DNA from: Eledone cirrhosa | Taxonomy: Eukaryota | Assembly (NCBI GenBank): GCA_964016885.1 | Contig: OZ024743.1 | Location: 146,754,001-146,818,000, forward strand | Direction of reading: 5' to 3' | DNA length: 64,000 bases | Shown: piece after piece, positions 1 through 64,000 of the stretch | Numbering within the stretch: position 1 is the stretch's first letter | Layout: every line of letters begins with the position of its first letter | The notes under the pieces: model-generated | Databases searched by the model: none | Told to the model about the DNA's origin: nothing | Seen by the model: the letters and a program-made list of their open reading frames with translations, nothing else | Position numbers and translations under genes: made by a program

Positions 1-215
1 GTCTGTGGAAATACAACTACAACCACAATATGACAGGAGGAAGAATGTGTGAATTTTCTCTTAGTTTATTGGTCGTTTTCTCATTCTTCACACTTTCCTG
101 ATTTTATTCTTTGTTTGTTTTGTTTTTTTATTAAAAAGTGAATCAATTTGTTTGTTGCATGGAGGACGTATATGAATAAATACATTTAATTAAAATCAGA
201 AAATTTATATGAATA

Positions 216-328
<113 letters not shown>

Positions 329-927
329 ATGTGTGTATGTGTGTGTGTGTGTATTAATAAGATAAATAAAGATGTCGTGTCTGATAAAATTACAGACACG
401 CGCCATATCGCCTGCAAAGGAAGCTCAAAGTAAAAAAAAAATCCGAGCTCTTATTATAAATTAAAAAAAACGAATGACATATATAAACATATCAAACATT
501 AAAACAGAAGATAATTTGCAAAGAATGTAAGAAAATATATTTACAAATGAGCAGTATATTGAAATTTAACAATAATATTAAACAGAAATATCTGACATTA
601 GATAACTATTTTACTCTCTCGTAGATAATTCTTTTATGGCTACAGAAATATGTTTCACCTTTCAAATGGTGAAGTTCAATAGTCAGTCAGGATCATCGGT
701 GAGAGAAAATCGAACTATATGAACTTACACAACTAAAGCAAATCTAAGGATTTCAGAAAATGCACATGTAGTTTCGAGAAAACCACTGCATCTCAGCTTT
801 GTCCATATGATATAAATAGGTATGTTGATGGCTAAAAATAGTAGCCAAAAAAAAAACAATTCTACATCTAGGTCTGTAATTAAAACCCTGTTTTTGATCT
901 TTCAAGGTGATATAACTTTATATTTAG

Positions 928-1260
928 CTAAGCTTTCAGTTCTTTTATTATCTTTAAGTATCTAGCGATGTATTTAGCTTCGTTATTAATATTATATGTA
1001 TTAGTTTTAGTTTTCTGATATATGTTAGTAATACTATTTAATAAGAGCTTATTATATTTATCTTTATCTACTTTGTATAAGTTTTTAGTTTTATCAGAGA
1101 AGACAAAAATAGTTCTAGACAATTCAATCTTATTAATATCATGCGAAAATTTAGTTTGGAAATTGTTATTGTACTCACGGAACTTATTATTATTCATTTG
1201 TAATAAATCTGCTTCGACAGAGGTAAGGCCTCTAACTCTACGAGGATATTTGATTGACAT
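928..1260 (-). pseudogene. Degenerate Penelope-like element RT N-terminal fragment
   Basis: Peptide FVFSDKTKNLYKVDKDKYNKLLLNSITNIYQK...INNEAKYIA resembles the ADK..N.Y....Y..LL...IT..Y region preceding PLE RTs. Flanks are broken. Confidence 0.55.
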
Positions 1261-1689
1261 GGTATTAAAATAAACTACAAACAGCTTGTGTCCTTCACCA
1301 CCCGGAAACTCATCTCCTCCTCTCCTCTACTCCTCTCACCATCACAAATCTTATAGTATGCATACATTACTTTCTTCCCGAGAAACATAAACCTAACAAT
1401 CCTGGCCGTCCTAATATTTTTGCTTGCAACACTGAAATATCTCTCAATAATTTGACACCCTCCTTGCCCTCTTTGTCACTAACTTCAACTTCCACATCCA
1501 CAACACTAATTATGTTCTTCGACTGTTCAACTTTCTCTCCTGGCCCTTCTCATCAGTCTTAACATTAATTTCATACATAGCAACTCTGTCACATTTGATC
1601 ACCACTGTAATGTTGGATAAATATGATTGACTTGAAGTGCCATTATCTGCTTACCCCTGTTTATCAACAACATATCGTGACACAACTCT

Positions 1690-2303
<614 letters not shown>

Positions 2304-2305
2304 AT

Positions 2306-2701
2306 GGAGGCACATGGCTTAGTGGTTAGAGCATTGGCCTTGCAATTGAAAGGTTGTGAGTTCAATTCTCAGACCGGGTGATGGGTTGTTTCCTTGAGCA
2401 AGACACTTTATTTCACATTGCTTATTCCAGTTTACTCAGCTGTAGAAATGAGATGATAGGGACTGGGGTCCCTATCATTCCACTGCAAAGTGGTCGCAGA
2501 GGTACCACAGCAAAAAAGCATCCAGCCCACACTGTAGAAGTGGATGTGTAGGCGCCACGGAAAAAAAGGACCCAGCACTCACTGTAAATGGGGTTGGTGT
2601 TAGGAAAGGCAACCAGCTGTAGAAATCAAGCCAGAATCAGTTCCCATCCCACCCTTGCAAGCAGGGAAAAGTGGACGTAAAATGATGATGATGATGATGA
2701 T
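2306..2701 (+). mobile_element. tRNA-derived SINE family B (RTE-type 3' end, (GAT)n tail)
   Basis: A-box tggcttagtgg and B-box gagttcaattc, then tccttgagcaagacactt, an internal hairpin, a 3' part matching the RTE 3' UTR and a (GAT)n tail. Second copy at 47357. Confidence 0.85.
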
Positions 2702-3319
2702 AAACAATGAGTTAAAAACTTAATTGATATGTAATCAACCGATAAGTATAGTAAAAAAATGTTCAAAATGTCTCTGCAAATTACATTATAAAGAAGACTA
2801 AAAGGTCACATCTTTTTACGTAAATCTGAAATACAGTATAAAATAAAAGTAGTCTTGATTATTTACTAACCAGTTTCAACTCCATCGAGTTTTTCAGAGT
2901 GCAAAAACAGAAGCTGCTTGTTTTACATTTAAAATTAGTAAAAAGATTTACTAGATTATCTGTTTCACATTTTTGACATAGAAGTAAAACAGTGAATTAC
3001 TTCATAATATTGGTATGTTTATAATTTCTGGCTTGTTATAATATGTATTATACTTGATTGTATAGTATTCTTAATCCATAATAATATATCTTACTTTCTT
3101 TTTGGTGTCCTTTATAACTATATTTTTATCTAAGTTTTAATGAGTTAGATGGTTGCATTGTTGTCTAGTTGAATTAGATTTTAATTGTCTTCTTTCTATT
3201 GTTTTGAAATATATTCACAAAAGCCATAAACGATTACATTTCAACCTTTTCTTAGGTGGTATTCACTTTTATTTTTAACTAAAGATTCCTCATTGCTTTC
3301 TTCAAATAATTTTACAGTA

Positions 3320-3503
3320 TTCTACTTTTGGCACAAGGCCAGCAATTATCCCAGTGTATTACTGGTACTTTATTTTATCGACCCCGTAAGGATGAAAGGC
3401 AAAGTTAACCTCGGCGGGATTTGAATTCAGTCCGTAAGGGGACGTAACTGTGCTGCAAAGCTTAGCGTCCGACCCTCTACCGATACTGCCAAGCCACCGC
3501 CCT
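3320..3503 (-). mobile_element. tRNA-derived SINE family A, short form, near full length
   Basis: Matches about 30 other copies: head tggcagtatcggtaga, body ttgcctttcatccttacggggtcgataaaataaagtacc. TSD cagtattct. Confidence 0.9.
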
Positions 3504-4606
3504 CAGTATTCTTAAATAATATCTTTAATTTCCAGTATATTTTTGAGGAGTAAATGTCTGTCATTTATTGAGTATGTAGACTTATATGGATATTAATATT
3601 TTAAATAACTGATTAATTAATTTCCCTTTCTTGAAATTGAGATCCATCTCATGTCCCTTTACTTCATCTTTTGGTCTAAAAAACGATTATTAGCATTTTT
3701 TGTAATTGTTTCTGTAGGTACTGTGTATTTTAGGTTTGTATATTTCATTATGTTCTTTGTAGTTATTTCATACAAAACGACAGTTTCATCTAAAATTATC
3801 TGTTTCCTTGATTTTGGAACCTGTGTCTTTTGAAGTTTGGATTCCTGCTTGAATGGGAGGGTCTCTTTGAAAATATTTAGTTCTCATGTTGTCAAATGTT
3901 CTGTCTAACCTTGGTCTATTTTGATTTTGTCTTTGAAAATTGGGACTTTATTGTCGTGTTTGTTGAATGGCTTCCACATAGCATTTCTCATTATTGTTTT
4001 TTCTACAAGAAAGCGTATTCCTTTTTAAAATGCCCCCCATAGTTTAAAAAAACAACAACTTTTGCTATTTTCCCCATCCTGCTATCAACTCTTTGTTCTT
4101 GCATTCTTTTCTCCATAATTTGCAGCAAAAGTTTGTGAAAATTATCTTGGTATTTGCACATGACAAGAAAACCAGTCTTTACAATATGCATATTAAAACA
4201 ATTTTTGAATGGTAATAATGTAGTGGTAGTAGGTGCATAATGTTTGTAAAAATGTGTGGTTGTACTGACATCTCCCACATCACCAATTTCATCTCCATTG
4301 TTTCATCTCCATTGTACACTTGAGAAATCGGAGATCTTTCACATTTAATCAAATCATTTAACCTTTTCTTTAAAATTTCCTCAGCTTAATAATGTAATTA
4401 CTCATTCTATGGCGATTTCTAACCACTGATCAGTAGCATTGAGATTCTTAATGTTTAGATAGCTTGTTAAAGAAGTCTAAGTAAGATTTTGGAGGTCTTA
4501 ATTTTATTTAGAATGTTATATTTCTACCATGCAGGGCTGACAGTAGAGTAATACTCGTTCTATGATTTTTCCATTTTGATAATCTGTATTCATACATACA
4601 CATATA

Positions 4607-4974
4607 CAGGGAGTCCCCAAAGAATTTATATACAAAAAATCTTTAAAAAATGCATTAAAATAAATTCTGTTTTATATGCATTATTTAAATTATATGGTGG
4701 ATTGGCAGTATCGGTAGAGGATCAGTCACCATGCTTTGCAGCATAGAGTTATGGCCCTTTATGTTCTGAGTTCAAATCCCACCGAGGTTAACTTTGCCTT
4801 TCATCCTTATGGGCTCGATAAAATAAAGTACCAGTAATGCATTGGGTAATTGTTTGCCTTGTGCCCAAAATAAAAACAATTATTTAAATTATGTAAACAT
4901 TTTTGGGTGTTTACATACAATTAAATTATGTCTGTACAGGTAATGAAAGTGTGTATACGTTTTTTTGGGACACC

Positions 4975-4977
<3 letters not shown>
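4607..4977. mobile_element. Tc1/mariner-type MITE containing a nested SINE A (4697-4882)
   Basis: Termini CAGGGAGTCCCC / GGGACACCATG. An uninterrupted sibling lies at 33576-33677. The SINE is flanked by TSD ttatttaaattat. Confidence 0.65.
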
Positions 4978-5034
<57 letters not shown>

Positions 5035-5037
<3 letters not shown>

Positions 5038-5259
5038 ATATCAGAAGGTTATGAAATCAATACTACTACAAGTACTGGGGGAGGGGAAAGTTGATTAAAT
5101 CAAATCCAGTGCATTACTGGTACTTTATTTTATTGACCCCATAAGAAAGAAAGGCAAAGCTAACCTCGGTGGGATTTGAACTCAGAATATAAAGGGCCAT
5201 AACTCTATGCTACGAAGCATGATGTCTGACACTTTACTGATACTGACACTCCACCACAA
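5035..5259 (-). mobile_element. SINE family A, long form
   Basis: Same core, plus the extra gatttaatcaactttcccctccc segment. Confidence 0.8.
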
Positions 5260-5288
5260 AATAATAATAATAATAATAATAATAATAA

Positions 5289-7469
5289 GGTCCATATGGT
5301 GTGCAATGATATTGGATAAAAAATAACATCCCTCCACCAAAAACTGACAGCCATGTACAATAACAGCTTGATGTCGGGTGAAGTACCAGCATGGTTGACA
5401 AAAGGTACCACCTTCTTGTAATGAAAGACTGAATCAAGGGTCTTTCATTACTACTAAAGTTACCAACTAAAGGTCTATCACATGTCTGTCCCTAATGTGG
5501 AAACTGTTAAAAAGCATTGTGTCTGAGGAAATCTACTATCACCTCAACATAAACAACTTGTTACTGGACGAACAGAAACGATGCCGAAAAAAGTCCCGTA
5601 GTACAAAAGACCAGTTACTTATTGATAAGATGGTAATGAGGAATTGTAAGAGGAGGCATACTGGTCTTGCCATGGGATGAATAGATTAGAAAAAGACATT
5701 TGACATGGTACCTCATTCTTGGATAACCAAAAGCCTAGAAATCTTCAAGGTGGCAGACAACATCAGACAGCTATTAAGTAAAAGTATGAAGTCCTGGGAA
5801 ACAGAGCTAACATCAGGTGGAGAATCCTTGGGAGGCGTGAAGATCAAGAGAGACATCTTCCAGCGAGATAGTTTGTCTCCTTTGTTGTATGTCCTTACTC
5901 TCATACCCTAGTCCCTCATATTGCAAAAAGTGAGAGCAGGATACAAGCTGGGAAGAGGAGAGCTTACCATCAACCACCTCCTCTCATGGACGATCTTAAA
6001 CTCTTTGGGAAGAGTGAGAAGGAGTTGGATGTACTTGTTGACACTGTGCGTATTTTCAGCAATGATATATGTATGGAATTTGGTGCTAATAAGTGTGGAG
6101 TCCTAGTGATGAAGAGGGGTAAATTGAGCAGAAGCAACGGAATCCAGGTACCAACAGGTAAGATGATAAAGGAAATTGACACTGAAGAGGGATAAAATAT
6201 TTAGGTGTTCTGGAGGCAGATGACATCAAGAACAAAAAATAAAGGAATTGATAAGATCTGAATACATAAGGAAAGTAAGGAACATACTAAAATCACATCT
6301 AAATAGTAGGAATGTCATAAGTGCAGTAAATTCCTGAGCTGTGTCTATTATTAGGTACAGTGCGGGAATTCTGAAATGGAATGTTACTGAACAAAAAAGA
6401 AATGGATAGGAAGACTAGGAAGTTAATGACTATCTACAACATATTCCAAAAGAGGAGTGATGTTGATAGAATCTACTTAAATAGATCTGAAGGTGGAAGA
6501 GGTCTTATCAACATAGAGGACTTTGTTCAGATGGAGAAAAACAGTGTGCACAAATGTGTCTGACAATAGGGAGCCAATGCTCAAAATTGTACTGAAGCAG
6601 AAGACAAAGGACCAGGGCGTGTCCAAGGAGGAAATAACAACAAGGAAGAAGAGCAATCTTCATAAAAAATCCCTTCATAGCACCTTCTTTAAGAAAACGG
6701 AATTCAGAGATCCACAGACATGGAACTGGTTAAAAAGAGGAGACCTTAAAAAAGCTACAGAAGGAATGCTAATGGCTGTGCAAGAGCAAGCCCTCAGAAC
6801 GAAGTGGGTGAAACACCATATTAACAAGGAGGAGGCTAGCCCACTGTATATGATCTGTGGAGAGAGAGAGGAGACTATGGCTCACATTGTATCCGAGTGT
6901 AAACACCTGGCCCAGACTCACTATAAAGGCTGGAGGCATGATGTGATAGGCAGGGTGATCCACTGGCATCTATGCAAACTAAACAATTTACCACATTCTG
7001 AGAAGTGGTATGAGCAAAAGCCAGAATCGGTGATAGAAAACGATCAAGTGAAGGTGCAATGGGATTTTAGGATACAGACGGACAATAAATTTGAACACAA
7101 TAGGCCTGACCTGGTGGTTTTTGAGAACGGAAAAAGATTGTGTCTGATTGTAGATGTAGCCTGCCCATTTGTGCAAGAAAAGAAGAGGGAGAAAATTAAC
7201 CGATACCAGGACTTAAATTGGCTGTTAAAAAGGATTTGGAACTGTCGTCCCGATTGTCATAGGAGCACTAGGTACTATCTCAAAGAATTTCCAAGGATGG
7301 TTAAAGAAGATTAGTCCAGCCCCATTGTTTGGAACACTTCAAAAAGCATGCTTGCTGGGAACAGCAAGAAACCTCCGATACGTCATGAATGTTTAAGGCT
7401 GCATGTAGCGGCTTGATATTCATTTCAACAAACTTTCCAGTTAAATAACATCAATGACTGAGACTCAAA

Positions 7470-7470
<1 letters not shown>
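5289..7470 (+). mobile_element. R4/Dong-like non-LTR retrotransposon (RT + RLE), 5'-truncated and degenerate
   Basis: Motifs across broken ORFs: TKDQLLIDK, IFQRDSLSPLL, (F)MDDLKL, GGRGL, zinc-knuckle remnant ICGEREETMAHIVSEC, RHD, RPDLVV...IVDVACP...EKINRY. (AAT)n on both sides. Confidence 0.9.

Positions 7471-7524
<54 letters not shown>
7471..7524. repeat. (AAT)18, shared tail of the Dong-like (+) and Tx1 (-) elements
   Basis: Directly read. Confidence 0.97.
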
Positions 7525-7526
<2 letters not shown>

Positions 7527-7787
7527 TTTCTTTATTAACCACAAGGGTTTACATAAAGTAGACATTAAGGACAGTGCAGGACAATGCAGGACGGTACAAA
7601 TGGGCATTTCTGCGTGTAAAAAAAACAAAAATAGAGGATGTAACAAAAATAACAATGAAAATAACAATGAAAAATTCCCCAATAGGGGGGAGACTTCGGA
7701 GGGACATTTGTGGAGAAAGCCCAGTAAAAAGCCACAATGACCCTGACCACCAAGGCAAGTGCCCTCTCCCAGTTTTCCACCTTTAGT

Positions 7788-10700
7788 TTACAGATATATA
7801 CTCAGAGTCGGCCCATTCACTCGGGCCATTCTTGCTTCTCTCACCCATCTTTCAACAAAATGCTGGGAAGAGAGCACTTCCTTCTCTACTCTGATTTTCC
7901 TTTTCAAATGAAATTTGAAAAAGTCAATCAGAGCATCACCGAAGAGGTAAGTGCTCGTCTTCAGCCCTTTCAAACGTGTCCACCATACTATCTCTTTCGC
8001 CATGGCCACCAGACAGATAAAAACTGCCTGCCCTTCCCGGCTAAAGGAGGAGGGCGGGGCAATCCTCACGATAGACTCAGATGATAGCTGGATCCGTCCT
8101 AAACGCGACAGCAGGTGTTCGACATAAACCCACAAGTCAGCAATTTTCGGACACTGGACGAGTGCGTGCAGGACGGTTTCGTCGCCCTGCGCGCATCTCG
8201 GACATGCCCGGCTGACGGCACCTCCATGCCTGTAGAGTTTATCCCGAACTGGCAAGGCTCCTCGGTAGCACTGCCAGGCCAGAGATTTCTGGAAGTTGTC
8301 CATAGGCCCTGGCCCGAAGGTTCTTCCGAAGAGATTGGCTAGTTGATTTTCGTCGACGCCTAGAGTTTCCCCAAGTACGTCGTCGCTCTTCCCCTCCACT
8401 AATCCTCTATAGAACGCCGAGGTGGAGTTTCCACCGATCACATTGCCCGATTGGTCGAGGGCTGTGAGCGCCTGAAGACATTCCAGTCTCCAGGCGCTCC
8501 CTCTCGGTCTTCGCTTGACCCAGGACTGCAGCTCCGTCAAGGAAACGAGCTGGGGAAAAACGCGTCTAGCAAACGGCGACCACACCTGATCACCGTCGAG
8601 GAAGAGGTGGAGATGTCGTAGCCTGAGCGCGTGCCTGCGCATCATCAGCCACGGCATGCCCAGCCCTCCACGTAGCGGGTGTTGACAACAGATGGACCGC
8701 CTGACCATCGGAGCACGTCCCTTCCACAAAAAGCGAAAGAGCAAACGCTCCAGCGCAGTCAGGCGAGGCTTAGGACAAGGTACGACGGTTAGGCGGTAGC
8801 AGATGACAGACGCGATGTACGCGTTAGCCACCTCCGCTCGACCTTTCAGGGATAGCTTCCTCTCCGCCCATTTCTGGGTGAGAGAAGCCACCCTGCTCGT
8901 CACCTCGTCCCAGTTTTTGTCCGTCTGGAGGTCCGGACCGAACCAGACCCCTAGCAATTTAACCGGTCCGTCCGTCCAGCGCCCGACGACGCTGTTGGAC
9001 GGCATGGACCTGCCTCTCCAGGTGCCGAGCTGCAGGCCCACTGACTTTTCCTGGTTGATCATTGCTCCTGTCACCGCTTCGTATTCTCTTAGTGTAGTGC
9101 CGATCGCCTCGATGTGTTTGGCGTTCGACACCACTACGGTGACATCGTCCGCATATGCTGACACGGATCTTCCGCATCCTAGTTCGCGCGGGACTCCCCT
9201 CAACGTCTCCAGTTTGTGCAGTAATGGCTCGAGAGTCAATACGTACAAGAGGGACGAGAGGGGACATCCTTGGCGGACCGAGCGCATGATGTTGAACGGT
9301 TCCGACAGGTGACCGTTCACTCTCACCACAGAGCAGATGTCGCTGTGCATGGCAGCGATCCAGCCTCTGAAGACGGGCCCAAAGCCAGCCGCCCTCAGGA
9401 CTGCCGCTAGGTAACGATGGTCGACCCTATCGAAAGCTTTCGACTGATCTAAATTGATCAAGGACCCACCCGTGCCAGGTTCCCTAGCTACCCTCTCTAC
9501 GATGTATCGCATGAGGTGGAGGTTGTCGTGGATGGATCTGTCGGGAATGGCGCATGTCTGCGCCTCTCCCACCAGACCACCAACGACAAGCGCCAACCTC
9601 TTTGCTAGCACCTTGGCCAAAATCTTAAACTCTGTGTTTAGCAGAGTTATGGGCCGGAAATTGTCTATGTTATCCCCCTTGTTCGGATCCTTTCTCAGCA
9701 GTGCCACCGCTCCTCGGCTCACAGAACTGGGAATTCTCCCGTTCTGTTGCCAGTTGCAGTAGACGTCCGCCAAGAGGCCTCCGAACAAGTCTGGCATCTG
9801 TACGTAAAGTTCATAGGGCAGACCATCCAAACCAGGCGATTTACCCCTTGTGCAGCCAGTCATTGCCTCCCTTACTTCAGCGGCTGTTATCGGCTTTTCG
9901 CAACACTTCGCCTCAGTGGCCGAGAGCCGCGGCAGTCCGTCGAGGTAGACACTAAAGTCCATCCCTCTACCCGGCCCCCCGCTGCCCCCGAACAGCTGAG
10001 CGAAGTGTCGCTGAAAAGCTTCACACATTTGCCCGGGATCGAGTAGCATGCGCCCGTCGTGGTCCACCAAAGACCGGATCGTGGCTTTGTTGCCACGACG
10101 CGCCTCCGCCACTCGGGCCCATTGAACGGCTTTCGTCCCCTCGTGTCTGAGAGCACGCACCCTAGCTCTGACAACGCAGCCTTCGTGCTTTGCATTGAAG
10201 AATTGGTCAAGGGCCAATTTCGCCGCAAGCACGTCGGTCGCAATGCCTTTGCTAAGCGCCTCGTCTAATTTTCTAACTAGTTCTCCCTCTGCTCTATTTT
10301 TCTCTATTGCTAAAGCCTTACTAAACCTAATCGATTCTATTCTAATCGCTCTTTTCAGAGCAAACCACCACTTGTTGTTGACGATGGCCCCCGTCAACGC
10401 CCGCTTAACTAGTTCGCTAATCCGGTCTCTGTAGGCCTTGCGCGCTGGTAAGGACGCGTTTAGCTTCCAGTAGCCGGGTCCTCGTCTATGAAGCCTATCT
10501 AAGTCAAGCACACAGATCACGAATTTGTGGTCCGTGTAGCTGACTATCTTGAATTGTGGACAGCCTATGCTAGACCTATCTATTTCCCTACAAAATACTC
10601 TATCTAGATATGATCTGGATGACCCTATGCGGTTTGTCCAAGTCCACATTGGCACATTCGGGAAATCCAATCGGTACCTGTCAGACAGTTCAAAACGCCT

Positions 10701-11207
10701 GAGCAGGTTGGTGAGGCTCTTGCACCCTCCACCCCTATCCGCTAATCCCACACAGTCCCAGCGTGCATCTAAGATCCCGTTCCAGTCGCCCACTAACACT
10801 AAAGAGCGCGACGTTCCAAGAAAGGTCTCCAGACGCCGGAAGAAATCAGGCCGCCCTGCTCCTGTCGGGGCATAGACGGCCACTAGCCTGAAAGCTTGCC
10901 CGTCTCCGCTGGTCACGTCCAGCACCACCAGCTTACCCTCTGGGTCCAGGAAGATGGCCCGTATGGCGAGATCCAAACCTCTCCGAAAAAGCACAGCAAC
11001 TCCTCCACCCGATCCAGGACGGCTGGGAGATGCGTACACATCGTAGCCGCCGAAGATCGGTGCGAAGGCCCGTGCTTCGGAGATTCTGGTCTCGCTGATG
11101 GCCACTACATCTATGTTTAGTGACCTGAGGTCGTTGAGCAGGTGACCCTGCTTCCATGACGACCCCAAGCCACGCGCATTTATGCTGCCTATTCTGAGTG
11201 AGGTCAT
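7788..11207 (-). CDS. LINE ORF2p: APE endonuclease + reverse transcriptase + C-terminal Cys/His motif (1139 aa)
   Basis: APE motifs SINARGL, SET, VYAP, GDWN, SYLDR, YTDH. RT motifs KSPGLDG, FRPITLLN, DQSKAFDRV, RQGCPLS, YADD, KLLGV. C-terminal CPRC..ETVLHALVQC. No stops or frameshifts. Confidence 0.97.
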   Translation of the reverse strand: MTSLRIGSINARGLGSSWKQGHLLNDLRSLNIDVVAISETRISEARAFAPIFGGYDVYASPSRPGSGGGVAVLFRRGLDLAIRAIFLDPEGKLVVLDVTSGDGQAFRLVAVYAPTGAGRPDFFRRLETFLGTSRSLVLVGDWNGILDARWDCVGLADRGGGCKSLTNLLRRFELSDRYRLDFPNVPMWTWTNRIGSSRSYLDRVFCREIDRSSIGCPQFKIVSYTDHKFVICVLDLDRLHRRGPGYWKLNASLPARKAYRDRISELVKRALTGAIVNNKWWFALKRAIRIESIRFSKALAIEKNRAEGELVRKLDEALSKGIATDVLAAKLALDQFFNAKHEGCVVRARVRALRHEGTKAVQWARVAEARRGNKATIRSLVDHDGRMLLDPGQMCEAFQRHFAQLFGGSGGPGRGMDFSVYLDGLPRLSATEAKCCEKPITAAEVREAMTGCTRGKSPGLDGLPYELYVQMPDLFGGLLADVYCNWQQNGRIPSSVSRGAVALLRKDPNKGDNIDNFRPITLLNTEFKILAKVLAKRLALVVGGLVGEAQTCAIPDRSIHDNLHLMRYIVERVAREPGTGGSLINLDQSKAFDRVDHRYLAAVLRAAGFGPVFRGWIAAMHSDICSVVRVNGHLSEPFNIMRSVRQGCPLSSLLYVLTLEPLLHKLETLRGVPRELGCGRSVSAYADDVTVVVSNAKHIEAIGTTLREYEAVTGAMINQEKSVGLQLGTWRGRSMPSNSVVGRWTDGPVKLLGVWFGPDLQTDKNWDEVTSRVASLTQKWAERKLSLKGRAEVANAYIASVICYRLTVVPCPKPRLTALERLLFRFLWKGRAPMVRRSICCQHPLRGGLGMPWLMMRRHALRLRHLHLFLDGDQVWSPFARRVFPQLVSLTELQSWVKRRPRGSAWRLECLQALTALDQSGNVIGGNSTSAFYRGLVEGKSDDVLGETLGVDENQLANLFGRTFGPGPMDNFQKSLAWQCYRGALPVRDKLYRHGGAVSRACPRCAQGDETVLHALVQCPKIADLWVYVEHLLSRLGRIQLSSESIVRIAPPSSFSREGQAVFICLVAMAKEIVWWTRLKGLKTSTYLFGDALIDFFKFHLKRKIRVEKEVLSSQHFVERWVREARMARVNGPTLSIYL

Positions 11208-11242
11208 GTTTAAAATAGAGTGGAAAAGATGGGAAAGACCAC

Positions 11243-13372
11243 TTACCGTATTTTTGGTAGAGGAGGGATGGTTTTTACATCCCTTTTCACTTGATCGTCT
11301 GGTGAAGGGACCGTTGAATCGTCCCTTCGGCTGGTCGTCGGCTCTTCTAAGAGAATGTCTGAATATACTCTTCGATTAATGGTTCCTCCTAGGTCCCTGA
11401 AATCACCAACTGCGTTGGGGAATTTCGTTTTAATGTTTGTGTATTGTTTCTGTGCTATTTTTAGCAGTCTTATGTTAGTTGGCGTTTTGATTGGTGCTGG
11501 TATTATGTAGTCCTGTTGTGAAATGTCTGTGTGTTCAATTATGTAAGTCATTAGTTTCTTGTTGTGTGTGTTTATTGCCGTGCATTTGTTTTTCTGGGGG
11601 TGGGGTGTGGTTCTGCTATTTTCTTGTCGTTGTTGCTGGGTGTGTGTGTTTTGTTGTTGTGTTTGCGATGTTGGTGCTTGTGGTGGTGGTGTTGAAGGTG
11701 TTGTTGGCGGTGGGGTTGTCGCCGGTGGTGATGGTGGTGCTGGTGTGGGTGGTGATGGTGTTGGTGGTGTTGCTGCTGTGGGTCTCTTTGCAGTAGACTT
11801 TACCCTTTTCTCATTTCTTTCCTCCCTTTTCAAAGGCGACGATGCGCTGCTTCTGCGTTTGTGCCTTCTTGAGACCTTTTGCCATCCCTCTCCCACCTCA
11901 CACTCCATGTCTGATTCTGTAAGGTCGGGGAGGGGTACCAGCTCCACTCTTTCACTTGTTGTTGTTGGTGATGTTTGCACTGGAGTCTCTGTTGCAGCTG
12001 CATTTGGTATTGCTGTTGTTGTTGTTAATATTTCCACTGCTGCTGCTGTCTTTGATTTCCGTGGAGTGGGTATGGGTGCCACGGACCTATCGTTCCTGGT
12101 TGCCGCTTGTCCTGTTGCTGGTAGCCGTGGAACCGGATTCGGGAGGAGGGGGGTTTTCTCCTTTCTCAGGGTCTTCTCGTTGCAGAAGGCCCTGAGGTGA
12201 GTCTTCGATCCACAGCGAAAGCATTTCGGGCGTTTGCCCTCAACACTTATGGGCAGTTGAGTGCCGTTATCGAAGTCTATCACATCCGGGATAGCTTCGA
12301 TGCACTCCTGGTTGGTTTGGATTAGCATCTCAATGGAGGAGCCGACCCAATCTTCTCTTACTTTTTTCTGTACTTGCAGTACAGTTGTTTTGTCCTCGAT
12401 TCCGACGAGGACAGACGCGGCCAGCCAAGAAGGGGTCATTCCGGGGGGGACGTGGGTCAGTTTGACCCTCACAATTTTTTGCCCGCAGTAGGAGGGCACC
12501 AACACCATTTCCTCGCTCCTTAGGGTCACTACTGATTGGGCCTTTGCCTCCTGGGGTGTGGCAAAAAGTACGTCTACGGTGGCGTATTTTTTGCCTCGGG
12601 TGATGTGCGTTTTCCTCTGCCACACAGACCCCAAGGCTTTTTGTATTTGGGCCTCTGTGGCTCTTTCCACCCTACGGGATTTTGTACTTACTGTACGGTA
12701 CGTGACCGTACAGTGCTCTTGGGTTTCGAAAAAATTTTTCGCTGCCTTGCAGATTGCTCGGTGTCCGTTCTTTGTCACCATCTTCTTCGCTTCCTCTAAT
12801 TCCTCATTTGTTATGAGGATTGTTTCCAGGTTTTTCGCAATACCTGCAAATGAGATTGGTTTTTCTCTGCTGTTGTTGTTGTCGTCAGAACTGCTGGTAC
12901 TTTTGTTGTTGCTGCAGGTACTACGACTACTGCCTCCGCCGCTGTTGCTGTGGTTGTTGTTGGTGTTGCTGCTGCTAATGCTGTTGTTGTTTATGCTGCT
13001 GGTGATGCTGTTGCGGCTGCTACTGTTGTTTTCATTGTCACTGTTGCTGTTGTTATTACGGCTGCTACTGCTATTATTCCTGACGTCAGACGAATGAACT
13101 GGGTTTTCGTATTTCCCGCACACCTGTTTCGTCGCTGTCGTCGTCGTCGTGGAGAAACCTTGCACGCTTTGCACGAGACTTTTCTTTTCTTTCGTCGCTT
13201 GCGAAAGAGAAGGGAGGGAGAGAGACACATTTAAAGAAGGGAGGGAGAGAGACAATCTTCTCTCTGCTGTAGTGATGATTGAGGAAGAAGAAGACGGAAT
13301 GAGTGGGAGTGACGTATGAAATTTCTTTTTCGTAGCCATGTTTTTTTGTTTAAAATGAAATTTTGGGTACAA
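11243..13372 (-). CDS. LINE ORF1p, gag-like nucleic-acid chaperone (up to 709 aa; may start at MATKKK)
   Basis: Directly upstream of ORF2 on the same strand. CCHC knuckle CFRCGSKTHLRAFC (12182-12223), basic WQKVSRRHKRR, S/N-rich and P/T-rich low-complexity tracts. Confidence 0.88.
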   Translation of the reverse strand: MYPKFHFKQKNMATKKKFHTSLPLIPSSSSSIITTAERRLSLSLPSLNVSLSLPSLSQATKEKKSLVQSVQGFSTTTTTATKQVCGKYENPVHSSDVRNNSSSSRNNNSNSDNENNSSSRNSITSSINNNSISSSNTNNNHSNSGGGSSRSTCSNNKSTSSSDDNNNSREKPISFAGIAKNLETILITNEELEEAKKMVTKNGHRAICKAAKNFFETQEHCTVTYRTVSTKSRRVERATEAQIQKALGSVWQRKTHITRGKKYATVDVLFATPQEAKAQSVVTLRSEEMVLVPSYCGQKIVRVKLTHVPPGMTPSWLAASVLVGIEDKTTVLQVQKKVREDWVGSSIEMLIQTNQECIEAIPDVIDFDNGTQLPISVEGKRPKCFRCGSKTHLRAFCNEKTLRKEKTPLLPNPVPRLPATGQAATRNDRSVAPIPTPRKSKTAAAVEILTTTTAIPNAAATETPVQTSPTTTSERVELVPLPDLTESDMECEVGEGWQKVSRRHKRRSSASSPLKREERNEKRVKSTAKRPTAATPPTPSPPTPAPPSPPATTPPPTTPSTPPPQAPTSQTQQQNTHTQQQRQENSRTTPHPQKNKCTAINTHNKKLMTYIIEHTDISQQDYIIPAPIKTPTNIRLLKIAQKQYTNIKTKFPNAVGDFRDLGGTINRRVYSDILLEEPTTSRRDDSTVPSPDDQVKRDVKTIPPLPKIR

Positions 13373-13573
13373 AACCCCAATAACTGGTTATTTAACCCCG
13401 AAGGGCCAAATATCGGACAGAAAGACCCCTCTCACGAGGAGGAGGGTGTCTTTATCAACAATTTGGTTCAAGTTTTAAACAATTTACAATTGTTTTAACG
13501 GTTAAAAATTACTATACCTTACAGAGCCGAGCCTCCGTCAACCATGGCATTCAATAATAATAATAATAATAAT

Positions 13574-14410
13574 GCTTTCTTTATTAACCACAAGGGTTTA
13601 CATAAAGTAGACATTAAGGACAGTGCAGGACAATACAGGACGGTACAAATGGGCATTTCTGCGTGTAAAAAAAACAAAAACAGAGGATGTAACAAAAAAA
13701 AAACAATGAAAAATTCCTCAATTGGGGGGGGGGGGGGGGGAGACTTCCGAGGGACATTTGTGGAGAAAGCCCATTAAAGGGCCACAGTGACTCTGACCAC
13801 CAGCCAGGGCAAATGCCCTCTCCCAGTTTTCCACCTTTAATTTACAGACACATACTCAGAGTAGGCCCATTCACTCGGGCCATACTTGCTTCTCTCACCC
13901 ATCTTTCAACAAAATGCTGGGAAGAGAGCACTCCCCTCTCTACTCTGATTTTCCTTTTCAAATGAAATTTGAAAAAGTTAATCAGGGCATCACCGAAGAG
14001 GTAAGTGCTCGTCTTCAGCCCTTTCAAACGTGTCCACCATACTATCTCTTTTGCCATGGCCACCAGACAGATAAAAACTGCCTGCCCTTCGCAGCTAAAG
14101 GAAGAGGGCGGGGCAATCCTCACGATGGACTCAGCTGATAGCTGGATCCGTCCTACACGCGACAGCAAGTGTTCGACATAAACCCACAAGTCAGCAATGC
14201 TCGGACACTGGACGAGTGCGTGCAGGACGGTTTCGTCGCCCTGAGCGCATCTCGGACATGCCCGGCTGACGGCACCTCCATGTCTGTAGAGTTTATCCCG
14301 AACTGGCAAAGCTCCTCGGTAGCACTGCCAGGCCAGCGATTTCTGGAAGTTGTCCATAGGCCCCGGCTCGAAAGTTCTTCCAAAGACATTGGCTAGTTGA
14401 TTTTCGTCGG
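13574..14410 (-). mobile_element. 5'-truncated copy of the same Tx1 LINE (ORF2 C-terminus + 3' UTR)
   Basis: Highly similar to 7525-8355. ORF 13842-14417. Tail (ATT)7 at 13553-13573. Confidence 0.95.
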
Positions 14411-14412
14411 GC

Positions 14413-16435
14413 AACAATCACCCCACAGATTCGGGCCGCGAAGATAGCAAAACGCATAGCGCCCAAATGGGAAGCAACAATGCGGGAACCACCAGCAACC
14501 CAACAACTCTCCAACAACTCACGACGCCCTCAACCCACCCATATAGGAGTAGACGCAGAAAAATCACGTGGTACACCCCACCCTACTCAGCGGCCCTAAA
14601 GAACAGCTTGGCCCGATTATTCTTTGGAGCACTTGATAAATGCTTCCCGAGGGACCATAGATACCACAAGATCTTCAACAACACACTGTGAAGCTCTCGT
14701 ATTCCACCACGAGAGATCTGGCCCAACACATAGCTAGCATCAACAGAAGTAGGCTTAAAAACCACACACAACCAGAAGATGGCAATATAAGCACCCAGCA
14801 GAACCATGTGGAAGGAGAGAAGGGGGGACCCAGTGCCCACCCAAGAAACTCAAACAGACCCGGGGACCCCCTACCGTGCCCGGGGGAAGACCACCATGGA
14901 ACATGTAACGGGAACCCCACACTAGGCACGCAGAGGTCGACCACCCTCTGCAACTGTAGAAACCCCGAATCATGCCCCCTTAGTAATGAATGCCTTAAGA
15001 AGAACCTAATATACGGATGTAGGGTTAAAACCCCCAACTCCGAACACCCCTACATAGGATCCACATCAACGAGCTTTAAAAACCGTTGGTATAACCATCG
15101 CCATTCCTTCAATAAGGGGGCCAAAAGGAAAAGTACGGCTCTTTCCGACCTGATCTGGAAGCTTAAGCTGGACAGGACCCCGTACTCTCTGGCCTGGTCC
15201 ATAATCAGGAAAGTACCACCCGATAAAGGGGGATCTGGCATATGCAAACTATGTCTGAACGAGACCCTCGAGATACTAAGAGGTGGAAGCCGCCTGATAA
15301 ACCTCAGAACCGACTTCTTCGGGACATGCAGACACCTCAGGGCCGGGACCTTCCTCAAGCTATAAGGACAGTAACAACACACTGAGATGTGAACTCCCCT
15401 CAACCTATAGGGACTTCTCCAGAACATGTAGACACCTCTTGGCCGGACCTCCCTCAAGCTATATGGGCAGTAACAACACCATAGGTTGGGAACTCCCCTC
15501 AAGCAATAGGGAACCACCCAGGCTGAGCAGGCACCATGATAGCCTAGAGATTGATTCTGACACAGTCTTTCTAATTTGGCCAACATCTTTATAACACACA
15601 CACATTTTATTTTATTTGAATATTCATTCTTATTTTTAATTTTTAATTTTTCATTTATTTTTCATTTATTTTCTATTTATTATTTATTTTCTGTTTTCTT
15701 CATTTTATTGCCTTCTATTTCTTCATATGCATGGCACAGCCCCCCCCCCCCCCCCACCACGAGAAATGGTGGCAGGATGGATGAAGAAACACACACAGAT
15801 ACTTCTAAATGTCAGCAGCAGCAAGACCTAGGCTGACCGCAACACCAACACCACATTTTATTTGCTTATCTTTTATTTTGTTCTTTTACCATCTTATTCC
15901 TTCTACCACTTTATCATTTTTTTGAGCTGACTCCAACACCAACACCACTACCAACATAAGGGTAGAGGTCAGATGTACTTAACAATAACAAGAACAACCA
16001 CTACAGATTGCTTCGTCCCAGAACGAATTTCTATAGACTTTTGACTGAGGAATGTTCTCACAACTGACCAATGGGAGGAGAGGATGTCCTTTGACGCTGA
16101 AATTCGTTTGTTTAAATTCATATGATTCCAGTTCCTCAGTGAAATAACAACCCAACCAGGAACTGGGCATATCAGAGTATTGACAAAGTTAAACAGCTCA
16201 ACAACATGTGTACTCGTCTCTACCACACTAATTCGGACTGCTTGAAGAGGTCACAGCCAAAGATGGCTGTCACCGAAATATATATAGCAGTAATAAACGG
16301 AGCCAAATCCTAAATATGTGACTTATTTATTTTAGTTTATTTTACATTACTCCGGTGTAACCAAACCAACCTGCGCACTTCGTCGAGTGCTCCAATCGGC
16401 ATACTGAAGTGTTGGTATACAACCAAGATATACTA
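14413..16435 (+). mobile_element. Penelope-like element 3' part (RT C-terminus, Cys linker, GIY-YIG endonuclease, 3' region)
   Basis: RRKITWYTPPYS...HKIFN, a frameshift near 14680, then KLSYS, CNCR..CPL..CL, LIY..YIGST..FKNRWYNH, CKLCLNE, CRH. Hammerhead-like motif downstream. 3' boundary approximate. Confidence 0.85.
16237..16291 (+). ncRNA. Minimal type I hammerhead ribozyme (PLE-associated)
   Basis: Stem I ACTGC/GCAGT. Core TTGAAGA (C3U variant) and GAAA. Stem II GGTcACAGCCA/TGGCTGTcACC. Palindromic mini stem III ATATATAT, AUA cleavage triplet. Confidence 0.7.
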
Positions 16436-16724
16436 AAAAAAAAAATATATATATATATACACATACACATAGATATATAAAGACACATGCACTATCTCAC
16501 TCATTTACTTATGTATATATGTATTTGCACATATTAAAAATAATATATAATGTATTTTGAATAAATATAACGAGAGAGTTTCTTTTTCATAAAAAATTGA
16601 TTGAGATTTTTTAATATACTTGCTTTTAATCAGATACACATGTACGTGTATATATATATATGTATGTATACATATATTATACATACATACGTATAATATA
16701 TATACATATATACTTACATTTATG

Positions 16725-16825
<101 letters not shown>

Positions 16826-17250
16826 GAATTATATTAATAATATATACACTTATAGAGACAAACATTAGAAATGTGGTGTATAGACAGTTAATCAGTAGAA
16901 AAATCTAATTATATTTCCTAAAATGCATATATACATATGTTATGCACAAACTAGTATTTTTGATAATGTTTCATAAATATTTATAAATATACCCTATGCA
17001 ATTGTTTTCTCGTGTCATCTGATTCACCTTGTATTTCTGAGCAGATGTATCCATAAAGAGGAACCAGCACTTTTGAAATTTTCTTCAAAATTCACAAACA
17101 TATTCCCAACAGTATAGAAAGTTTGAATCTTGTAGGATTCTGAGACTTCTAGATCTGTATTTGATTTGAACTTTAAGCAGTTTATATCTTCTCCAGCAAA
17201 ACATATTGGGTTCGGTATATCTACTGTCTTTTCAAACAGCATTTATAAAG

Positions 17251-17309
17251 GCCACTGTGTTTAAGAGACATAGTGTATGTGCATGTGTGTGTGCATATGT
17301 GCACATACA

Positions 17310-17387
<78 letters not shown>

Positions 17388-17434
17388 TGTATGTGCACAT
17401 ATGCACATACACTATGTCTCTTAAACACAGTGGC
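17251..17434. repeat. Near-perfect palindrome centred on (TA)n
   Basis: gccactgtgtttaagagacatagtgtatgtgca ... tgcacatacactatgtctcttaaacacagtggc. Confidence 0.9.
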
Positions 17435-17820
17435 TTCTTTATTCGTTTAGTTAGCTTCTTTATTCGTTTGGACATGACCCGTTGATAAAGTGTTCCGGTC
17501 CATCCCCTCCCTAGAAGTCTTATATATTTTTATGTGGGCTGATAGGGGGCGGAGTAAGGAATTGCAGAAACCCAAGAAGCTAGATTTACCATCTTTCTAG
17601 TGGGTCCGGGTAAGTTTTTACATTCATATAAGTTATTGATTTATTGATATTTTATCTGAGTGACCCGAATCTTCCTGGTCGTTATTTTTCGGCTGCATGG
17701 GTGTTGGTATTTTAACGATAGTTATAGCTCTGATTTATCTGAATTATTGAGCCCTCTGCCACTCATGTCGGATTTATTTATCGTAAACTCGTGAGCTGAT
17801 TTTCCGATACTCGATTATTC

Positions 17821-17868
<48 letters not shown>

Positions 17869-17947
17869 AAGGGTGTGGTAAAATACCAGGAGCCCCATAA
17901 CCCAATAGAGTACTCGATACTTAGGGTAGTAGAGTGGGTAATATTAA

Positions 17948-18048
17948 AAGATTCAGGACCTCGATGGCTGAGCTCCGGCCATTTTGACAGCTAGTTTGGA
18001 TCTAGCTATTGAAACGGCTAGAGCTCACCCGCCGGGGTCCTGAATCTT
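17948..18048. repeat. About 100-bp imperfect fold-back element
   Basis: aagattcaggacc/ggtcctgaatctt, tgagctc/gagctca and agctag/ctagct are nested pairs. Confidence 0.7.
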
Positions 18049-18194
18049 ATATATATATATATATATATAGTAATAATAATAAATTTGAAGACTAAAATCC
18101 AAAGAAGGCTCGATAAGTTTCAGAAGATCCCGTTAAGGGTGAAAGCAGTGATTCTTTGCATAAACTTTAATCTGTTAATAAATATATATGTATA

Positions 18195-18985
18195 CTAGCA
18201 GCAGTACCCAGCGTTGCCTGGGTAGGTAAAATAATATCTGCTTTGATGAAAATGTGTTGATCTTAACGACACCTTCTCGATGACTCATCTATGGCCACAC
18301 ACAGGCCATGCGGGGGAGGGTGGTGATGACCTCTATCACTGAGAAACTCGGGTGACTGACGAAGGGGCATGCTGGGGGAGGGGGTTTCGAATTTGAACGA
18401 AATCGGTTGAAAAATGTGGGAGCTAGAGCCGAAAAGGCGGAAATTTGAGCGAAAAGGTGGTATTTTCGAATATTTAAGCGACTGCAACGCCGTTCCTGAA
18501 CAAAAAATCCAAAATGTAAAGCTACTTTAAGACGTGAAATAATCAGATCAAGCGTAGTGTAAAATTTGAACAAAGTAGTTTGATTAATGTGGGAGCTAGA
18601 GCCGAAACAGTGAAAATTTGAGTCTAAAAGTGGTATTTTTGAATATTAAACGGCTGCCATGCCGTCTCTGAACAACAAATGCAAAATATAAAGCCATTAC
18701 AGAATGTGCAATGATAAATTCTATTTTGCTTTAAAATTTGAACGAAATCGGTGGCAAAATGAGGGAGCTAGAGCCAAAAATCTTATTTTTCGATACCTAA
18801 AAAAAAGGTGACCTCCCCTATCGATTTTTATCTGTAGAATGACCCCGGAATAAAAAAAACGAGACGCTGATATATAGAAAACACTTCCCGATAAGTAATC
18901 TATGAGCCTGTAAAGTTTCATGAAAATCGGTCGTAAGATGTAGGCCACTATAGGTAATACACAGACACACACACACACACACACA

Positions 18986-18990
<5 letters not shown>
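18195..18990 (-). mobile_element. Non-autonomous Helitron
   Basis: Reverse-complement copy of 21429-22335. 3' hairpin cccaggcaacgctggg then CTAG followed by T. Confidence 0.8.
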
Positions 18991-19074
<84 letters not shown>

Positions 19075-19079
19075 TAATC

Positions 19080-19663
19080 TCACTGATGAAGGACTAATTT
19101 TATTCATATGTAACCCATGTGCAACCACGCAGCACTCCATTTTTCTTATATTTATATTTTTTCCTCAGCTGCGATTGTCTGTTTCTTTCTTACTGCTTCC
19201 CGTCTCTCTGTATCTCTCACATTCTTTTTACCCCCTCTGCCAGTCACACTCTCTCTCGGCTGGCCTCTTCCTCACACTTCCACTCACTCACTCTCTGCTT
19301 CTCCCCCTCTCTCACTTCCTCCCGTTTGACCTGTGTGAAATCCTTTTCTTGCTTACATCTCACCCATGCCGGATGGTCTGTATCTCTCGTCCATGAATTC
19401 ACCAAGCTTAAGCTTACAGATATCATGTACTTGTCTCTTCCTATCTTTTCGTTGCAATACCATCATTGTTTATTTACATGTCTCGCTCGTTCACCCTATT
19501 TTACTTGTCCCAATAACTTTATTTAGTTATTGCTCGCACCAACCAGAGGTATATGATTTTTAAAGCGATGAAATACCAATGAAAGCTGGAAGATCACTGA
19601 TGAAGGACTAATTTTATTAATATGTAACCCATGTGCAACAACGCAGCACTCCATTTTTCTTAT
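19080..19663 (+). mobile_element. Non-coding element with about 70-bp terminal direct repeats, set in (TA)n
   Basis: tcactgatgaaggactaattttatt...cagcactccatttttcttat at 19080 and 19594. Sibling at about 32860-33232. Confidence 0.7.
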
Positions 19664-19919
19664 ATATATATATATATATATATATACCATGTGTATCCAG
19701 ATTAGAATAGGTGCACCATATCCCTACGTGTTGTAAAAAGTGACTAAAAGTGTTGGTGTTAGGAAAAACATCCAACTTTTTCAAACATATCTTCAAAAAG
19801 TCACATCCAACACATGCCAGCATGGAAAAGTTAATGTAAAAATGATGATGATGATGAGGAGGAGGACATAAACATATATGCACATATACTATACAAAAAT
19901 ACACACACACACACACTCA

Positions 19920-20002
<83 letters not shown>

Positions 20003-20359
20003 GTAGATAGTAGATGTGTCTCCATCAGATTTTGTGATGAGTTATCGGTTGTTCAATGAACTGTACTATCAGTTCATTGAATTAGTGTATAAAAGACTGC
20101 ACCCTTAATATAACCCTCAGGTAGTATCCCTGTGACACAGTGGGTGACAAAGCAGGACCTCTGAATGAACAGTACACTCCATATGATAGGCTTGCATAGA
20201 TTCCATTAACCAAATTTCACCCACCAATCTTAGGTTAGCTGAGGATATAGTATGGCTTGCAAAGGCATCAAACCTGGAATCTCATGATTACAAAATGAAT
20301 TTCTTAGTCATTTGGTTATGCTGTGTCCATATAACATGCATGCACACACACACACAATA

Positions 20360-20705
20360 CGTTGTCCCAATGTTTGTCCATTTGGAAGTCTGGATCAAAT
20401 CAGAGTCTAAGCAATTTAACTGACAACTCTGATAGACAGTATAGACTTGCTTCTCTAGGTGCCAAGCCACACACACTGATTTTTTATATTTAAGTTTTGC
20501 TTCATATTCCCCTAGAGTGGTGCTGATCAACTCAATATGTTTGGTGCTTGACACCATTATGGTGACGTCATTCACATATGCTGACATGGATCTTTGACAT
20601 TCTAGTTTGCACAGGTTGCCTCTCAACATCTCAAGTTTGTGTAGTCATGGCTCAAGAGTCAATACATACAACAGAGATGGGAGGAGACAACCTTCGTTGA
20701 CTGAG
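20360..20705 (-). pseudogene. Old degenerate Tx1 ORF2 RT fragment
   Basis: SMSAYVNDVTIMVSSTKHIELISTTLGEYEA aligns to SVSAYADDVTVVVSNAKHIEAIGTTLREYEA of the intact ORF2. Confidence 0.85.
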
Positions 20706-21428
20706 CATAATAATTATATATATATATATCTGTTTATTACTTGCTGGATAATTACAACTAGGACTTTTGTTAATCCATGGCATATCGGGTAATGGAAGAA
20801 CGTTTTATGTGTACACCTTTATATAGTGAGACACGAAAATTTATTATTAAAAAATTACAGCTAGAATTTTTGCTATTAAATTTCAAAATTGTAAACATTG
20901 AATATAATTGATTTAGGAAGAATCATTGGTGTGTATTTAAGAAATTTATGTATAGAGGCATATTTTTGTAAAAAGTCATTTGGTAATTCGCGTGTAAATA
21001 TTTAAAAACATTTATGTGTTTTTTGAAAACAATCGTTGAAAAAGATATATCTGTATGTGTTCCTTTTTAAAGACACGACAGTTTAGTTAGAGCGATGTTA
21101 CAACCCTAATAACAAAAAACACCTCAAAATTTAACTACTCAAATATGTCTTATCAAATTACAAAAGATATCTATTATTTACTTAAATGATAAATCAATTA
21201 TGTACTAGAAGCAAATCTAGTGTCATTTCCATGGGTGTAACTTACATGGACCAACAGCAGATCCATTCAAATGTTACTTTTATCAACATAACTATACCTT
21301 AAGAAATATATAGAGAAGATGCAACACTGCACTAGCAAGCCAGATCTCATATTTGAAAATTAAGAACTTATGCTAAATATTTCATGGTGTCACTTAGACT
21401 CTTACCAACAAGCAAATCCACATGGTTA

Positions 21429-22335
21429 TCTGTATATATATAAAATTAAGTATGTGTGTGTCTGTGTATTACCTATAGGGGCCTACATCTTACGACCGAT
21501 TTCATGAAACTTTACAGGCTCATAGATTAGTCATCGGGGAGTGTTTTCTATATATCAGCGTATCGTTTTTTTTTTATTCCGGGGTCATTCTGCAGATAAA
21601 AATAAGATTTTTGGCTCTAGCTCCCACATTTTACCACCGATTTCGTTCAAATTTTAAAGCAAAATAGAATTTATCATTGCACATCCTGTAATGGCTTTAT
21701 ATTTTGCATTTATTGTTCAGGGACGGCGTGGCAGCCGCTTAAATATTCAAAAAATACAACTTTTGGACTCAATTTTCCACTTTTCGGTTCTAGCTCCCAC
21801 ATTAATCAACCTACTTTGTTCAAATTTTACACTACGCTTGATCTGATTATTTCAATCTTAAACTGGCTTTACATTTTGGATTTTTTGTTCAGGAACGGCG
21901 TGGCAGCCGCTTAAATATTCGAAAATACCACCTTTTCGCTCAAATTTCCGCCTTTTCGGCTCTAGCTCCCACATTTTTCAACCGATTTCGTTCAAATTCG
22001 AAACTTCGGCTCCACCTCACACATAAATCAATTTATTTAGTTCAACTTTTATACTACGATAGAATCTATCATTGCACATCTTATAGACGGTCAAAGGCAA
22101 AACGATGGCCACTGCCGTCGTCTGAGCTTTTAGTTGTGTATTTGAGAATTCATCGGTTTCCAATCAAGTAGCGTGAGGAAATTTGGCTTAGTGTTAGAGG
22201 TCATTACCTCCCTCCCCCGCATGGCTTGTGTGTGACCATAGATGTGTCATCGAGAAGCAGTCGCTAAGATGAACACCTTTTCATCAAAGCAGATATTATT
22301 TTACCTACCCAGGCAACGCTGGGTACTGCTGCTAG
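21429..22335 (+). mobile_element. Non-autonomous Helitron
   Basis: Starts TC after A. Ends hairpin + CTAG before T, no TSD. Three internal subrepeats containing ctagctcccacatt. Confidence 0.85.
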
Positions 22336-23738
22336 TTCATATATATATTATGATCATAGGTAATTGGTTACTAATAAACCACAAAGCTAGCACAAACCTT
22401 TCCTAATACTGCCAAACTACAGTAATTTGATACCAGTACTAATAATTATAATATCTATTACAATAACAAAAATATATTTTTATAAAAATAAATGATTGCC
22501 CCACAATTATAAATGCTTAAATAAAAAGATGCTGTTTACAAATGTACTGTAAAAACTCTAAATTTTTTTAAAACCTGCATGAACCTTCTTGCAAATAATT
22601 AAAAAAATCAGATACTCCCAGCATTTTAATTTTAGATATATGTATCACCTGAAGGACATGAATATAAACTAAGAACTGGAATGGGGTATAATTTCCAGGA
22701 AAAAACCCTATGTGAGTAACAGCAATTCCTGGTGAGGTCCTAGAAAATTTGAAATTTTACTTCTTAGAGAACTACTTAGAAAAATGTCAGAACGAATAAC
22801 CTTTTGAAAACATGATGAAAACCTTCTTACAATACAAACCCATGTAGATGGATAAGTGAATAGTTCGAGTGGAATACTTGACAACATACTAAACTTTACC
22901 CATCTTTCGGACAAATTTAGGGAAAACTTTAAGCTACACACATGATCTCATTTAACAATATACACTATGATATGCAATTACCTAATATGTAGCTGTACTT
23001 GACTTCTAAAATGATCAGTCTTTAGTGCTTCATCCAAAACACTTTAAAAAAATTGCGTTGGTATTATATATATATCATAATATAGTTATTATATATATAT
23101 AAAAATATATATATATATCATCATCAACATCATCATCATTTTACGGCCGCTTTGTGTGTGTGTGTGTCTGCGTGTGTGTATGTATAAACACACATATATG
23201 AATGTGTGTATGTTTGTGTGTGTGATTGTATGTATTTGTGACCGCAAGTCTATCTATTATTTAGTGTCGGATATTTTATTATCTAATAATTGAAATTGAA
23301 ATAGGTAATACTAAAACATAGTTTGGTTAAGAACATATAGCATCTATGCATAAATTGCTTTAGAATATCATAAGTTTAGTCTAACGGATTAATGACCAGG
23401 AGTTTCTTCAATTAGATGAGATTTCATATCACTAAATAGAACTCTTATTTTCTATACCTCCACAGGCTACCTCTAGCACTAGCCAGATAAAGTCAACAAG
23501 GAAAATAGCCTGATAAATTCCACAATAACTTTAATAGCAAGTATAAATAATGCTCCATTTCATAAATAATCTAAATGTTTCTGAAGTGAATGTGAGTTGA
23601 CTTCCATTCAAAACAAATGTTATTCTGTAAAACAACTAAAAATAAATAAAAGTTTATATAGAAATTTGTGTATATATATATATATATATATATACATACA
23701 TATCTATATATTTATATATATATATATATATATCTATA

Positions 23739-23801
<63 letters not shown>

Positions 23802-24097
23802 GTATGTATGTATATATATATATATGTGTGTGTGCGTGTGTGCGCGAGCGCTATTAGTTTATCAGATAAATACACAAAAGCGAATAGATATACAAATATT
23901 TAGGAGTGATTATGTTCAGACCTGTTTATGATTGCTTCTATTTATAACAGAATTTGTGAACTATTATTGTTTGGTATTTTCACCAAGAATTTTTTAATTA
24001 AAAAACCATTTAGTTGAGAATAGCTATGCATATTTATATTCATATATTTACATATGTATATCTTGAAATCTTTCTTAGTATATATACGCACATACAC

Positions 24098-24137
<40 letters not shown>

Positions 24138-24516
24138 TTGTTATGTATATATATATATATATATGAATATACATCTGATATGTTTATATATATATACAAC
24201 TCACATGCAAACATGCACATACATTTTACTCACAATTTTAAGCTCGTATATATATATATGTTCTTTTTTTATAGGTTTAAGTCATTAGACTGCAGCAATG
24301 CTTGGCGCAGTCTTGAAAAGCTTTTATCAACTCTGATACTTATTTTATCGATCTCTTTTCATGAAACCACTACATTTTGGAATATAAATTAATAGTAAAC
24401 GTAATCACAGACATGACCACACACTCTACACATCCATACACAATTATAAACATACATACATACATATATATATACACACACACACACATATATATACATA
24501 TATTATATATATATTA

Positions 24517-24629
24517 TCTGAGTTCAAATCCCGCCGAGGTTGACTTTGCCTTTCATCCTTACGGGGTCGATAAAATAAAGTACCAGTAATGCACTGGATA
24601 ATTGCTGGCCTTGTGCCTAAAGTAGAAAC

Positions 24630-24633
<4 letters not shown>
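24517..24633 (+). mobile_element. SINE A, 5'-truncated
   Basis: Matches the family consensus from the B-box to the tail. Confidence 0.9.
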
Positions 24634-24715
<82 letters not shown>

Positions 24716-24720
24716 ATATA

Positions 24721-24863
<143 letters not shown>

Positions 24864-25460
24864 GTATATATATATATATGTATATATTTACACACACATT
24901 CACATATTTATTTCAATCTATTTATCCATCTACCTACTGATATATCAATATAGCTAACTATCTCATTCTCTCTTTATCTCATTTTCATACTCACCCCCCC
25001 CCTCTCTCCCTATGATAAATAAATAAAAATACATATGTACATATGTACACATACCTGAATATTAATATTTTTTTTCATTTCTTGAATGAGTTTGTTGTGC
25101 AAGTGAGACAGTATTGTATGTTAGGTGTGTGTGAATGTTTCTCTGATGTATTTTGATTTTTACTTTAATGAAAAAAAAAGTATCTTTGCTTTTCAGATAT
25201 TTTAAAGGACTTTCACAAATGAAAAAAAAAGAAGTTTAAAAAACGAATAAATGAAAATATATGCATGTTAAAAAGTTGTGAAAAAACATATTTTAGAAAT
25301 GGAAAGAGAAAAAGAGAAAGATTGAAATATTTATTCCATTACGAGTTTATAATGTAATCTATTTCCTGAAAGATGAGCCCTGGAAACGAGAAGACAAGGG
25401 GATAAGGGAGCTGGGTTCTACAATTACTTTCACTTTCAGAAGAAGGATCAAATAAGAAAA

Positions 25461-25518
<58 letters not shown>

Positions 25519-25568
25519 TGTATGTATGTATGTATGTATGTATGTATGTATGTATATGGGTATGTATG

Positions 25569-25600
<32 letters not shown>

Positions 25601-25624
25601 TGTTTGCATGTATGTATATATATA

Positions 25625-25659
<35 letters not shown>

Positions 25660-26215
25660 AGAGAGAGAGAAGGAGATGGATTTAACACATAAGATTTTCA
25701 GTTGATTGATCAACAAATCTAGCTACCTCATGGAAATATGGAGTTTTTCACACCTAATTTCACCGATAACATAATGTTCATACAGAATCAACATGAATCT
25801 GTTAATACTATCCTTTGAATGACATACATTTATTTACGGTACATTTTCTTTGCAATAGTATTTTCCAAAGTTTGGGTTAAGATTTAGTAGGAGACCAAAT
25901 GAAAATTAAAATTCTGTAAAGCTTCATAGCAACTGAGTTTTTCTTTGATATTACATAACTTTACCATTGTGAGTGTCGATATCTAATTACTTTTAGATGA
26001 TGAAGCTCATAGCTGTATATTTTATTACATTGGTGATTTTGTAGAAACATACGACCTGTTACTATAAATCTATTTAGATATATTTAAGCTTCAATCTATT
26101 TTTTTATTCTGGTTGTCTAGAAAGCTCTAAACTTTAGTTCATGAAACACTTTCGAACACACTTGGTTCGGAATGTATTTCTTGATATAGTTTGCAAAATA
26201 ATATATTAGCTTTAA

Positions 26216-26409
26216 CCCTTTAACATTATCCGACTAGAGTTCATGAAACACTTTCTGTTCAAACCATCTGCAACTGACCTCCCATACTGATGTTAAGGTA
26301 TTTTTCTCAAAATAAATAATTTTGAAATCTCATGAATTCGATATTATGTGAGATAAAGGCTTTATCATGAAAATATAATAGTAAATAGAGTAATGTAAAT
26401 GCTAAAGGG
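26216..26409. mobile_element. piggyBac-like MITE
   Basis: TTAA-CCCTTTAACATT ... AATGCTAAAGGG-TTAA. Sibling at 39932-40145. Confidence 0.75.
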
Positions 26410-27233
26410 TTAAATACAGCTGTGACTATATCTATTGAGTTCTCTGCTGAGTAGTACTGCGGTTAAATATGGAAGACCTGAATTCATATGAAGCTTCATG
26501 GGATTGTGATATCTGGTGACTTCACTATTGCAAGTATATGAAGAGATTGGATATATCTCCAGTAAGACCAACACTTTACTCTCAGTTACTCAACAGTACT
26601 GAGTTAGAGTAGCAACACCCAAACTATATACATTAGTGCAATCAAATTTAAGATAAGTTTAAATAAAAAAGAAAAAAAATGTTTGAAAATATATTCACAA
26701 GGATTTACACATAGAAATACAGTAAACCTTATAAACATGGGGCTAGACAGACAAAATTCTATAAAAAACAAGGGTGCGTGCAAAGATGTTATGTGATAAG
26801 CAGATTAATAGTATAAAATCACGAAATAAGCATAAAATTATTATAAAACACAATAATTAACACAAGATATGATATAAAACATAAAATATTTAAGGTTACC
26901 CATAGGTCAGAACCAACTAGTTCAGTGAGAATGGATCACATCCTTGTTCACTCAACACATAGTATAATTCCCAGGGATCACCAAAATCCCCTGTAATCAT
27001 TTCTTCAGTGATTTCATCAATAAAAGCAACCACATACTCCGAACAGAAAAATTTCATCTCTTCAGATACTTTTGTTGCTAGAAGTAATAGTCTATCATCT
27101 TGCAGCTTTCATTAACAATCCTTTATTTTCAAGTCCATCCAGATTTTGTATAGGTTTTCCTCCTTCAATTCATGCATTTTCTTAATCTACTCAGTGTTGC
27201 AGGTGCATACAGACTCATTTCATCATTCTACAC

Positions 27234-27402
27234 CAGCATTTATCAACTGGTATTCCCTGGAACCCTACAGTTCTGCATAGATCACTAGGGGTTCTGCAAG
27301 AAACAGTTAGATGCATTTAGATATTAATATTTATACAGAGATTCCCTGAGACATGAAACTATTTCAAGGGTTCCAAAAGGGTAAAAAGGTTGAATAATGC
27401 TG
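27234..27402. mobile_element. hAT-like MITE (old)
   Basis: TIR cagcatttatcaac / gttgaataatgctg. Degenerate 8-bp TSD ttctacac / ctctgcac. Confidence 0.6.
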
Positions 27403-27414
27403 CTCTGCACAGAT

Positions 27415-27790
27415 CTTGGACTGAACTGTTAGACAGCACATCTGGGCCTGTAAAATTTGTCTTGAACCAGCAGTGCTCTCTGGTAGCACTGCAAGGACTT
27501 TTGGAAATTATTGAAAGCCCTCGGTTGAAAGTACTTGGGAACAGACTAGTCAGTTCATATTAGTTGGTGACTAGAGTTTCACCAAAAACATCATTGTTTT
27601 TTGCCAACCACAAGTTCTCTATAGAATGCCATACAGAATTTCCACCAACTACATTACCTAGATTGCTGTGTACATCTGACAACATTCCAGATGCCAGGCG
27701 AACAGTGTTCAACTTCCTTTGACTAAAGACTGCAGCTCAATCAGAGATAAGTTGTGGAAAGTTATTCCTGGCAAAAAGGTGATGACACCT
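27415..27790 (-). pseudogene. Highly degenerate Tx1 ORF2 3' fragment
   Basis: Aligns by eye with 8200-8590 (ggtagcactgc, ggaaatt, ctagagtttc). Confidence 0.7.
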
Positions 27791-28848
27791 GTTTCCCATC
27801 TAGGAACGTTTGCAAATACTGTGACACACACAAATACACATATATTTGAGTATGCATGCACATGAGTGTGTATGTGTGACATACATCAATAAATGCAGAA
27901 AAGTACATAAGAAATAATCATACAAAAGTAAATTAAGAAATTAATTAAAAAATAATATTAAAACTGAACATTAATCAAAGCAAACAATTTAATAGACAGA
28001 AACAGAAATTTTGAAAAAAAAAATTAAAAAAAGATGAGAAAATTCTAAAAATGAACAAATCCAAGTAAACAAAAAAATAATGAATAATTATGTCAAAAAA
28101 TCAAGAAATGAAGAGAATGACTTTTTTAAGTATTGAAATACTTGTAATCTTAGTCCCTCAGCTGGAGTGAAGTATTCAATTGACATAGCATTTGATGGCC
28201 ACCACTTGAATTGGAGGAGACATTCTCTGATTGGTCTTTGGTACTTTGGGCATGTTATCCATACTGCCTTGTCTCCTTGTGCTTGTTATTGATGTTGCTG
28301 TTATTGTAATTGTTGTGGTTGTTGTTGTTGTTGCAGTTGTTCCTGTTGTTGTTGCCATTGATAGTTATTATCACATTGGCTCATGGTACTTCATTTAATT
28401 TCTCAACTTCTATCTTATTTTCGCTTATTTTGCTATTTTTATTGTTGTTGTTGTTGCTGGTTGGAATGTTGGATTGTGGGGGTAGACGTGGGGGTGTAAG
28501 TGGGCAGGTAGTTTTGAAACCCTGATCTCTGTGTTTGACAGGTTGTTTCAAGTAGTTAGTTTTGAAATTGGTGAGCAGTTAACTAACAACCTGCTGCCAT
28601 TTTTAGATTCCCCTACACACTTTCCTCACTCTGTATATATATATATATCATACATATACCATATATATATCATATATACACCATATATAAATATATATAT
28701 ATATATATTGATAACATATACATAATATTCATATGCATGACAAATATATATACAGATATATATATGTGTGTATGTGCATGTGCATGCCTATACATATTAA
28801 TAGTCTAGCTCCAGAATTGTTCTATGTAGACCACTCCAGCATATTAAC

Positions 28849-28900
<52 letters not shown>

Positions 28901-29629
28901 TTATATATAATATATAATTAAGGTATTCGCTCTGACATAGCTGTATACATATAGGTATTTGTATATATACATATATATATACACATACAATTCTATTGTT
29001 TACTATATCAATATTCATACATGCTTGTACAACCTCACACATACTCACTCTCTCCAACATATACATATAACATACATATTGCATATCTGGGTGAGTTGTA
29101 TTGAAAACCGATCCAGCCCATGCCAACATATAGGAGCAAACATTAAATGTAATACTATAATGAACTTGTGCATGTATCACCCCACCCTATCCCACTACTA
29201 TCACCACCACCACCACCACCACCACCACCACCACCACCACCAACACCACCACTACCACTATGATCCTTTTCCATCTGCCTTTTCAAGCTTGCGTGGGTTG
29301 TACATGCCTCTTCTTGCACAGCATTTAATCATTTGTTGAGATCCTTTATCTTTCATGATGTTGAAACTCTTGCTTTTAGCAATTCTTCCTTTCTCTTTGA
29401 TCACTTAGAACTTCTTTACCCAACTGGTATCCTTCATATTTATATCAGTGTAGTATTTCTCTTTCATACTACATCTGATTGTTTATGTCCATTCTTTTCC
29501 AGAGATTATTTCTGTTCTTTTGCTCACAAACACAAATTTAAACATCGATTAGACTATGCCCACTATTGGTTCCAATGTAAAAACCACCAGTCTGAGAGAG
29601 AGGACATCTTGAAGCCGATCATTAAAAAA

Positions 29630-29686
29630 CTACCAAGATTGGATATACAGTATATTCTACCAAGATTGGATATACAGTATATTCTA
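29630..29686. repeat. 27-bp tandem duplication
   Basis: ctaccaagattggatatacagtatatt occurs twice in tandem. Confidence 0.9.
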
Positions 29687-30207
29687 GAAGATCTACCATT
29701 TTAAAACAAATTCTTTGAGTATATGGAGGTTACAAAAAGATTCAACAGAACATTCTAGCTGCTTTACAGCTTCCCTTGCTTTCCATTTTTGTCTACCTTT
29801 TTTAATCCTTAGTTTGATCTGCGTTGGCCTTCCCTATTTAATTTTTTTAAAATCAAATAAAATTAAAAAAAAAAAAAGTATTATTTTTGTATTCACTTAT
29901 CTCTGTCTATCTTGTTTTTTTTTGTAGTTTTTTCAACTGTAAGAAGTACTAGATACTTCCCCTACTAATTCAAATTGATTAAATAGATAAATATTTTCTT
30001 TCCAACTTTTGAACATCTTTATCATTCAGAGACCATGTTCCACTTGCATGCAGTGTGACACTTGGTACATAAGCATTAAATCTATCCATCTCCTAGGAAG
30101 AGAATTCCCTTACTTCAAAGGTAGTAATTTCCCGGCAACTATGATTTTGGAGCAACTGTTTCCACTGCTAATTTAATCACCTTAGTATGGAAAACTATCA
30201 GTTATTA

Positions 30208-30420
30208 CAAGGGTTGGCTGAACAATTCATAGGTTGAAAAGTTTATAGGCTGACAAAGGTACTCTCATAGGATGACCAAATAAGGTTTATTTTCAACAGG
30301 CTCCTGGAAAAAAAACTATGTAGTTATTAATAAGAAGAGTTGAAATGAATGCATGCAAGATTTCACCACTCTAGCATCAATCCTTCACTTTCAGTCTATG
30401 AGCTTTTCAGCTGACTCTTG
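30208..30420. mobile_element. Mariner-like MITE (old)
   Basis: TA-caagggttggctgaacaattcataggttgaa ... ttcagtctatgagcttttcagctgactcttg-TA. Confidence 0.7.
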
Positions 30421-31067
30421 TATTAGGAAGGCATCTGAGCTTTTTAAATAATTTATTTTAGTGATTACCCTGGCTGATTCAGCTGATGTCTCTGCCTTTA
30501 TATCTTTAACTGGCTTTTGACTATATAGCTGCCAACCACATTATCTGTTCTCTGTTTTGTGTCTACACACATTCTCCTCTTTTAGCAAACTCTTACAATA
30601 ACACTACTTTGAAATCCAGCTTTCCTATGTAATATCAACATTAAGATTATCTAAATTGATATCTTTACTTTTAAACATGATCAAAATATTGACTATTTTG
30701 ATTAATTTTCTTATAGAATTGAGTGTTACAGGAACCAAATCAAAAAGAGCCCCAAACCTTTATCAATTCACTGTGGAGTCACAACATATTATTGCTTAGT
30801 CTGAAGAGAAAGAGCAGCTTGCATGACCTTTTTTATGGTCTTGAAAACTGGTGACATGAATAGAGAAAGTTATACAACAGGGACCCAAGGGCCTGGTGGT
30901 GGTATTCAACTGGGTAATGGATTAAGTCTACCTCCTAATGGATTGAGAAGAGGCATTGTAAAAATTGTAAACTGTTATTAGTTTTTGTTGTTGTTATTGT
31001 TGGATGTTTAGTTCCAGGTCAGCTCAGATCAAATAAAACTATGATCAAAAGGTTTTTCAATCATAAC

Positions 31068-31100
<33 letters not shown>

Positions 31101-31254
31101 TTTATGTCCGCTTTTCCCTGCTTGCAAGGGTGGGACATCCTGCTGAATTTTTCCAGAAACAAAACAAAGAGATCCAAAACTTTTAGCAACAATATAACTA
31201 TTATGTACCATGGATTGAAGTTCTGTAGGTGGTAAAATACTATATTAGTTAGAA

Positions 31255-31530
31255 GCATTTCATGGGTGTATAATCAAGTATTTTATGTGTGTATAATTGC
31301 TAAATTCTTAATATTAGTTGGTAATTTCATAAGTATATATTTGTTGATTGCTTCAGGGGTGTATAATGAAGTGCTTCATGAGTATATACTTGTTGTTTCA
31401 TAGGTGTGTAAATGTCAAGTGCTTCATGAGTGTGAAATTGTTCATTGCTTCATAGGTGTATAATTGATCTATTCATCATAGGTCTATAATTGTTCAGTCC
31501 AGCAAAGGTGTATAATTCTTAAATATTTTG
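31255..31530. repeat. Degenerate minisatellite (about 23-28 bp unit)
   Basis: Recurrent (gcttc)at(a/g)ggtgtataatt units, about ten copies. Confidence 0.75.
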
Positions 31531-31639
31531 CCTTAAAGCCTACAATGAGTAATGCCTAACAAGTTCAGGTAGATGCCTTATTGTCTTGACAGAAAGGAAT
31601 CTTCTACAGAGCCCTCTCAACCAGTTCAGTGTCCATTTA

Positions 31640-31860
31640 ATGAGAGACCTGATTGCTTGCCTGTAGAAAAAGCAACCAAATCTCCCTCAAATCACAAATT
31701 CACCACTTTAAATAAGGAAAGGGCAAATTTGGTAATGTAGACCGAGAGATACTCCTAAAAAAGTGGAGTTAAGTGTAGAATATTTTTGATTATAGGTCTG
31801 CCTGATCAGGGTTAATGTGGCTAAACAACAAAAACAATGGTAGCAACAACTGTAACAATA
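31640..31860 (+). repeat. Ancient dispersed repeat (gctagaaatagcagccaaatctccctcaaatcac family, (AAC)n-like tail)
   Basis: Diverged copies also at about 38000-38180 (-), 38750-38930, 40775-40860 and 52280-52455. Confidence 0.6.
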
Positions 31861-32471
31861 ATAACAGCTACAGCAGCAGCAGTAACAGCAATATGCTCAG
31901 TGTAGTCACAAAATCTTTGTCAACAAACTCTCTATTCTCTTTAACAAAATCTTTATAAATCTACCACCACCATCCCACTGACATCATTACCATCAGAATT
32001 ATCATCAACCACCCACTTACCTCCACCCTCATGATGATCATCATCATGACATTCATCACTTTCACCTCAATCATCATCATCCTCATCATTATTAACATCA
32101 TCATCAACATTATTCTTGTGTTGTTCAAAAATATTAATCAGTAATTGAATAAAAGAAACAGTTTTTGTTGTTGTTCCTATATGATGATAGAAAGACTTAA
32201 CAACATTAAATATTGAACAGATTGTTTATTGCTCTGGCAATATTGTTTGATGGCTTGATCACCTTTACCTTTGTTTTCTAAAAGATTTCACTAAATTTAC
32301 TTTGTTTCCTTAATAAGCTCTCATTCAATTATTTTAAGAATATTATTTCTAATAATACATTCATGGTTGAAATGAAAACCAAATAACAAACTCTCATTTG
32401 ATTTCCTGTCAGTTCCCAACCCAACACTACCTCTTCAATATTTCAAAATTTTCTGTTTCTTGTTAACACCC

Positions 32472-32546
<75 letters not shown>

Positions 32547-32859
32547 TTGCTTTTCTATATCTTTCTTTTTATTCAACCCATCCTTTTAATTCTTTTCTTT
32601 CTCTCAGTTTTTTACTAACTCTCTTTTTTTTTCATACCATTTTTTTCATGTTGATGATTTATTTATTATTTTTCTCTCTTAGTTTTAAAGACATTCTTCT
32701 ATTTAACTCTTTTTACTCTAAATTATAATCAACTTCACTTCTTTCTTTTTCCTTATATTCTCCCCCTCACTCCTTCCACTTCTCTTTCTCTCTGTCTCTA
32801 ACTGTGTAATTTTGTTTCCTGTGTTTTATTTTGTTTCATTTAACTAAATATATATATAT

Positions 32860-33231
32860 TCTGTTTCTCCCCTTCTCACCTCTTCCCGTTCGCTACGAAA
32901 ACGATTTTCCTTCTTTCTAACATCGGATTCACTAGCAGAAGGTCTGTTTCTAACTCGCTCATATATTCACACAGCTTATGCTGATAGAATAACCATGTTG
33001 CTTGTGTTTCTTTCCATCTTCGGTTAGCTTTCCCCTGTGTTGTTTACTTGTCTCACTCGCTTTACGCGTTTTAATTGTCCTAATAACTTATTTTAGTTAT
33101 TATCGCACCAACGTGAGGTATCTGATTTTTAATGCGATGAAATACCAATGATCGTTGGCAAATCACTGACGAGGAACTCATTTTATAACATGTATCCATG
33201 TGCAACCATGCAGTATTCTTCTCCCCATATT

Positions 33232-33232
<1 letters not shown>
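32860..33232 (+). mobile_element. Second copy of the 19080 direct-repeat family
   Basis: Shares aataactttatt..agttatt..cgcaccaac..gaggtat..gcgatgaaataccaatg..atcactga..ccatgtgcaac. Flanked by TA runs. Confidence 0.75.
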
Positions 33233-33278
<46 letters not shown>

Positions 33279-33501
33279 TAGAAGGGATATTTAATTTGTT
33301 GGGAGTCCTAACTGATTCAGAGTACTCGGAATATTCAACTGATAAGGTATGTTTTTCCTTGGTTATGTCAAAATTTATAAAACATTCTTTGTATTTTATC
33401 TGATGAAAGCGTACCAAAGTTTTTTTGCTACCCTTGAAATATATATATAATAGAATAAATATGGTTTTATAAATATAGTTTCCATTTATTTAATATCATT
33501 T

Positions 33502-33534
<33 letters not shown>

Positions 33535-33575
33535 GTGTGTGTGTATATGCATATATATATATATATATAAATATG

Positions 33576-33677
33576 CAGGGTGTCCCAATAAATGTATACA
33601 CTCTTCAACAGGATTCTAATAAATATTGCCTTTACAGGTAATCAGAGTATGTGTATACATTTTGGGGGGACACTCTG
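33576..33677. mobile_element. Tc1-like MITE
   Basis: cagggtgtcccaataaatgtatacac / gtgtatacattttggggggacactctg. Confidence 0.7.
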
Positions 33678-33683
33678 TGTATA

Positions 33684-35024
33684 TATCATCATCATCATCA
33701 CCGTTTTACATCCGTTCTTCCACGATAGCATGGGTTAGACGGGTTGTCCTGTTGTGGGCAGTGTGTGGTCGGCTGACCATGCCTTGCTCATACAGGAACT
33801 GATTTGGCTTGATTTCTACAGCTGGATGTGTTTCCTAACACCAACTTCATTTACAGTGAATGCTGGGTGCTTTTTCGTGGCGCCTACACGTCCACTTTAC
33901 AGTGTGGGCTGGGTGCTTTTTTGCCGTGGCACCTCCACGACCACCTTGCAGTGGGGGGTGTGGAGGCATATTGTCTATATGCTTCAGCTTGTACCCATGG
34001 GAGGTCGGGTACTCTGTATTACTGTGTGACGCCAGAGGTCATGGTCGTGTGTCATCACCTTTGAGAGGTGTAATTGGGTAAGGTCGGCTTTTATCACCTC
34101 ATCCCAGGTCATCTTGGGTCTCCCCACTCCGCGGTTTCCATTGACTTCTAGTGCTCTGCACCTTTTTATGCAGCTGTCATCCTTCATACGCATCACGTGT
34201 CCAAACCAGCGCAACCGCCTCTCCTGCACACAGCATTTGATTCCTCTTATGCTCAGTCTCTCTCTCAATTCATTTATGCTTTGTCGTTCACGTATATTAC
34301 TGTTACACATCCATCGGAGAATGCAGGCTTCGTTTCTCTCTAATCTACGTAAGTCTTCCACCTTCAGCGCCCAGGTCTCACTACCATGCAACATCGTTGT
34401 TCGGATACACGCATCATACAGTCTGCCTTTTATTTTGAGGGAGAAGCCTTTTGCAGCTAGCAGTGGTAGTAGTTCCCTAAACTTCTTCCATCCTGTTCTT
34501 ACCCTAGTTATTGTACTTTCTGAACACCCACCTCCGCTGCTAATTCGGTCACCTAGGTAGCAGAAGCTGTCTACTGTTTCTACAGAGCCCTCCCAGAGAT
34601 TGGTGGTACTTGTTTCCTGTGGCTGTTTTCTGCTTGCTGTCCCAGCACAGCTGCTGCATGTGAAGCCTACATTCTTAATTAAGCTTCCTGAGATCCCGCT
34701 ACATCTCTTGTGTACCCATTGTTTGCATTTGGGGCAGAGAATGGAGTTCCTACCTACACCTTTCCTACATACTGAGCAAGGCCAGTTCCCTGAGGGGATC
34801 TGGGTTCTGTTTTCTCGTCTACTTACAAGGACCTTAGTCTTTGTCATGTTGACTTTGAGACCCTTTCTTTCTAGTCCCTGCTTCCAAGTTTGGAATTTAT
34901 TCTCTAGTTCTACCATAGATTCAGCTATAAGTGCGAGGTCATCAGCATACAGGAGTTCCCATGGGCATCCGGTCTTAAACTCCTCCGTTATTGCCTGCAG
35001 GACTATGATGAACAGGAGGGGCTA
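33684..35024 (-). mobile_element. RTE-clade LINE, 5'-truncated (RT C-half + 3' UTR + (GAT)n tail)
   Basis: CPWELLYADDL, GLKVNMTKTK, Cys-rich insert CSVC..CPKC..HKRC..CSSC, FCYLG, MLHGSETW, RLRWFGHV, GRPKMTW. Confidence 0.93.
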
Positions 35025-35120
35025 ATATATATATACATATATATATTGAGATAAGAACTCAGGGTAGTCCCTTACAATTAAATAGCTCTAAGAAAGAAGC
35101 TTTTTTGAGCCGTACAATAT

Positions 35121-35442
35121 AATTGAATAAACAAGAGAGATGAACACTAATATAAACATACATGTGTTCGAATCGTAAGGAGTAAAATTTTCTAAGGTGA
35201 AAAAATACTAACTATAATAAGTCGTTGCGAAACAGTCTCCAACACTGTCTAGTTGTTACCAGGCATTTTTGCCCAATATAGGTCTGTTTTTTTCCTTAAT
35301 TTTTCTTAATTTAATATTTAAACTTAAGGAGAACAAACTACATTGCTATAGTTAGTATTTTTTCACCCTAGCAAATCTTAGTCCTTACGATTCGAACACA
35401 TGTATGTTTATATTAGTGTTCATCTCTCTTGTTTATTCAATT
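35121..35442. mobile_element. Fold-back/MITE with about 100-bp TIRs, flanked by TA
   Basis: aattgaataaacaagagagatgaacactaatataaacatacatgtgttcgaatcgtaagga is inverted exactly at the right end, and similarity continues inward. Confidence 0.85.
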
Positions 35443-35797
35443 ATATATATATATATATATACATTAGAAAGTGAGGTTTTTTTTACAAAATGAAAAAAAG
35501 TGAGGTGTCCTACACGAGTGAAAGTATAAGGAAAAAAGATGAAATCGAAAATGCAACTGGAGTCTTTTTTAAAAAAAATATATTTACCGGTTTTGCAGTT
35601 CTTGTGCTTTTCAAAAGTAGAATTGAGATGGAGGGTTTGTAGTTTTTCATATAGTTCCTCTTTATTTACGTCTCTTTCTTTCTGTCATCCCTGTGTAATT
35701 AATTTCATTCTAGCTATCCCCCTATCTGCCTCTACATATATTAAGGTTACTATACACCCCAAAGAGGTAAACAGTTATAAAGACAGTAATATATATA

Positions 35798-35946
35798 TAT
35801 CATCATCATCGATTAACGTCCATCTTCCATGCTGGCATGGATTAGACGAGTCCTATTTTGAGGCAAGTTGTGTCGGGTGACCATGTCTCGCACAAATCGG
35901 GGTGTTTCTGGTTGGTTTTCTATGGCTGGATGCCCTTCCTAACGCC
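35798..35946 (-). mobile_element. RTE-type 3' end fragment
   Basis: catcatcatcgattaacgtccatcttccatgctggcatgg... Similar fragments at about 19730-19856 (+), 31070-31140 (-) and 40580-40640 (-). Confidence 0.7.
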
Positions 35947-35962
35947 TCTTTATATATATATA

Positions 35963-36290
35963 CGAGGTGTGTCAGAAAAGTTCCAGGACTGATGTCACAA
36001 AAGATTTATTTCAAACCCAAACGTCACACTAAGAGTTTTCTCCTTCAAAGTAATCCCCCTGGAGTCTAATGCACTTTCGATTGCAAAGCCAATGCTCTAA
36101 CCACTAAGCCATGTGCCTCCAGTTTTGATGTATATAAAATTATGAAGAAAAAAGTTTGATCACTGCAGAGAGCTAAAATTACAGATACATACTCCAGAGG
36201 GATTATGAAGGAGAAAACTCTTAGTGTGAAGTTTGGGTTTGAAATAAATCTTTTGTGACATCAGTCCTGGAACTTTTCTGACACACCTCG
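35963..36290. mobile_element. Mariner-like MITE with about 100-bp TIRs and TA TSD, containing a SINE B head fragment
   Basis: TA-cgaggtgtgtcagaaaagttccaggactgatgtcacaaaag ... cctcg-TA. 36076-36121 is the tRNA-like SINE B head on the minus strand. Confidence 0.88.
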
Positions 36291-36299
36291 TAAATATAT

Positions 36300-36481
36300 T
36301 ATTATTTCTACTTTTGGCACAAGGCCAGCAATTATCCCAGTGCATTACTGGTACTTTATTTCATCGACCCTGTAAGGATGAAAGGCAAAGTTAACCTCGG
36401 CGGGATTTGAACTCAGACCATAAAGGGCCGTAACTCTTTGCTGCAAAGCATGGCGTCCGACCCTCTACCGATACTGCCAAT
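36300..36481 (-). mobile_element. SINE A
   Basis: Consensus match. Further copies at 36838-36931 (-), 38404-38600 (-), 40367-40546 (-), 42828-43023 (+) and 43930-44070 (+). Confidence 0.9.
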
Positions 36482-37539
36482 ATATTATATATATATATAT
36501 ATATATTATATATATTATATATATTATATATATATAAAGAGAGAGAGATAGAGATAGATAGAGAGAGAGAGAGAGCAGGGAGAGATAGATAGATAGAGAA
36601 ATGGAGAGAGAGGGAGAGAAAGAAAAATGAAATAACTAAAGATGCAATGACTTTACAAACTTTGCTCCATAATCTTTTTCTTCTCCCACCTCATGTAATG
36701 TCTCAGGTATGATGTCAAGTTTATCTCAGCCAAAGATTTTGTAATAAGCTTGTAAGGTCATGTCTGTGTGTGTATGAATATATTTATATGTATGATATAT
36801 ATGCTTGAGATTTGACACAGAGAAGTAAGAAATATAATTGTTTCTACTTTTGGCACAAGGCCAGCAATTATCCCAGTGTATTACTGGTACTTTATTTCAT
36901 CGACTCCGTAAGGATGAAAGGCAAAGTTAAAGTTAATATAATGCTGTTTAGTAATATTTAACTGTTAGATAAAAAGCTTGAAATCGTCAGGCCAAAAACT
37001 TATCAATAGTTTCACCTATCATTTTGTACAGATGCAGCATTCTCTGTAATTGTTAAAACTGTTGTCATTTTTTATGGGGTACACTAGTAAGAATAAAAAT
37101 TATTCGATTATAACTCAATTTAATTAATAAATCCATTTAAAATATACTTATAGTCCCAAATATTAATAGCTTAAACTGTCTTGCCGACTTGTTCACCATA
37201 TGCTTCACTTTGTAATACACTTCCATTCAGCCATTTATCTTCTGCTTGGTTTTAGCTAGTATATACACTGCACATGTGTGCACACATTAGTAATTTTACG
37301 GATAGGTTTGTAGTTTTAGAAGCAACAATATTTATTGATCTGCAGAAAAATATGTGACTAGGATATATGTTACTAAATACTGCTCAGCCCCCACACCATG
37401 GGCAATCAAAACTTTAGTAAGACCATACCAATTTACTATATTTGTTTCATAATTCATAATTTCATTAAAATATTTAATGCAATTTAATTTCTTCCCTGGA
37501 AACAAGAATGGCAAATCAATCCTAAATTCTTCACTTACT

Positions 37540-37890
37540 GTGTGCAAGAAGATGGAGGGGAGCTTCGCCCAAATTCAGCACAGTCAGGAACATAGGCACA
37601 AATTTTTCTGGAGGTGTAGCAGCAATGGCATTGGTGGAGTGGGAAAACTATTAGCAGAGAAATGGGTGAATAAGGTAACTGAGGCAGTCCGAGAGTGTAA
37701 TAGGATAATTAAATTTAGACTACACAACAACTACTATAATCTCTGCATAATCACCACATACTGAGCTTGCAGACAAATATAGGGACCACTTCTATGATGG
37801 TGACTTCATTATCACAACTGGAGACTTCAATGAACATGTTGGGAAACACTATGATGGCTTTCTTGGTATGTATGGGACTATGGGTGTGAT
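37540..37890 (+). pseudogene. Degenerate RTE APE-endonuclease fragment
   Basis: HKFFWR...GGVGKLLAEKWVNKV...RIIKFRL, with downstream ggagacttcaat (GDFN). Confidence 0.75.
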
Positions 37891-39931
37891 ACAGCTTTAG
37901 AAATCATACCAAAAAGAGGTCAAATTTCGGTTTAAATTTAAAACTTTTATGCTTATGTTGTAATTACGATTAAGATTTGTAATGCTAGTTGTCATTTAGC
38001 TGCAGGTCAATTCTCATCGATCAAATTTGTTAGCAAAGTTATTCCAGATGTGACTCTCCTTCCTGTCTTTTTGTATATACAGTACTAATTGTTCAATGTG
38101 ACCTATTTATGGTGGTATTTGAGAGAGATTTTGATGGTTATTTCTAGTAGGCAATGTAGCCAAATAGAAGCACTCTTGTAGGTTCATTGTAATGTCATTT
38201 ATGAATTAATCAAAAATAAGACATCATTTGCATGCTTAAAAGATTCTTCAACAACAATGTGTATTACATGGAGCTGTTTTAATATGTTAGGAAACATAGC
38301 AAGTCTTTTCATTATAAAGTCATTTCCAACATTTTCAATATCATAAAAGAATTTGTATAGATCTAGACACTTATATGGAAATTTCTACATAATTAACAGC
38401 ACCCTTCTACTTTAGGCAGAAGGCCAGCAATTTGAATAGGAGGGGAAAGTCAATTAAATCAACCCCAGTACTTACTTGTGCTTTATTTTATCGAACCTGT
38501 AAGGATGAAAGTCAAATCTAACCTCAGCGGGATTTGAAATCAGAACGTAAAGGGTCGTAATTCTATGTCGCAAAGCATTTGGCCCGATGCTCTACTGACT
38601 TTGAATAAGATCCTGATTTGAGGATTTAATTGTGATATTGAAAATTGTGAAGCCAATTATTTGACTCGAAGTTCATGCAAGAAGGAAGAATGTCTGGGAA
38701 CTGCTAGAAAAGAATGTCAACAACAATATCTCATCAGGCCATCGATGGAGCTCTACATAGCTATTTGATTTGCTAGAAGTAGCAGCCAATTACTCGGAAT
38801 TATATAAGAAGGAAATACACATTGGGATGTTATAAATTCACTATTTTGAAAAGATAGCAAATGAGATGCTCCTATCTGGAAAACCTTTGGCTATAGGTAT
38901 TCTCAAGCAAGGTTCCCTTGAGGCAAAACAACATCTCAATCAGCACTCAACATTGAATGCTCAATTCTCTTAAGATAACCCACATCAAACAAACCATAAA
39001 ATCAAACACTGTATTTAATGGTAACTATGATCTTTCTAAAACATTTGTTTTTGTCATTCTTTCATGATGCTGTTTTCAATGCTAATGACTGACCAACGTT
39101 CTGGGGATTGATTGTCATCTGTCACTTCAAGGACACATCTGTACAGATGTCTGGTAAAGTATAAATTCACTAAGAAAATATCACATTACTGTATAAAAGA
39201 CTGACATCTTTGATATTGCTGTAGAAAAAGACGAATGCATGAACATCACAGAATCCCATTTCCCTTCCTTAAAAAATTGTGGTATTCTGTCTGTGTTTGA
39301 AAATTATCATCCACACTTCTATTACTAATTCTCCACATTTACATGCAGATGCACACATGCATTTGCATTGACAAATACATGTACAGTCATATAAACACAC
39401 ACACACGTGCGCGCGCATGCATGAATGCGAGAATGAAAAGTAAACAATTTTACACTATTTTTTTTTCATGGGAAAATCGCCTCATTGCAAATGGCCAGTG
39501 TAAATTGACGGAATTAGCTCCAGGCAACGTCTGGTAGATTTAAATTCATTAAAAATTCATCAAATTTCCATATATAAAAGAGTAATTATTGATTGCATTA
39601 TTTACCTCATCACCATGTCAATTTTTTTCTAATGATTGTTTTTCCTTCCGGCATAAGATTGATGGTGTACTCCTTCAACTACAACGCAAGTTGTATGGTC
39701 GAATGAGTTAAAAAAATACAACTACTGCAACAGAATTACATTTCTAATACCATAACTAACATTAGACACCTACATTTTCATATAATCTTACCATAAAAGT
39801 AATTAAATAAACTTAAATCAACATTTATAATCATTAGAGTTTAGCCTTTTTAGTTTCACTTCCAGCATTTGAAGGAAAATAATGGTGCTTACTCAAAATG
39901 GTGCATTTTGGGTGTCTGTGATCTGTATTAA

Positions 39932-40145
39932 CCCTTCAGTATTTACATTACTCTATATTTGTATTTTCATGGTAAAGGCTTTACCTCACATAATTATCAC
40001 ACATATTATTGAATCCATGAGATTTTGATAGAATGTTTTTGAAAACCATATTTTAACATTAGTATGAGGGACCACTTATAGCCAATTTGAACAGAAAAAG
40101 GTGAAAGAATTCTGGCCGGATATGGCCAGTTAAAATGCTAAAGGT
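39932..40145. mobile_element. piggyBac-like MITE, second copy in opposite orientation
   Basis: TTAA-CCCTTCAGTATTTACATTACTCTAT ... AATGCTAAAGGT-TTAA. Internal similarity to 26216-26409. Confidence 0.7.
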
Positions 40146-41809
40146 TTAAGTGTATTTATAAGAATATTCAAAATCGAAGTTGTGGAACGTCTGAGTTAAT
40201 ATTTTTAGTTGCGCATAGGATAGAACTATGGTAGTGGATTATATTACCTTTCAGGAATGCATGATACTATTTCATTTAATTTGAACTACATGATACTTTA
40301 AAATTTCAATTTTTAAAGGTACAAATCTTATTGAATATTAATTAGATTATCAACAAAATAAATTTAATTGTTTCTACTTTAGGCCCAAGACCAGCAATTA
40401 CCCAGTGCATTACTGGTACTTTATTTTATCAACCCCGTAAGGATGAAAGGCAAAGTCAACCTCGGCGGGATTTGAACTCAGATCGTAAAGGGACGTAACT
40501 ATGCTGGAAAGCATGGCACCCAACCCTCTACCGATACTGCCAATCCAATAAATTAAATGATCTACAGTCATGCCTCCTCCTCATCATTTTGCATCCATTT
40601 TTTTCATGCTTGCATGGGTTGGATGGGTTCTTACCAACACTGCATTCCTCAACTCATTGTGTTTCTTTGACATCTCTTCTGTGAGCTTCAGTGATTTGAG
40701 ATTTACAGTAATAAATATAAATAGAGACTGAGGTGGGGATGTACTCATATACATACGATGGAATTCTATATGATTGTTCAAACTGCTAGAAATAACACCT
40801 ATATTCCCTACAAATCACACCAACTGCCATTTGAAAAGCACAATTGATGGTGTAAGACTGTAAAAATATATTAAACTTTTTTAAATATTATTTTTCTGTT
40901 AATTTTGAAAATAACAAGGAATTTGTCAAAGTATCGGCTGCTTTTCAATAGGCCTATGGTTGAGCCTGAGTGGAGACTTTCGGTGTTCTTGACCCATGGA
41001 CCAAATCTCACTACTCACTGCTATTGGGGCAGAGTTAGCTACTATTTTTTTGTCACGTTCTATTTAAATCAATAGAATTTTCTAGTAAATCAAATGATTC
41101 CTGACCTATTGAATGACATTTCCACCCTCACCACCCCTCTACCACCATCTTTATAAAGAATATATATAAGAAGACATTTTGTGAGAAACTTAATTCATAG
41201 ATTTAGAGGGTATTAGTAAAATAACTTTTAAATTAAGTTGACATTTAGAATATAGAATAGTTTCATAAAATGTTGACAGAAGGATTTAATTTAGTTTTAA
41301 ACACTTTAATATGGATAGTTTATCACAGAACCATGGGTGGTTTTAGGAGTGTTGGTATCAAAAGGGTTATGGCTACTATCATCTAAGAACATGAGTTTTT
41401 TAAAGGAATCTTTGGTTTTTTTGTTATTTTGTTTGATTAATGGGTTGATGTGACCGTTAGTTGTTGTGTGGTTGAAGTGATCAATGTTTGTGATGTGAGT
41501 TTGATGTGGGGAAAGCAATTTCCACAAAGCTTGATATAGACCAACAAGAAAACAAAATTGCTAATTTATGTGTATTTTTTTGCCATGGAATTAGACGAAA
41601 CTATGTGACAAACAAAGATATAACAAGAATATACAAAAGTTAAAAATAACAATAAGAGTGTTTGCATTACATATCAGTACAATGCAGAGTTCATGGAAGA
41701 AAGTATTTTTGTTGATGTACATTTATTTTGAGGTGGTAGCATTTTTCAGCAAGGTCTATTACAGAGAGATAAAGGGAATGTGTGAATGTGGAGATGTAGG
41801 TTTACTCAC

Positions 41810-41870
41810 CTGGTAGCATGGCTTGGCTGTAGTAGTGCCATAACAACCAGCAATGTCATAGGCAATGTGG
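41810..41870 (-). other. Candidate host exon with ATG and signal-peptide-like start
   Basis: Pyrimidine tract + CAG acceptor (or TATATAA at 41917-41911), ATG at 41859 encoding MTLLVVMALLQPSHAT, consensus donor CAG/GTGAGT. Confidence 0.35.
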
Positions 41871-44169
41871 CTGTTGAAGTTTCAGAGAAGGGGAGTCAAG
41901 AGGGTTTCACTTATATACCCTTAGGTGTCATCACAGCTATTTTTGTCCAAATTAATGAATATGCATGATACAAAAATATGCTGACAGGCCACATTTTTGT
42001 ACAACAGCAAGTTTAATTCTGGGTTAATTTCCCTACAAGTCTTTTTTTATGTGGTCTAGTATGTTTGTATGTGTAGTAGTATTACTGTCCAATATATATG
42101 AAACATACTCTAATGTACACCAGACTTTGTATATTCTGATTAGAGCTGAAATACTTTTTGGCTCTGAAGAGTAACACTAGTCTTTAAAGAACAGTTTTGG
42201 TCAAGCAATATATGTGAGGTCAATAAGAGAGATCTCCAGAGTTTTGCAATGTAAAAGAATTTCATGGGTTCTATTATGTGTTCATGCTTAAAAAAGCTGA
42301 GATATAAGAAACTTTTTGATATGTGTAGCCTTCTTTTTCTATTATAACTTGATTTACATCTGGAATGTCTTACAGAAATATTAAACTGACCATAGTACTT
42401 TACTGGTACTTTATGTTATTGACTCAAAAGGGCAAAGTTGCTTATAACATTATTTGAACTCAGAAACTAAATGTGATTGTGTTCTGGTTCCAACTACTGT
42501 AATATATTACTGGTACTTATCATAATCATTAGCAACATAAACATCATTTTCCCCATCATGAACATCAGTATCAGCATCGTCATCAACAAATAGTAAGTTA
42601 ACACAATCTAAATATCATTGTCAGCATCACTATTATCAACATCAACCTAAATGAAAATTAACCACAATCTCACCATCATCATTATTGCCATCCTCATCAT
42701 CATCACCGCCATCAACATCATTATCAGCATCAGCATCATCATTATCATCACTATTCTCATCATCATCACCACCACCACGACCACCACCACCACCAACACC
42801 GTTATCATCACCGTTATAACCATCACAGGGGTGGTGGATTGACAGTATCGGTAGAGGGTTGGACACCATGCTTTGATGCATAGAGTTACATCCCTTGCCA
42901 TTCTGAGTTCAAATCCCGTCTAGATTAACTTTGCCTTTCATCCTTACGGGGTCGATAAAATAAAGTACCAGTAATGCACTGGGATAATTGCTGGCCTTGT
43001 GCCAAAAGTAGAAACAATTATTACCATCACCACCATCATCCTCCTCTTCCTCCTCACCACCAGCACCACCACCAACACCAGCACCAACACCACCACCACC
43101 ATCAGCAACAGCACCAGCACCACCAGCACCAGCACCACCACCGCCACCAGCACTAGTACCACTACTAGCACCAGCACCAAAACCACCAGCACCACCACCA
43201 CCACCACCGCCACCACCACCTACACCACCTCCCACTAGTACCACCACTACCCTCCACCCCCACCCCACCCAATCTGCACCTCCACCTTCACCACCATTCC
43301 TGTCATGATCATAATCATAATCATCATCAACAACAACAACCTATTCATAATGGACAAAACAAAAACAACACAGAACAAAGAAACAAAGCAATGAACAATG
43401 GAGATGTCAGCAGATGCCAGTTAAAAGTGATTCTAATGGAGAATGAGAGAGATAGGAGGAGAGCCTAGCTTGTGCATTAGACTTTTGTAGAGGTGTGTAT
43501 ACCAAAACCCTGCACTAGTCCTCTCCCTACCTACCACATTCACTCTTTAAACACACACCAACTATTACCTCCTGCAGCTCTCAACATAAAAGTGATGGCA
43601 CCCCTGGAGGGAAACAATTGTTTCTCTTCTTGTTTTGACTTGTCTCCCTTGTTTCTTCTTTAATTATTCATGGTTTCTTCTTTTTCTAGAGTTGTGAGTA
43701 TGTATTTATATATATATATGTATGTATGTATATATATATATATATATGTATGTATATATATATCTCGTTCAGTGCATCAGTAGGGGTTCTCCTACATGGA
43801 TATGAAGTAGTGGCCGTACTCGAAAACGAGTTGGCAGCCACCATGTATGTATGTATATATATATATGTATATGTATTTTATTATTGTTGTTGTTGTCGTT
43901 ATTATTATTGTTGTTATTATTATTATTATCCCTTTACGATCTGAGTTCAAATCCCGCCGAGGTTAATTTTGCCTTTCATCCTTACGGGGTCGATAAAATA
44001 AAGTACCAGTAATGTACTGGGATAATTGCTGGCCTTGTGCCAAAAAGTAGAAACAATTATTATTATTATTATTGTTATTAATGTATATGTGTGTATGTAT
44101 ATATATCTGTGTGTATGTATGTATGTGTGTGTGTATATATATATATATATATTTCTTTTTTTTTATTTA

Positions 44170-45000
44170 GAAGGGCCCTAAATAAACATAAACTCAATAT
44201 TAAGATAGTAGAAAGACCAGGTACCTCCATAAAAACACTTATTAGCAAGACATACCCGTTCCAAAGACCCTCATGTATAGATAAGAAATGTATAACCTGT
44301 AAAATAAGCCCCCATATTAACTGTAAAACTAGAAATGTAGTGTATAGCATAAGATGTACTGAAGGACAATGTAGAAACAAAAATATAGTGTACATAGGTG
44401 AGACAGCTCGTAGTATAGGGGAACGGATAAATGAACACTGGCGAGACCTTCAAGATAATAAAGAATCATCTGTACTCTACCAACATGCTAAGATAGAACA
44501 CAAGGGTAAATTAGAGAACATAGAAATAAAAATAGAATCCACACACAGAAAAGATGCAATGTTTAGGCAAATTACAGAGGCAGTAAGCATAAAAGAATTA
44601 CAACCAAAATTAAATAGAAAATATGAGTGGAACAGCAACATCACAACTTACAATTAAGGACAAAATGAAAACACACACACACATAGAACAAACAACCAAC
44701 CAACAACATGTAAATAAATAAACAAATAGATAAATGAACACAAACACACACAGACACCCGGATGTGGCGCATGCGCAAACTGAGCACACAACACACACAC
44801 AGAAACAAAATGGCGTAGGACAGAAGAAAGGAAAGGCACAGAAACAAAGAAAGGAATCCCCAGTCACTGAAGAGGTCACAGAGTGTGTGACGAAAGGACT
44901 ATGACTATATATAAACAACTATCTGGTTGTGGAACCAACCAACCAACCAGAAATTTATAAGTTTGTAGATTTGTAAATTTATAAATTTATAAATATATAA
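44170..45000 (+). mobile_element. Penelope-like element 3' fragment with GIY-YIG endonuclease
   Basis: ERPGTSIK..PF..C....C..C.......C, NVVYSIRC, YIGETARSIGERINEH, RQITEAVSI, LN. Stop at 44657. Hammerhead-like motif downstream. Confidence 0.88.
44862..44906 (+). ncRNA. Minimal type I hammerhead ribozyme (PLE-associated)
   Basis: Stem I AGTCA/TGACT, core CTGAAGA and GAAA, stem II GTCACA/TGTGAC with one unpaired G, 2-bp stem III, CUA triplet. Confidence 0.7.
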
Positions 45001-45153
45001 TAAATTGAAGTGAAAGCAACTGGTGCGTGTGTTTCTTATTGGCAACATGACCCTCCCAAAGTATAACAATATCGGTTTCAACACACGATTTCAGATAAAG
45101 AATCTTGCTAAACAAATTCAGAAACGAAATTTTTTTTTATTATTATTTTCTTT

Positions 45154-45187
<34 letters not shown>

Positions 45188-45237
45188 TTTTTCCTCCTCG
45201 TGCAATGGCCATACTCGATAACAAGGGGGCAGCCATC

Positions 45238-45790
45238 ATGTGTGTATGTATGTATGTATGTATGTATGTATGTATGTATGTATGTATGTATGTATGTATG
45301 TATGTATGTGTGTATGAATATATGTATGTATGTGTGTATGTATGCATGTACGTATATAAGTATGAATGTATGCGTGTATGTGTGTATGTATGTTTGAATG
45401 TATGTATGTATGTTTGTATGTATATATGTATGCATGTATGCATGTATGTATGTATAAATGTATATATATGTACGTATGTATGTTTGTATGTATATATGTA
45501 TACGTGTATGTGTGTATCGTATATATATATATGTGTGTGTATGCAAACATGCATTCATCTATGTATCTATATGTATGTATGTATGTACAAATGCATATGT
45601 ATATATTTATATGTATGTATGCATATATGTATGTATATATGCATATGCATGTATGCAATGAATCTACAAATGCATATGTATATTTGTATGTATATTTGTA
45701 TGTATGTGTGTGTTTGAATGTATGCATGTATGTATGCATGTATATATGCGTATGTATGTATGAATGTATGCATGCATATATGAATGTTTG

Positions 45791-45838
<48 letters not shown>

Positions 45839-46200
45839 AACCTATGTATTTGTGTATGAATGTGTGTATGTATGCGTGTATGTGTTTATGTATGTATATG
45901 CATGTACGTATGAATATGTATGTATGTATGTATTTATCTATGCATGAATGTATGCATATGCATGTATGTATGCATATGCATGTATGTATGCATATGTATG
46001 TATGTATGTATGTATTTATCTATGCATGTATGTATGGATATGCATGTATGTACGCATATGTATGTATGTTCTTCTGGTTTTATAATTTCACTACGTATGT
46101 ATGCATGTATGTATTTATCTATGCATATATGTCTTTATGTATGTATGCATATGCATGTATATATATATATACATATATATGTATGTATTTATGTATGTAG
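45238..46200. repeat. About 1-kb degenerate (ATGT)n/(AT)n tract
   Basis: Directly read. It produces many spurious ORFs. Confidence 0.95.
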
Positions 46201-46449
46201 TTGTTTGTGTACTGCAGAGTACCACATGCTACACATATGCTGGAATCACCAGCATATGTCATCCACCACAGATGATAGAACATTATGAAAGGCGAGTGTC
46301 CAAATGTAGTGTGTGTTGTTTGTGTAAAACTTCATGCAGGGGGAGTGTCATGTAGGGTAGGCGAGCAATTAGGAAATAGGGTTTATGTAAGGAGTTAAGA
46401 AGCAAAGAGGTTGTCATCCCGTTGACACCATTATCATTCAAACCAGCAT

Positions 46450-47238
46450 CAGTAGTGTGTTGAATAACATGCTTTATGGCATAGTTACAGCCCTTTATGC
46501 TTGGAGGTCAAATCTTGCTGAGGTTCTCTATGCCTTTCATCCTTATGGGATTGGTAAAGAACAAGTATTGCAATGGGGTTGATTTAATTGACTTTCTCCG
46601 TCCCTTCAAATTACTGGCCTTATGCCAATATCAGAAACAATTATTACTTTGATCACCATTAACATAGTCATATTGTTGTTAATACCAGTTAAGTACTAGA
46701 GGTCAATATAATCGGCTTTCACCCCCCCCCCCCAAAAAAAAAATTGATGGCCTTGCGCCTAAATCAGAAACTGCGCCTAAATCAGAAACCATTATCATTA
46801 TTTTTATCATTATTATTAGGATTGGCAGTATTGGTAGCAGGTCGGATCCCATGCTTTGCAGCATAGAGTTACGGCCCTTTATGATCTGAGTTCAAATCCC
46901 GCTGAGGTTAACTTTGCCTTTCATCCTTATGAGGTCGATAAAATGAAACACCAGTAATGCACAGGGGTCAATTTAATTGACTTTCCCCTCCCCCAAAATT
47001 GCTGACCTTGTGCTTATATAAGAAACCATTATTATTATGTGGATTGGCAGTATCGGTAGAGGGTCGGACGCCATGCTTTGAAGCATAGAGTTACCTCCCT
47101 GTATGATCTGAGTTCAAATCCCGCCGAGGTTGACTTTGCCTTTCATCCTTACGGGGTCGATAAAATAAAGTACCAGTAATGCACTGGGTAATTGCTGGCC
47201 TTGTGCCAAAAGTAGAAACAATTATTATTATTATTATA
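46450..47238 (+). mobile_element. Head-to-tail cluster of four SINE A copies/fragments
   Basis: About 46450-46645, 46680-46800, 46817-47038 (long) and 47039-47238 (short), mostly joined through ATT tails. Confidence 0.85.
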
Positions 47239-47356
47239 ATTTGAAACTTCCTTTGAGTCCTGCTTCTTTCCAAATCATGTCAAGTGTCAACTTGGCACCT
47301 GAGGCAAAATTTGATAATACACACATTTTACAATCAATTGGAAGCACATGGCTATT

Positions 47357-47690
47357 GGAGGCACATGGCTTAGTGGTTAGAGCATTGGCCTTGCAATCGA
47401 AAGGTTGTGAGTTCAATTCTCAGACCGGGTGATGTGTTGCTTCCTTGAGCAAGACACTTTATTTCACATTGCTCCAATTTACTCAGCTGTAGAAATGAGA
47501 TGATAGGGACTGGGGTCCCTATCATTCCACTCTAAAGTGGTCGTGGAGGTACCACGGCAAAAAAGCACCCAGCACTCACTGTAAATGAGGTTGGTGTTAG
47601 GAAAGGCATCCAGCTGTAGAAATTAAGCCAGACTCAGTTCCCGTCTCACCCTTGCAAGCAAGGAAAAGCGGACATAAAATGAAATGATGA
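47357..47690 (+). mobile_element. SINE family B
   Basis: Near-identical to 2306-2701 but with one fewer internal RTE-UTR subrepeat. Confidence 0.88.
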
Positions 47691-47719
47691 AATGTCACAC
47701 AAACTATGCCACAAGGGCA

Positions 47720-47912
47720 CAAATAAGAGTAAATGTCATTGCAAAGATTTTAAATTGATAATACCCTTCTTAGGACATAGGTATGACCAGTCAGCACTAT
47801 TTTCTGTAACTCTTGCAGTGATGGCTCTCCAGGTATCCGGTCCAAATATTTTCCAGTACATTTTTTTATCATTCCAAGTGTGCCGACTATCACTGGTATT
47901 GTACAGGACTTT
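47720..47912 (-). pseudogene. R4/Dong-like RLE C-terminal fragment
   Basis: IPVIVGTLGMIKK...LQKIVLTG..YVLRRVL. Confidence 0.75.
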
Positions 47913-48080
47913 ATTCCTACTATTACCACCATCACTACTATCACTACTGTTGTAATCAACCCCACCACCACCACCACCACTACCACCACCATCATTGCCC
48001 TATGAAGATTAACACAACTGCTACCACAACCACCACTATCATCTTTATCTTTTAACACAATTACCACCACCAATGTTATC

Positions 48081-48082
48081 AT

Positions 48083-48155
<73 letters not shown>

Positions 48156-48249
48156 GCTGCTGCTGCTGTTGCTGTTGCTGCTGCTGCTACTACTACTACT
48201 ACTACTACTATTACTACTACTATTGCTGCTGCTGCTGCTGCTGCTACTT

Positions 48250-48316
<67 letters not shown>
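48081..48316. repeat. (CTA)n/(CTG)n compound microsatellite
   Basis: Directly read. Confidence 0.97.
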
Positions 48317-48712
48317 CAAAACACAACACCTGATATTATACCCCAGACATGCCGAAATCTAACAAAGTATGTTTTGATACATTAGAGACCCATAATATAT
48401 GTTTCCGGATGTGTGTGTGTGTGAGAGCCAGGACAGTATGAAAAGATGGATGTAAATTTGGTGATGAATGTGATGATAAAGATGATATATGCCAGTGTAT
48501 GTATGTGTATATGTATAATGTAAACATTCATATATTTATACTCTCAGGAACCATATTAATACATGCACTACAAATATATTTCAGCATATTTTATATATTA
48601 AGTTTAGAGTTTAGAGTGTCTAAGGCACTAATTCATACATACACTTTACACTATATAAATACACATGCCCACAAACACATACACTCACATGCACATAGAT
48701 ACATACATATAT

Positions 48713-49334
48713 AATGTTTTCTGATTTAGGCACAAGGCCAGCAAATTTTGAGGGAGGGGAAAGTCAATTAAATTGACCCCAGTGCATGACTAGTACTTTA
48801 TATTATCGACCCTGTAAGGATGAAAGGCAAAGCTAACCTTGAAAGCTGGACTTGAACTCAGAACATAAAGGGCCGTAACTCTATGTTGCAAAGCATGTTG
48901 TCTGACGCTTTACCGATTCTGCCAATCCACTGCCCTCATATATAATAATGATTGTTTCTACTACTTTTGGCACAAGGCCAGCAATTATTCCAGTGTATTA
49001 CTGGTACTTTATTTTATCGACGTCGTAAAGATGAAAGGCAAAGTTAACCTCGGTGGGATTTGAACTCAGACCATAAAGGGCTGTAACTCTTTGCTGCAAA
49101 GCATGGCGTCCGACCTTCTACCGATACTGCCAATCCACTGCCCTCATATATAATAATTGTTTCTGTTTTGGCACAAGGCCAGCAATTACCCAGTGCTTTT
49201 ATTTTATCGACCCCGTAAGGATGAAAGGCAAAGTTAACCTTGGCGGGATATGAACTCAGACGATAAAGGACCGTAACTCTATGCGTCAAAGCATGGCGTC
49301 CGACCCTCTACCGATACTGCCAATCCACCGCCCT
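48713..49334 (-). mobile_element. Tandem of three SINE A copies
   Basis: 48713-48936 (long), 48950-49146 and 49155-49334, each separated by atatataataat. Confidence 0.9.
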
Positions 49335-49469
49335 AAATATATAATAATAATACTGATTCTTTCATGTATGTGCAATGATCAAAGAGCAGAAGCACACTTC
49401 CTTTTTATCTATCTCTAATATGTTTTATCTCTGAGATATTATTGAAACGTAACAACAAATATATATATG

Positions 49470-49980
49470 AGGTCTGTTGAAAAAGTATGTTCTGAGGGTG
49501 GAAAAAGAAATTACTTAGTTGGTGGGGGTTCAATTGTTAATCCCCTTTCAAGTCCACACATGGCATAGTGATGCTTCCACTGCTTGAAGCATGTCTAGAA
49601 TGCTTCTTCCAGAATAGTTTTCAGCTCTACTATCACAGATGTCCCATTGGCTCTTAAAGTGTGCACCTTTCAATGGCATCTTCAATTTGGGAACGATCAG
49701 AAAGCAGAAAGAATCTGGAAAGGAGGGAGATTGGTGAATGAGCCAAATGCCTTTCTTTGCCAAGAAACCTTAGGTTAGGTGCAATGAATGAACTAGGGCA
49801 TTGTCATGATGCAACTGCCAGATTTGCAAGGCCCACTGATCCAACCTCTTCTGCCACACTACATCATAAAGATGTTGGTGGACTTTCTGATAGTTCTCCT
49901 TTGTAACTGTCTTTTTATTGTATATTATTGATGCAGAATGTCATGGTAATTGAAGAAAATTATCATTATCGCCTATATAG
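49470..49980 (-). mobile_element. Mariner transposon remnant
   Basis: Terminus TA-tgaggtctgttgaaaa. IHQSPSFPDSFCFLIVPKLKMPLKGAHF resembles HPPYSPDLAP.DF.LFPKLK..LKG..F. Confidence 0.65.
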
Positions 49981-50443
49981 GTAACCTATGTAACAAGAAA
50001 AATATGCTATCTGTAAGATAGCATGTTCATACTAGTATATATATATATATATATATATACACATACACTCAAAGACATCTATATCTATATACACGTATAC
50101 ATGTTAAAATATATGCATACACACATGATTGTATTTAAAAGGTGTGACATTGATTTCATGCTTTGATTTTACAATTTAATTTAAATTAATTTCATCATCA
50201 TCATCTTTTGTTTCTTTTTCCCTTTTAACACTTTAAAAACAAAATTCTTTTTTTTTTTCATTTTTTATTAAAAAGTGAATTTAGCAATTAAAATTTAAAT
50301 TAATATAAAAAAAATCTAGTCAAAATATTTAATTGAGGGTAACTTTTATTAATTTAAAAAAGTATATATATTATATTGTTGATAATTGAGGGAGAAGCTA
50401 TTGAGAACTTGAATAACCTTTACTGCTACATTATTTTATACTA

Positions 50444-50533
50444 CGTCCCTTTATGATCTGAGTTCAAATCCCGCCGAGGTTGACTTTGCCTTTCATCCTT
50501 ACGGGGGTCGATAAAATAAAGTACCAGTAATGC
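50444..50533 (+). mobile_element. SINE A, 5'-truncated
   Basis: TSD attattttatactac on both sides. Confidence 0.92.
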
Positions 50534-52977
50534 ACTGGGTAATTGCTGGCCTTGTGCCTAAAGTAGAAACAATTATTTTATACTACAAGGCACCATGTTC
50601 AAATCATTCTAAGAATGAATTAGTTACATTTCCCATTTGCCCATGTAATCACAGAAAGTGGTTCAATGAAGAGGGTGTTTAACTGATTGGGAAAAAGTTT
50701 CAACAATTTGTATTCTTTGACATGTAAGCTATACATTTTCTTTTAATAAATATATAATTTTAGGCTTACTGCTGTGGTTAGAGAAAGATGAAAACGATCT
50801 CACTACTAACAGTTCTTTTAGATCTTCAGCAGAGAAAGAATACTTAACTTCTGACTATAGAGTGATTGGTCGATCATAGCTATTTATACCCAATACAAAC
50901 TAGGATTCAGCTAAATTAGTCTAATTTTCACAAACAGAGCATATGGTATAAATTATGTTTTTTCATAGTTTTATCATAGTTTTTCTGGCTTGATGCACTT
51001 CCTAACCTCAACCAGTTTACAACATTGACTAGGTCTACTTTATCATACCACCAGCACTACAGAGATTGTTATCAGTACATGCAATTTTATGTAAATTTCA
51101 AAGGAACAAGAAAAAATATATGATGTGGGTTGTATTTTGGATTATGTTCTGTCATTAGTACTCTATTGTGTCCATGATTAAGACATGTAAATCTTGTTAT
51201 CCTAGCTGCAGATAGGTTTCAAAGATGGGAGCTATATTTCACTTCTCTGAGCTGTCAAAAGACTGACTGTAGAAGGTTTTTCCTTTGGTATACCTTACAG
51301 GAAGAGGAGCTAAGCATGTAAATTAATGTTGAGAAATAAATAAAACAAAAAATGTGGAATTATCTTCCCTTTTCATGAAGAATCACAAGCAGTTGCTGCT
51401 AGGTTCTTGTTTTTTCTCCAAGAGAGAAATTTCAATTAATTTAGACATTTTTATATACAACATTCTTTATATCATCTGACTTATTTATCTAAATTCATAC
51501 CACTGACCCATTTAAGTTATTTCCCTTAGTTCAGGTATTTTTTTTTACAATGAGACTGAAAGTTCATCTTAGAAATACATTATTTGCATTCTGTTCAGTG
51601 GTATAGTGAAAAGGTTAGGTTCTTGTCAAATTAAATCTATGATGAAATTTTAATTTCATTTATCAAAGGAAAAGATGTTACAAACTACCGCTCCTTTTTC
51701 TCTATAAATCTGAAGTTAGTGTATCAATATTTTTTGGTTTTTAAGATTAAAATTCTTCGGATTAATAACCTCATCAATAGAGATGAACATTTTATTTAAT
51801 ATTTACATCCACATTATGTTTTGATCTGTTTGATCTCAGATTGAAATGTAGTGTAGATGTAAATATTAAAAATATTTTCCTCTCTAAAGATGAAATTAAT
51901 AGTCAGAAAATCTATAATCTTACTAACAACTCATCTCAGACATTTAAACATTATTTTTTTGTATTGTAGTTCATTATTTTCTTTATTTAAGGTTCATGAA
52001 AGAATTATTTAACAAACTATTTTATTTGAATTTACTCAATTCACTCATTCTATTAGTTTTGTATTTTTATGCTATTTCTCTCAACCCATCATTCAGTTAT
52101 TTATTACACATTTTGAGACTATTATTATCCTGAGAGTTCAGCTTTTGGTCATGTTTGGAACTGTGTTTAGTTGCTTATATTGTTATCTTCCCTACAACTG
52201 TAGATTCATTTATAACTCTTAGCTACATCAACACTAACAACTATAGCAACGGTAACAACCTAAAGAGGAATCCTAAAGGTTGTTGCTCAATCTGCTAGAA
52301 ATAGCTGCCAGATATTCTTCAAATCAAAATCTACATTCTTAAAGAAGTACTCATTACATAATGTTGTACTATAAAGCCAGTTTGGTTATAGTTGAAATGA
52401 ATTTGATCATAGATTTACTTAATCTGAGCAAATTTGGTGTTAATCAACTGTAACAATGACAGCATTAGCAAGAATACTAAGTGAAGGAAATAAAGTACTT
52501 CTACCTTACCTACTTTACAGATACTATTGCAAGTTATACTATAACAATTGCTAACATTCTATTGTTTTGCATCATTTATACTCAATGTTTTATTCAGTAC
52601 TATTACAGACATCCAACTCTTCTAACAAAAAATGTCTACTGTACATTCTTCCTTTTTGTAATATTTGATGATATGTTACTAATGAATAAATGATTACATT
52701 TATTTTATGGAATAATTACATCGTATTGCAAATTCTGATAGGCAACTATTAGATTAAAGATGCTCCTTTCTTTAATCTGAGTGAGCATAGGACAACTTCT
52801 AAAAAGAGATTGAAATATAATATATAATGATAATGTGGTTCCACAAGAGAAATACAACTAAAAATCCAAGACCACAGGAAACCTCATAACTAATATTTTG
52901 CAGAGAATAATGTAATTAGGTTTAAAAAAAGAGAGGACAGAATAAGTATTATACTTACATTGCCACTAAACCTTTAT

Positions 52978-53022
52978 AAGGCCTATATATGGTACCATTT
53001 CATAGTACCATATATAGGCCTT
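52978..53022. repeat. Perfect 18-bp-stem hairpin
   Basis: AAGGCCTATATATGGTAC-catttcata-GTACCATATATAGGCCTT. Confidence 0.9.
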
Positions 53023-53674
53023 CATCAACATCTACTGTTGGTTAACATTGGCAAATAATGAAGCCACACACACACACGCACATATATAGATTATTTCTGA
53101 TAATTTACATTGGTGTTTGACAGAGATACTTTTCAGCCAATGCAAGTTATAGGATTGTGGTTCTGTCATACTAACATATTAATTAACTTATTGTTATTTG
53201 ATTTGATATATCTTCCATCACCTTTTGTATTGATATTGCATTACATAAAGTTTTAATCGGGAATGTTTATAGGTATAATAATTGTATAATGATGTAATGG
53301 CAGCTATGTATTTATCTTTTGTCGCTGTGTAAGCAATGTGTGAGCTGAGCATAAATATGTATACAAAGTTTGTATTTTATATATGTCTATATGTGTATAC
53401 ACACACCGATATATATATATTTATTTATACATACACTCATCTAATTATGCAGATACATATATGCTCACATGTATTCATTTGCATACATATGTTTATATAT
53501 GTGTTTTGCACACAAGGATGGACATGTCTGCACACACATACTTTTTTTATCTACATGCAAGCTTACAAATATATAACAAATATATGAGAGATATTTGTAA
53601 CTTTGTGTGTATACACACACACACAGATATATATATATATATATACAGACTTATAAATCTTACTCTCTACCTCT

Positions 53675-53727
<53 letters not shown>

Positions 53728-53805
53728 ATATATATATGTATATACAGTATATATATATATACAAGGCTGCAAATATATCTATATTGAAAGAGAGAGAGAG
53801 AGAGA

Positions 53806-53888
<83 letters not shown>

Positions 53889-54498
53889 GAGAGAGAGAGA
53901 CAGTGAGAGAGAGAAAGTGACAGAGAGAAAGAGAGAGAGAGAGAGAGCGAAAGAGGTGGAAGGCAGAGAGACAAAATTACATGTAAACCTACATATGTTA
54001 TACATATATTATACATATGTTATACATATTTTCATTACATATAAATGTACAAACATATTCTTGCAAATATATATACATATAATGAGACATACATACAAAC
54101 ATATATATATATATATATAATGATACATACATACAAACAAACATAAATACATATATATATAAATGCATACATATATATGTACCAAGACACAATAAACACA
54201 TGTATTTAATATATTCACACCCTAATTATTGGAATTTTAAGATCAAATCTTTCAGTATTTACACAAGTTACTAAATGACTCTCTTTATTGACTGTATTGG
54301 AACAACTTGTATGTATATTCTATATCTTACATCTCATTTCTTCAGACTTTATTACCTTTGATGAAATTCACCATCTTTGAAGATATATTTGTTTCAATCG
54401 CATTGAAAAATATATTGACAATTATTTCTTTGCTCACTTTGTTTTCCTGTTTGTATTTCTTATAAATTCAAACTCAACAATACCATTATTAACCCCCC

Positions 54499-54546
<48 letters not shown>

Positions 54547-54547
54547 G

Positions 54548-54693
<146 letters not shown>

Positions 54694-54828
54694 CATATAT
54701 ATATATATTTACATATATATACACACACATACATATATATATATTATATATATATACATATACATATATATATATACATGTATATATATATATATGTGTA
54801 TATATATATGAATACATGTATATATGTA

Positions 54829-54914
<86 letters not shown>

Positions 54915-55042
54915 CACATATATATATATATTTATATATATATATACATATATATATATACACATATATATATATATTTATATATACACATATATATATA
55001 TACATATATATATATATTTATATATATACACATATATATATA

Positions 55043-55077
<35 letters not shown>

Positions 55078-55104
55078 TCATCATCATCATCATCATCACC
55101 GTTT

Positions 55105-55136
<32 letters not shown>

Positions 55137-55639
55137 CGTATATGTATATATATATATATGTATGTACATATACACATATACATGTATATATGTATACACA
55201 CATTCACACACACACACAACACACACAGACATACGTGTGTGTATGTGTCCAAATATTGGGAAATAAATTTATACTGTTGAGATATATTATCATTTTACTA
55301 AAAGTCATAATGATTCATTGCTATTTTCAAAATGGAGGTGTTGAACCTGGTAACTATTATAGTAGCAACAGTAGTAGAAGTAAAAATGTTCCTCTACGTG
55401 ATTTATGGTATCTAATTTAATTCTTTTCAAGTGTTTTTGAGTTCAAATTCCTCCAAAAGTAACTCTGGATCCTGTCACTACTGAAGTTAAATGTAAAACT
55501 ATGTCCATCTTTTGTTTCATATTATCTAGAAACATATCCAATCATCTCTAAAGTTGTCTAGGTAAACTCTAATCAAAATTATTTCACTCATGAAAACTCT
55601 TACCAAAATCGGTTGCATGCTTATGTAAGTATTTTGAAT

Positions 55640-56130
55640 TTTTTTTCATGCTCAGATTTGCTTGAAGCATGGAACAAACTACCTGCATCAGTTGTTAGCT
55701 GTCGAGACACTGCATCTTTTAAAACCTCCATGCTTCCTGAGATTCGCCAACACTACACCTGATGTCCCTCCACCCCTTCCATACACATGCACACATGTAT
55801 ATCATGACTCATACACTATTCAATTTCCTGACATTTGAGCATTATTCTATGTACTATAGGCAGTGGATTGGCAGTATTGGTAGAGTGTCGGATGTCATGC
55901 TTTGGCGTATAGAGTTATAGCCCTTGCCATTCTGAGTTCAAATCGCGCCGAGGTTAACTTTGCCTTTCATCCTTACGGGGTCGATAAAATAAAGTACCAG
56001 TAATACACTGGGTAATTGCTGGCCTTGTGCCTAACATAGAAACAATTATTCTATGTACTATACATGCACCTTTGATGATTTGTAGTGCACCTGAGGACTG
56101 TACACAATAATTTCAACATTATTATTATTA
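55640..56130 (+). mobile_element. CR1/L2-like LINE 3' end, interrupted by SINE A (55859-56046)
   Basis: AWNKLPASVVSCRDTASFKTSM resembles CR1 C-termini. (ATT)n tail. SINE TSD attattctatgtactata. Confidence 0.65.
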
Positions 56131-56477
56131 AAATGAATTTAGAGTTAAATATTATATAGGTTCATTTTTTTCATCTATTTGAAATCTTCCATTTGTAATA
56201 TTCCAAATAGCTGAACTTACAACATTTTAATTCTTGTTAAAGCCAAATCACTTCACTTATGTTGCTATTGGATGTCATACACTTTCATTCAAATTCTAAT
56301 TCCATGGATGTCATTCCAATTCTCTTTTGTTACAAATTAACATTAACCCTTATGTTACAATATTTTAATGAAAGACACTGTCAATGTGTATCAATTAATT
56401 TTTAAAATAATCAAAATTTTGATGGAATTAAAAAATATAGCTTATTTCCTTATTATTAAGTAGATGTTTAGGGTACT

Positions 56478-56821
56478 GAATTGGCAGTATTGGTAGAACG
56501 TCAGACACCATGTTTTGCAGCATGGAGTTACATCCCTTTACGTTCTGAGTTCAAATCCTGGTGAGGTTAGCTTTGCCTTTCATCCTTATAGGGCTGGTAA
56601 AATAAAGTACCAGTAATGCACTGGGGTCCATTTGATCGACTTTCCCCTCCCCTTAAAATTGGTGGTTTTGTGACTAAAGTAGAAATCATTATTAAGTTGA
56701 CATCTGAGTTCAAATCCTGCCGAGGTTAACTTTGCCTTTCATCCTTACGGGGGTCGATAAAATAAAGTACCGGTAATGCACTGGGTAATTGCTGGCCTTG
56801 TGCCTAAAGTAGAAACAATTA
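56478..56821 (+). mobile_element. SINE A long form followed by a short form inserted at its tail
   Basis: TSD att(a/g)agttgacat around 56702-56821. Confidence 0.85.
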
Positions 56822-56964
56822 TTGAGTTGACATTTGGAAAAATATTTTAAATAAAATTATGATGGAAGGTTTTAATATAAGTATGAACACTTTAAAACAA
56901 GCAGTTTTATATCAGAACCAGGGGCAGTTTCAGGTGGTTAGGTATTGCAGGCATTAATTATCTT

Positions 56965-57275
56965 AGTTGATAGAAAAATTGGGTATAAAAGGAATCATAT
57001 GTTGTGCAGGAAAGAAGATTGCATTGGAATGGTTACATAATTGTTTCTACTTTAGGCACAATGGTTACATAATGTTCATGGATAATGACTGTAGGGTGAA
57101 GAAGTGCCAGAAGTTTCTAGTGGAAGGAAGACAGGGAAGAGGAGTGCAAAGAAAGACCTTGGGAGAGGTGGAAGAAACTGATCTCAGGATACTGTACCTT
57201 ACAATAGAGATGTTTAAGGAAAGAAACAAATAGAAAGATCATATACTGGAGAAAATCTGTCTAACCTATGTAACA
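56965..57275 (+). pseudogene. Old RTE ORF C-terminal fragment
   Basis: EKLGIKGI...VKKCQKFLVEGRQGRG..RKT..EV...DL. Contains a micro-SINE insertion. Confidence 0.7.
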
Positions 57276-57323
57276 TGTCCATTCGTCTAGCTGTCTGTCT
57301 ATCTATCTATCTATCTATCTATC

Positions 57324-58298
57324 GAGTGTGCCCAGGCGCTCACGGCTCTCTGGCAGGCGGACCCGGCTGTCAGTGGAGAATCCACCTCATCATTCTATAG
57401 AGGGCTGGTGGTTAGCAGGTGCGACGACGCCCTTGGAGAGGCCCTAGGCATGGAGGAAGACGAACTGGCCAACCTGTTCGGTAGGACATTCAGCCCGGGA
57501 CCCATGGATAACTTCCAGAGGTCCCTGGCCTGGCAGTGCTACAGAAGGGCTCTGCCCGTTCGAGAAAGGCTCTACAGACACGGGCGCCCGAGTAGGGACT
57601 CCTCGAAAAAGATCTGTTCCAGATGCGTGTGCGATGAGGAAACCGTTGCACACGCATTGGTACACTGCTCGGGCATTGCCGATCTGTGGGGCTACGTCGA
57701 ACAAATGCTGTCAAGGGTGGGACCGATCCAGTTGACCAGCGAGTCTATTGTAATGATCAAGCCGCCTCCCCTCTTCAAAAACAAAGGAGAGGCGGTGTTT
57801 CTGTGCGTAATAGCCATGGCGAAAGAGGTTGTATGGTGGACGCGTCTGAAAGGACTGAGGTCAGACACCTTTCTCTCTGGTCAACAACTGGCCCATATCT
57901 TCCGATATCATTTCGGAAGAAGGATCAGGATGGAGAGAGAGAGGTGCTGCACCCCAGCTGTTTTTATGAAAGATGGGTGAAAGTGGCGAGAATGGCCCGT
58001 GTGAATGGGCCTTCACTCTACATCAGACTATAGGTGAGGAAGATGAAAGACCAAGGGAGCACCCCCTCTCTGTGCTCCCGAGGAGAAGGGTTGCACACTT
58101 TTTTTCGGGGGTGTGTGAGACCCCCCAAGGCGCCTCCTCTCTATTGAGGATTTTGTTATAAATTTTATTTTGTTATATTTTATTTTATTTTTATATTTTG
58201 TTATTGCCTCCTCCTTATTGAGGACGCCTTGTTATGTAAACTCCCCCCATTGTACTTGTCCCACTTTTTGATGCCCTGGTGGCAAATAAAAAGAAACA
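57324..58298 (+). mobile_element. 5'-truncated Tx1 LINE, sister family, inserted in (TATC)n
   Basis: ORF 57408-57980 is homologous to the ORF2 C-terminus (MDNFQRSLAWQCYRRALPVR, CSRC..ETVAHALVHC), with a different 3' UTR. (TATC)n directly on both sides. Confidence 0.92.
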
Positions 58299-58329
<31 letters not shown>

Positions 58330-58394
58330 TTGTCTGCCTGCCTGTCTGCATGTCTGTCTATTTGTCTATCTGCCTGCCTATCTATCTTTCTATC

Positions 58395-58462
58395 TGTAAA
58401 ACCCTGCCGCCACGTCTTGTAATGTCCCATTTTTGTATGCCCCTGTGGCAAATAAAGAAAGA
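58395..58462 (+). mobile_element. Short Tx1-type 3' end within TATC/TGTC repeats
   Basis: tgtccc..tttt..atgcccctgtggcaaataaagaaaga(TATC) parallels the end at 58257-58298. Confidence 0.75.
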
Positions 58463-58894
58463 TATCTATCTATCTACCTGTTTATCTGTCTGCTTGTTTT
58501 ATCTACCCTTGTGTATGATTGTCTCTTTATCACATATAATTGTTTCTACTTTAGGCACAAGGCCAGCAATTCACCAGTGCATTACTGGTACTTTATTTTA
58601 TCGACCCCGTAATCACATATAATGCACATATAACTGCACACATAACAGCAATCATGGGCATAACCTTATTTTTCCATGCACACACACATATATATTCTTA
58701 TATAAATATAGCTTGGAATTTTTAAGTTTTAAAATTTATCACAAAATTCTATTGTTCTGAATTTTTTGACAAGTTGTTGATTTTAACAAGAGCACAAAAT
58801 TTATTTCGATTTGGGCTGTAAATTATTTAAAGAATTTAAAAAAATAAAAAGAAGAAGGGAAGCAATAACAACAACAATAATGAAAATAATGATA

Positions 58895-58965
58895 ATTTTT
58901 TTATTAGCCACAAAGGGCTCACATTAAGGAAACATTAAAGACAGTACAGGACGATACAGTGTGGG
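58895..58965 (-). mobile_element. Short Tx1 3' end with ATT-like tail
   Basis: tttattagccacaaagggctc..acattaaagacagtacaggacgatacag resembles 7530-7598. Confidence 0.7.
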
Positions 58966-59014
58966 GTTTTCTATTTATAAAATTAAATAATAATAATAAT
59001 AACAATAATAATAA

Positions 59015-59735
59015 TGTTTTCTTTAATGACCACAAAAGAGTTTACAAAAAAATACATTAAGGACAGCACATGATGGTACAGGATGGAACAGATATGGGTT
59101 TCTGCATGTATATAAACAAAAAAACAAAAAATAACAAAAAAAAACGAAGGATGTAACAAAGAAATTCAATCAAAGGAAAATTCCCCAATAGTAGAAGACT
59201 TCTGAGGGTCAGTCATGGAGAAAGCCCACAAAATGCCCTCTTGCAGTTTTCCACATCCAGTCTACAGGCACATACTCAGAGCAGGTCCATTCACTGAGGC
59301 CATGCTCACCTCTCCCACCCATCTTTCAACAAATTGCTGGGAAGGGAGTACTTCCTTCTCTACCCTGATTTTTCTTTTCAAATGAAATTTGAAAAAGTTA
59401 ATCAGGGCTTTGTTGAAGAGGTAAGTGCTCATCTTCAGCCCTTTCAAATGTATCCACCACATAACCTCTTTTGTCTTGGCCACCAGGCAGATAAAAACTG
59501 CTTGTCCTTCCCAGTTAAAGGAAGGTGGCAGGGAAATCTTCACATTGGACACAACTGATAGCTGGATCTATCCTACACATGACAGTAGGTGTTTGACATA
59601 AACCCACAAGCCAGCAATGCCCAAACATTTGATGAGTGTTCAGGACAGTTTTGTCACCCTGTGTGCATCTCAGACAAGTCTAGCTAATGGCACTTCTATG
59701 CCTGTAGAGTTAATCTCAAACTGGCAAAGCTCCTG
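59015..59735 (-). mobile_element. Older 5'-truncated Tx1 copy with (ATT)n tail
   Basis: ORF 59262-59552 is homologous to the ORF2 C-terminus. 3' UTR is alignable. (AAT)n at 58987-59014. Confidence 0.92.
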
Positions 59736-59804
59736 AGCAGCAGGAGCAGGAACAGGAGGAAGAGTTCTAAAATAATTATGAGTGATGAAATGACCATTGT
59801 CTTA

Positions 59805-60531
59805 TACCAGCATAGTTACGTCCCTTTATGATTTGAGTTCAAATCCCGCCGAGGTTGACTTTGCCTTTCATCCTTACGGGGTCGATAAAATAAAGTACCA
59901 GTAATGCACTGGGTAATTGCTGGCCTTGTGCCTAAAGAAGAAACAATTATTGACAACACTGAATGACAAGACAGCCTTTCGGAAATTAGCAACAAGCTTA
60001 TTATTTCCTTTACTTTAGTAAAACTATGTTGGACAAGTAGCTGTTTGTTTATTTTGGGGGTGTAGGAATGTGGCAGAATTTCTCTTGTTAGCCCTCCCTC
60101 AAACTCAACAATTATTATTATCATCTACTTTATTATTATGTAGATTGGCAGTATTGGTTAGAGCATCGGACAACATGCTTTTTGACATAGAGTTACGACC
60201 CTTTACGTTCTGAGTTAGCTTTGCCTTTCATCCTTATGGGGTCGATAAAACAAAGGGCTAATCATGCACTAGGGTTGATTTAATTGACTTTCTCCGTTCT
60301 AAAATTGCTGACCTTCTGCCTAAATCAGAAACCATTATTAATATTCAGAAACCATTATTAATATGGGGTTAGACGCCATACTTTCCAGCATAGTTACGTC
60401 CATTTACAGTCTGAGTTCAAATCTCTCCGAGGTTAACTTTGCCTTTCATCCTTACGGGGGTCGATAAAATAAAGTACCAGTAATGTACTGGGTAATTTGC
60501 TGGCCTTGTGCCTAAAGTAGAAACAATTATT
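59805..60531 (+). mobile_element. Three SINE A copies
   Basis: 59805-59951, 60140-60340 (long) and 60365-60531. Another copy at 58540-58611 (-) has TSD atcacatataat. Confidence 0.88.
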
Positions 60532-61370
60532 ACTTTGTCCCGTAGTGTAGATGGAAAATGCACCGGAGTATTTAGTCATCTATCAAGTCACAAGAAGGAC
60601 CTAAGACAGATAATACTTTCCTTAAAATGTGTGCAGTGCCTAGCAAGGCTGATTTTTGTATGACACTCATCTTGCATTGTATTCCCAACTACTTCAAGCA
60701 GCCTTGAAGTTTCAACGGAATTGATGCTAATGCTCTGATCACAACTGGTATCACTTTCACATTACCTTCCAACATTCCAAAATTTCTTGCCATCTCCACT
60801 TTCAATTTGAAGTACTTGGTGACTTTTTTAACCTCTTTACTCACAGTATTCATGTCCTTTAGTATGGCCTGTCAGTATATTTCCTTCTTGTTCAATACAG
60901 CAATGTCTGCTTCAATACAACAATGTCAGATACTCAATTATTCTATCAATCTGATCACAATCCCAGAATATCATTGCTTTCCCATTCTCCTGCATTACAT
61001 TACTAGACACATTCTCATATCAATTCTATATTACTTGGTATTGGTATTTGCGATATAAAAGCCAATGAAAGTACAAACAGATTTATAATAGCAGCAATTG
61101 TATATGTTTTGCACAAAACTCACATTGACTTACCAATTGGGTTACATTTTCCACATTCTTTTCACAGAGTCTGCATTTCAGGGCTTCAGAAGTTTTGTAG
61201 ATGTTATACTTCACCGAATTGGTAACCGGAGCTTGGTCTTGTGCTGCAATCATAAGGCTTTCAATGGTACACTTCAAATAGCCTTGCTTAAGCCATGTCC
61301 ACAATTTTGTTTTATCTGTGGTATCCTGTGTATTTCTTTTAAATTGACCATGCATTCTCATTCCTAGAAG
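60532..61370 (-). pseudogene. Degenerate R4/Dong-like LINE 3' fragment
   Basis: MHGQF...WTWLKQGYLK..IESLMIAAQDQA...KCRLC...ENVTQLVSQC, with RLE remnants downstream. Confidence 0.85.
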
Positions 61371-61619
61371 ATCTTTTTAGTTAAGGTCCTTTATATTCTG
61401 AGTTAAAATCTTGCTTAGGGTGCTTTACACTTTCATTCTTCCAGAGTGTATAAATTATAGTACAAGTCCAGAAATCAACCCCAGTTGGTAATTATAGTAC
61501 CAGTTGACTACTGGGGTTGATTTAATCGACTAGTTTATTCCATCAAATTTCCGACCTTGTGTTTATATTAAAATCATCCATTCGTCATCATCTTCATCAT
61601 CGTTATTAATTTTGTTTTT

Positions 61620-62008
61620 AGTTATGGCCCTTTATGTCCTGAGTTAAAATCCCACTTAGGTTAACTTTGAATTTCATCTTTTTTTTAGCAGGGTTGGTTT
61701 TTGGTGGAGGTCAATAAAATAATTGTTTCTACTTTTAGCACAAGGCCAGCAATTATTATCCCAGTGTATTACTGGTACTTTATTTTATCGACCCTGTAAG
61801 TATGAAAGGTAAAGTTAACCTCGGCGGGATTTGAACTCAGATCATCCCGCTGAGGTTAACTTTGCCTTTCATCCTTACAGGGTCGATAAAATAAAGTACC
61901 AGTAATACACTGAGAAAATAATGTACCAGTCAGGTCCCAGGTGAATTTGATTAACTTTCCCATACCTCCAGAATTGCTGGCCTTGCATCTAATTGAGAAA
62001 CCATTATT
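61620..62008 (+). mobile_element. Old long SINE A containing a nested fold-back pair of short SINE A (61722-61911)
   Basis: Inverted halves meet at 61830-61845. aaaataat on both sides. Confidence 0.8.
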
Positions 62009-62308
62009 ACCACCACCACCACCACCACCACCATCATCACCATCATTGATTTCCTCATAAGGTAGTGATGATGGGGTAAAGGGTGAAAAGTGCCATTTTT
62101 TATATATTTGCTTTTCTTTTCAATATGTTCTTGGTTATGTCTTATTTAATAGCTAATCATTCCTTTATTTTGCTTTGTGTTTGTGTGTATATATATATAT
62201 GAAGTATTTCTGTAGGAAGGGTAAAGGAAAATTTTCATTCTGATGAGTGATATCAGTCATCTCTGTCTTTGTGAAACCTCTGGTAAATGGAATAATTGTC
62301 TTACATAA

Positions 62309-62340
<32 letters not shown>

Positions 62341-62355
62341 TATATATACACACAC

Positions 62356-64000
62356 ATCATCATCAGCATCATCATCGTTTAACGTTTATCTTCCACACTA
62401 GCATAGGTTAGACGAGAGTTGTCCCAATTTGAGGCAAGATTGGTTGTCTCGCTCATATAGGACTATCTGGCAGGTTTTCTACGGCTGGATGCCCTTCCTA
62501 ACACCAACCACATTTACAGTGTGGACTGGGAACTTTTTACCATGTTACCTACACGGCCACATTACAGCATGGACTGTGTGTTTTTTTCTCGTGACACCTA
62601 CACGATCTCGATCTCGATCTCATTATCTCATTAATTTGGACTGGATGTTGTGGTACCAACTTTACAGAGAAAGGATGGTGTTGGTGGGCGTGGGAGGGTG
62701 GAGTAGGGGTAGTGGGATGGGGTGCATACTTACTGTAGGTTTCGCTTTGTATATAGGCAAGGCGGCTCTTCTGTATTACTGCGTGGTGCCAAAGATCTCG
62801 GTCCAGTGACATTATCTTGGAGAGGTGTAAGTGTGTAAGGTCGGAATTTATCAAATCGTCCTAGGTTTTTCTGGGTCTACCTATTCCGTAATTTCCATCA
62901 ATTTTCATCGCCCTGCACTTTTTTATACAGCTGTCGTCTTTTATGTGCATCACGTGACCATACCAACGCAGTCTTCTCTCAAGTAAACAGCATCTGATCC
63001 TTCTTATTCCTAATTTCTCACTTAGTTCATTTATGTTTTGCCGTTCACGTATATTACTATTACACATCCAACAGAGCATGCATGCTTCGTTCCTTTCCAG
63101 TCTGCACAGGTCCTCTGCACACAATGCCCATGTCTCACTGCCATGTAACATTGCTGTTTGAACACAGGCATCATACAATCTGCCTTTCATTTTTAGAGAG
63201 AAACCTTTTGTGGCCAACAGTGGTATAAGCTCTCTGAACTTTTTCCATCCCGTTCTGATTCTGGCTACTGTACTTTCAGAGCACCCTCCACCACTGCTGA
63301 TTTTGTCACTCAGGTAACGGAAAGTGTCCACTATTTCTATAGAACCATCTGGGCAATAGAAGGAGCTAGTATCCTGTGGGTACTTGCTACTTATTGCACC
63401 TGAGCATCGGCCACATATAAAATCTATGTTCTTAGATAGCTTACCTGTGACCCCACTACATCTTTTATGTACACATAGTTTACATTTGGGACATAAAATG
63501 AAATTTCTACCTACTCCTTTCCTACACATTGAGCATGGCCATTTCTCAGAGAGAACCTGTGCCCTATTTTCCTTTCTACATACTAAAATTTTAGTCTTAG
63601 ACAAGTTAACTTTAAGGCCTTTTGATTCTAGGCCATGCTTCCATGTTTGGAATTTCTTCTCTAGTTCAGCCATAGATTCAGCTATGAGAGTTAGATCATC
63701 TGCGTATAGAAGTTCCCATGGGCAGCTGGTCTTACATTCCTCTGTTATAGCCTGAAGGGCAATAATAAATAGGAGGGGGCTAAGGACAGAGCCTTGATGA
63801 ACACCGACTTTTACACTAATTTCTTCACTATATTCATTGTTAATTCTAACCTTACTGACTGTTTCTTTATACATGGCTTGTATAGCTCCCACAAGCCATT
63901 CATCTACACCTAGTTTTCTAAGAGCCCACCAGATAATGGAGCAGGGGACTCTGTCAAAGGCTTTCTCCAGGTCTACAAAAGCCTAAGTAGAGGGGTTTAC
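62356..64000 (-). mobile_element. RTE-clade LINE (RT + 3' UTR), continues beyond the window
   Basis: DLEKAFDRV, GVHQGSVLSPLLF, LLYADD, Cys-rich insert, MLHGSETW, RLRWYGHV. Premature stop at 62861. (GAT)n tail. Confidence 0.93.

Follow-up and report, generated by a model that had tools for sequence, protein, structure and literature searches.

How a non-LTR retrotransposon comes to lie exactly between two runs of the same microsatellite is the question raised by this locus of Eledone cirrhosa. The window analyzed here is the whole stretch of 64,000 nucleotides (C4:146754001-146818000), and the genome searched measures 3.0 Gb. Its most conspicuous feature is a LINE on the minus strand, bounded by (AAT)18 and (AAT)7, i.e., ATT in the reading direction of the element. 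Such repeats may be the target of the element, a part of it, or both. Microsatellite-specific Tx1 families have been described before, namely Kibi on (TC)n, Koshi on (TTC)n, and crocodilian families on (TTCC)n/(TTTC)n (PMC4494074, PMC3812793). The recognition of microsatellites by APE elements is nevertheless presented as poorly understood (PMC3812793), and the joining of the 5' end as the least settled step of non-LTR integration (PMC3774820). The evidence set out below indicates that the element is an intact copy of a very young L1/Tx1-like family which sits in (ATT)n and probably targets it by target-primed reverse transcription.

Anatomy of the Element

The coordinates of the element and of the repeats around it are collected in Table 1. 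Both reading frames are uninterrupted, as a previous sequence-only reading of the locus had noticed, and the same holds for the catalytic motifs it reported: SINARG, SETR, GDWN, YLD, TDH, QGCPLS, and YADD were all located in ORF2, together with Pfam matches to Exo_endo_phos, RVT_1, and zf-RVT. The abundance of CpG corresponds to an observed/expected ratio of 0.83 in the element versus 0.41 in the remainder of the window. A search of ORF2 for RNase H gave no match. ORF1 has no significant match in Pfam; at residue 373 it contains a gag-like CCHC knuckle (CFRCGSKTHLRAFC), a feature of the Tx1 clade. Its middle part is RNA-binding-like, which is a lead only, the Atlas look-alikes being CCHC/ZCCHC3-type clusters at 0.90-0.93. 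The single-sequence AlphaFold model of the endonuclease has a pLDDT of 38.6, too low to use. At the 5' end, an Rfam search for ribozymes returned zero families at gathering score, and HDV-like and hammerhead descriptors matched at chance level only (28 of 50 shuffles also match).

Table 1. Features of the window (positions in the window; strand of the feature).
Feature	Position	Strand	Remarks
L1/Tx1-like non-LTR retrotransposon, full-length core, 5' end = head A	7525..13552	-	6028 bp
5' UTR	13340..13552	-	213 bp; first base G immediately 3' of ATT
ORF1	11243..13339	-	698 aa; ATG 13339, stop 11243; open; ends low-complexity
ORF1 CX2CX4HX4C knuckle	12182-12223	-	gag-like CCHC
ORF2	7788..11207	-	1139 aa; ATG 11207, stop 7788; open
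APE endonuclease region of ORF2	about 10500-11207	-	
RT YADD motif of ORF2	9144-9155	-	
C-terminal CCHC of ORF2	8151-8204	-	
3' UTR	7525..7787	-	263 bp; AATAAA at 7531-7536 just ahead of the ATT tail
(AAT)18	7471..7524	.	exact; 3' tail plus leftover target repeat; doubles as 3' end repeat of the plus-strand RLE-type element
(AAT)7	13553..13573	.	exact; 5' flank, tail of the older copy hosting the young insertion
Older 3' fragment, same family	13574..14409	-	92% identical; head-to-tail, directly upstream of the young copy
Decayed RT + restriction-like-endonuclease (RLE-type) LINE	5289..7470	+	between (AAT)9 at 5260-5286 and (AAT)18
Two older 3' fragments, related ATT-tailed families	58864..59742	-	75-79% identity; adjoin AAT-type repeats
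5'-truncated copy of the sister family	57326-58298	+	(TATC)n on both sides; overlooked in the sequence-only reading

Placement

The arrangement of the element is that of the L1 group (L1/Tx1), with ORF1 ahead of an ORF2 that carries an N-terminal APE domain, RT, and a C-terminal CCHC. Within this group, sequence similarity favors the Tx1 side: the bit score is 340 to a medaka Tx1-type protein versus 181 to human L1 ORF2p, the RT is 34-41% identical to vertebrate Tx1-type proteins, and Polyodon YTX2, among the nearest vertebrate proteins with a name, is 29% identical over 905 aa. The only named protein close to it comes from Argonauta hians and is 74% identical to the element. In a quick RT tree of 41 rows, drawn from similarity searches and built without curated Tx1 references or L1 proper, the element joins the Argonauta protein (support 100) and then a set of proteins without names (99), and the clade of vertebrate YTX2-named proteins stands apart. 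Given this separate branch and the low RT identity, microsatellite targeting may have arisen independently in this lineage. The unnamed proteins (P0002-P0087), a large group that the tree places as sister to the octopod lineage, are 39-53% identical and belong to clusters of hundreds.

Copy Number, Age, and Selection

The first 21 bases of head A occur 1687 times in the genome, and a 21-base motif of the 3' end occurs 9671 times; the backward controls of these motifs have 0 occurrences. A second 5' end, head B (represented by L128), has an unrelated 5' UTR and an ORF1 about 65% identical to that of head A in its middle part, and joins the same ORF2 and 3' UTR (95-96% identical) about 80 bp upstream of the ORF2 start codon. 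Heads A and B represent a modular exchange of the 5' half; L118, L124, and L130 hint at further heads. Head B is found at 2308 genomic sites, and the two heads combined correspond to 41% of the occurrences of the 3' motif. The first rows of the 3' motif listing supplied 40 regions, of which 20 reach head A (6) or head B (14), 16 are truncated, and 4 are of other kinds.

The sequence-only reading had made its case dependent on near-identical copies, and these are abundant. Among the full-length copies fetched, the one closest to the window copy has 6 differences from it. As little as 0-1 substitution can separate copies located on different chromosomes, and between L074 (C2) and L088 (C1) there are 0 substitutions (indels left uncounted). 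Of 40 distinct full-length copies, most of which were picked by identity to the 3' end of the window copy, 31 retain two open ORFs. A protein search with the endonuclease gave 37,643 candidates; the best 150, which are the top-ranking ones and no random sample, were scored, all are 100% identical, and 135 of them lie inside open frames of at least 1139 aa (hand count). Near-identity across chromosomes and the share of intact ORF pairs point to a very recent burst. In ORF2, variants common to at least 3 of 41 copies are 23 synonymous and 6 nonsynonymous, versus 52 and 92 among singletons, as expected under purifying selection if only functional copies leave offspring. The family is therefore very young and high in copy number, and it may still be active today. 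An empty allele was sought in the assembly and not found; the neighboring junction is present once, and the locus junction is single-copy.

Several arrangements of copies were observed in passing. Head-to-tail arrays comprise up to five full-length copies with a spacing of about 6.08 kb (C2:188052698-188080719 and others). Many copies (L100, L104, L105, L107, L113, L114, L126, L149) have large internal deletions with both ends kept, often at short repeated words, and are possible nonautonomous derivatives. At L278 (C4:16752848), two heads are inverted, back to back, around an AAT/ATT run. Some 20 kb ahead of the window, the opposite strand carries another copy, 99.65% identical (L263, C4:146734000-146735713), with a further head (L063) directly after it.

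Near-identical copies could likewise stem from gene conversion, from duplication (segmental or tandem), or from errors in the assembly. The flanks common to L110/L111, L287/L288, and L292/L293 and the existence of tandem arrays agree with such an origin, yet as an explanation for the family it is extremely unlikely: the flanks of most copies differ, identity stops at the element edges, the copies lie on different chromosomes, the common variants are under purifying selection, and the family is present at very high depth in one public read run ("organism A"). Horizontal transfer was considered and rejected. The element was listed for many organisms, with no RNA data set among them. In the two inspected (X5, X10), it appears in low-depth (mostly 6-20), near-identical contigs; for organism I, the raw reads X22 (about 1% of the run) match low-complexity sequence only, although another run of this organism had half the words. 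These occurrences were read as cross-contamination.

Junctions of Full-Length and Truncated Copies

Comparing the flanks of genomic copies, the check proposed in the sequence-only reading, gave 5' junctions that are far from random. Five perfect in-phase ATT units precede 1600 of the 1687 head-A ends, and TT stands immediately before the first G in 1676, T being absent at -1 in 3 and at -2 in 8 more. For head B, in-phase (ATT)4 precedes 2098 of the 2308 sites. In 95 fetched head-A junctions, which include 8 sites fetched for being imperfect, the number of ATT units drops off sharply below 6 (18 bp), with a mode of 7 and a median of 8. The DNA beyond the run consists of tails of the same or related LINEs (32), SINE-like tails (6), (TTC)n compounds (9), and other sequences (48).

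These regularities might simply reflect ATT runs encoded by the element at its head and tail, with an insertion that is random or merely prefers AT-rich DNA. The 3' tail is indeed ATT in nearly all copies, and at least the last upstream unit is apparently element-borne (see below). Copies that have lost their 5' part are informative in this regard. The 121 regions fetched contain 143 3' ends, and 38 of these were classed as truncated, a set which includes a few internal deletions and duplicated loci. At least 9 bases of ATT lie within 25 bp upstream of the truncated end in 15 of these 38 rows, and in 5 of 9 rows at 97% identity or more, versus a background of 0.35-0.51% of window positions. 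Since truncated copies cannot carry the head yet often start in ATT, the repeat is a target and not just a tail. At the other 23 truncated ends, the adjoining sequence is (TTC)n, (ACT)n, an imperfect form of ATT, or unrelated, which speaks against a strict specificity; there, either the specificity is relaxed or the ends are later deletions.

The 3' side leads to the same conclusion. Out of 114 tails, 23 meet the 3' end of an RLE-type LINE in reverse orientation, and 27 are directly followed by another head. Together with the ATT at truncated ends, such tails entering other repeats indicate that pre-existing repeats are the preferred target. Many copies sitting exactly in pre-existing tails, including the reverse AAT end of the RLE-type element, and an identical junction at two unrelated heads are difficult to reconcile with encoded runs, which we therefore regard as very unlikely. 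A family has been called target-specific when one sequence type makes up more than 20% of its flanks (PMC4494074), and ATT exceeds this share at head A (1600/1687), head B (2098/2308), and truncated ends (15/38). The (ATT)n-specific insertion suggested from the window alone is thereby supported by three kinds of junctions.

A Probably Inherited Upstream Repeat and a Possible Mechanism

Whether the uniform 5' junction is produced by the nuclease alone or with the help of the RNA was approached through imperfect junctions, for which all copies with a non-T at -1, -2, -4, -7, -10, or -13 were fetched. Six copies have a CT|G junction. Of the 136 heads compared, only four (L269, L272, L273, L275) carry the internal variant 57G, and all four have CT|G at different loci with different flanks; this linkage has a hypergeometric p of 1e-6 before correction (544 variants and 7 classes tested). 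The four copies have further private variants in common. Similarly, L266 and L267 (ATC|G) have a common deletion, which is present in 7 of 136 heads, and L285 and L286 (ATG three units up) have three private variants in common. For the remaining classes of interruption examined, linkage was not clear, and further pairs of close relatives do not have their interruptions in common. The evidence for inheritance is limited to one old sub-lineage of four copies and two pairs. Because CT|G is accompanied by an internal marker at four loci that are unrelated, the element probably carries the last unit of the upstream repeat with it. The sequence-only reading had described the element as bounded exactly by (AAT)18 and (AAT)7: the repeats are indeed exact, while the boundary at the 5' side is probably not, at least the last upstream unit being apparently inherited. 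The (AAT)7 of the window copy would accordingly represent target duplication and/or an element-borne leader. An inherited 3' tail was rejected for the one interrupted tail tested, which L074 and L076 share without being sister copies.

By analogy with those R2 elements whose RNA retains target sequence and whose 5' junctions are uniform, it can be proposed with moderate confidence that the upstream repeat is kept in the RNA. As no ribozyme was detected by the searches described above, the leader would be due to transcription that starts inside the repeat or reads through from outside. From these junctions we infer the following course of integration. The APE endonuclease would nick the (AAT)n strand, with which the (AUU)n tail of the RNA would pair and thereby prime cDNA synthesis, and the second strand would be cut about 16-20 bp away. 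The RNA would start a few bases upstream of the first G, within the repeat, and the end of the cDNA would anneal in register with the target. This last step would account for the fixed phase of the ATT|G junction and also for the large proportion of copies that are full-length. Each insertion leaves a new ATT tract, so that head-to-tail arrays build up, and the tails of SINE-like repeats and of an RLE-type LINE are used as well.

A simpler scheme dispenses with the leader: the nuclease would cut both strands of (ATT)n in a fixed phase, the RNA would begin at the G, and the 5' run would be target duplication plus pre-existing repeat. The lower edge of the run at 6 units (18 bp) matches the duplications seen elsewhere, namely 16 bp, starting with ATT, at the truncated copy L154, and 10-19 bp in the sister family described below. 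Most truncated junctions also fit a fixed cut after ATT combined with microhomology, and in heads A and B alike the first base is a G preceded by T, where Pol II could plausibly initiate. At three imperfect full-length junctions (L101, L102, L106) inspected for the length of the duplication, the interruptions on the 5' side are not repeated on the 3' side, and these sites hence yield no such length. What this scheme leaves unexplained is the inheritance of CT|G with the internal marker at four loci, and the presence of at least five units in 95% of full-length copies, versus often three or none in truncated ones; L096 and L072, which are joined out of phase, also speak against it. Targeting by the nuclease alone is hence a possible account, with the balance leaning against it.

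A Sister Family on (TATC)n

A second family with another target was recognized through the truncated copy at 57 kb (Table 1). It has 1870 candidates genome-wide and a full-length head of its own (L223, L224), and a comparison of its ORF2 with that of the ATT family gives an identity of about 60% for the endonuclease and of 65-78% for the RT. The tail consists mostly of (TATC)n, at least four TATC units are present at the 5' junction in 10 of 20 fetched regions, and four truncated copies have duplications of 10-19 bp starting at or beside a TATC unit (both judged by eye). The family is also found at about 58405-58465 of the window and at the loci L155-L184 and L215-L234.

Order of Insertions in the Window

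The neighborhood of the element records several insertions into one kind of repeat. Because the older 3' fragment adjoins directly upstream, the young copy was inserted in the tail of an older copy. On the other side lies the decayed RLE-type LINE, whose relatives are RT proteins without the Pfam APE domain and whose C-terminal motifs we take to be Dong/R4-like. In the fetched loci, 30 of 32 RLE-type 3' ends are followed by at least three AAT. The likely history of the locus starts with a microsatellite, which received the RLE-type insertion; an older Tx1-like copy then entered the AAT end of the latter on the other strand, followed by the young copy. The observation that four 3' ends in the window (7525, 13574, about 58895, and 59016) abut AAT-type repeats in one orientation was confirmed, the two pieces at 58.9-59.7 kb being older relatives with only 75-79% identity and the repeat at 58895 being degenerate.

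Other remnants were also found in the window. A second RLE-type C-terminal fragment ends its reading frame at 47750-48358 (minus strand). Penelope-like GIY-YIG fragments occur at 14418-15540 (plus strand) and 44082-44657, the former meeting the older copy at its broken 5' end and terminating in a 99-bp tandem repeat. At 33984-35021 and 62861-63982 (both minus strand) lie RT fragments, presumably RTE-like, in which a PHD finger (Pfam PF00628) is inserted after the RT core. More distant L1/Tx1-like internal fragments are located at 20358-20713 and 27432-27796 (65% and 34% protein identity).

Relation to Known Systems

Like Kibi, Koshi, and the crocodilian Tx1 families, the present family consists of APE-RT non-LTR elements inserted in microsatellites; it differs in its target unit, which is ATT (TATC in the sister family), and in its RT, which lies on a separate branch. 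Its target is not that of Kibi or Koshi: (TTC)n was seen in no more than 9 of 95 heads, always preceding ATT, and at 2 junctions of truncated copies. Dong, an R4-clade element with a restriction-like endonuclease, has the identical microsatellite, whereas the endonuclease of the present family is of the APE type and its orientation is opposite; a Dong-like element is its neighbor in the window. The description of Dong from Bombyx, Anopheles, and Biomphalaria as targeting (TAA)n groups it with the APE types (PMC3812793).

Two other systems offer mechanistic parallels. The short tandem repeat as target and the presence of two families in opposite orientations recall SART1Bm, of the R1 clade, and TRAS, which sits on the opposite strand of the same repeat. 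SART1Bm is specific for (TTAGG)n and is reported to need several units (PMC7265360). Its target is telomeric and its tail poly(A), in contrast to the interstitial target and the repeat itself serving as tail here. R2 RNA that keeps upstream 28S sequence has been associated with uniform 5' junctions, propagation of junction variants, and annealing of the cDNA to the upstream target (PMC3774820). The uniform junctions and propagated variants are common to both systems, while R2 inserts into rDNA with an RLE nuclease and possesses an HDV-like ribozyme, as opposed to a simple repeat as target and no ribozyme found in the searches of the 5' end.

In Octopus vulgaris, L1-Tx1 (13 families, 421 insertions) and Dong-R4 (5 families, 1129 insertions) are listed as recently active (PMC13282606); in the text consulted, these young elements are counted with no analysis of their target sequences or junctions (PMC13282606, PMC9115989, PMC8967140). 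The family described here is likewise young and abundant in an octopus, and it could coincide with one of those families. The literature searched contained no ATT- or TATC-specific Tx1-like family; Repbase and the supplements of PMC4494074 were outside its scope, and a prior deposit there is possible. Relative to that literature, the ATT target unit, the phase-locked 5' junction with signs of an inherited leader, and the target-switched sister family are new.

Taken further, the findings may describe a radiation of APE elements in octopods in which microsatellite targeting arose independently, the target switched from ATT to TATC at about 60% endonuclease identity, the repeat is used at both ends of the RNA (for priming by the tail and for second-strand annealing by the leader), full-length integration is nearly perfect without a ribozyme, and (AAT)n is shared with an RLE-type element on the opposite strand. 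This broader reading is tentative, quite conceivable and still short of probable. With thousands of recent phase-locked insertions, a large number of copies still intact, 5' halves of two interchangeable kinds, and a sister family with another target, the determinants of specificity and the annealing model become directly testable. Repeat-targeting LINEs are of interest as gene-insertion tools, and in the genome of Eledone cirrhosa this family accounts for some of the ATT microsatellites and tandem LINEs.

Follow-up and report, generated by a model that had tools for sequence, protein, structure and literature searches.

Our results show that the copies of a LINE family in the genome of Eledone cirrhosa sit specifically, and in one orientation, within (TATC)n microsatellites, and that a related lineage occupies (ATT)n. 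The presence of two LINE lineages with different microsatellite targets is supported both by the junctions of independent copies and by a tree of their 3' regions. The best explanation is a TATC-specific family that inserts in a fixed orientation by target-primed reverse transcription, with the related lineage doing the same in (ATT)n. We put the probability of this reading, which joins the specificity of the TATC family with the proposed mechanism and the parallel in the ATT family, at roughly 0.9. The names family A, for the (ATT)n family, and family B, for the (TATC)n family, were coined in this analysis, L-numbers refer to loci fetched elsewhere in the same genome, and the window is the whole stretch of 64,000 nucleotides that was analyzed.

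In the window, positions 57286-58505 form a degenerate (TATC)n array that contains two insertions, both on the plus strand. The first, at 57324-58298, is confirmed as a 5'-truncated and frameshifted copy of a non-LTR retrotransposon, family B, with (TATC)n at both ends. The upstream target array (57286-57323; period 4 and 9.5 copies by TRF) reads (TCTA/TATC)n and abuts the truncated 5' end of the copy, with the junction at 57323/57324 being '...CTATCTATCG|AGTGTGCCC'. The copy begins with a C-terminal remnant of ORF2 that includes the zf-RVT/CCHC region (57324-58033, delimited by ORFs, Pfam and alignment). This remnant encodes 204 aa, matches the Pfam domain zf-RVT (PF13966, E 3.5e-06) and shares 62% identity (126/204) with the C-terminus of the complete family A ORF2 on the minus strand of the window. 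It is followed by a 3' UTR of 265 nt (58034-58298), defined by the sequence and the genome copies, that ends in ...GGCAAATAAAAAGAAACA and has no poly(A) tail. Directly after the 3' UTR comes (TATC)7.8 at 58299-58329, and the array between the two insertions (58299-58395, from sequence and TRF) is perfect up to 58329 and degenerate thereafter. The window copy is 96.7% identical to the copy at L031, whose ORF2 is intact, and relative to that copy it carries a 2-bp insertion at 57933-57934 that shifts the reading frame, so that the true ORF2 stop lies at 58031-58033. The GC content of the insertion is 50% vs about 32% in the surroundings.

The second insertion is a 67-nt, 5'-truncated 3' end at 58396-58462 that belongs to a second TATC-lineage subfamily and ends in ...GGCAAATAAAGAAAGA. 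Over 53-57 nt it shares about 95% identity with the 3' ends found at L121, L058 and L026, and it is again directly followed by TATC, in the rest of the TATC-like array (58463-58505; TRF 58467-58505). An earlier note on this DNA had described a diverged ORF2 C-terminus with its own 3' UTR and TATC at both junctions, had pointed to a second short 3' end in the same array, and had stated that the endonuclease of this family lies outside the window. These observations are all borne out, and an intact family B endonuclease was recovered at L031. The limits that the note had given, 57298 and 58475, lie within the flanking repeats, and the proper bounds of the element are 57324-58298. The window as a whole is dense in microsatellites (110 TRF rows in 64 kb), and TA, AT, ATGT and TAC repeats are far commoner in it than TATC.

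The flanks of family B copies were collected from the whole genome (3.0 Gb) with three queries: the 974-bp fragment (best 40 of 4,168 first-look candidates scored), the 3' UTR (best 40 of 1,839 first-look candidates) and the 5' 220 bp of a full-length copy (best 40 of 1,261). Each search yielded 30 loci with 1.5-kb flanks and, after removal of the window's own copy and eight loci that had been fetched twice, 50 independent copies with a visible 3' junction were available. The sample consists of the best-scoring matches and hence represents younger and closer copies rather than older or more divergent ones. At least 39 other copies, among the best 40 of 4,168, were 95-97% identical over the whole 974-bp query. 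A look for RNA data sets containing the family B stretch listed none.

At the 3' junction, TATC was found within 12 nt of the element end in 46 of the 50 copies, the window copy not counted, and two or more tandem TATC units were present in 37. The repeat was always TATC on the sense strand of the element. The four exceptions were L005, L021 and L059, which have TATA-type sequence, and L061, an aberrant copy with a 3'-truncated tail. Within the fetched DNA 29 of the 50 copies were 5'-truncated, with breakpoints scattered between reference positions 3355 and 5441, and 22 of these 29 had at least two TATC units in the 24 nt upstream. Another two truncated copies (L007 and L028) had target-site duplications starting with a single TATC at the 5' junction, and TATC was absent there in five (L006, L008, L021, L047 and L061). 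Full-length 5' ends gave the same picture, as 29 of 30 adjoined a TATC array by the same measure (two or more units in 24 nt), the exception being L122 in TA-rich, TATC-like sequence. By comparison, two or more TATC units in 24 nt preceded just 0.17% of positions in 262 kb of control DNA from the same genome (524 kb over both strands), and the control contained one (TATC)3 array in all. Against this background the binomial P for 22 of 29 truncated junctions is about 1e-55. The proposal that other copies might lack TATC at their 5' ends, which the earlier note had named as the observation that would speak against it, was thus examined directly, and the counts came out in favor of TATC. The 5/29 and 4/50 exceptions show that the specificity of family B is strong, not absolute, and its off-target sites are mostly TA-rich.

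Target-site duplications could be resolved in family B copies that lie at array edges. They comprise TATCTTTATACAGACACA.. at L042 (about 18-20 bp), TATCTATTATA at L049 (11 bp), TATCTATTCA at L056 (10 bp), TATCTCTTAAAT at L007 (12 bp), TATCTCA at L028 (7 bp) and TATATGTATGTGTGTGTG at L059 (18 bp), the last of which starts with TATATG at the edge of a TATC array. All six begin with TAT exactly at the 3' junction of the element, and with TATC in all except L059. This start places the first nick, as we infer, at the 5' border of a top-strand TATC unit, that is, after GATA on the bottom strand, and the lengths of the duplications argue for a second nick at a variable distance, 7-20 bp downstream. 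The off-target copy L047 carries an extra TATC between the end of the element and its TATATATATACCACC duplication, which indicates that the RNA template ends with at least one UAUC. In L007, L008, L028 and L030 the element is followed by one unit and then by unique DNA. Head-to-tail arrays of the type element-(TATC)n-element, as in the window, were seen at L002, L003, L004, L016, L018, L019 and L027. L013 and L014 are near-identical neighbors that are 4 kb from each other and have the same flanks, which suggests local duplication.

The comparator, family A, is represented in the window by a full-length element of 6,028 bp on the minus strand (7525-13552). Its ORF1 with a readable CCHC knuckle lies at 11246-13339 and its ORF2, in which Pfam finds APE, RVT_1 and zf-RVT, at 7791-11207, both likewise on the minus strand, with the APE domain at 10473-11207. 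On the strand of the element, (ATT)18 follows directly after the 3' end (7471-7524) and (ATT)7 directly precedes the 5' end (13553-13573). The latter array is also the 3' flank of an older copy, which is 5'-truncated, lies in tandem with and upstream of family A on the same strand (13574-14409) and belongs to an ATT-lineage subfamily 92-95% identical to A. The 3' end of this older copy abuts (ATT)7, its 5' flank is not ATT, and homology to family A that might account for this flank was sought further upstream, at 14418-15600, and none was found there.

Across the genome, (ATT)n adjoined the 3' end of family A in 30 of 30 sampled copies, and at least 40 copies share a 3' UTR that is 100% identical to that of the window element. 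Upstream DNA was fetched for 20 of the 30 listed loci, and ATT adjoined the 5' junction in all 20, compared with a control rate of 0.075% for the ATT measure. Eighteen of these 20 copies were full-length and had (ATT)n immediately ahead of GAATGCC...; another, L143, breaks off at position 3924 and also has (ATT)n in front of it. The region fetched as L137 holds no element, as the copy it belongs to (L073) is short, and the 5' junction of L073 also abuts ATT. The many identical 3' UTRs (at least 40) and the high share of full-length copies (18 of 20 sampled) suggest that family A was active recently. The 5' UTR of family A as a query returned just six matches, yet near-identical 5' ends plainly adjoin other A copies, so this count reflects a limit of the search and not the copy number. 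Taken together, each family has its own microsatellite at both junctions, in a fixed orientation and across independent copies, (ATT)n in family A and (TATC)n in family B.

The two families share their overall organization. A full-length family B copy of about 5.7 kb at L036 has TATC at either end and a CCHC knuckle in its ORF1, and the intact family B ORF2 at L031 is 1145 aa long. The ORF2 proteins of A and B are colinear and 68% identical, and the motifs GDWN, (T/S)DH and YADD are visible in both. In windows of 60 residues, identity amounts to 52-73% across the APE region and to 75-85% across the RT core. To place the targets on a tree, 14 of the 53 distinct 3' ends in the fetched DNA were taken so that each divergent cluster whose homology extended over 445 nt or more was represented, with short ends and near-identical B copies set aside. 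The maximum-likelihood tree, which is unrooted and built on 3' regions, contains one branch that parts four ATT from ten TATC subfamilies with a support of 100/99. As only 3' ends with TATC or ATT behind AATAAA were searched for, the tree is one of ATT and TATC elements, in which relatives with other targets could not appear. The idea in the earlier note that closely related families partition their microsatellite targets holds for the partition, which is seen in both tree and flanks, but not for 'closely', as 68% identity in ORF2 makes the families related and not very close.

The ORF2 of family A matches Exo_endo_phos/APE (PF03372, E 3.1e-14), RVT_1 (PF00078, E 1e-28) and zf-RVT (PF13966, E 7.4e-08). 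This layout of APE, RT and zf-RVT is also common to L1 proper and therefore does not discriminate Tx1. Both ORF1 sequences contain a readable C-X2-C-X4-H-X4-C motif, CFRCGSKTHLRAFC in A and CYLCGTRGHLRAVC in B. Family A ORF1 gave no Pfam matches at E <= 0.01, neither ORF1 matches Transposase_22, and the protein-atlas leads for ORF1 were 'CCHC-type' clusters at 0.90-0.91. ORF1 variants with RRM/zf-CCHC are consistent with Tx1 according to the excerpted text of PMC5203782. At the 50 B and 30 A 3' junctions examined no poly(A) tail was seen; the elements end in ...AATAAA plus 6-9 nt and then run straight into the microsatellite. The traits of L1 proper, a poly(A) tail and a loose target of the TTTT/AA type, are thus missing from both families, and the sequence-specific insertion typical of Tx1 is present in both. 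A homologue search returned 95 proteins, nearly all unnamed, of which the one useful named match was the Ciona 'pol-like protein' BAC82626 (27% identity); this protein could not be tied to a named element, and the names in the protein atlas were generic. We therefore use the Tx1 label as a putative one that describes architecture and behavior (APE, RT and zf-RVT, a readable CCHC motif in ORF1, no poly(A) and target specificity) rather than phylogeny.

The nearest solved structures are those of human LINE-1 ORF2p (9k6g, 8uw3 and 8sxt; E about 2e-52), and the APE domain aligns with the L1 endonuclease over residues 5-207. The hairpin that has been swapped in studies of L1-EN specificity was located by comparing PDB 1vyb with the loop-swap variants 2v0r (LTX) and 2v0s (LR1). 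It aligns opposite TNRIGSSRS in family A and ANRSGTSRS in family B, which differ at three of nine positions. The alignment makes this loop a candidate specificity site, which is not in itself evidence that the loop sets the target.

At the other end of the elements, both lineages share a conserved terminal block that reads ...TGTCC...T-rich...GCC-N5-GGC-(A/T)-AATAAA-GAAA.. and then two to three lineage-specific bases; the final 6 nt of the 3' UTR are not the same in A and B. In the window copy a stem-loop is predicted at 58264-58293 on the plus strand from folds and a pairing test, with an inner stem TGCC/GGCA at 58272-58284 around a 5-nt loop and a U-rich/A-rich outer stem that includes AATAAA (58285-58290). 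The same architecture of an inner hairpin and an outer U-rich/A-rich stem containing AAUAAA appears in the minimum-energy folds of the A, B and short-copy ends. Pairing of the 4-bp stem (TGCC/GGCA in B, AACC/GGTT in A) was tested on 24 distinct 30-nt ends, leaving out two identical rows and the aberrant copy L102. In this test 84% of the cells paired, vs at most 72% when the partner column was slid, and the observed score was reached in 3 of 500 shuffles. The fold energies of the A, B and short-copy 3' ends were no better than those of shuffles (z 0.0, -1.37 and -1.30, not significant), and the two compensatory pairs in the stem come essentially from one lineage, family A and its close relative. 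The claim in the earlier note that the 3' stem-loop was kept across both lineages is therefore plausible with modest support: the 84% pairing and the common fold speak for it, and the energies (z 0 to -1.4) and the one-sided compensation against it.

How these parts would work together can be outlined from the junctions and the domains. The first step would be a bottom-strand nick by the N-terminal endonuclease of APE type, predicted to fall after 5'-GATA-3' in family B and after AAT in family A. The RNA 3' end, with at least one UAUC beyond ...GAAACA or ...GAAAAU, would then likely pair with the nicked strand and prime cDNA synthesis without a poly(A) tail; the target could in principle be read by the APE domain, by the RNA tail or by both. 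A cut in the top strand 7-20 bp downstream would give the target-site duplications, which become visible at array edges, and reverse transcription that often halts early would account for the 5' truncations. The AATAAA 6-9 nt before the junction may let transcripts end inside the downstream repeat, and the 3' hairpin may be the recognition site of the RT. Because TATC remains on either side of an inserted copy, further copies can insert next to it, which gives head-to-tail arrays like that formed by the two 3' ends in the window.

In the main alternative, specificity would be provided chiefly by the RNA, through pairing of a (UAUC)n or (AUU)n tail with the nicked DNA, and the endonuclease would be just loosely TA-selective. 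We regard this as less likely than not, although several observations lean towards it. The loop opposite the L1-EN hairpin differs at few positions between A and B (3/9) and the last 6 nt of the 3' UTR differ as well, but it is the APE domain that has diverged most within ORF2 (52-73%, vs 75-85% in the RT core). Insertions at off-target TATA-type sites that partly match the tail (L005, L021, L047 and L059), and the repeat unit that the RNA carries in L047, would suit a tail-driven choice, whereas the strict strand orientation and the constant phase of the junctions are in keeping with a defined nick site. Target choice in such elements is moreover attributed mainly to the encoded endonuclease in the excerpted text of PMC4494074 (citing Takahashi and Fujiwara 2002) and of PMC3812793. 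Should the RNA nevertheless dominate, the A/B pair would teach little about how an endonuclease is retuned.

It is highly improbable that (TATC)n is simply the element's own templated or stuttered 3' tail, with insertion at random and the 5' TATC coming from older neighboring tails or from chance. It is true that one TATC unit or more is part of the RNA (L047), that some copies have one unit followed by unique DNA (L007, L008, L028 and L030) and that tandem arrays of elements exist, but on the 5' side 22 of 29 variably truncated copies abut TATC against a background of 0.17%, as do 29 of 30 full-length ends. TATC arrays are rare in the control, with one three-unit array in 262 kb, and where a single unit follows the element, the duplication begins with a TATC that is present at the 5' flank (L007, L028, L042, L049 and L056), which means that the unit was already in the target. 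The 5' junction counts therefore largely refute a random insertion with a self-made tail. Even less credible is a passive build-up or duplication of copies together with microsatellite-rich, low-recombination regions, or the growth of arrays from tails after insertion, since in spite of the very microsatellite-rich genome (110 TRF rows in 64 kb) and the local duplication suggested by L013/L014 it is contradicted by one motif in one orientation with base-pair-precise junctions amid far commoner TA, AT, ATGT and TAC repeats, by flanks that differ among loci beyond the arrays and by the presence of target-site duplications.

With oriented, target-primed insertion into TATC as the preferred reading, every TATC array in the window is tied to LINE fragments and explained by TATC-targeted insertion, which matters for annotation, and microsatellite markers of TATC or ATT motifs in this species will often lie beside repeated DNA. 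How microsatellite-targeting APE-type LINEs read their target is still described as poorly understood in the excerpted text of PMC3812793. Families A and B form a matched natural pair in this respect, with the same architecture, 68% identity in ORF2, a conserved 3' module and cleanly different targets. Intact coding sequences exist for both, for family A in the window and for the ORF2 of family B at L031, which makes reciprocal swaps of endonuclease and 3' tail directly testable. It is conceivable, if rather doubtful at present, that there was a single switch between (ATT)n and (TATC)n, with at least one lineage still active, that it could involve a few residues of the APE DNA-contact loops together with the last ~6 nt and the repeat tail of the 3' UTR, and that the elements may seed and extend their own target arrays. 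Were such a single, small-change switch true, A and B would amount to a compact natural 'retargeting kit' for APE-type LINEs.

The behavior of the two families has clear precedents. The source study for Kibi and Koshi is reportedly that of Kojima and Fujiwara from 2004. According to excerpts of PMC4494074 and PMC3812793, Kibi and Koshi are microsatellite-specific Tx1-clade LINEs of teleost fish that target (TC)n and (TTC)n, respectively. Like families A and B they are APE-type elements that insert sequence-specifically into a microsatellite, with related families using different units, and in these sources they are grouped with the target-specific Tx1 elements. The families described here differ from them in their repeat units, (TATC)n and (ATT)n, and in their host, which is another animal; the likeness drawn here is one of behavior. 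Family A is in addition a very young family, in which at least 40 copies have the same 3' UTR and 18 of the 20 sampled are full-length. Crocodilian Tx1 families, in the excerpted parts of the same two papers (PMC4494074, PMC3812793), prefer (TTCC)n or (TTTC)n. They resemble family B in their preference for a tetranucleotide microsatellite, and in them the target class follows RT phylogeny, but the motifs differ and 'specific' there means more than 20% of flanks, vs 76-97% here. L1-Tx1 families, some of them recently active, have been annotated in octopus and other mollusc genomes (PMC13282606, PMC8967140, PMC10294476), and the excerpted text of these three papers makes no mention of target specificity for them. 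Full-text searches outside Repbase Reports and subscription journals turned up no Tx1-like LINE described as specific for (TATC)n or (ATT)n.

Waldo and Mino belong to the R1 clade, and they resemble families A and B as APE-type LINEs that insert specifically into microsatellites, the clade being a different one. Their targets are (ACAY)n and (AC)n, respectively, in the excerpted text of PMC3812793. The same text describes Dong, of the R4 clade, as specific for (TAA)n, an AT-rich trinucleotide array that corresponds to what family A targets, (ATT)n/(AAT)n. R4 is among the clades that encode a restriction-like endonuclease (PMC4640811, as excerpted), whereas the elements described here have an N-terminal Exo_endo_phos (APE) domain and so lack the defining feature of Dong and R4; with endonucleases of different type, the target shared by Dong and family A is convergent. 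Human LINE-1 ORF2p is alike in its colinear APE, RT and C-terminal region, but A and B are without poly(A), their ORF1 is without Transposase_22 and their microsatellite targets are strict. As microsatellite-specific LINEs of the Tx1 clade are already known, families A and B are best seen as further examples of this kind of target-specific element and not as a new principle.

The copy of the (ATT)n-targeting family A that lies in the window (7525-13552, minus strand) has both ORF1 and ORF2 open. Searching the genome with its 263-bp 3' UTR showed that this segment is present with 100% identity in at least 40 genomic copies, and 18 of the 20 family A copies sampled were full-length, with identities of 97-99.9%; the loci of this genome that were examined with their flanks are L067-L096 and L133-L152. 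Judged from sequence, family A looks to have been active very recently.

At 7 of 20 family A insertions we observed a compound microsatellite, (CTT)n(ATT)n, in which a (CTT)n run is placed directly 5' of the (ATT)n target (5' flanks of L134, L141, L143, L145, L147, L150 and L151). An abundant SINE-like repeat, found in the window at 56800-56826, 57040-57062 and 58538-58610 and also in the flanks of L135 and L067, ends in ...GTGCCTAAAGTAGAAACAATTATT, and in both of these loci its ATT-like tail continues into the (ATT)n array that harbours the family A copy. Because of this continuity between tail and array, we suggest that family A targets may be seeded by the tails of the SINE-like repeat. There is also an apparent likeness between this tail and the LINE end, ...AAAGAAATC(ATT)n. 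Immediately past the (ATT)n that follows the 3' end of family A lies CTTTGAGTCTCAGTCATTGATGTTATTTAACTGG... (7400-7470 in the window, minus strand; also in the 3' flanks of L077 and L067); this sequence was found again behind the ATT arrays of other loci, and it belongs to a repeat with an (AAT)n end of its own. In the ATT-flanked copy of L102 (positions 1746-1795 of the locus, minus strand) APE-coding-like sequence joins ...GGTTAATAAAGAAAAC directly; this copy looks internally deleted and was left out of the hairpin alignment of element 3' ends.

The off-target insertions of the related, (TATC)n-targeting family B (L005, L021, L047 and L059) are mostly at TATA-type sites, TATA being a 3-of-4 match to TATC. 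In L013 and L014 (G000 C7) the two family B copies are approximately 4.2 kb apart, have both flanks identical and are each followed by a full-length 5' end: an element-TATC-element unit has been duplicated here locally and in tandem. As a lead only, 4-24% of the words sampled from the family B stretch are present in runs whose labels name 16 or more other organisms, which hints at related elements in other species. None of the four very long microsatellites in the window, (AT)170 (1965-2300), (ATGT)237 (45238-46199), (TAC)78 (48083-48316) and (TA)338 (54514-55196), was associated with family A or B.

The window also contains two similar long open frames that cover an RT C-terminal region (33984-35021 and 62861-63982, both minus strand); they share ...YADDL.LIAES... 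and belong to a retroelement family other than A and B. Two open frames on the plus strand, 14661-15365 and 44082-44657, carry the pattern ...YIG(S/E)T...R...H..., which we take to be a putative likeness to the GIY-YIG endonuclease modules of Penelope-like elements.
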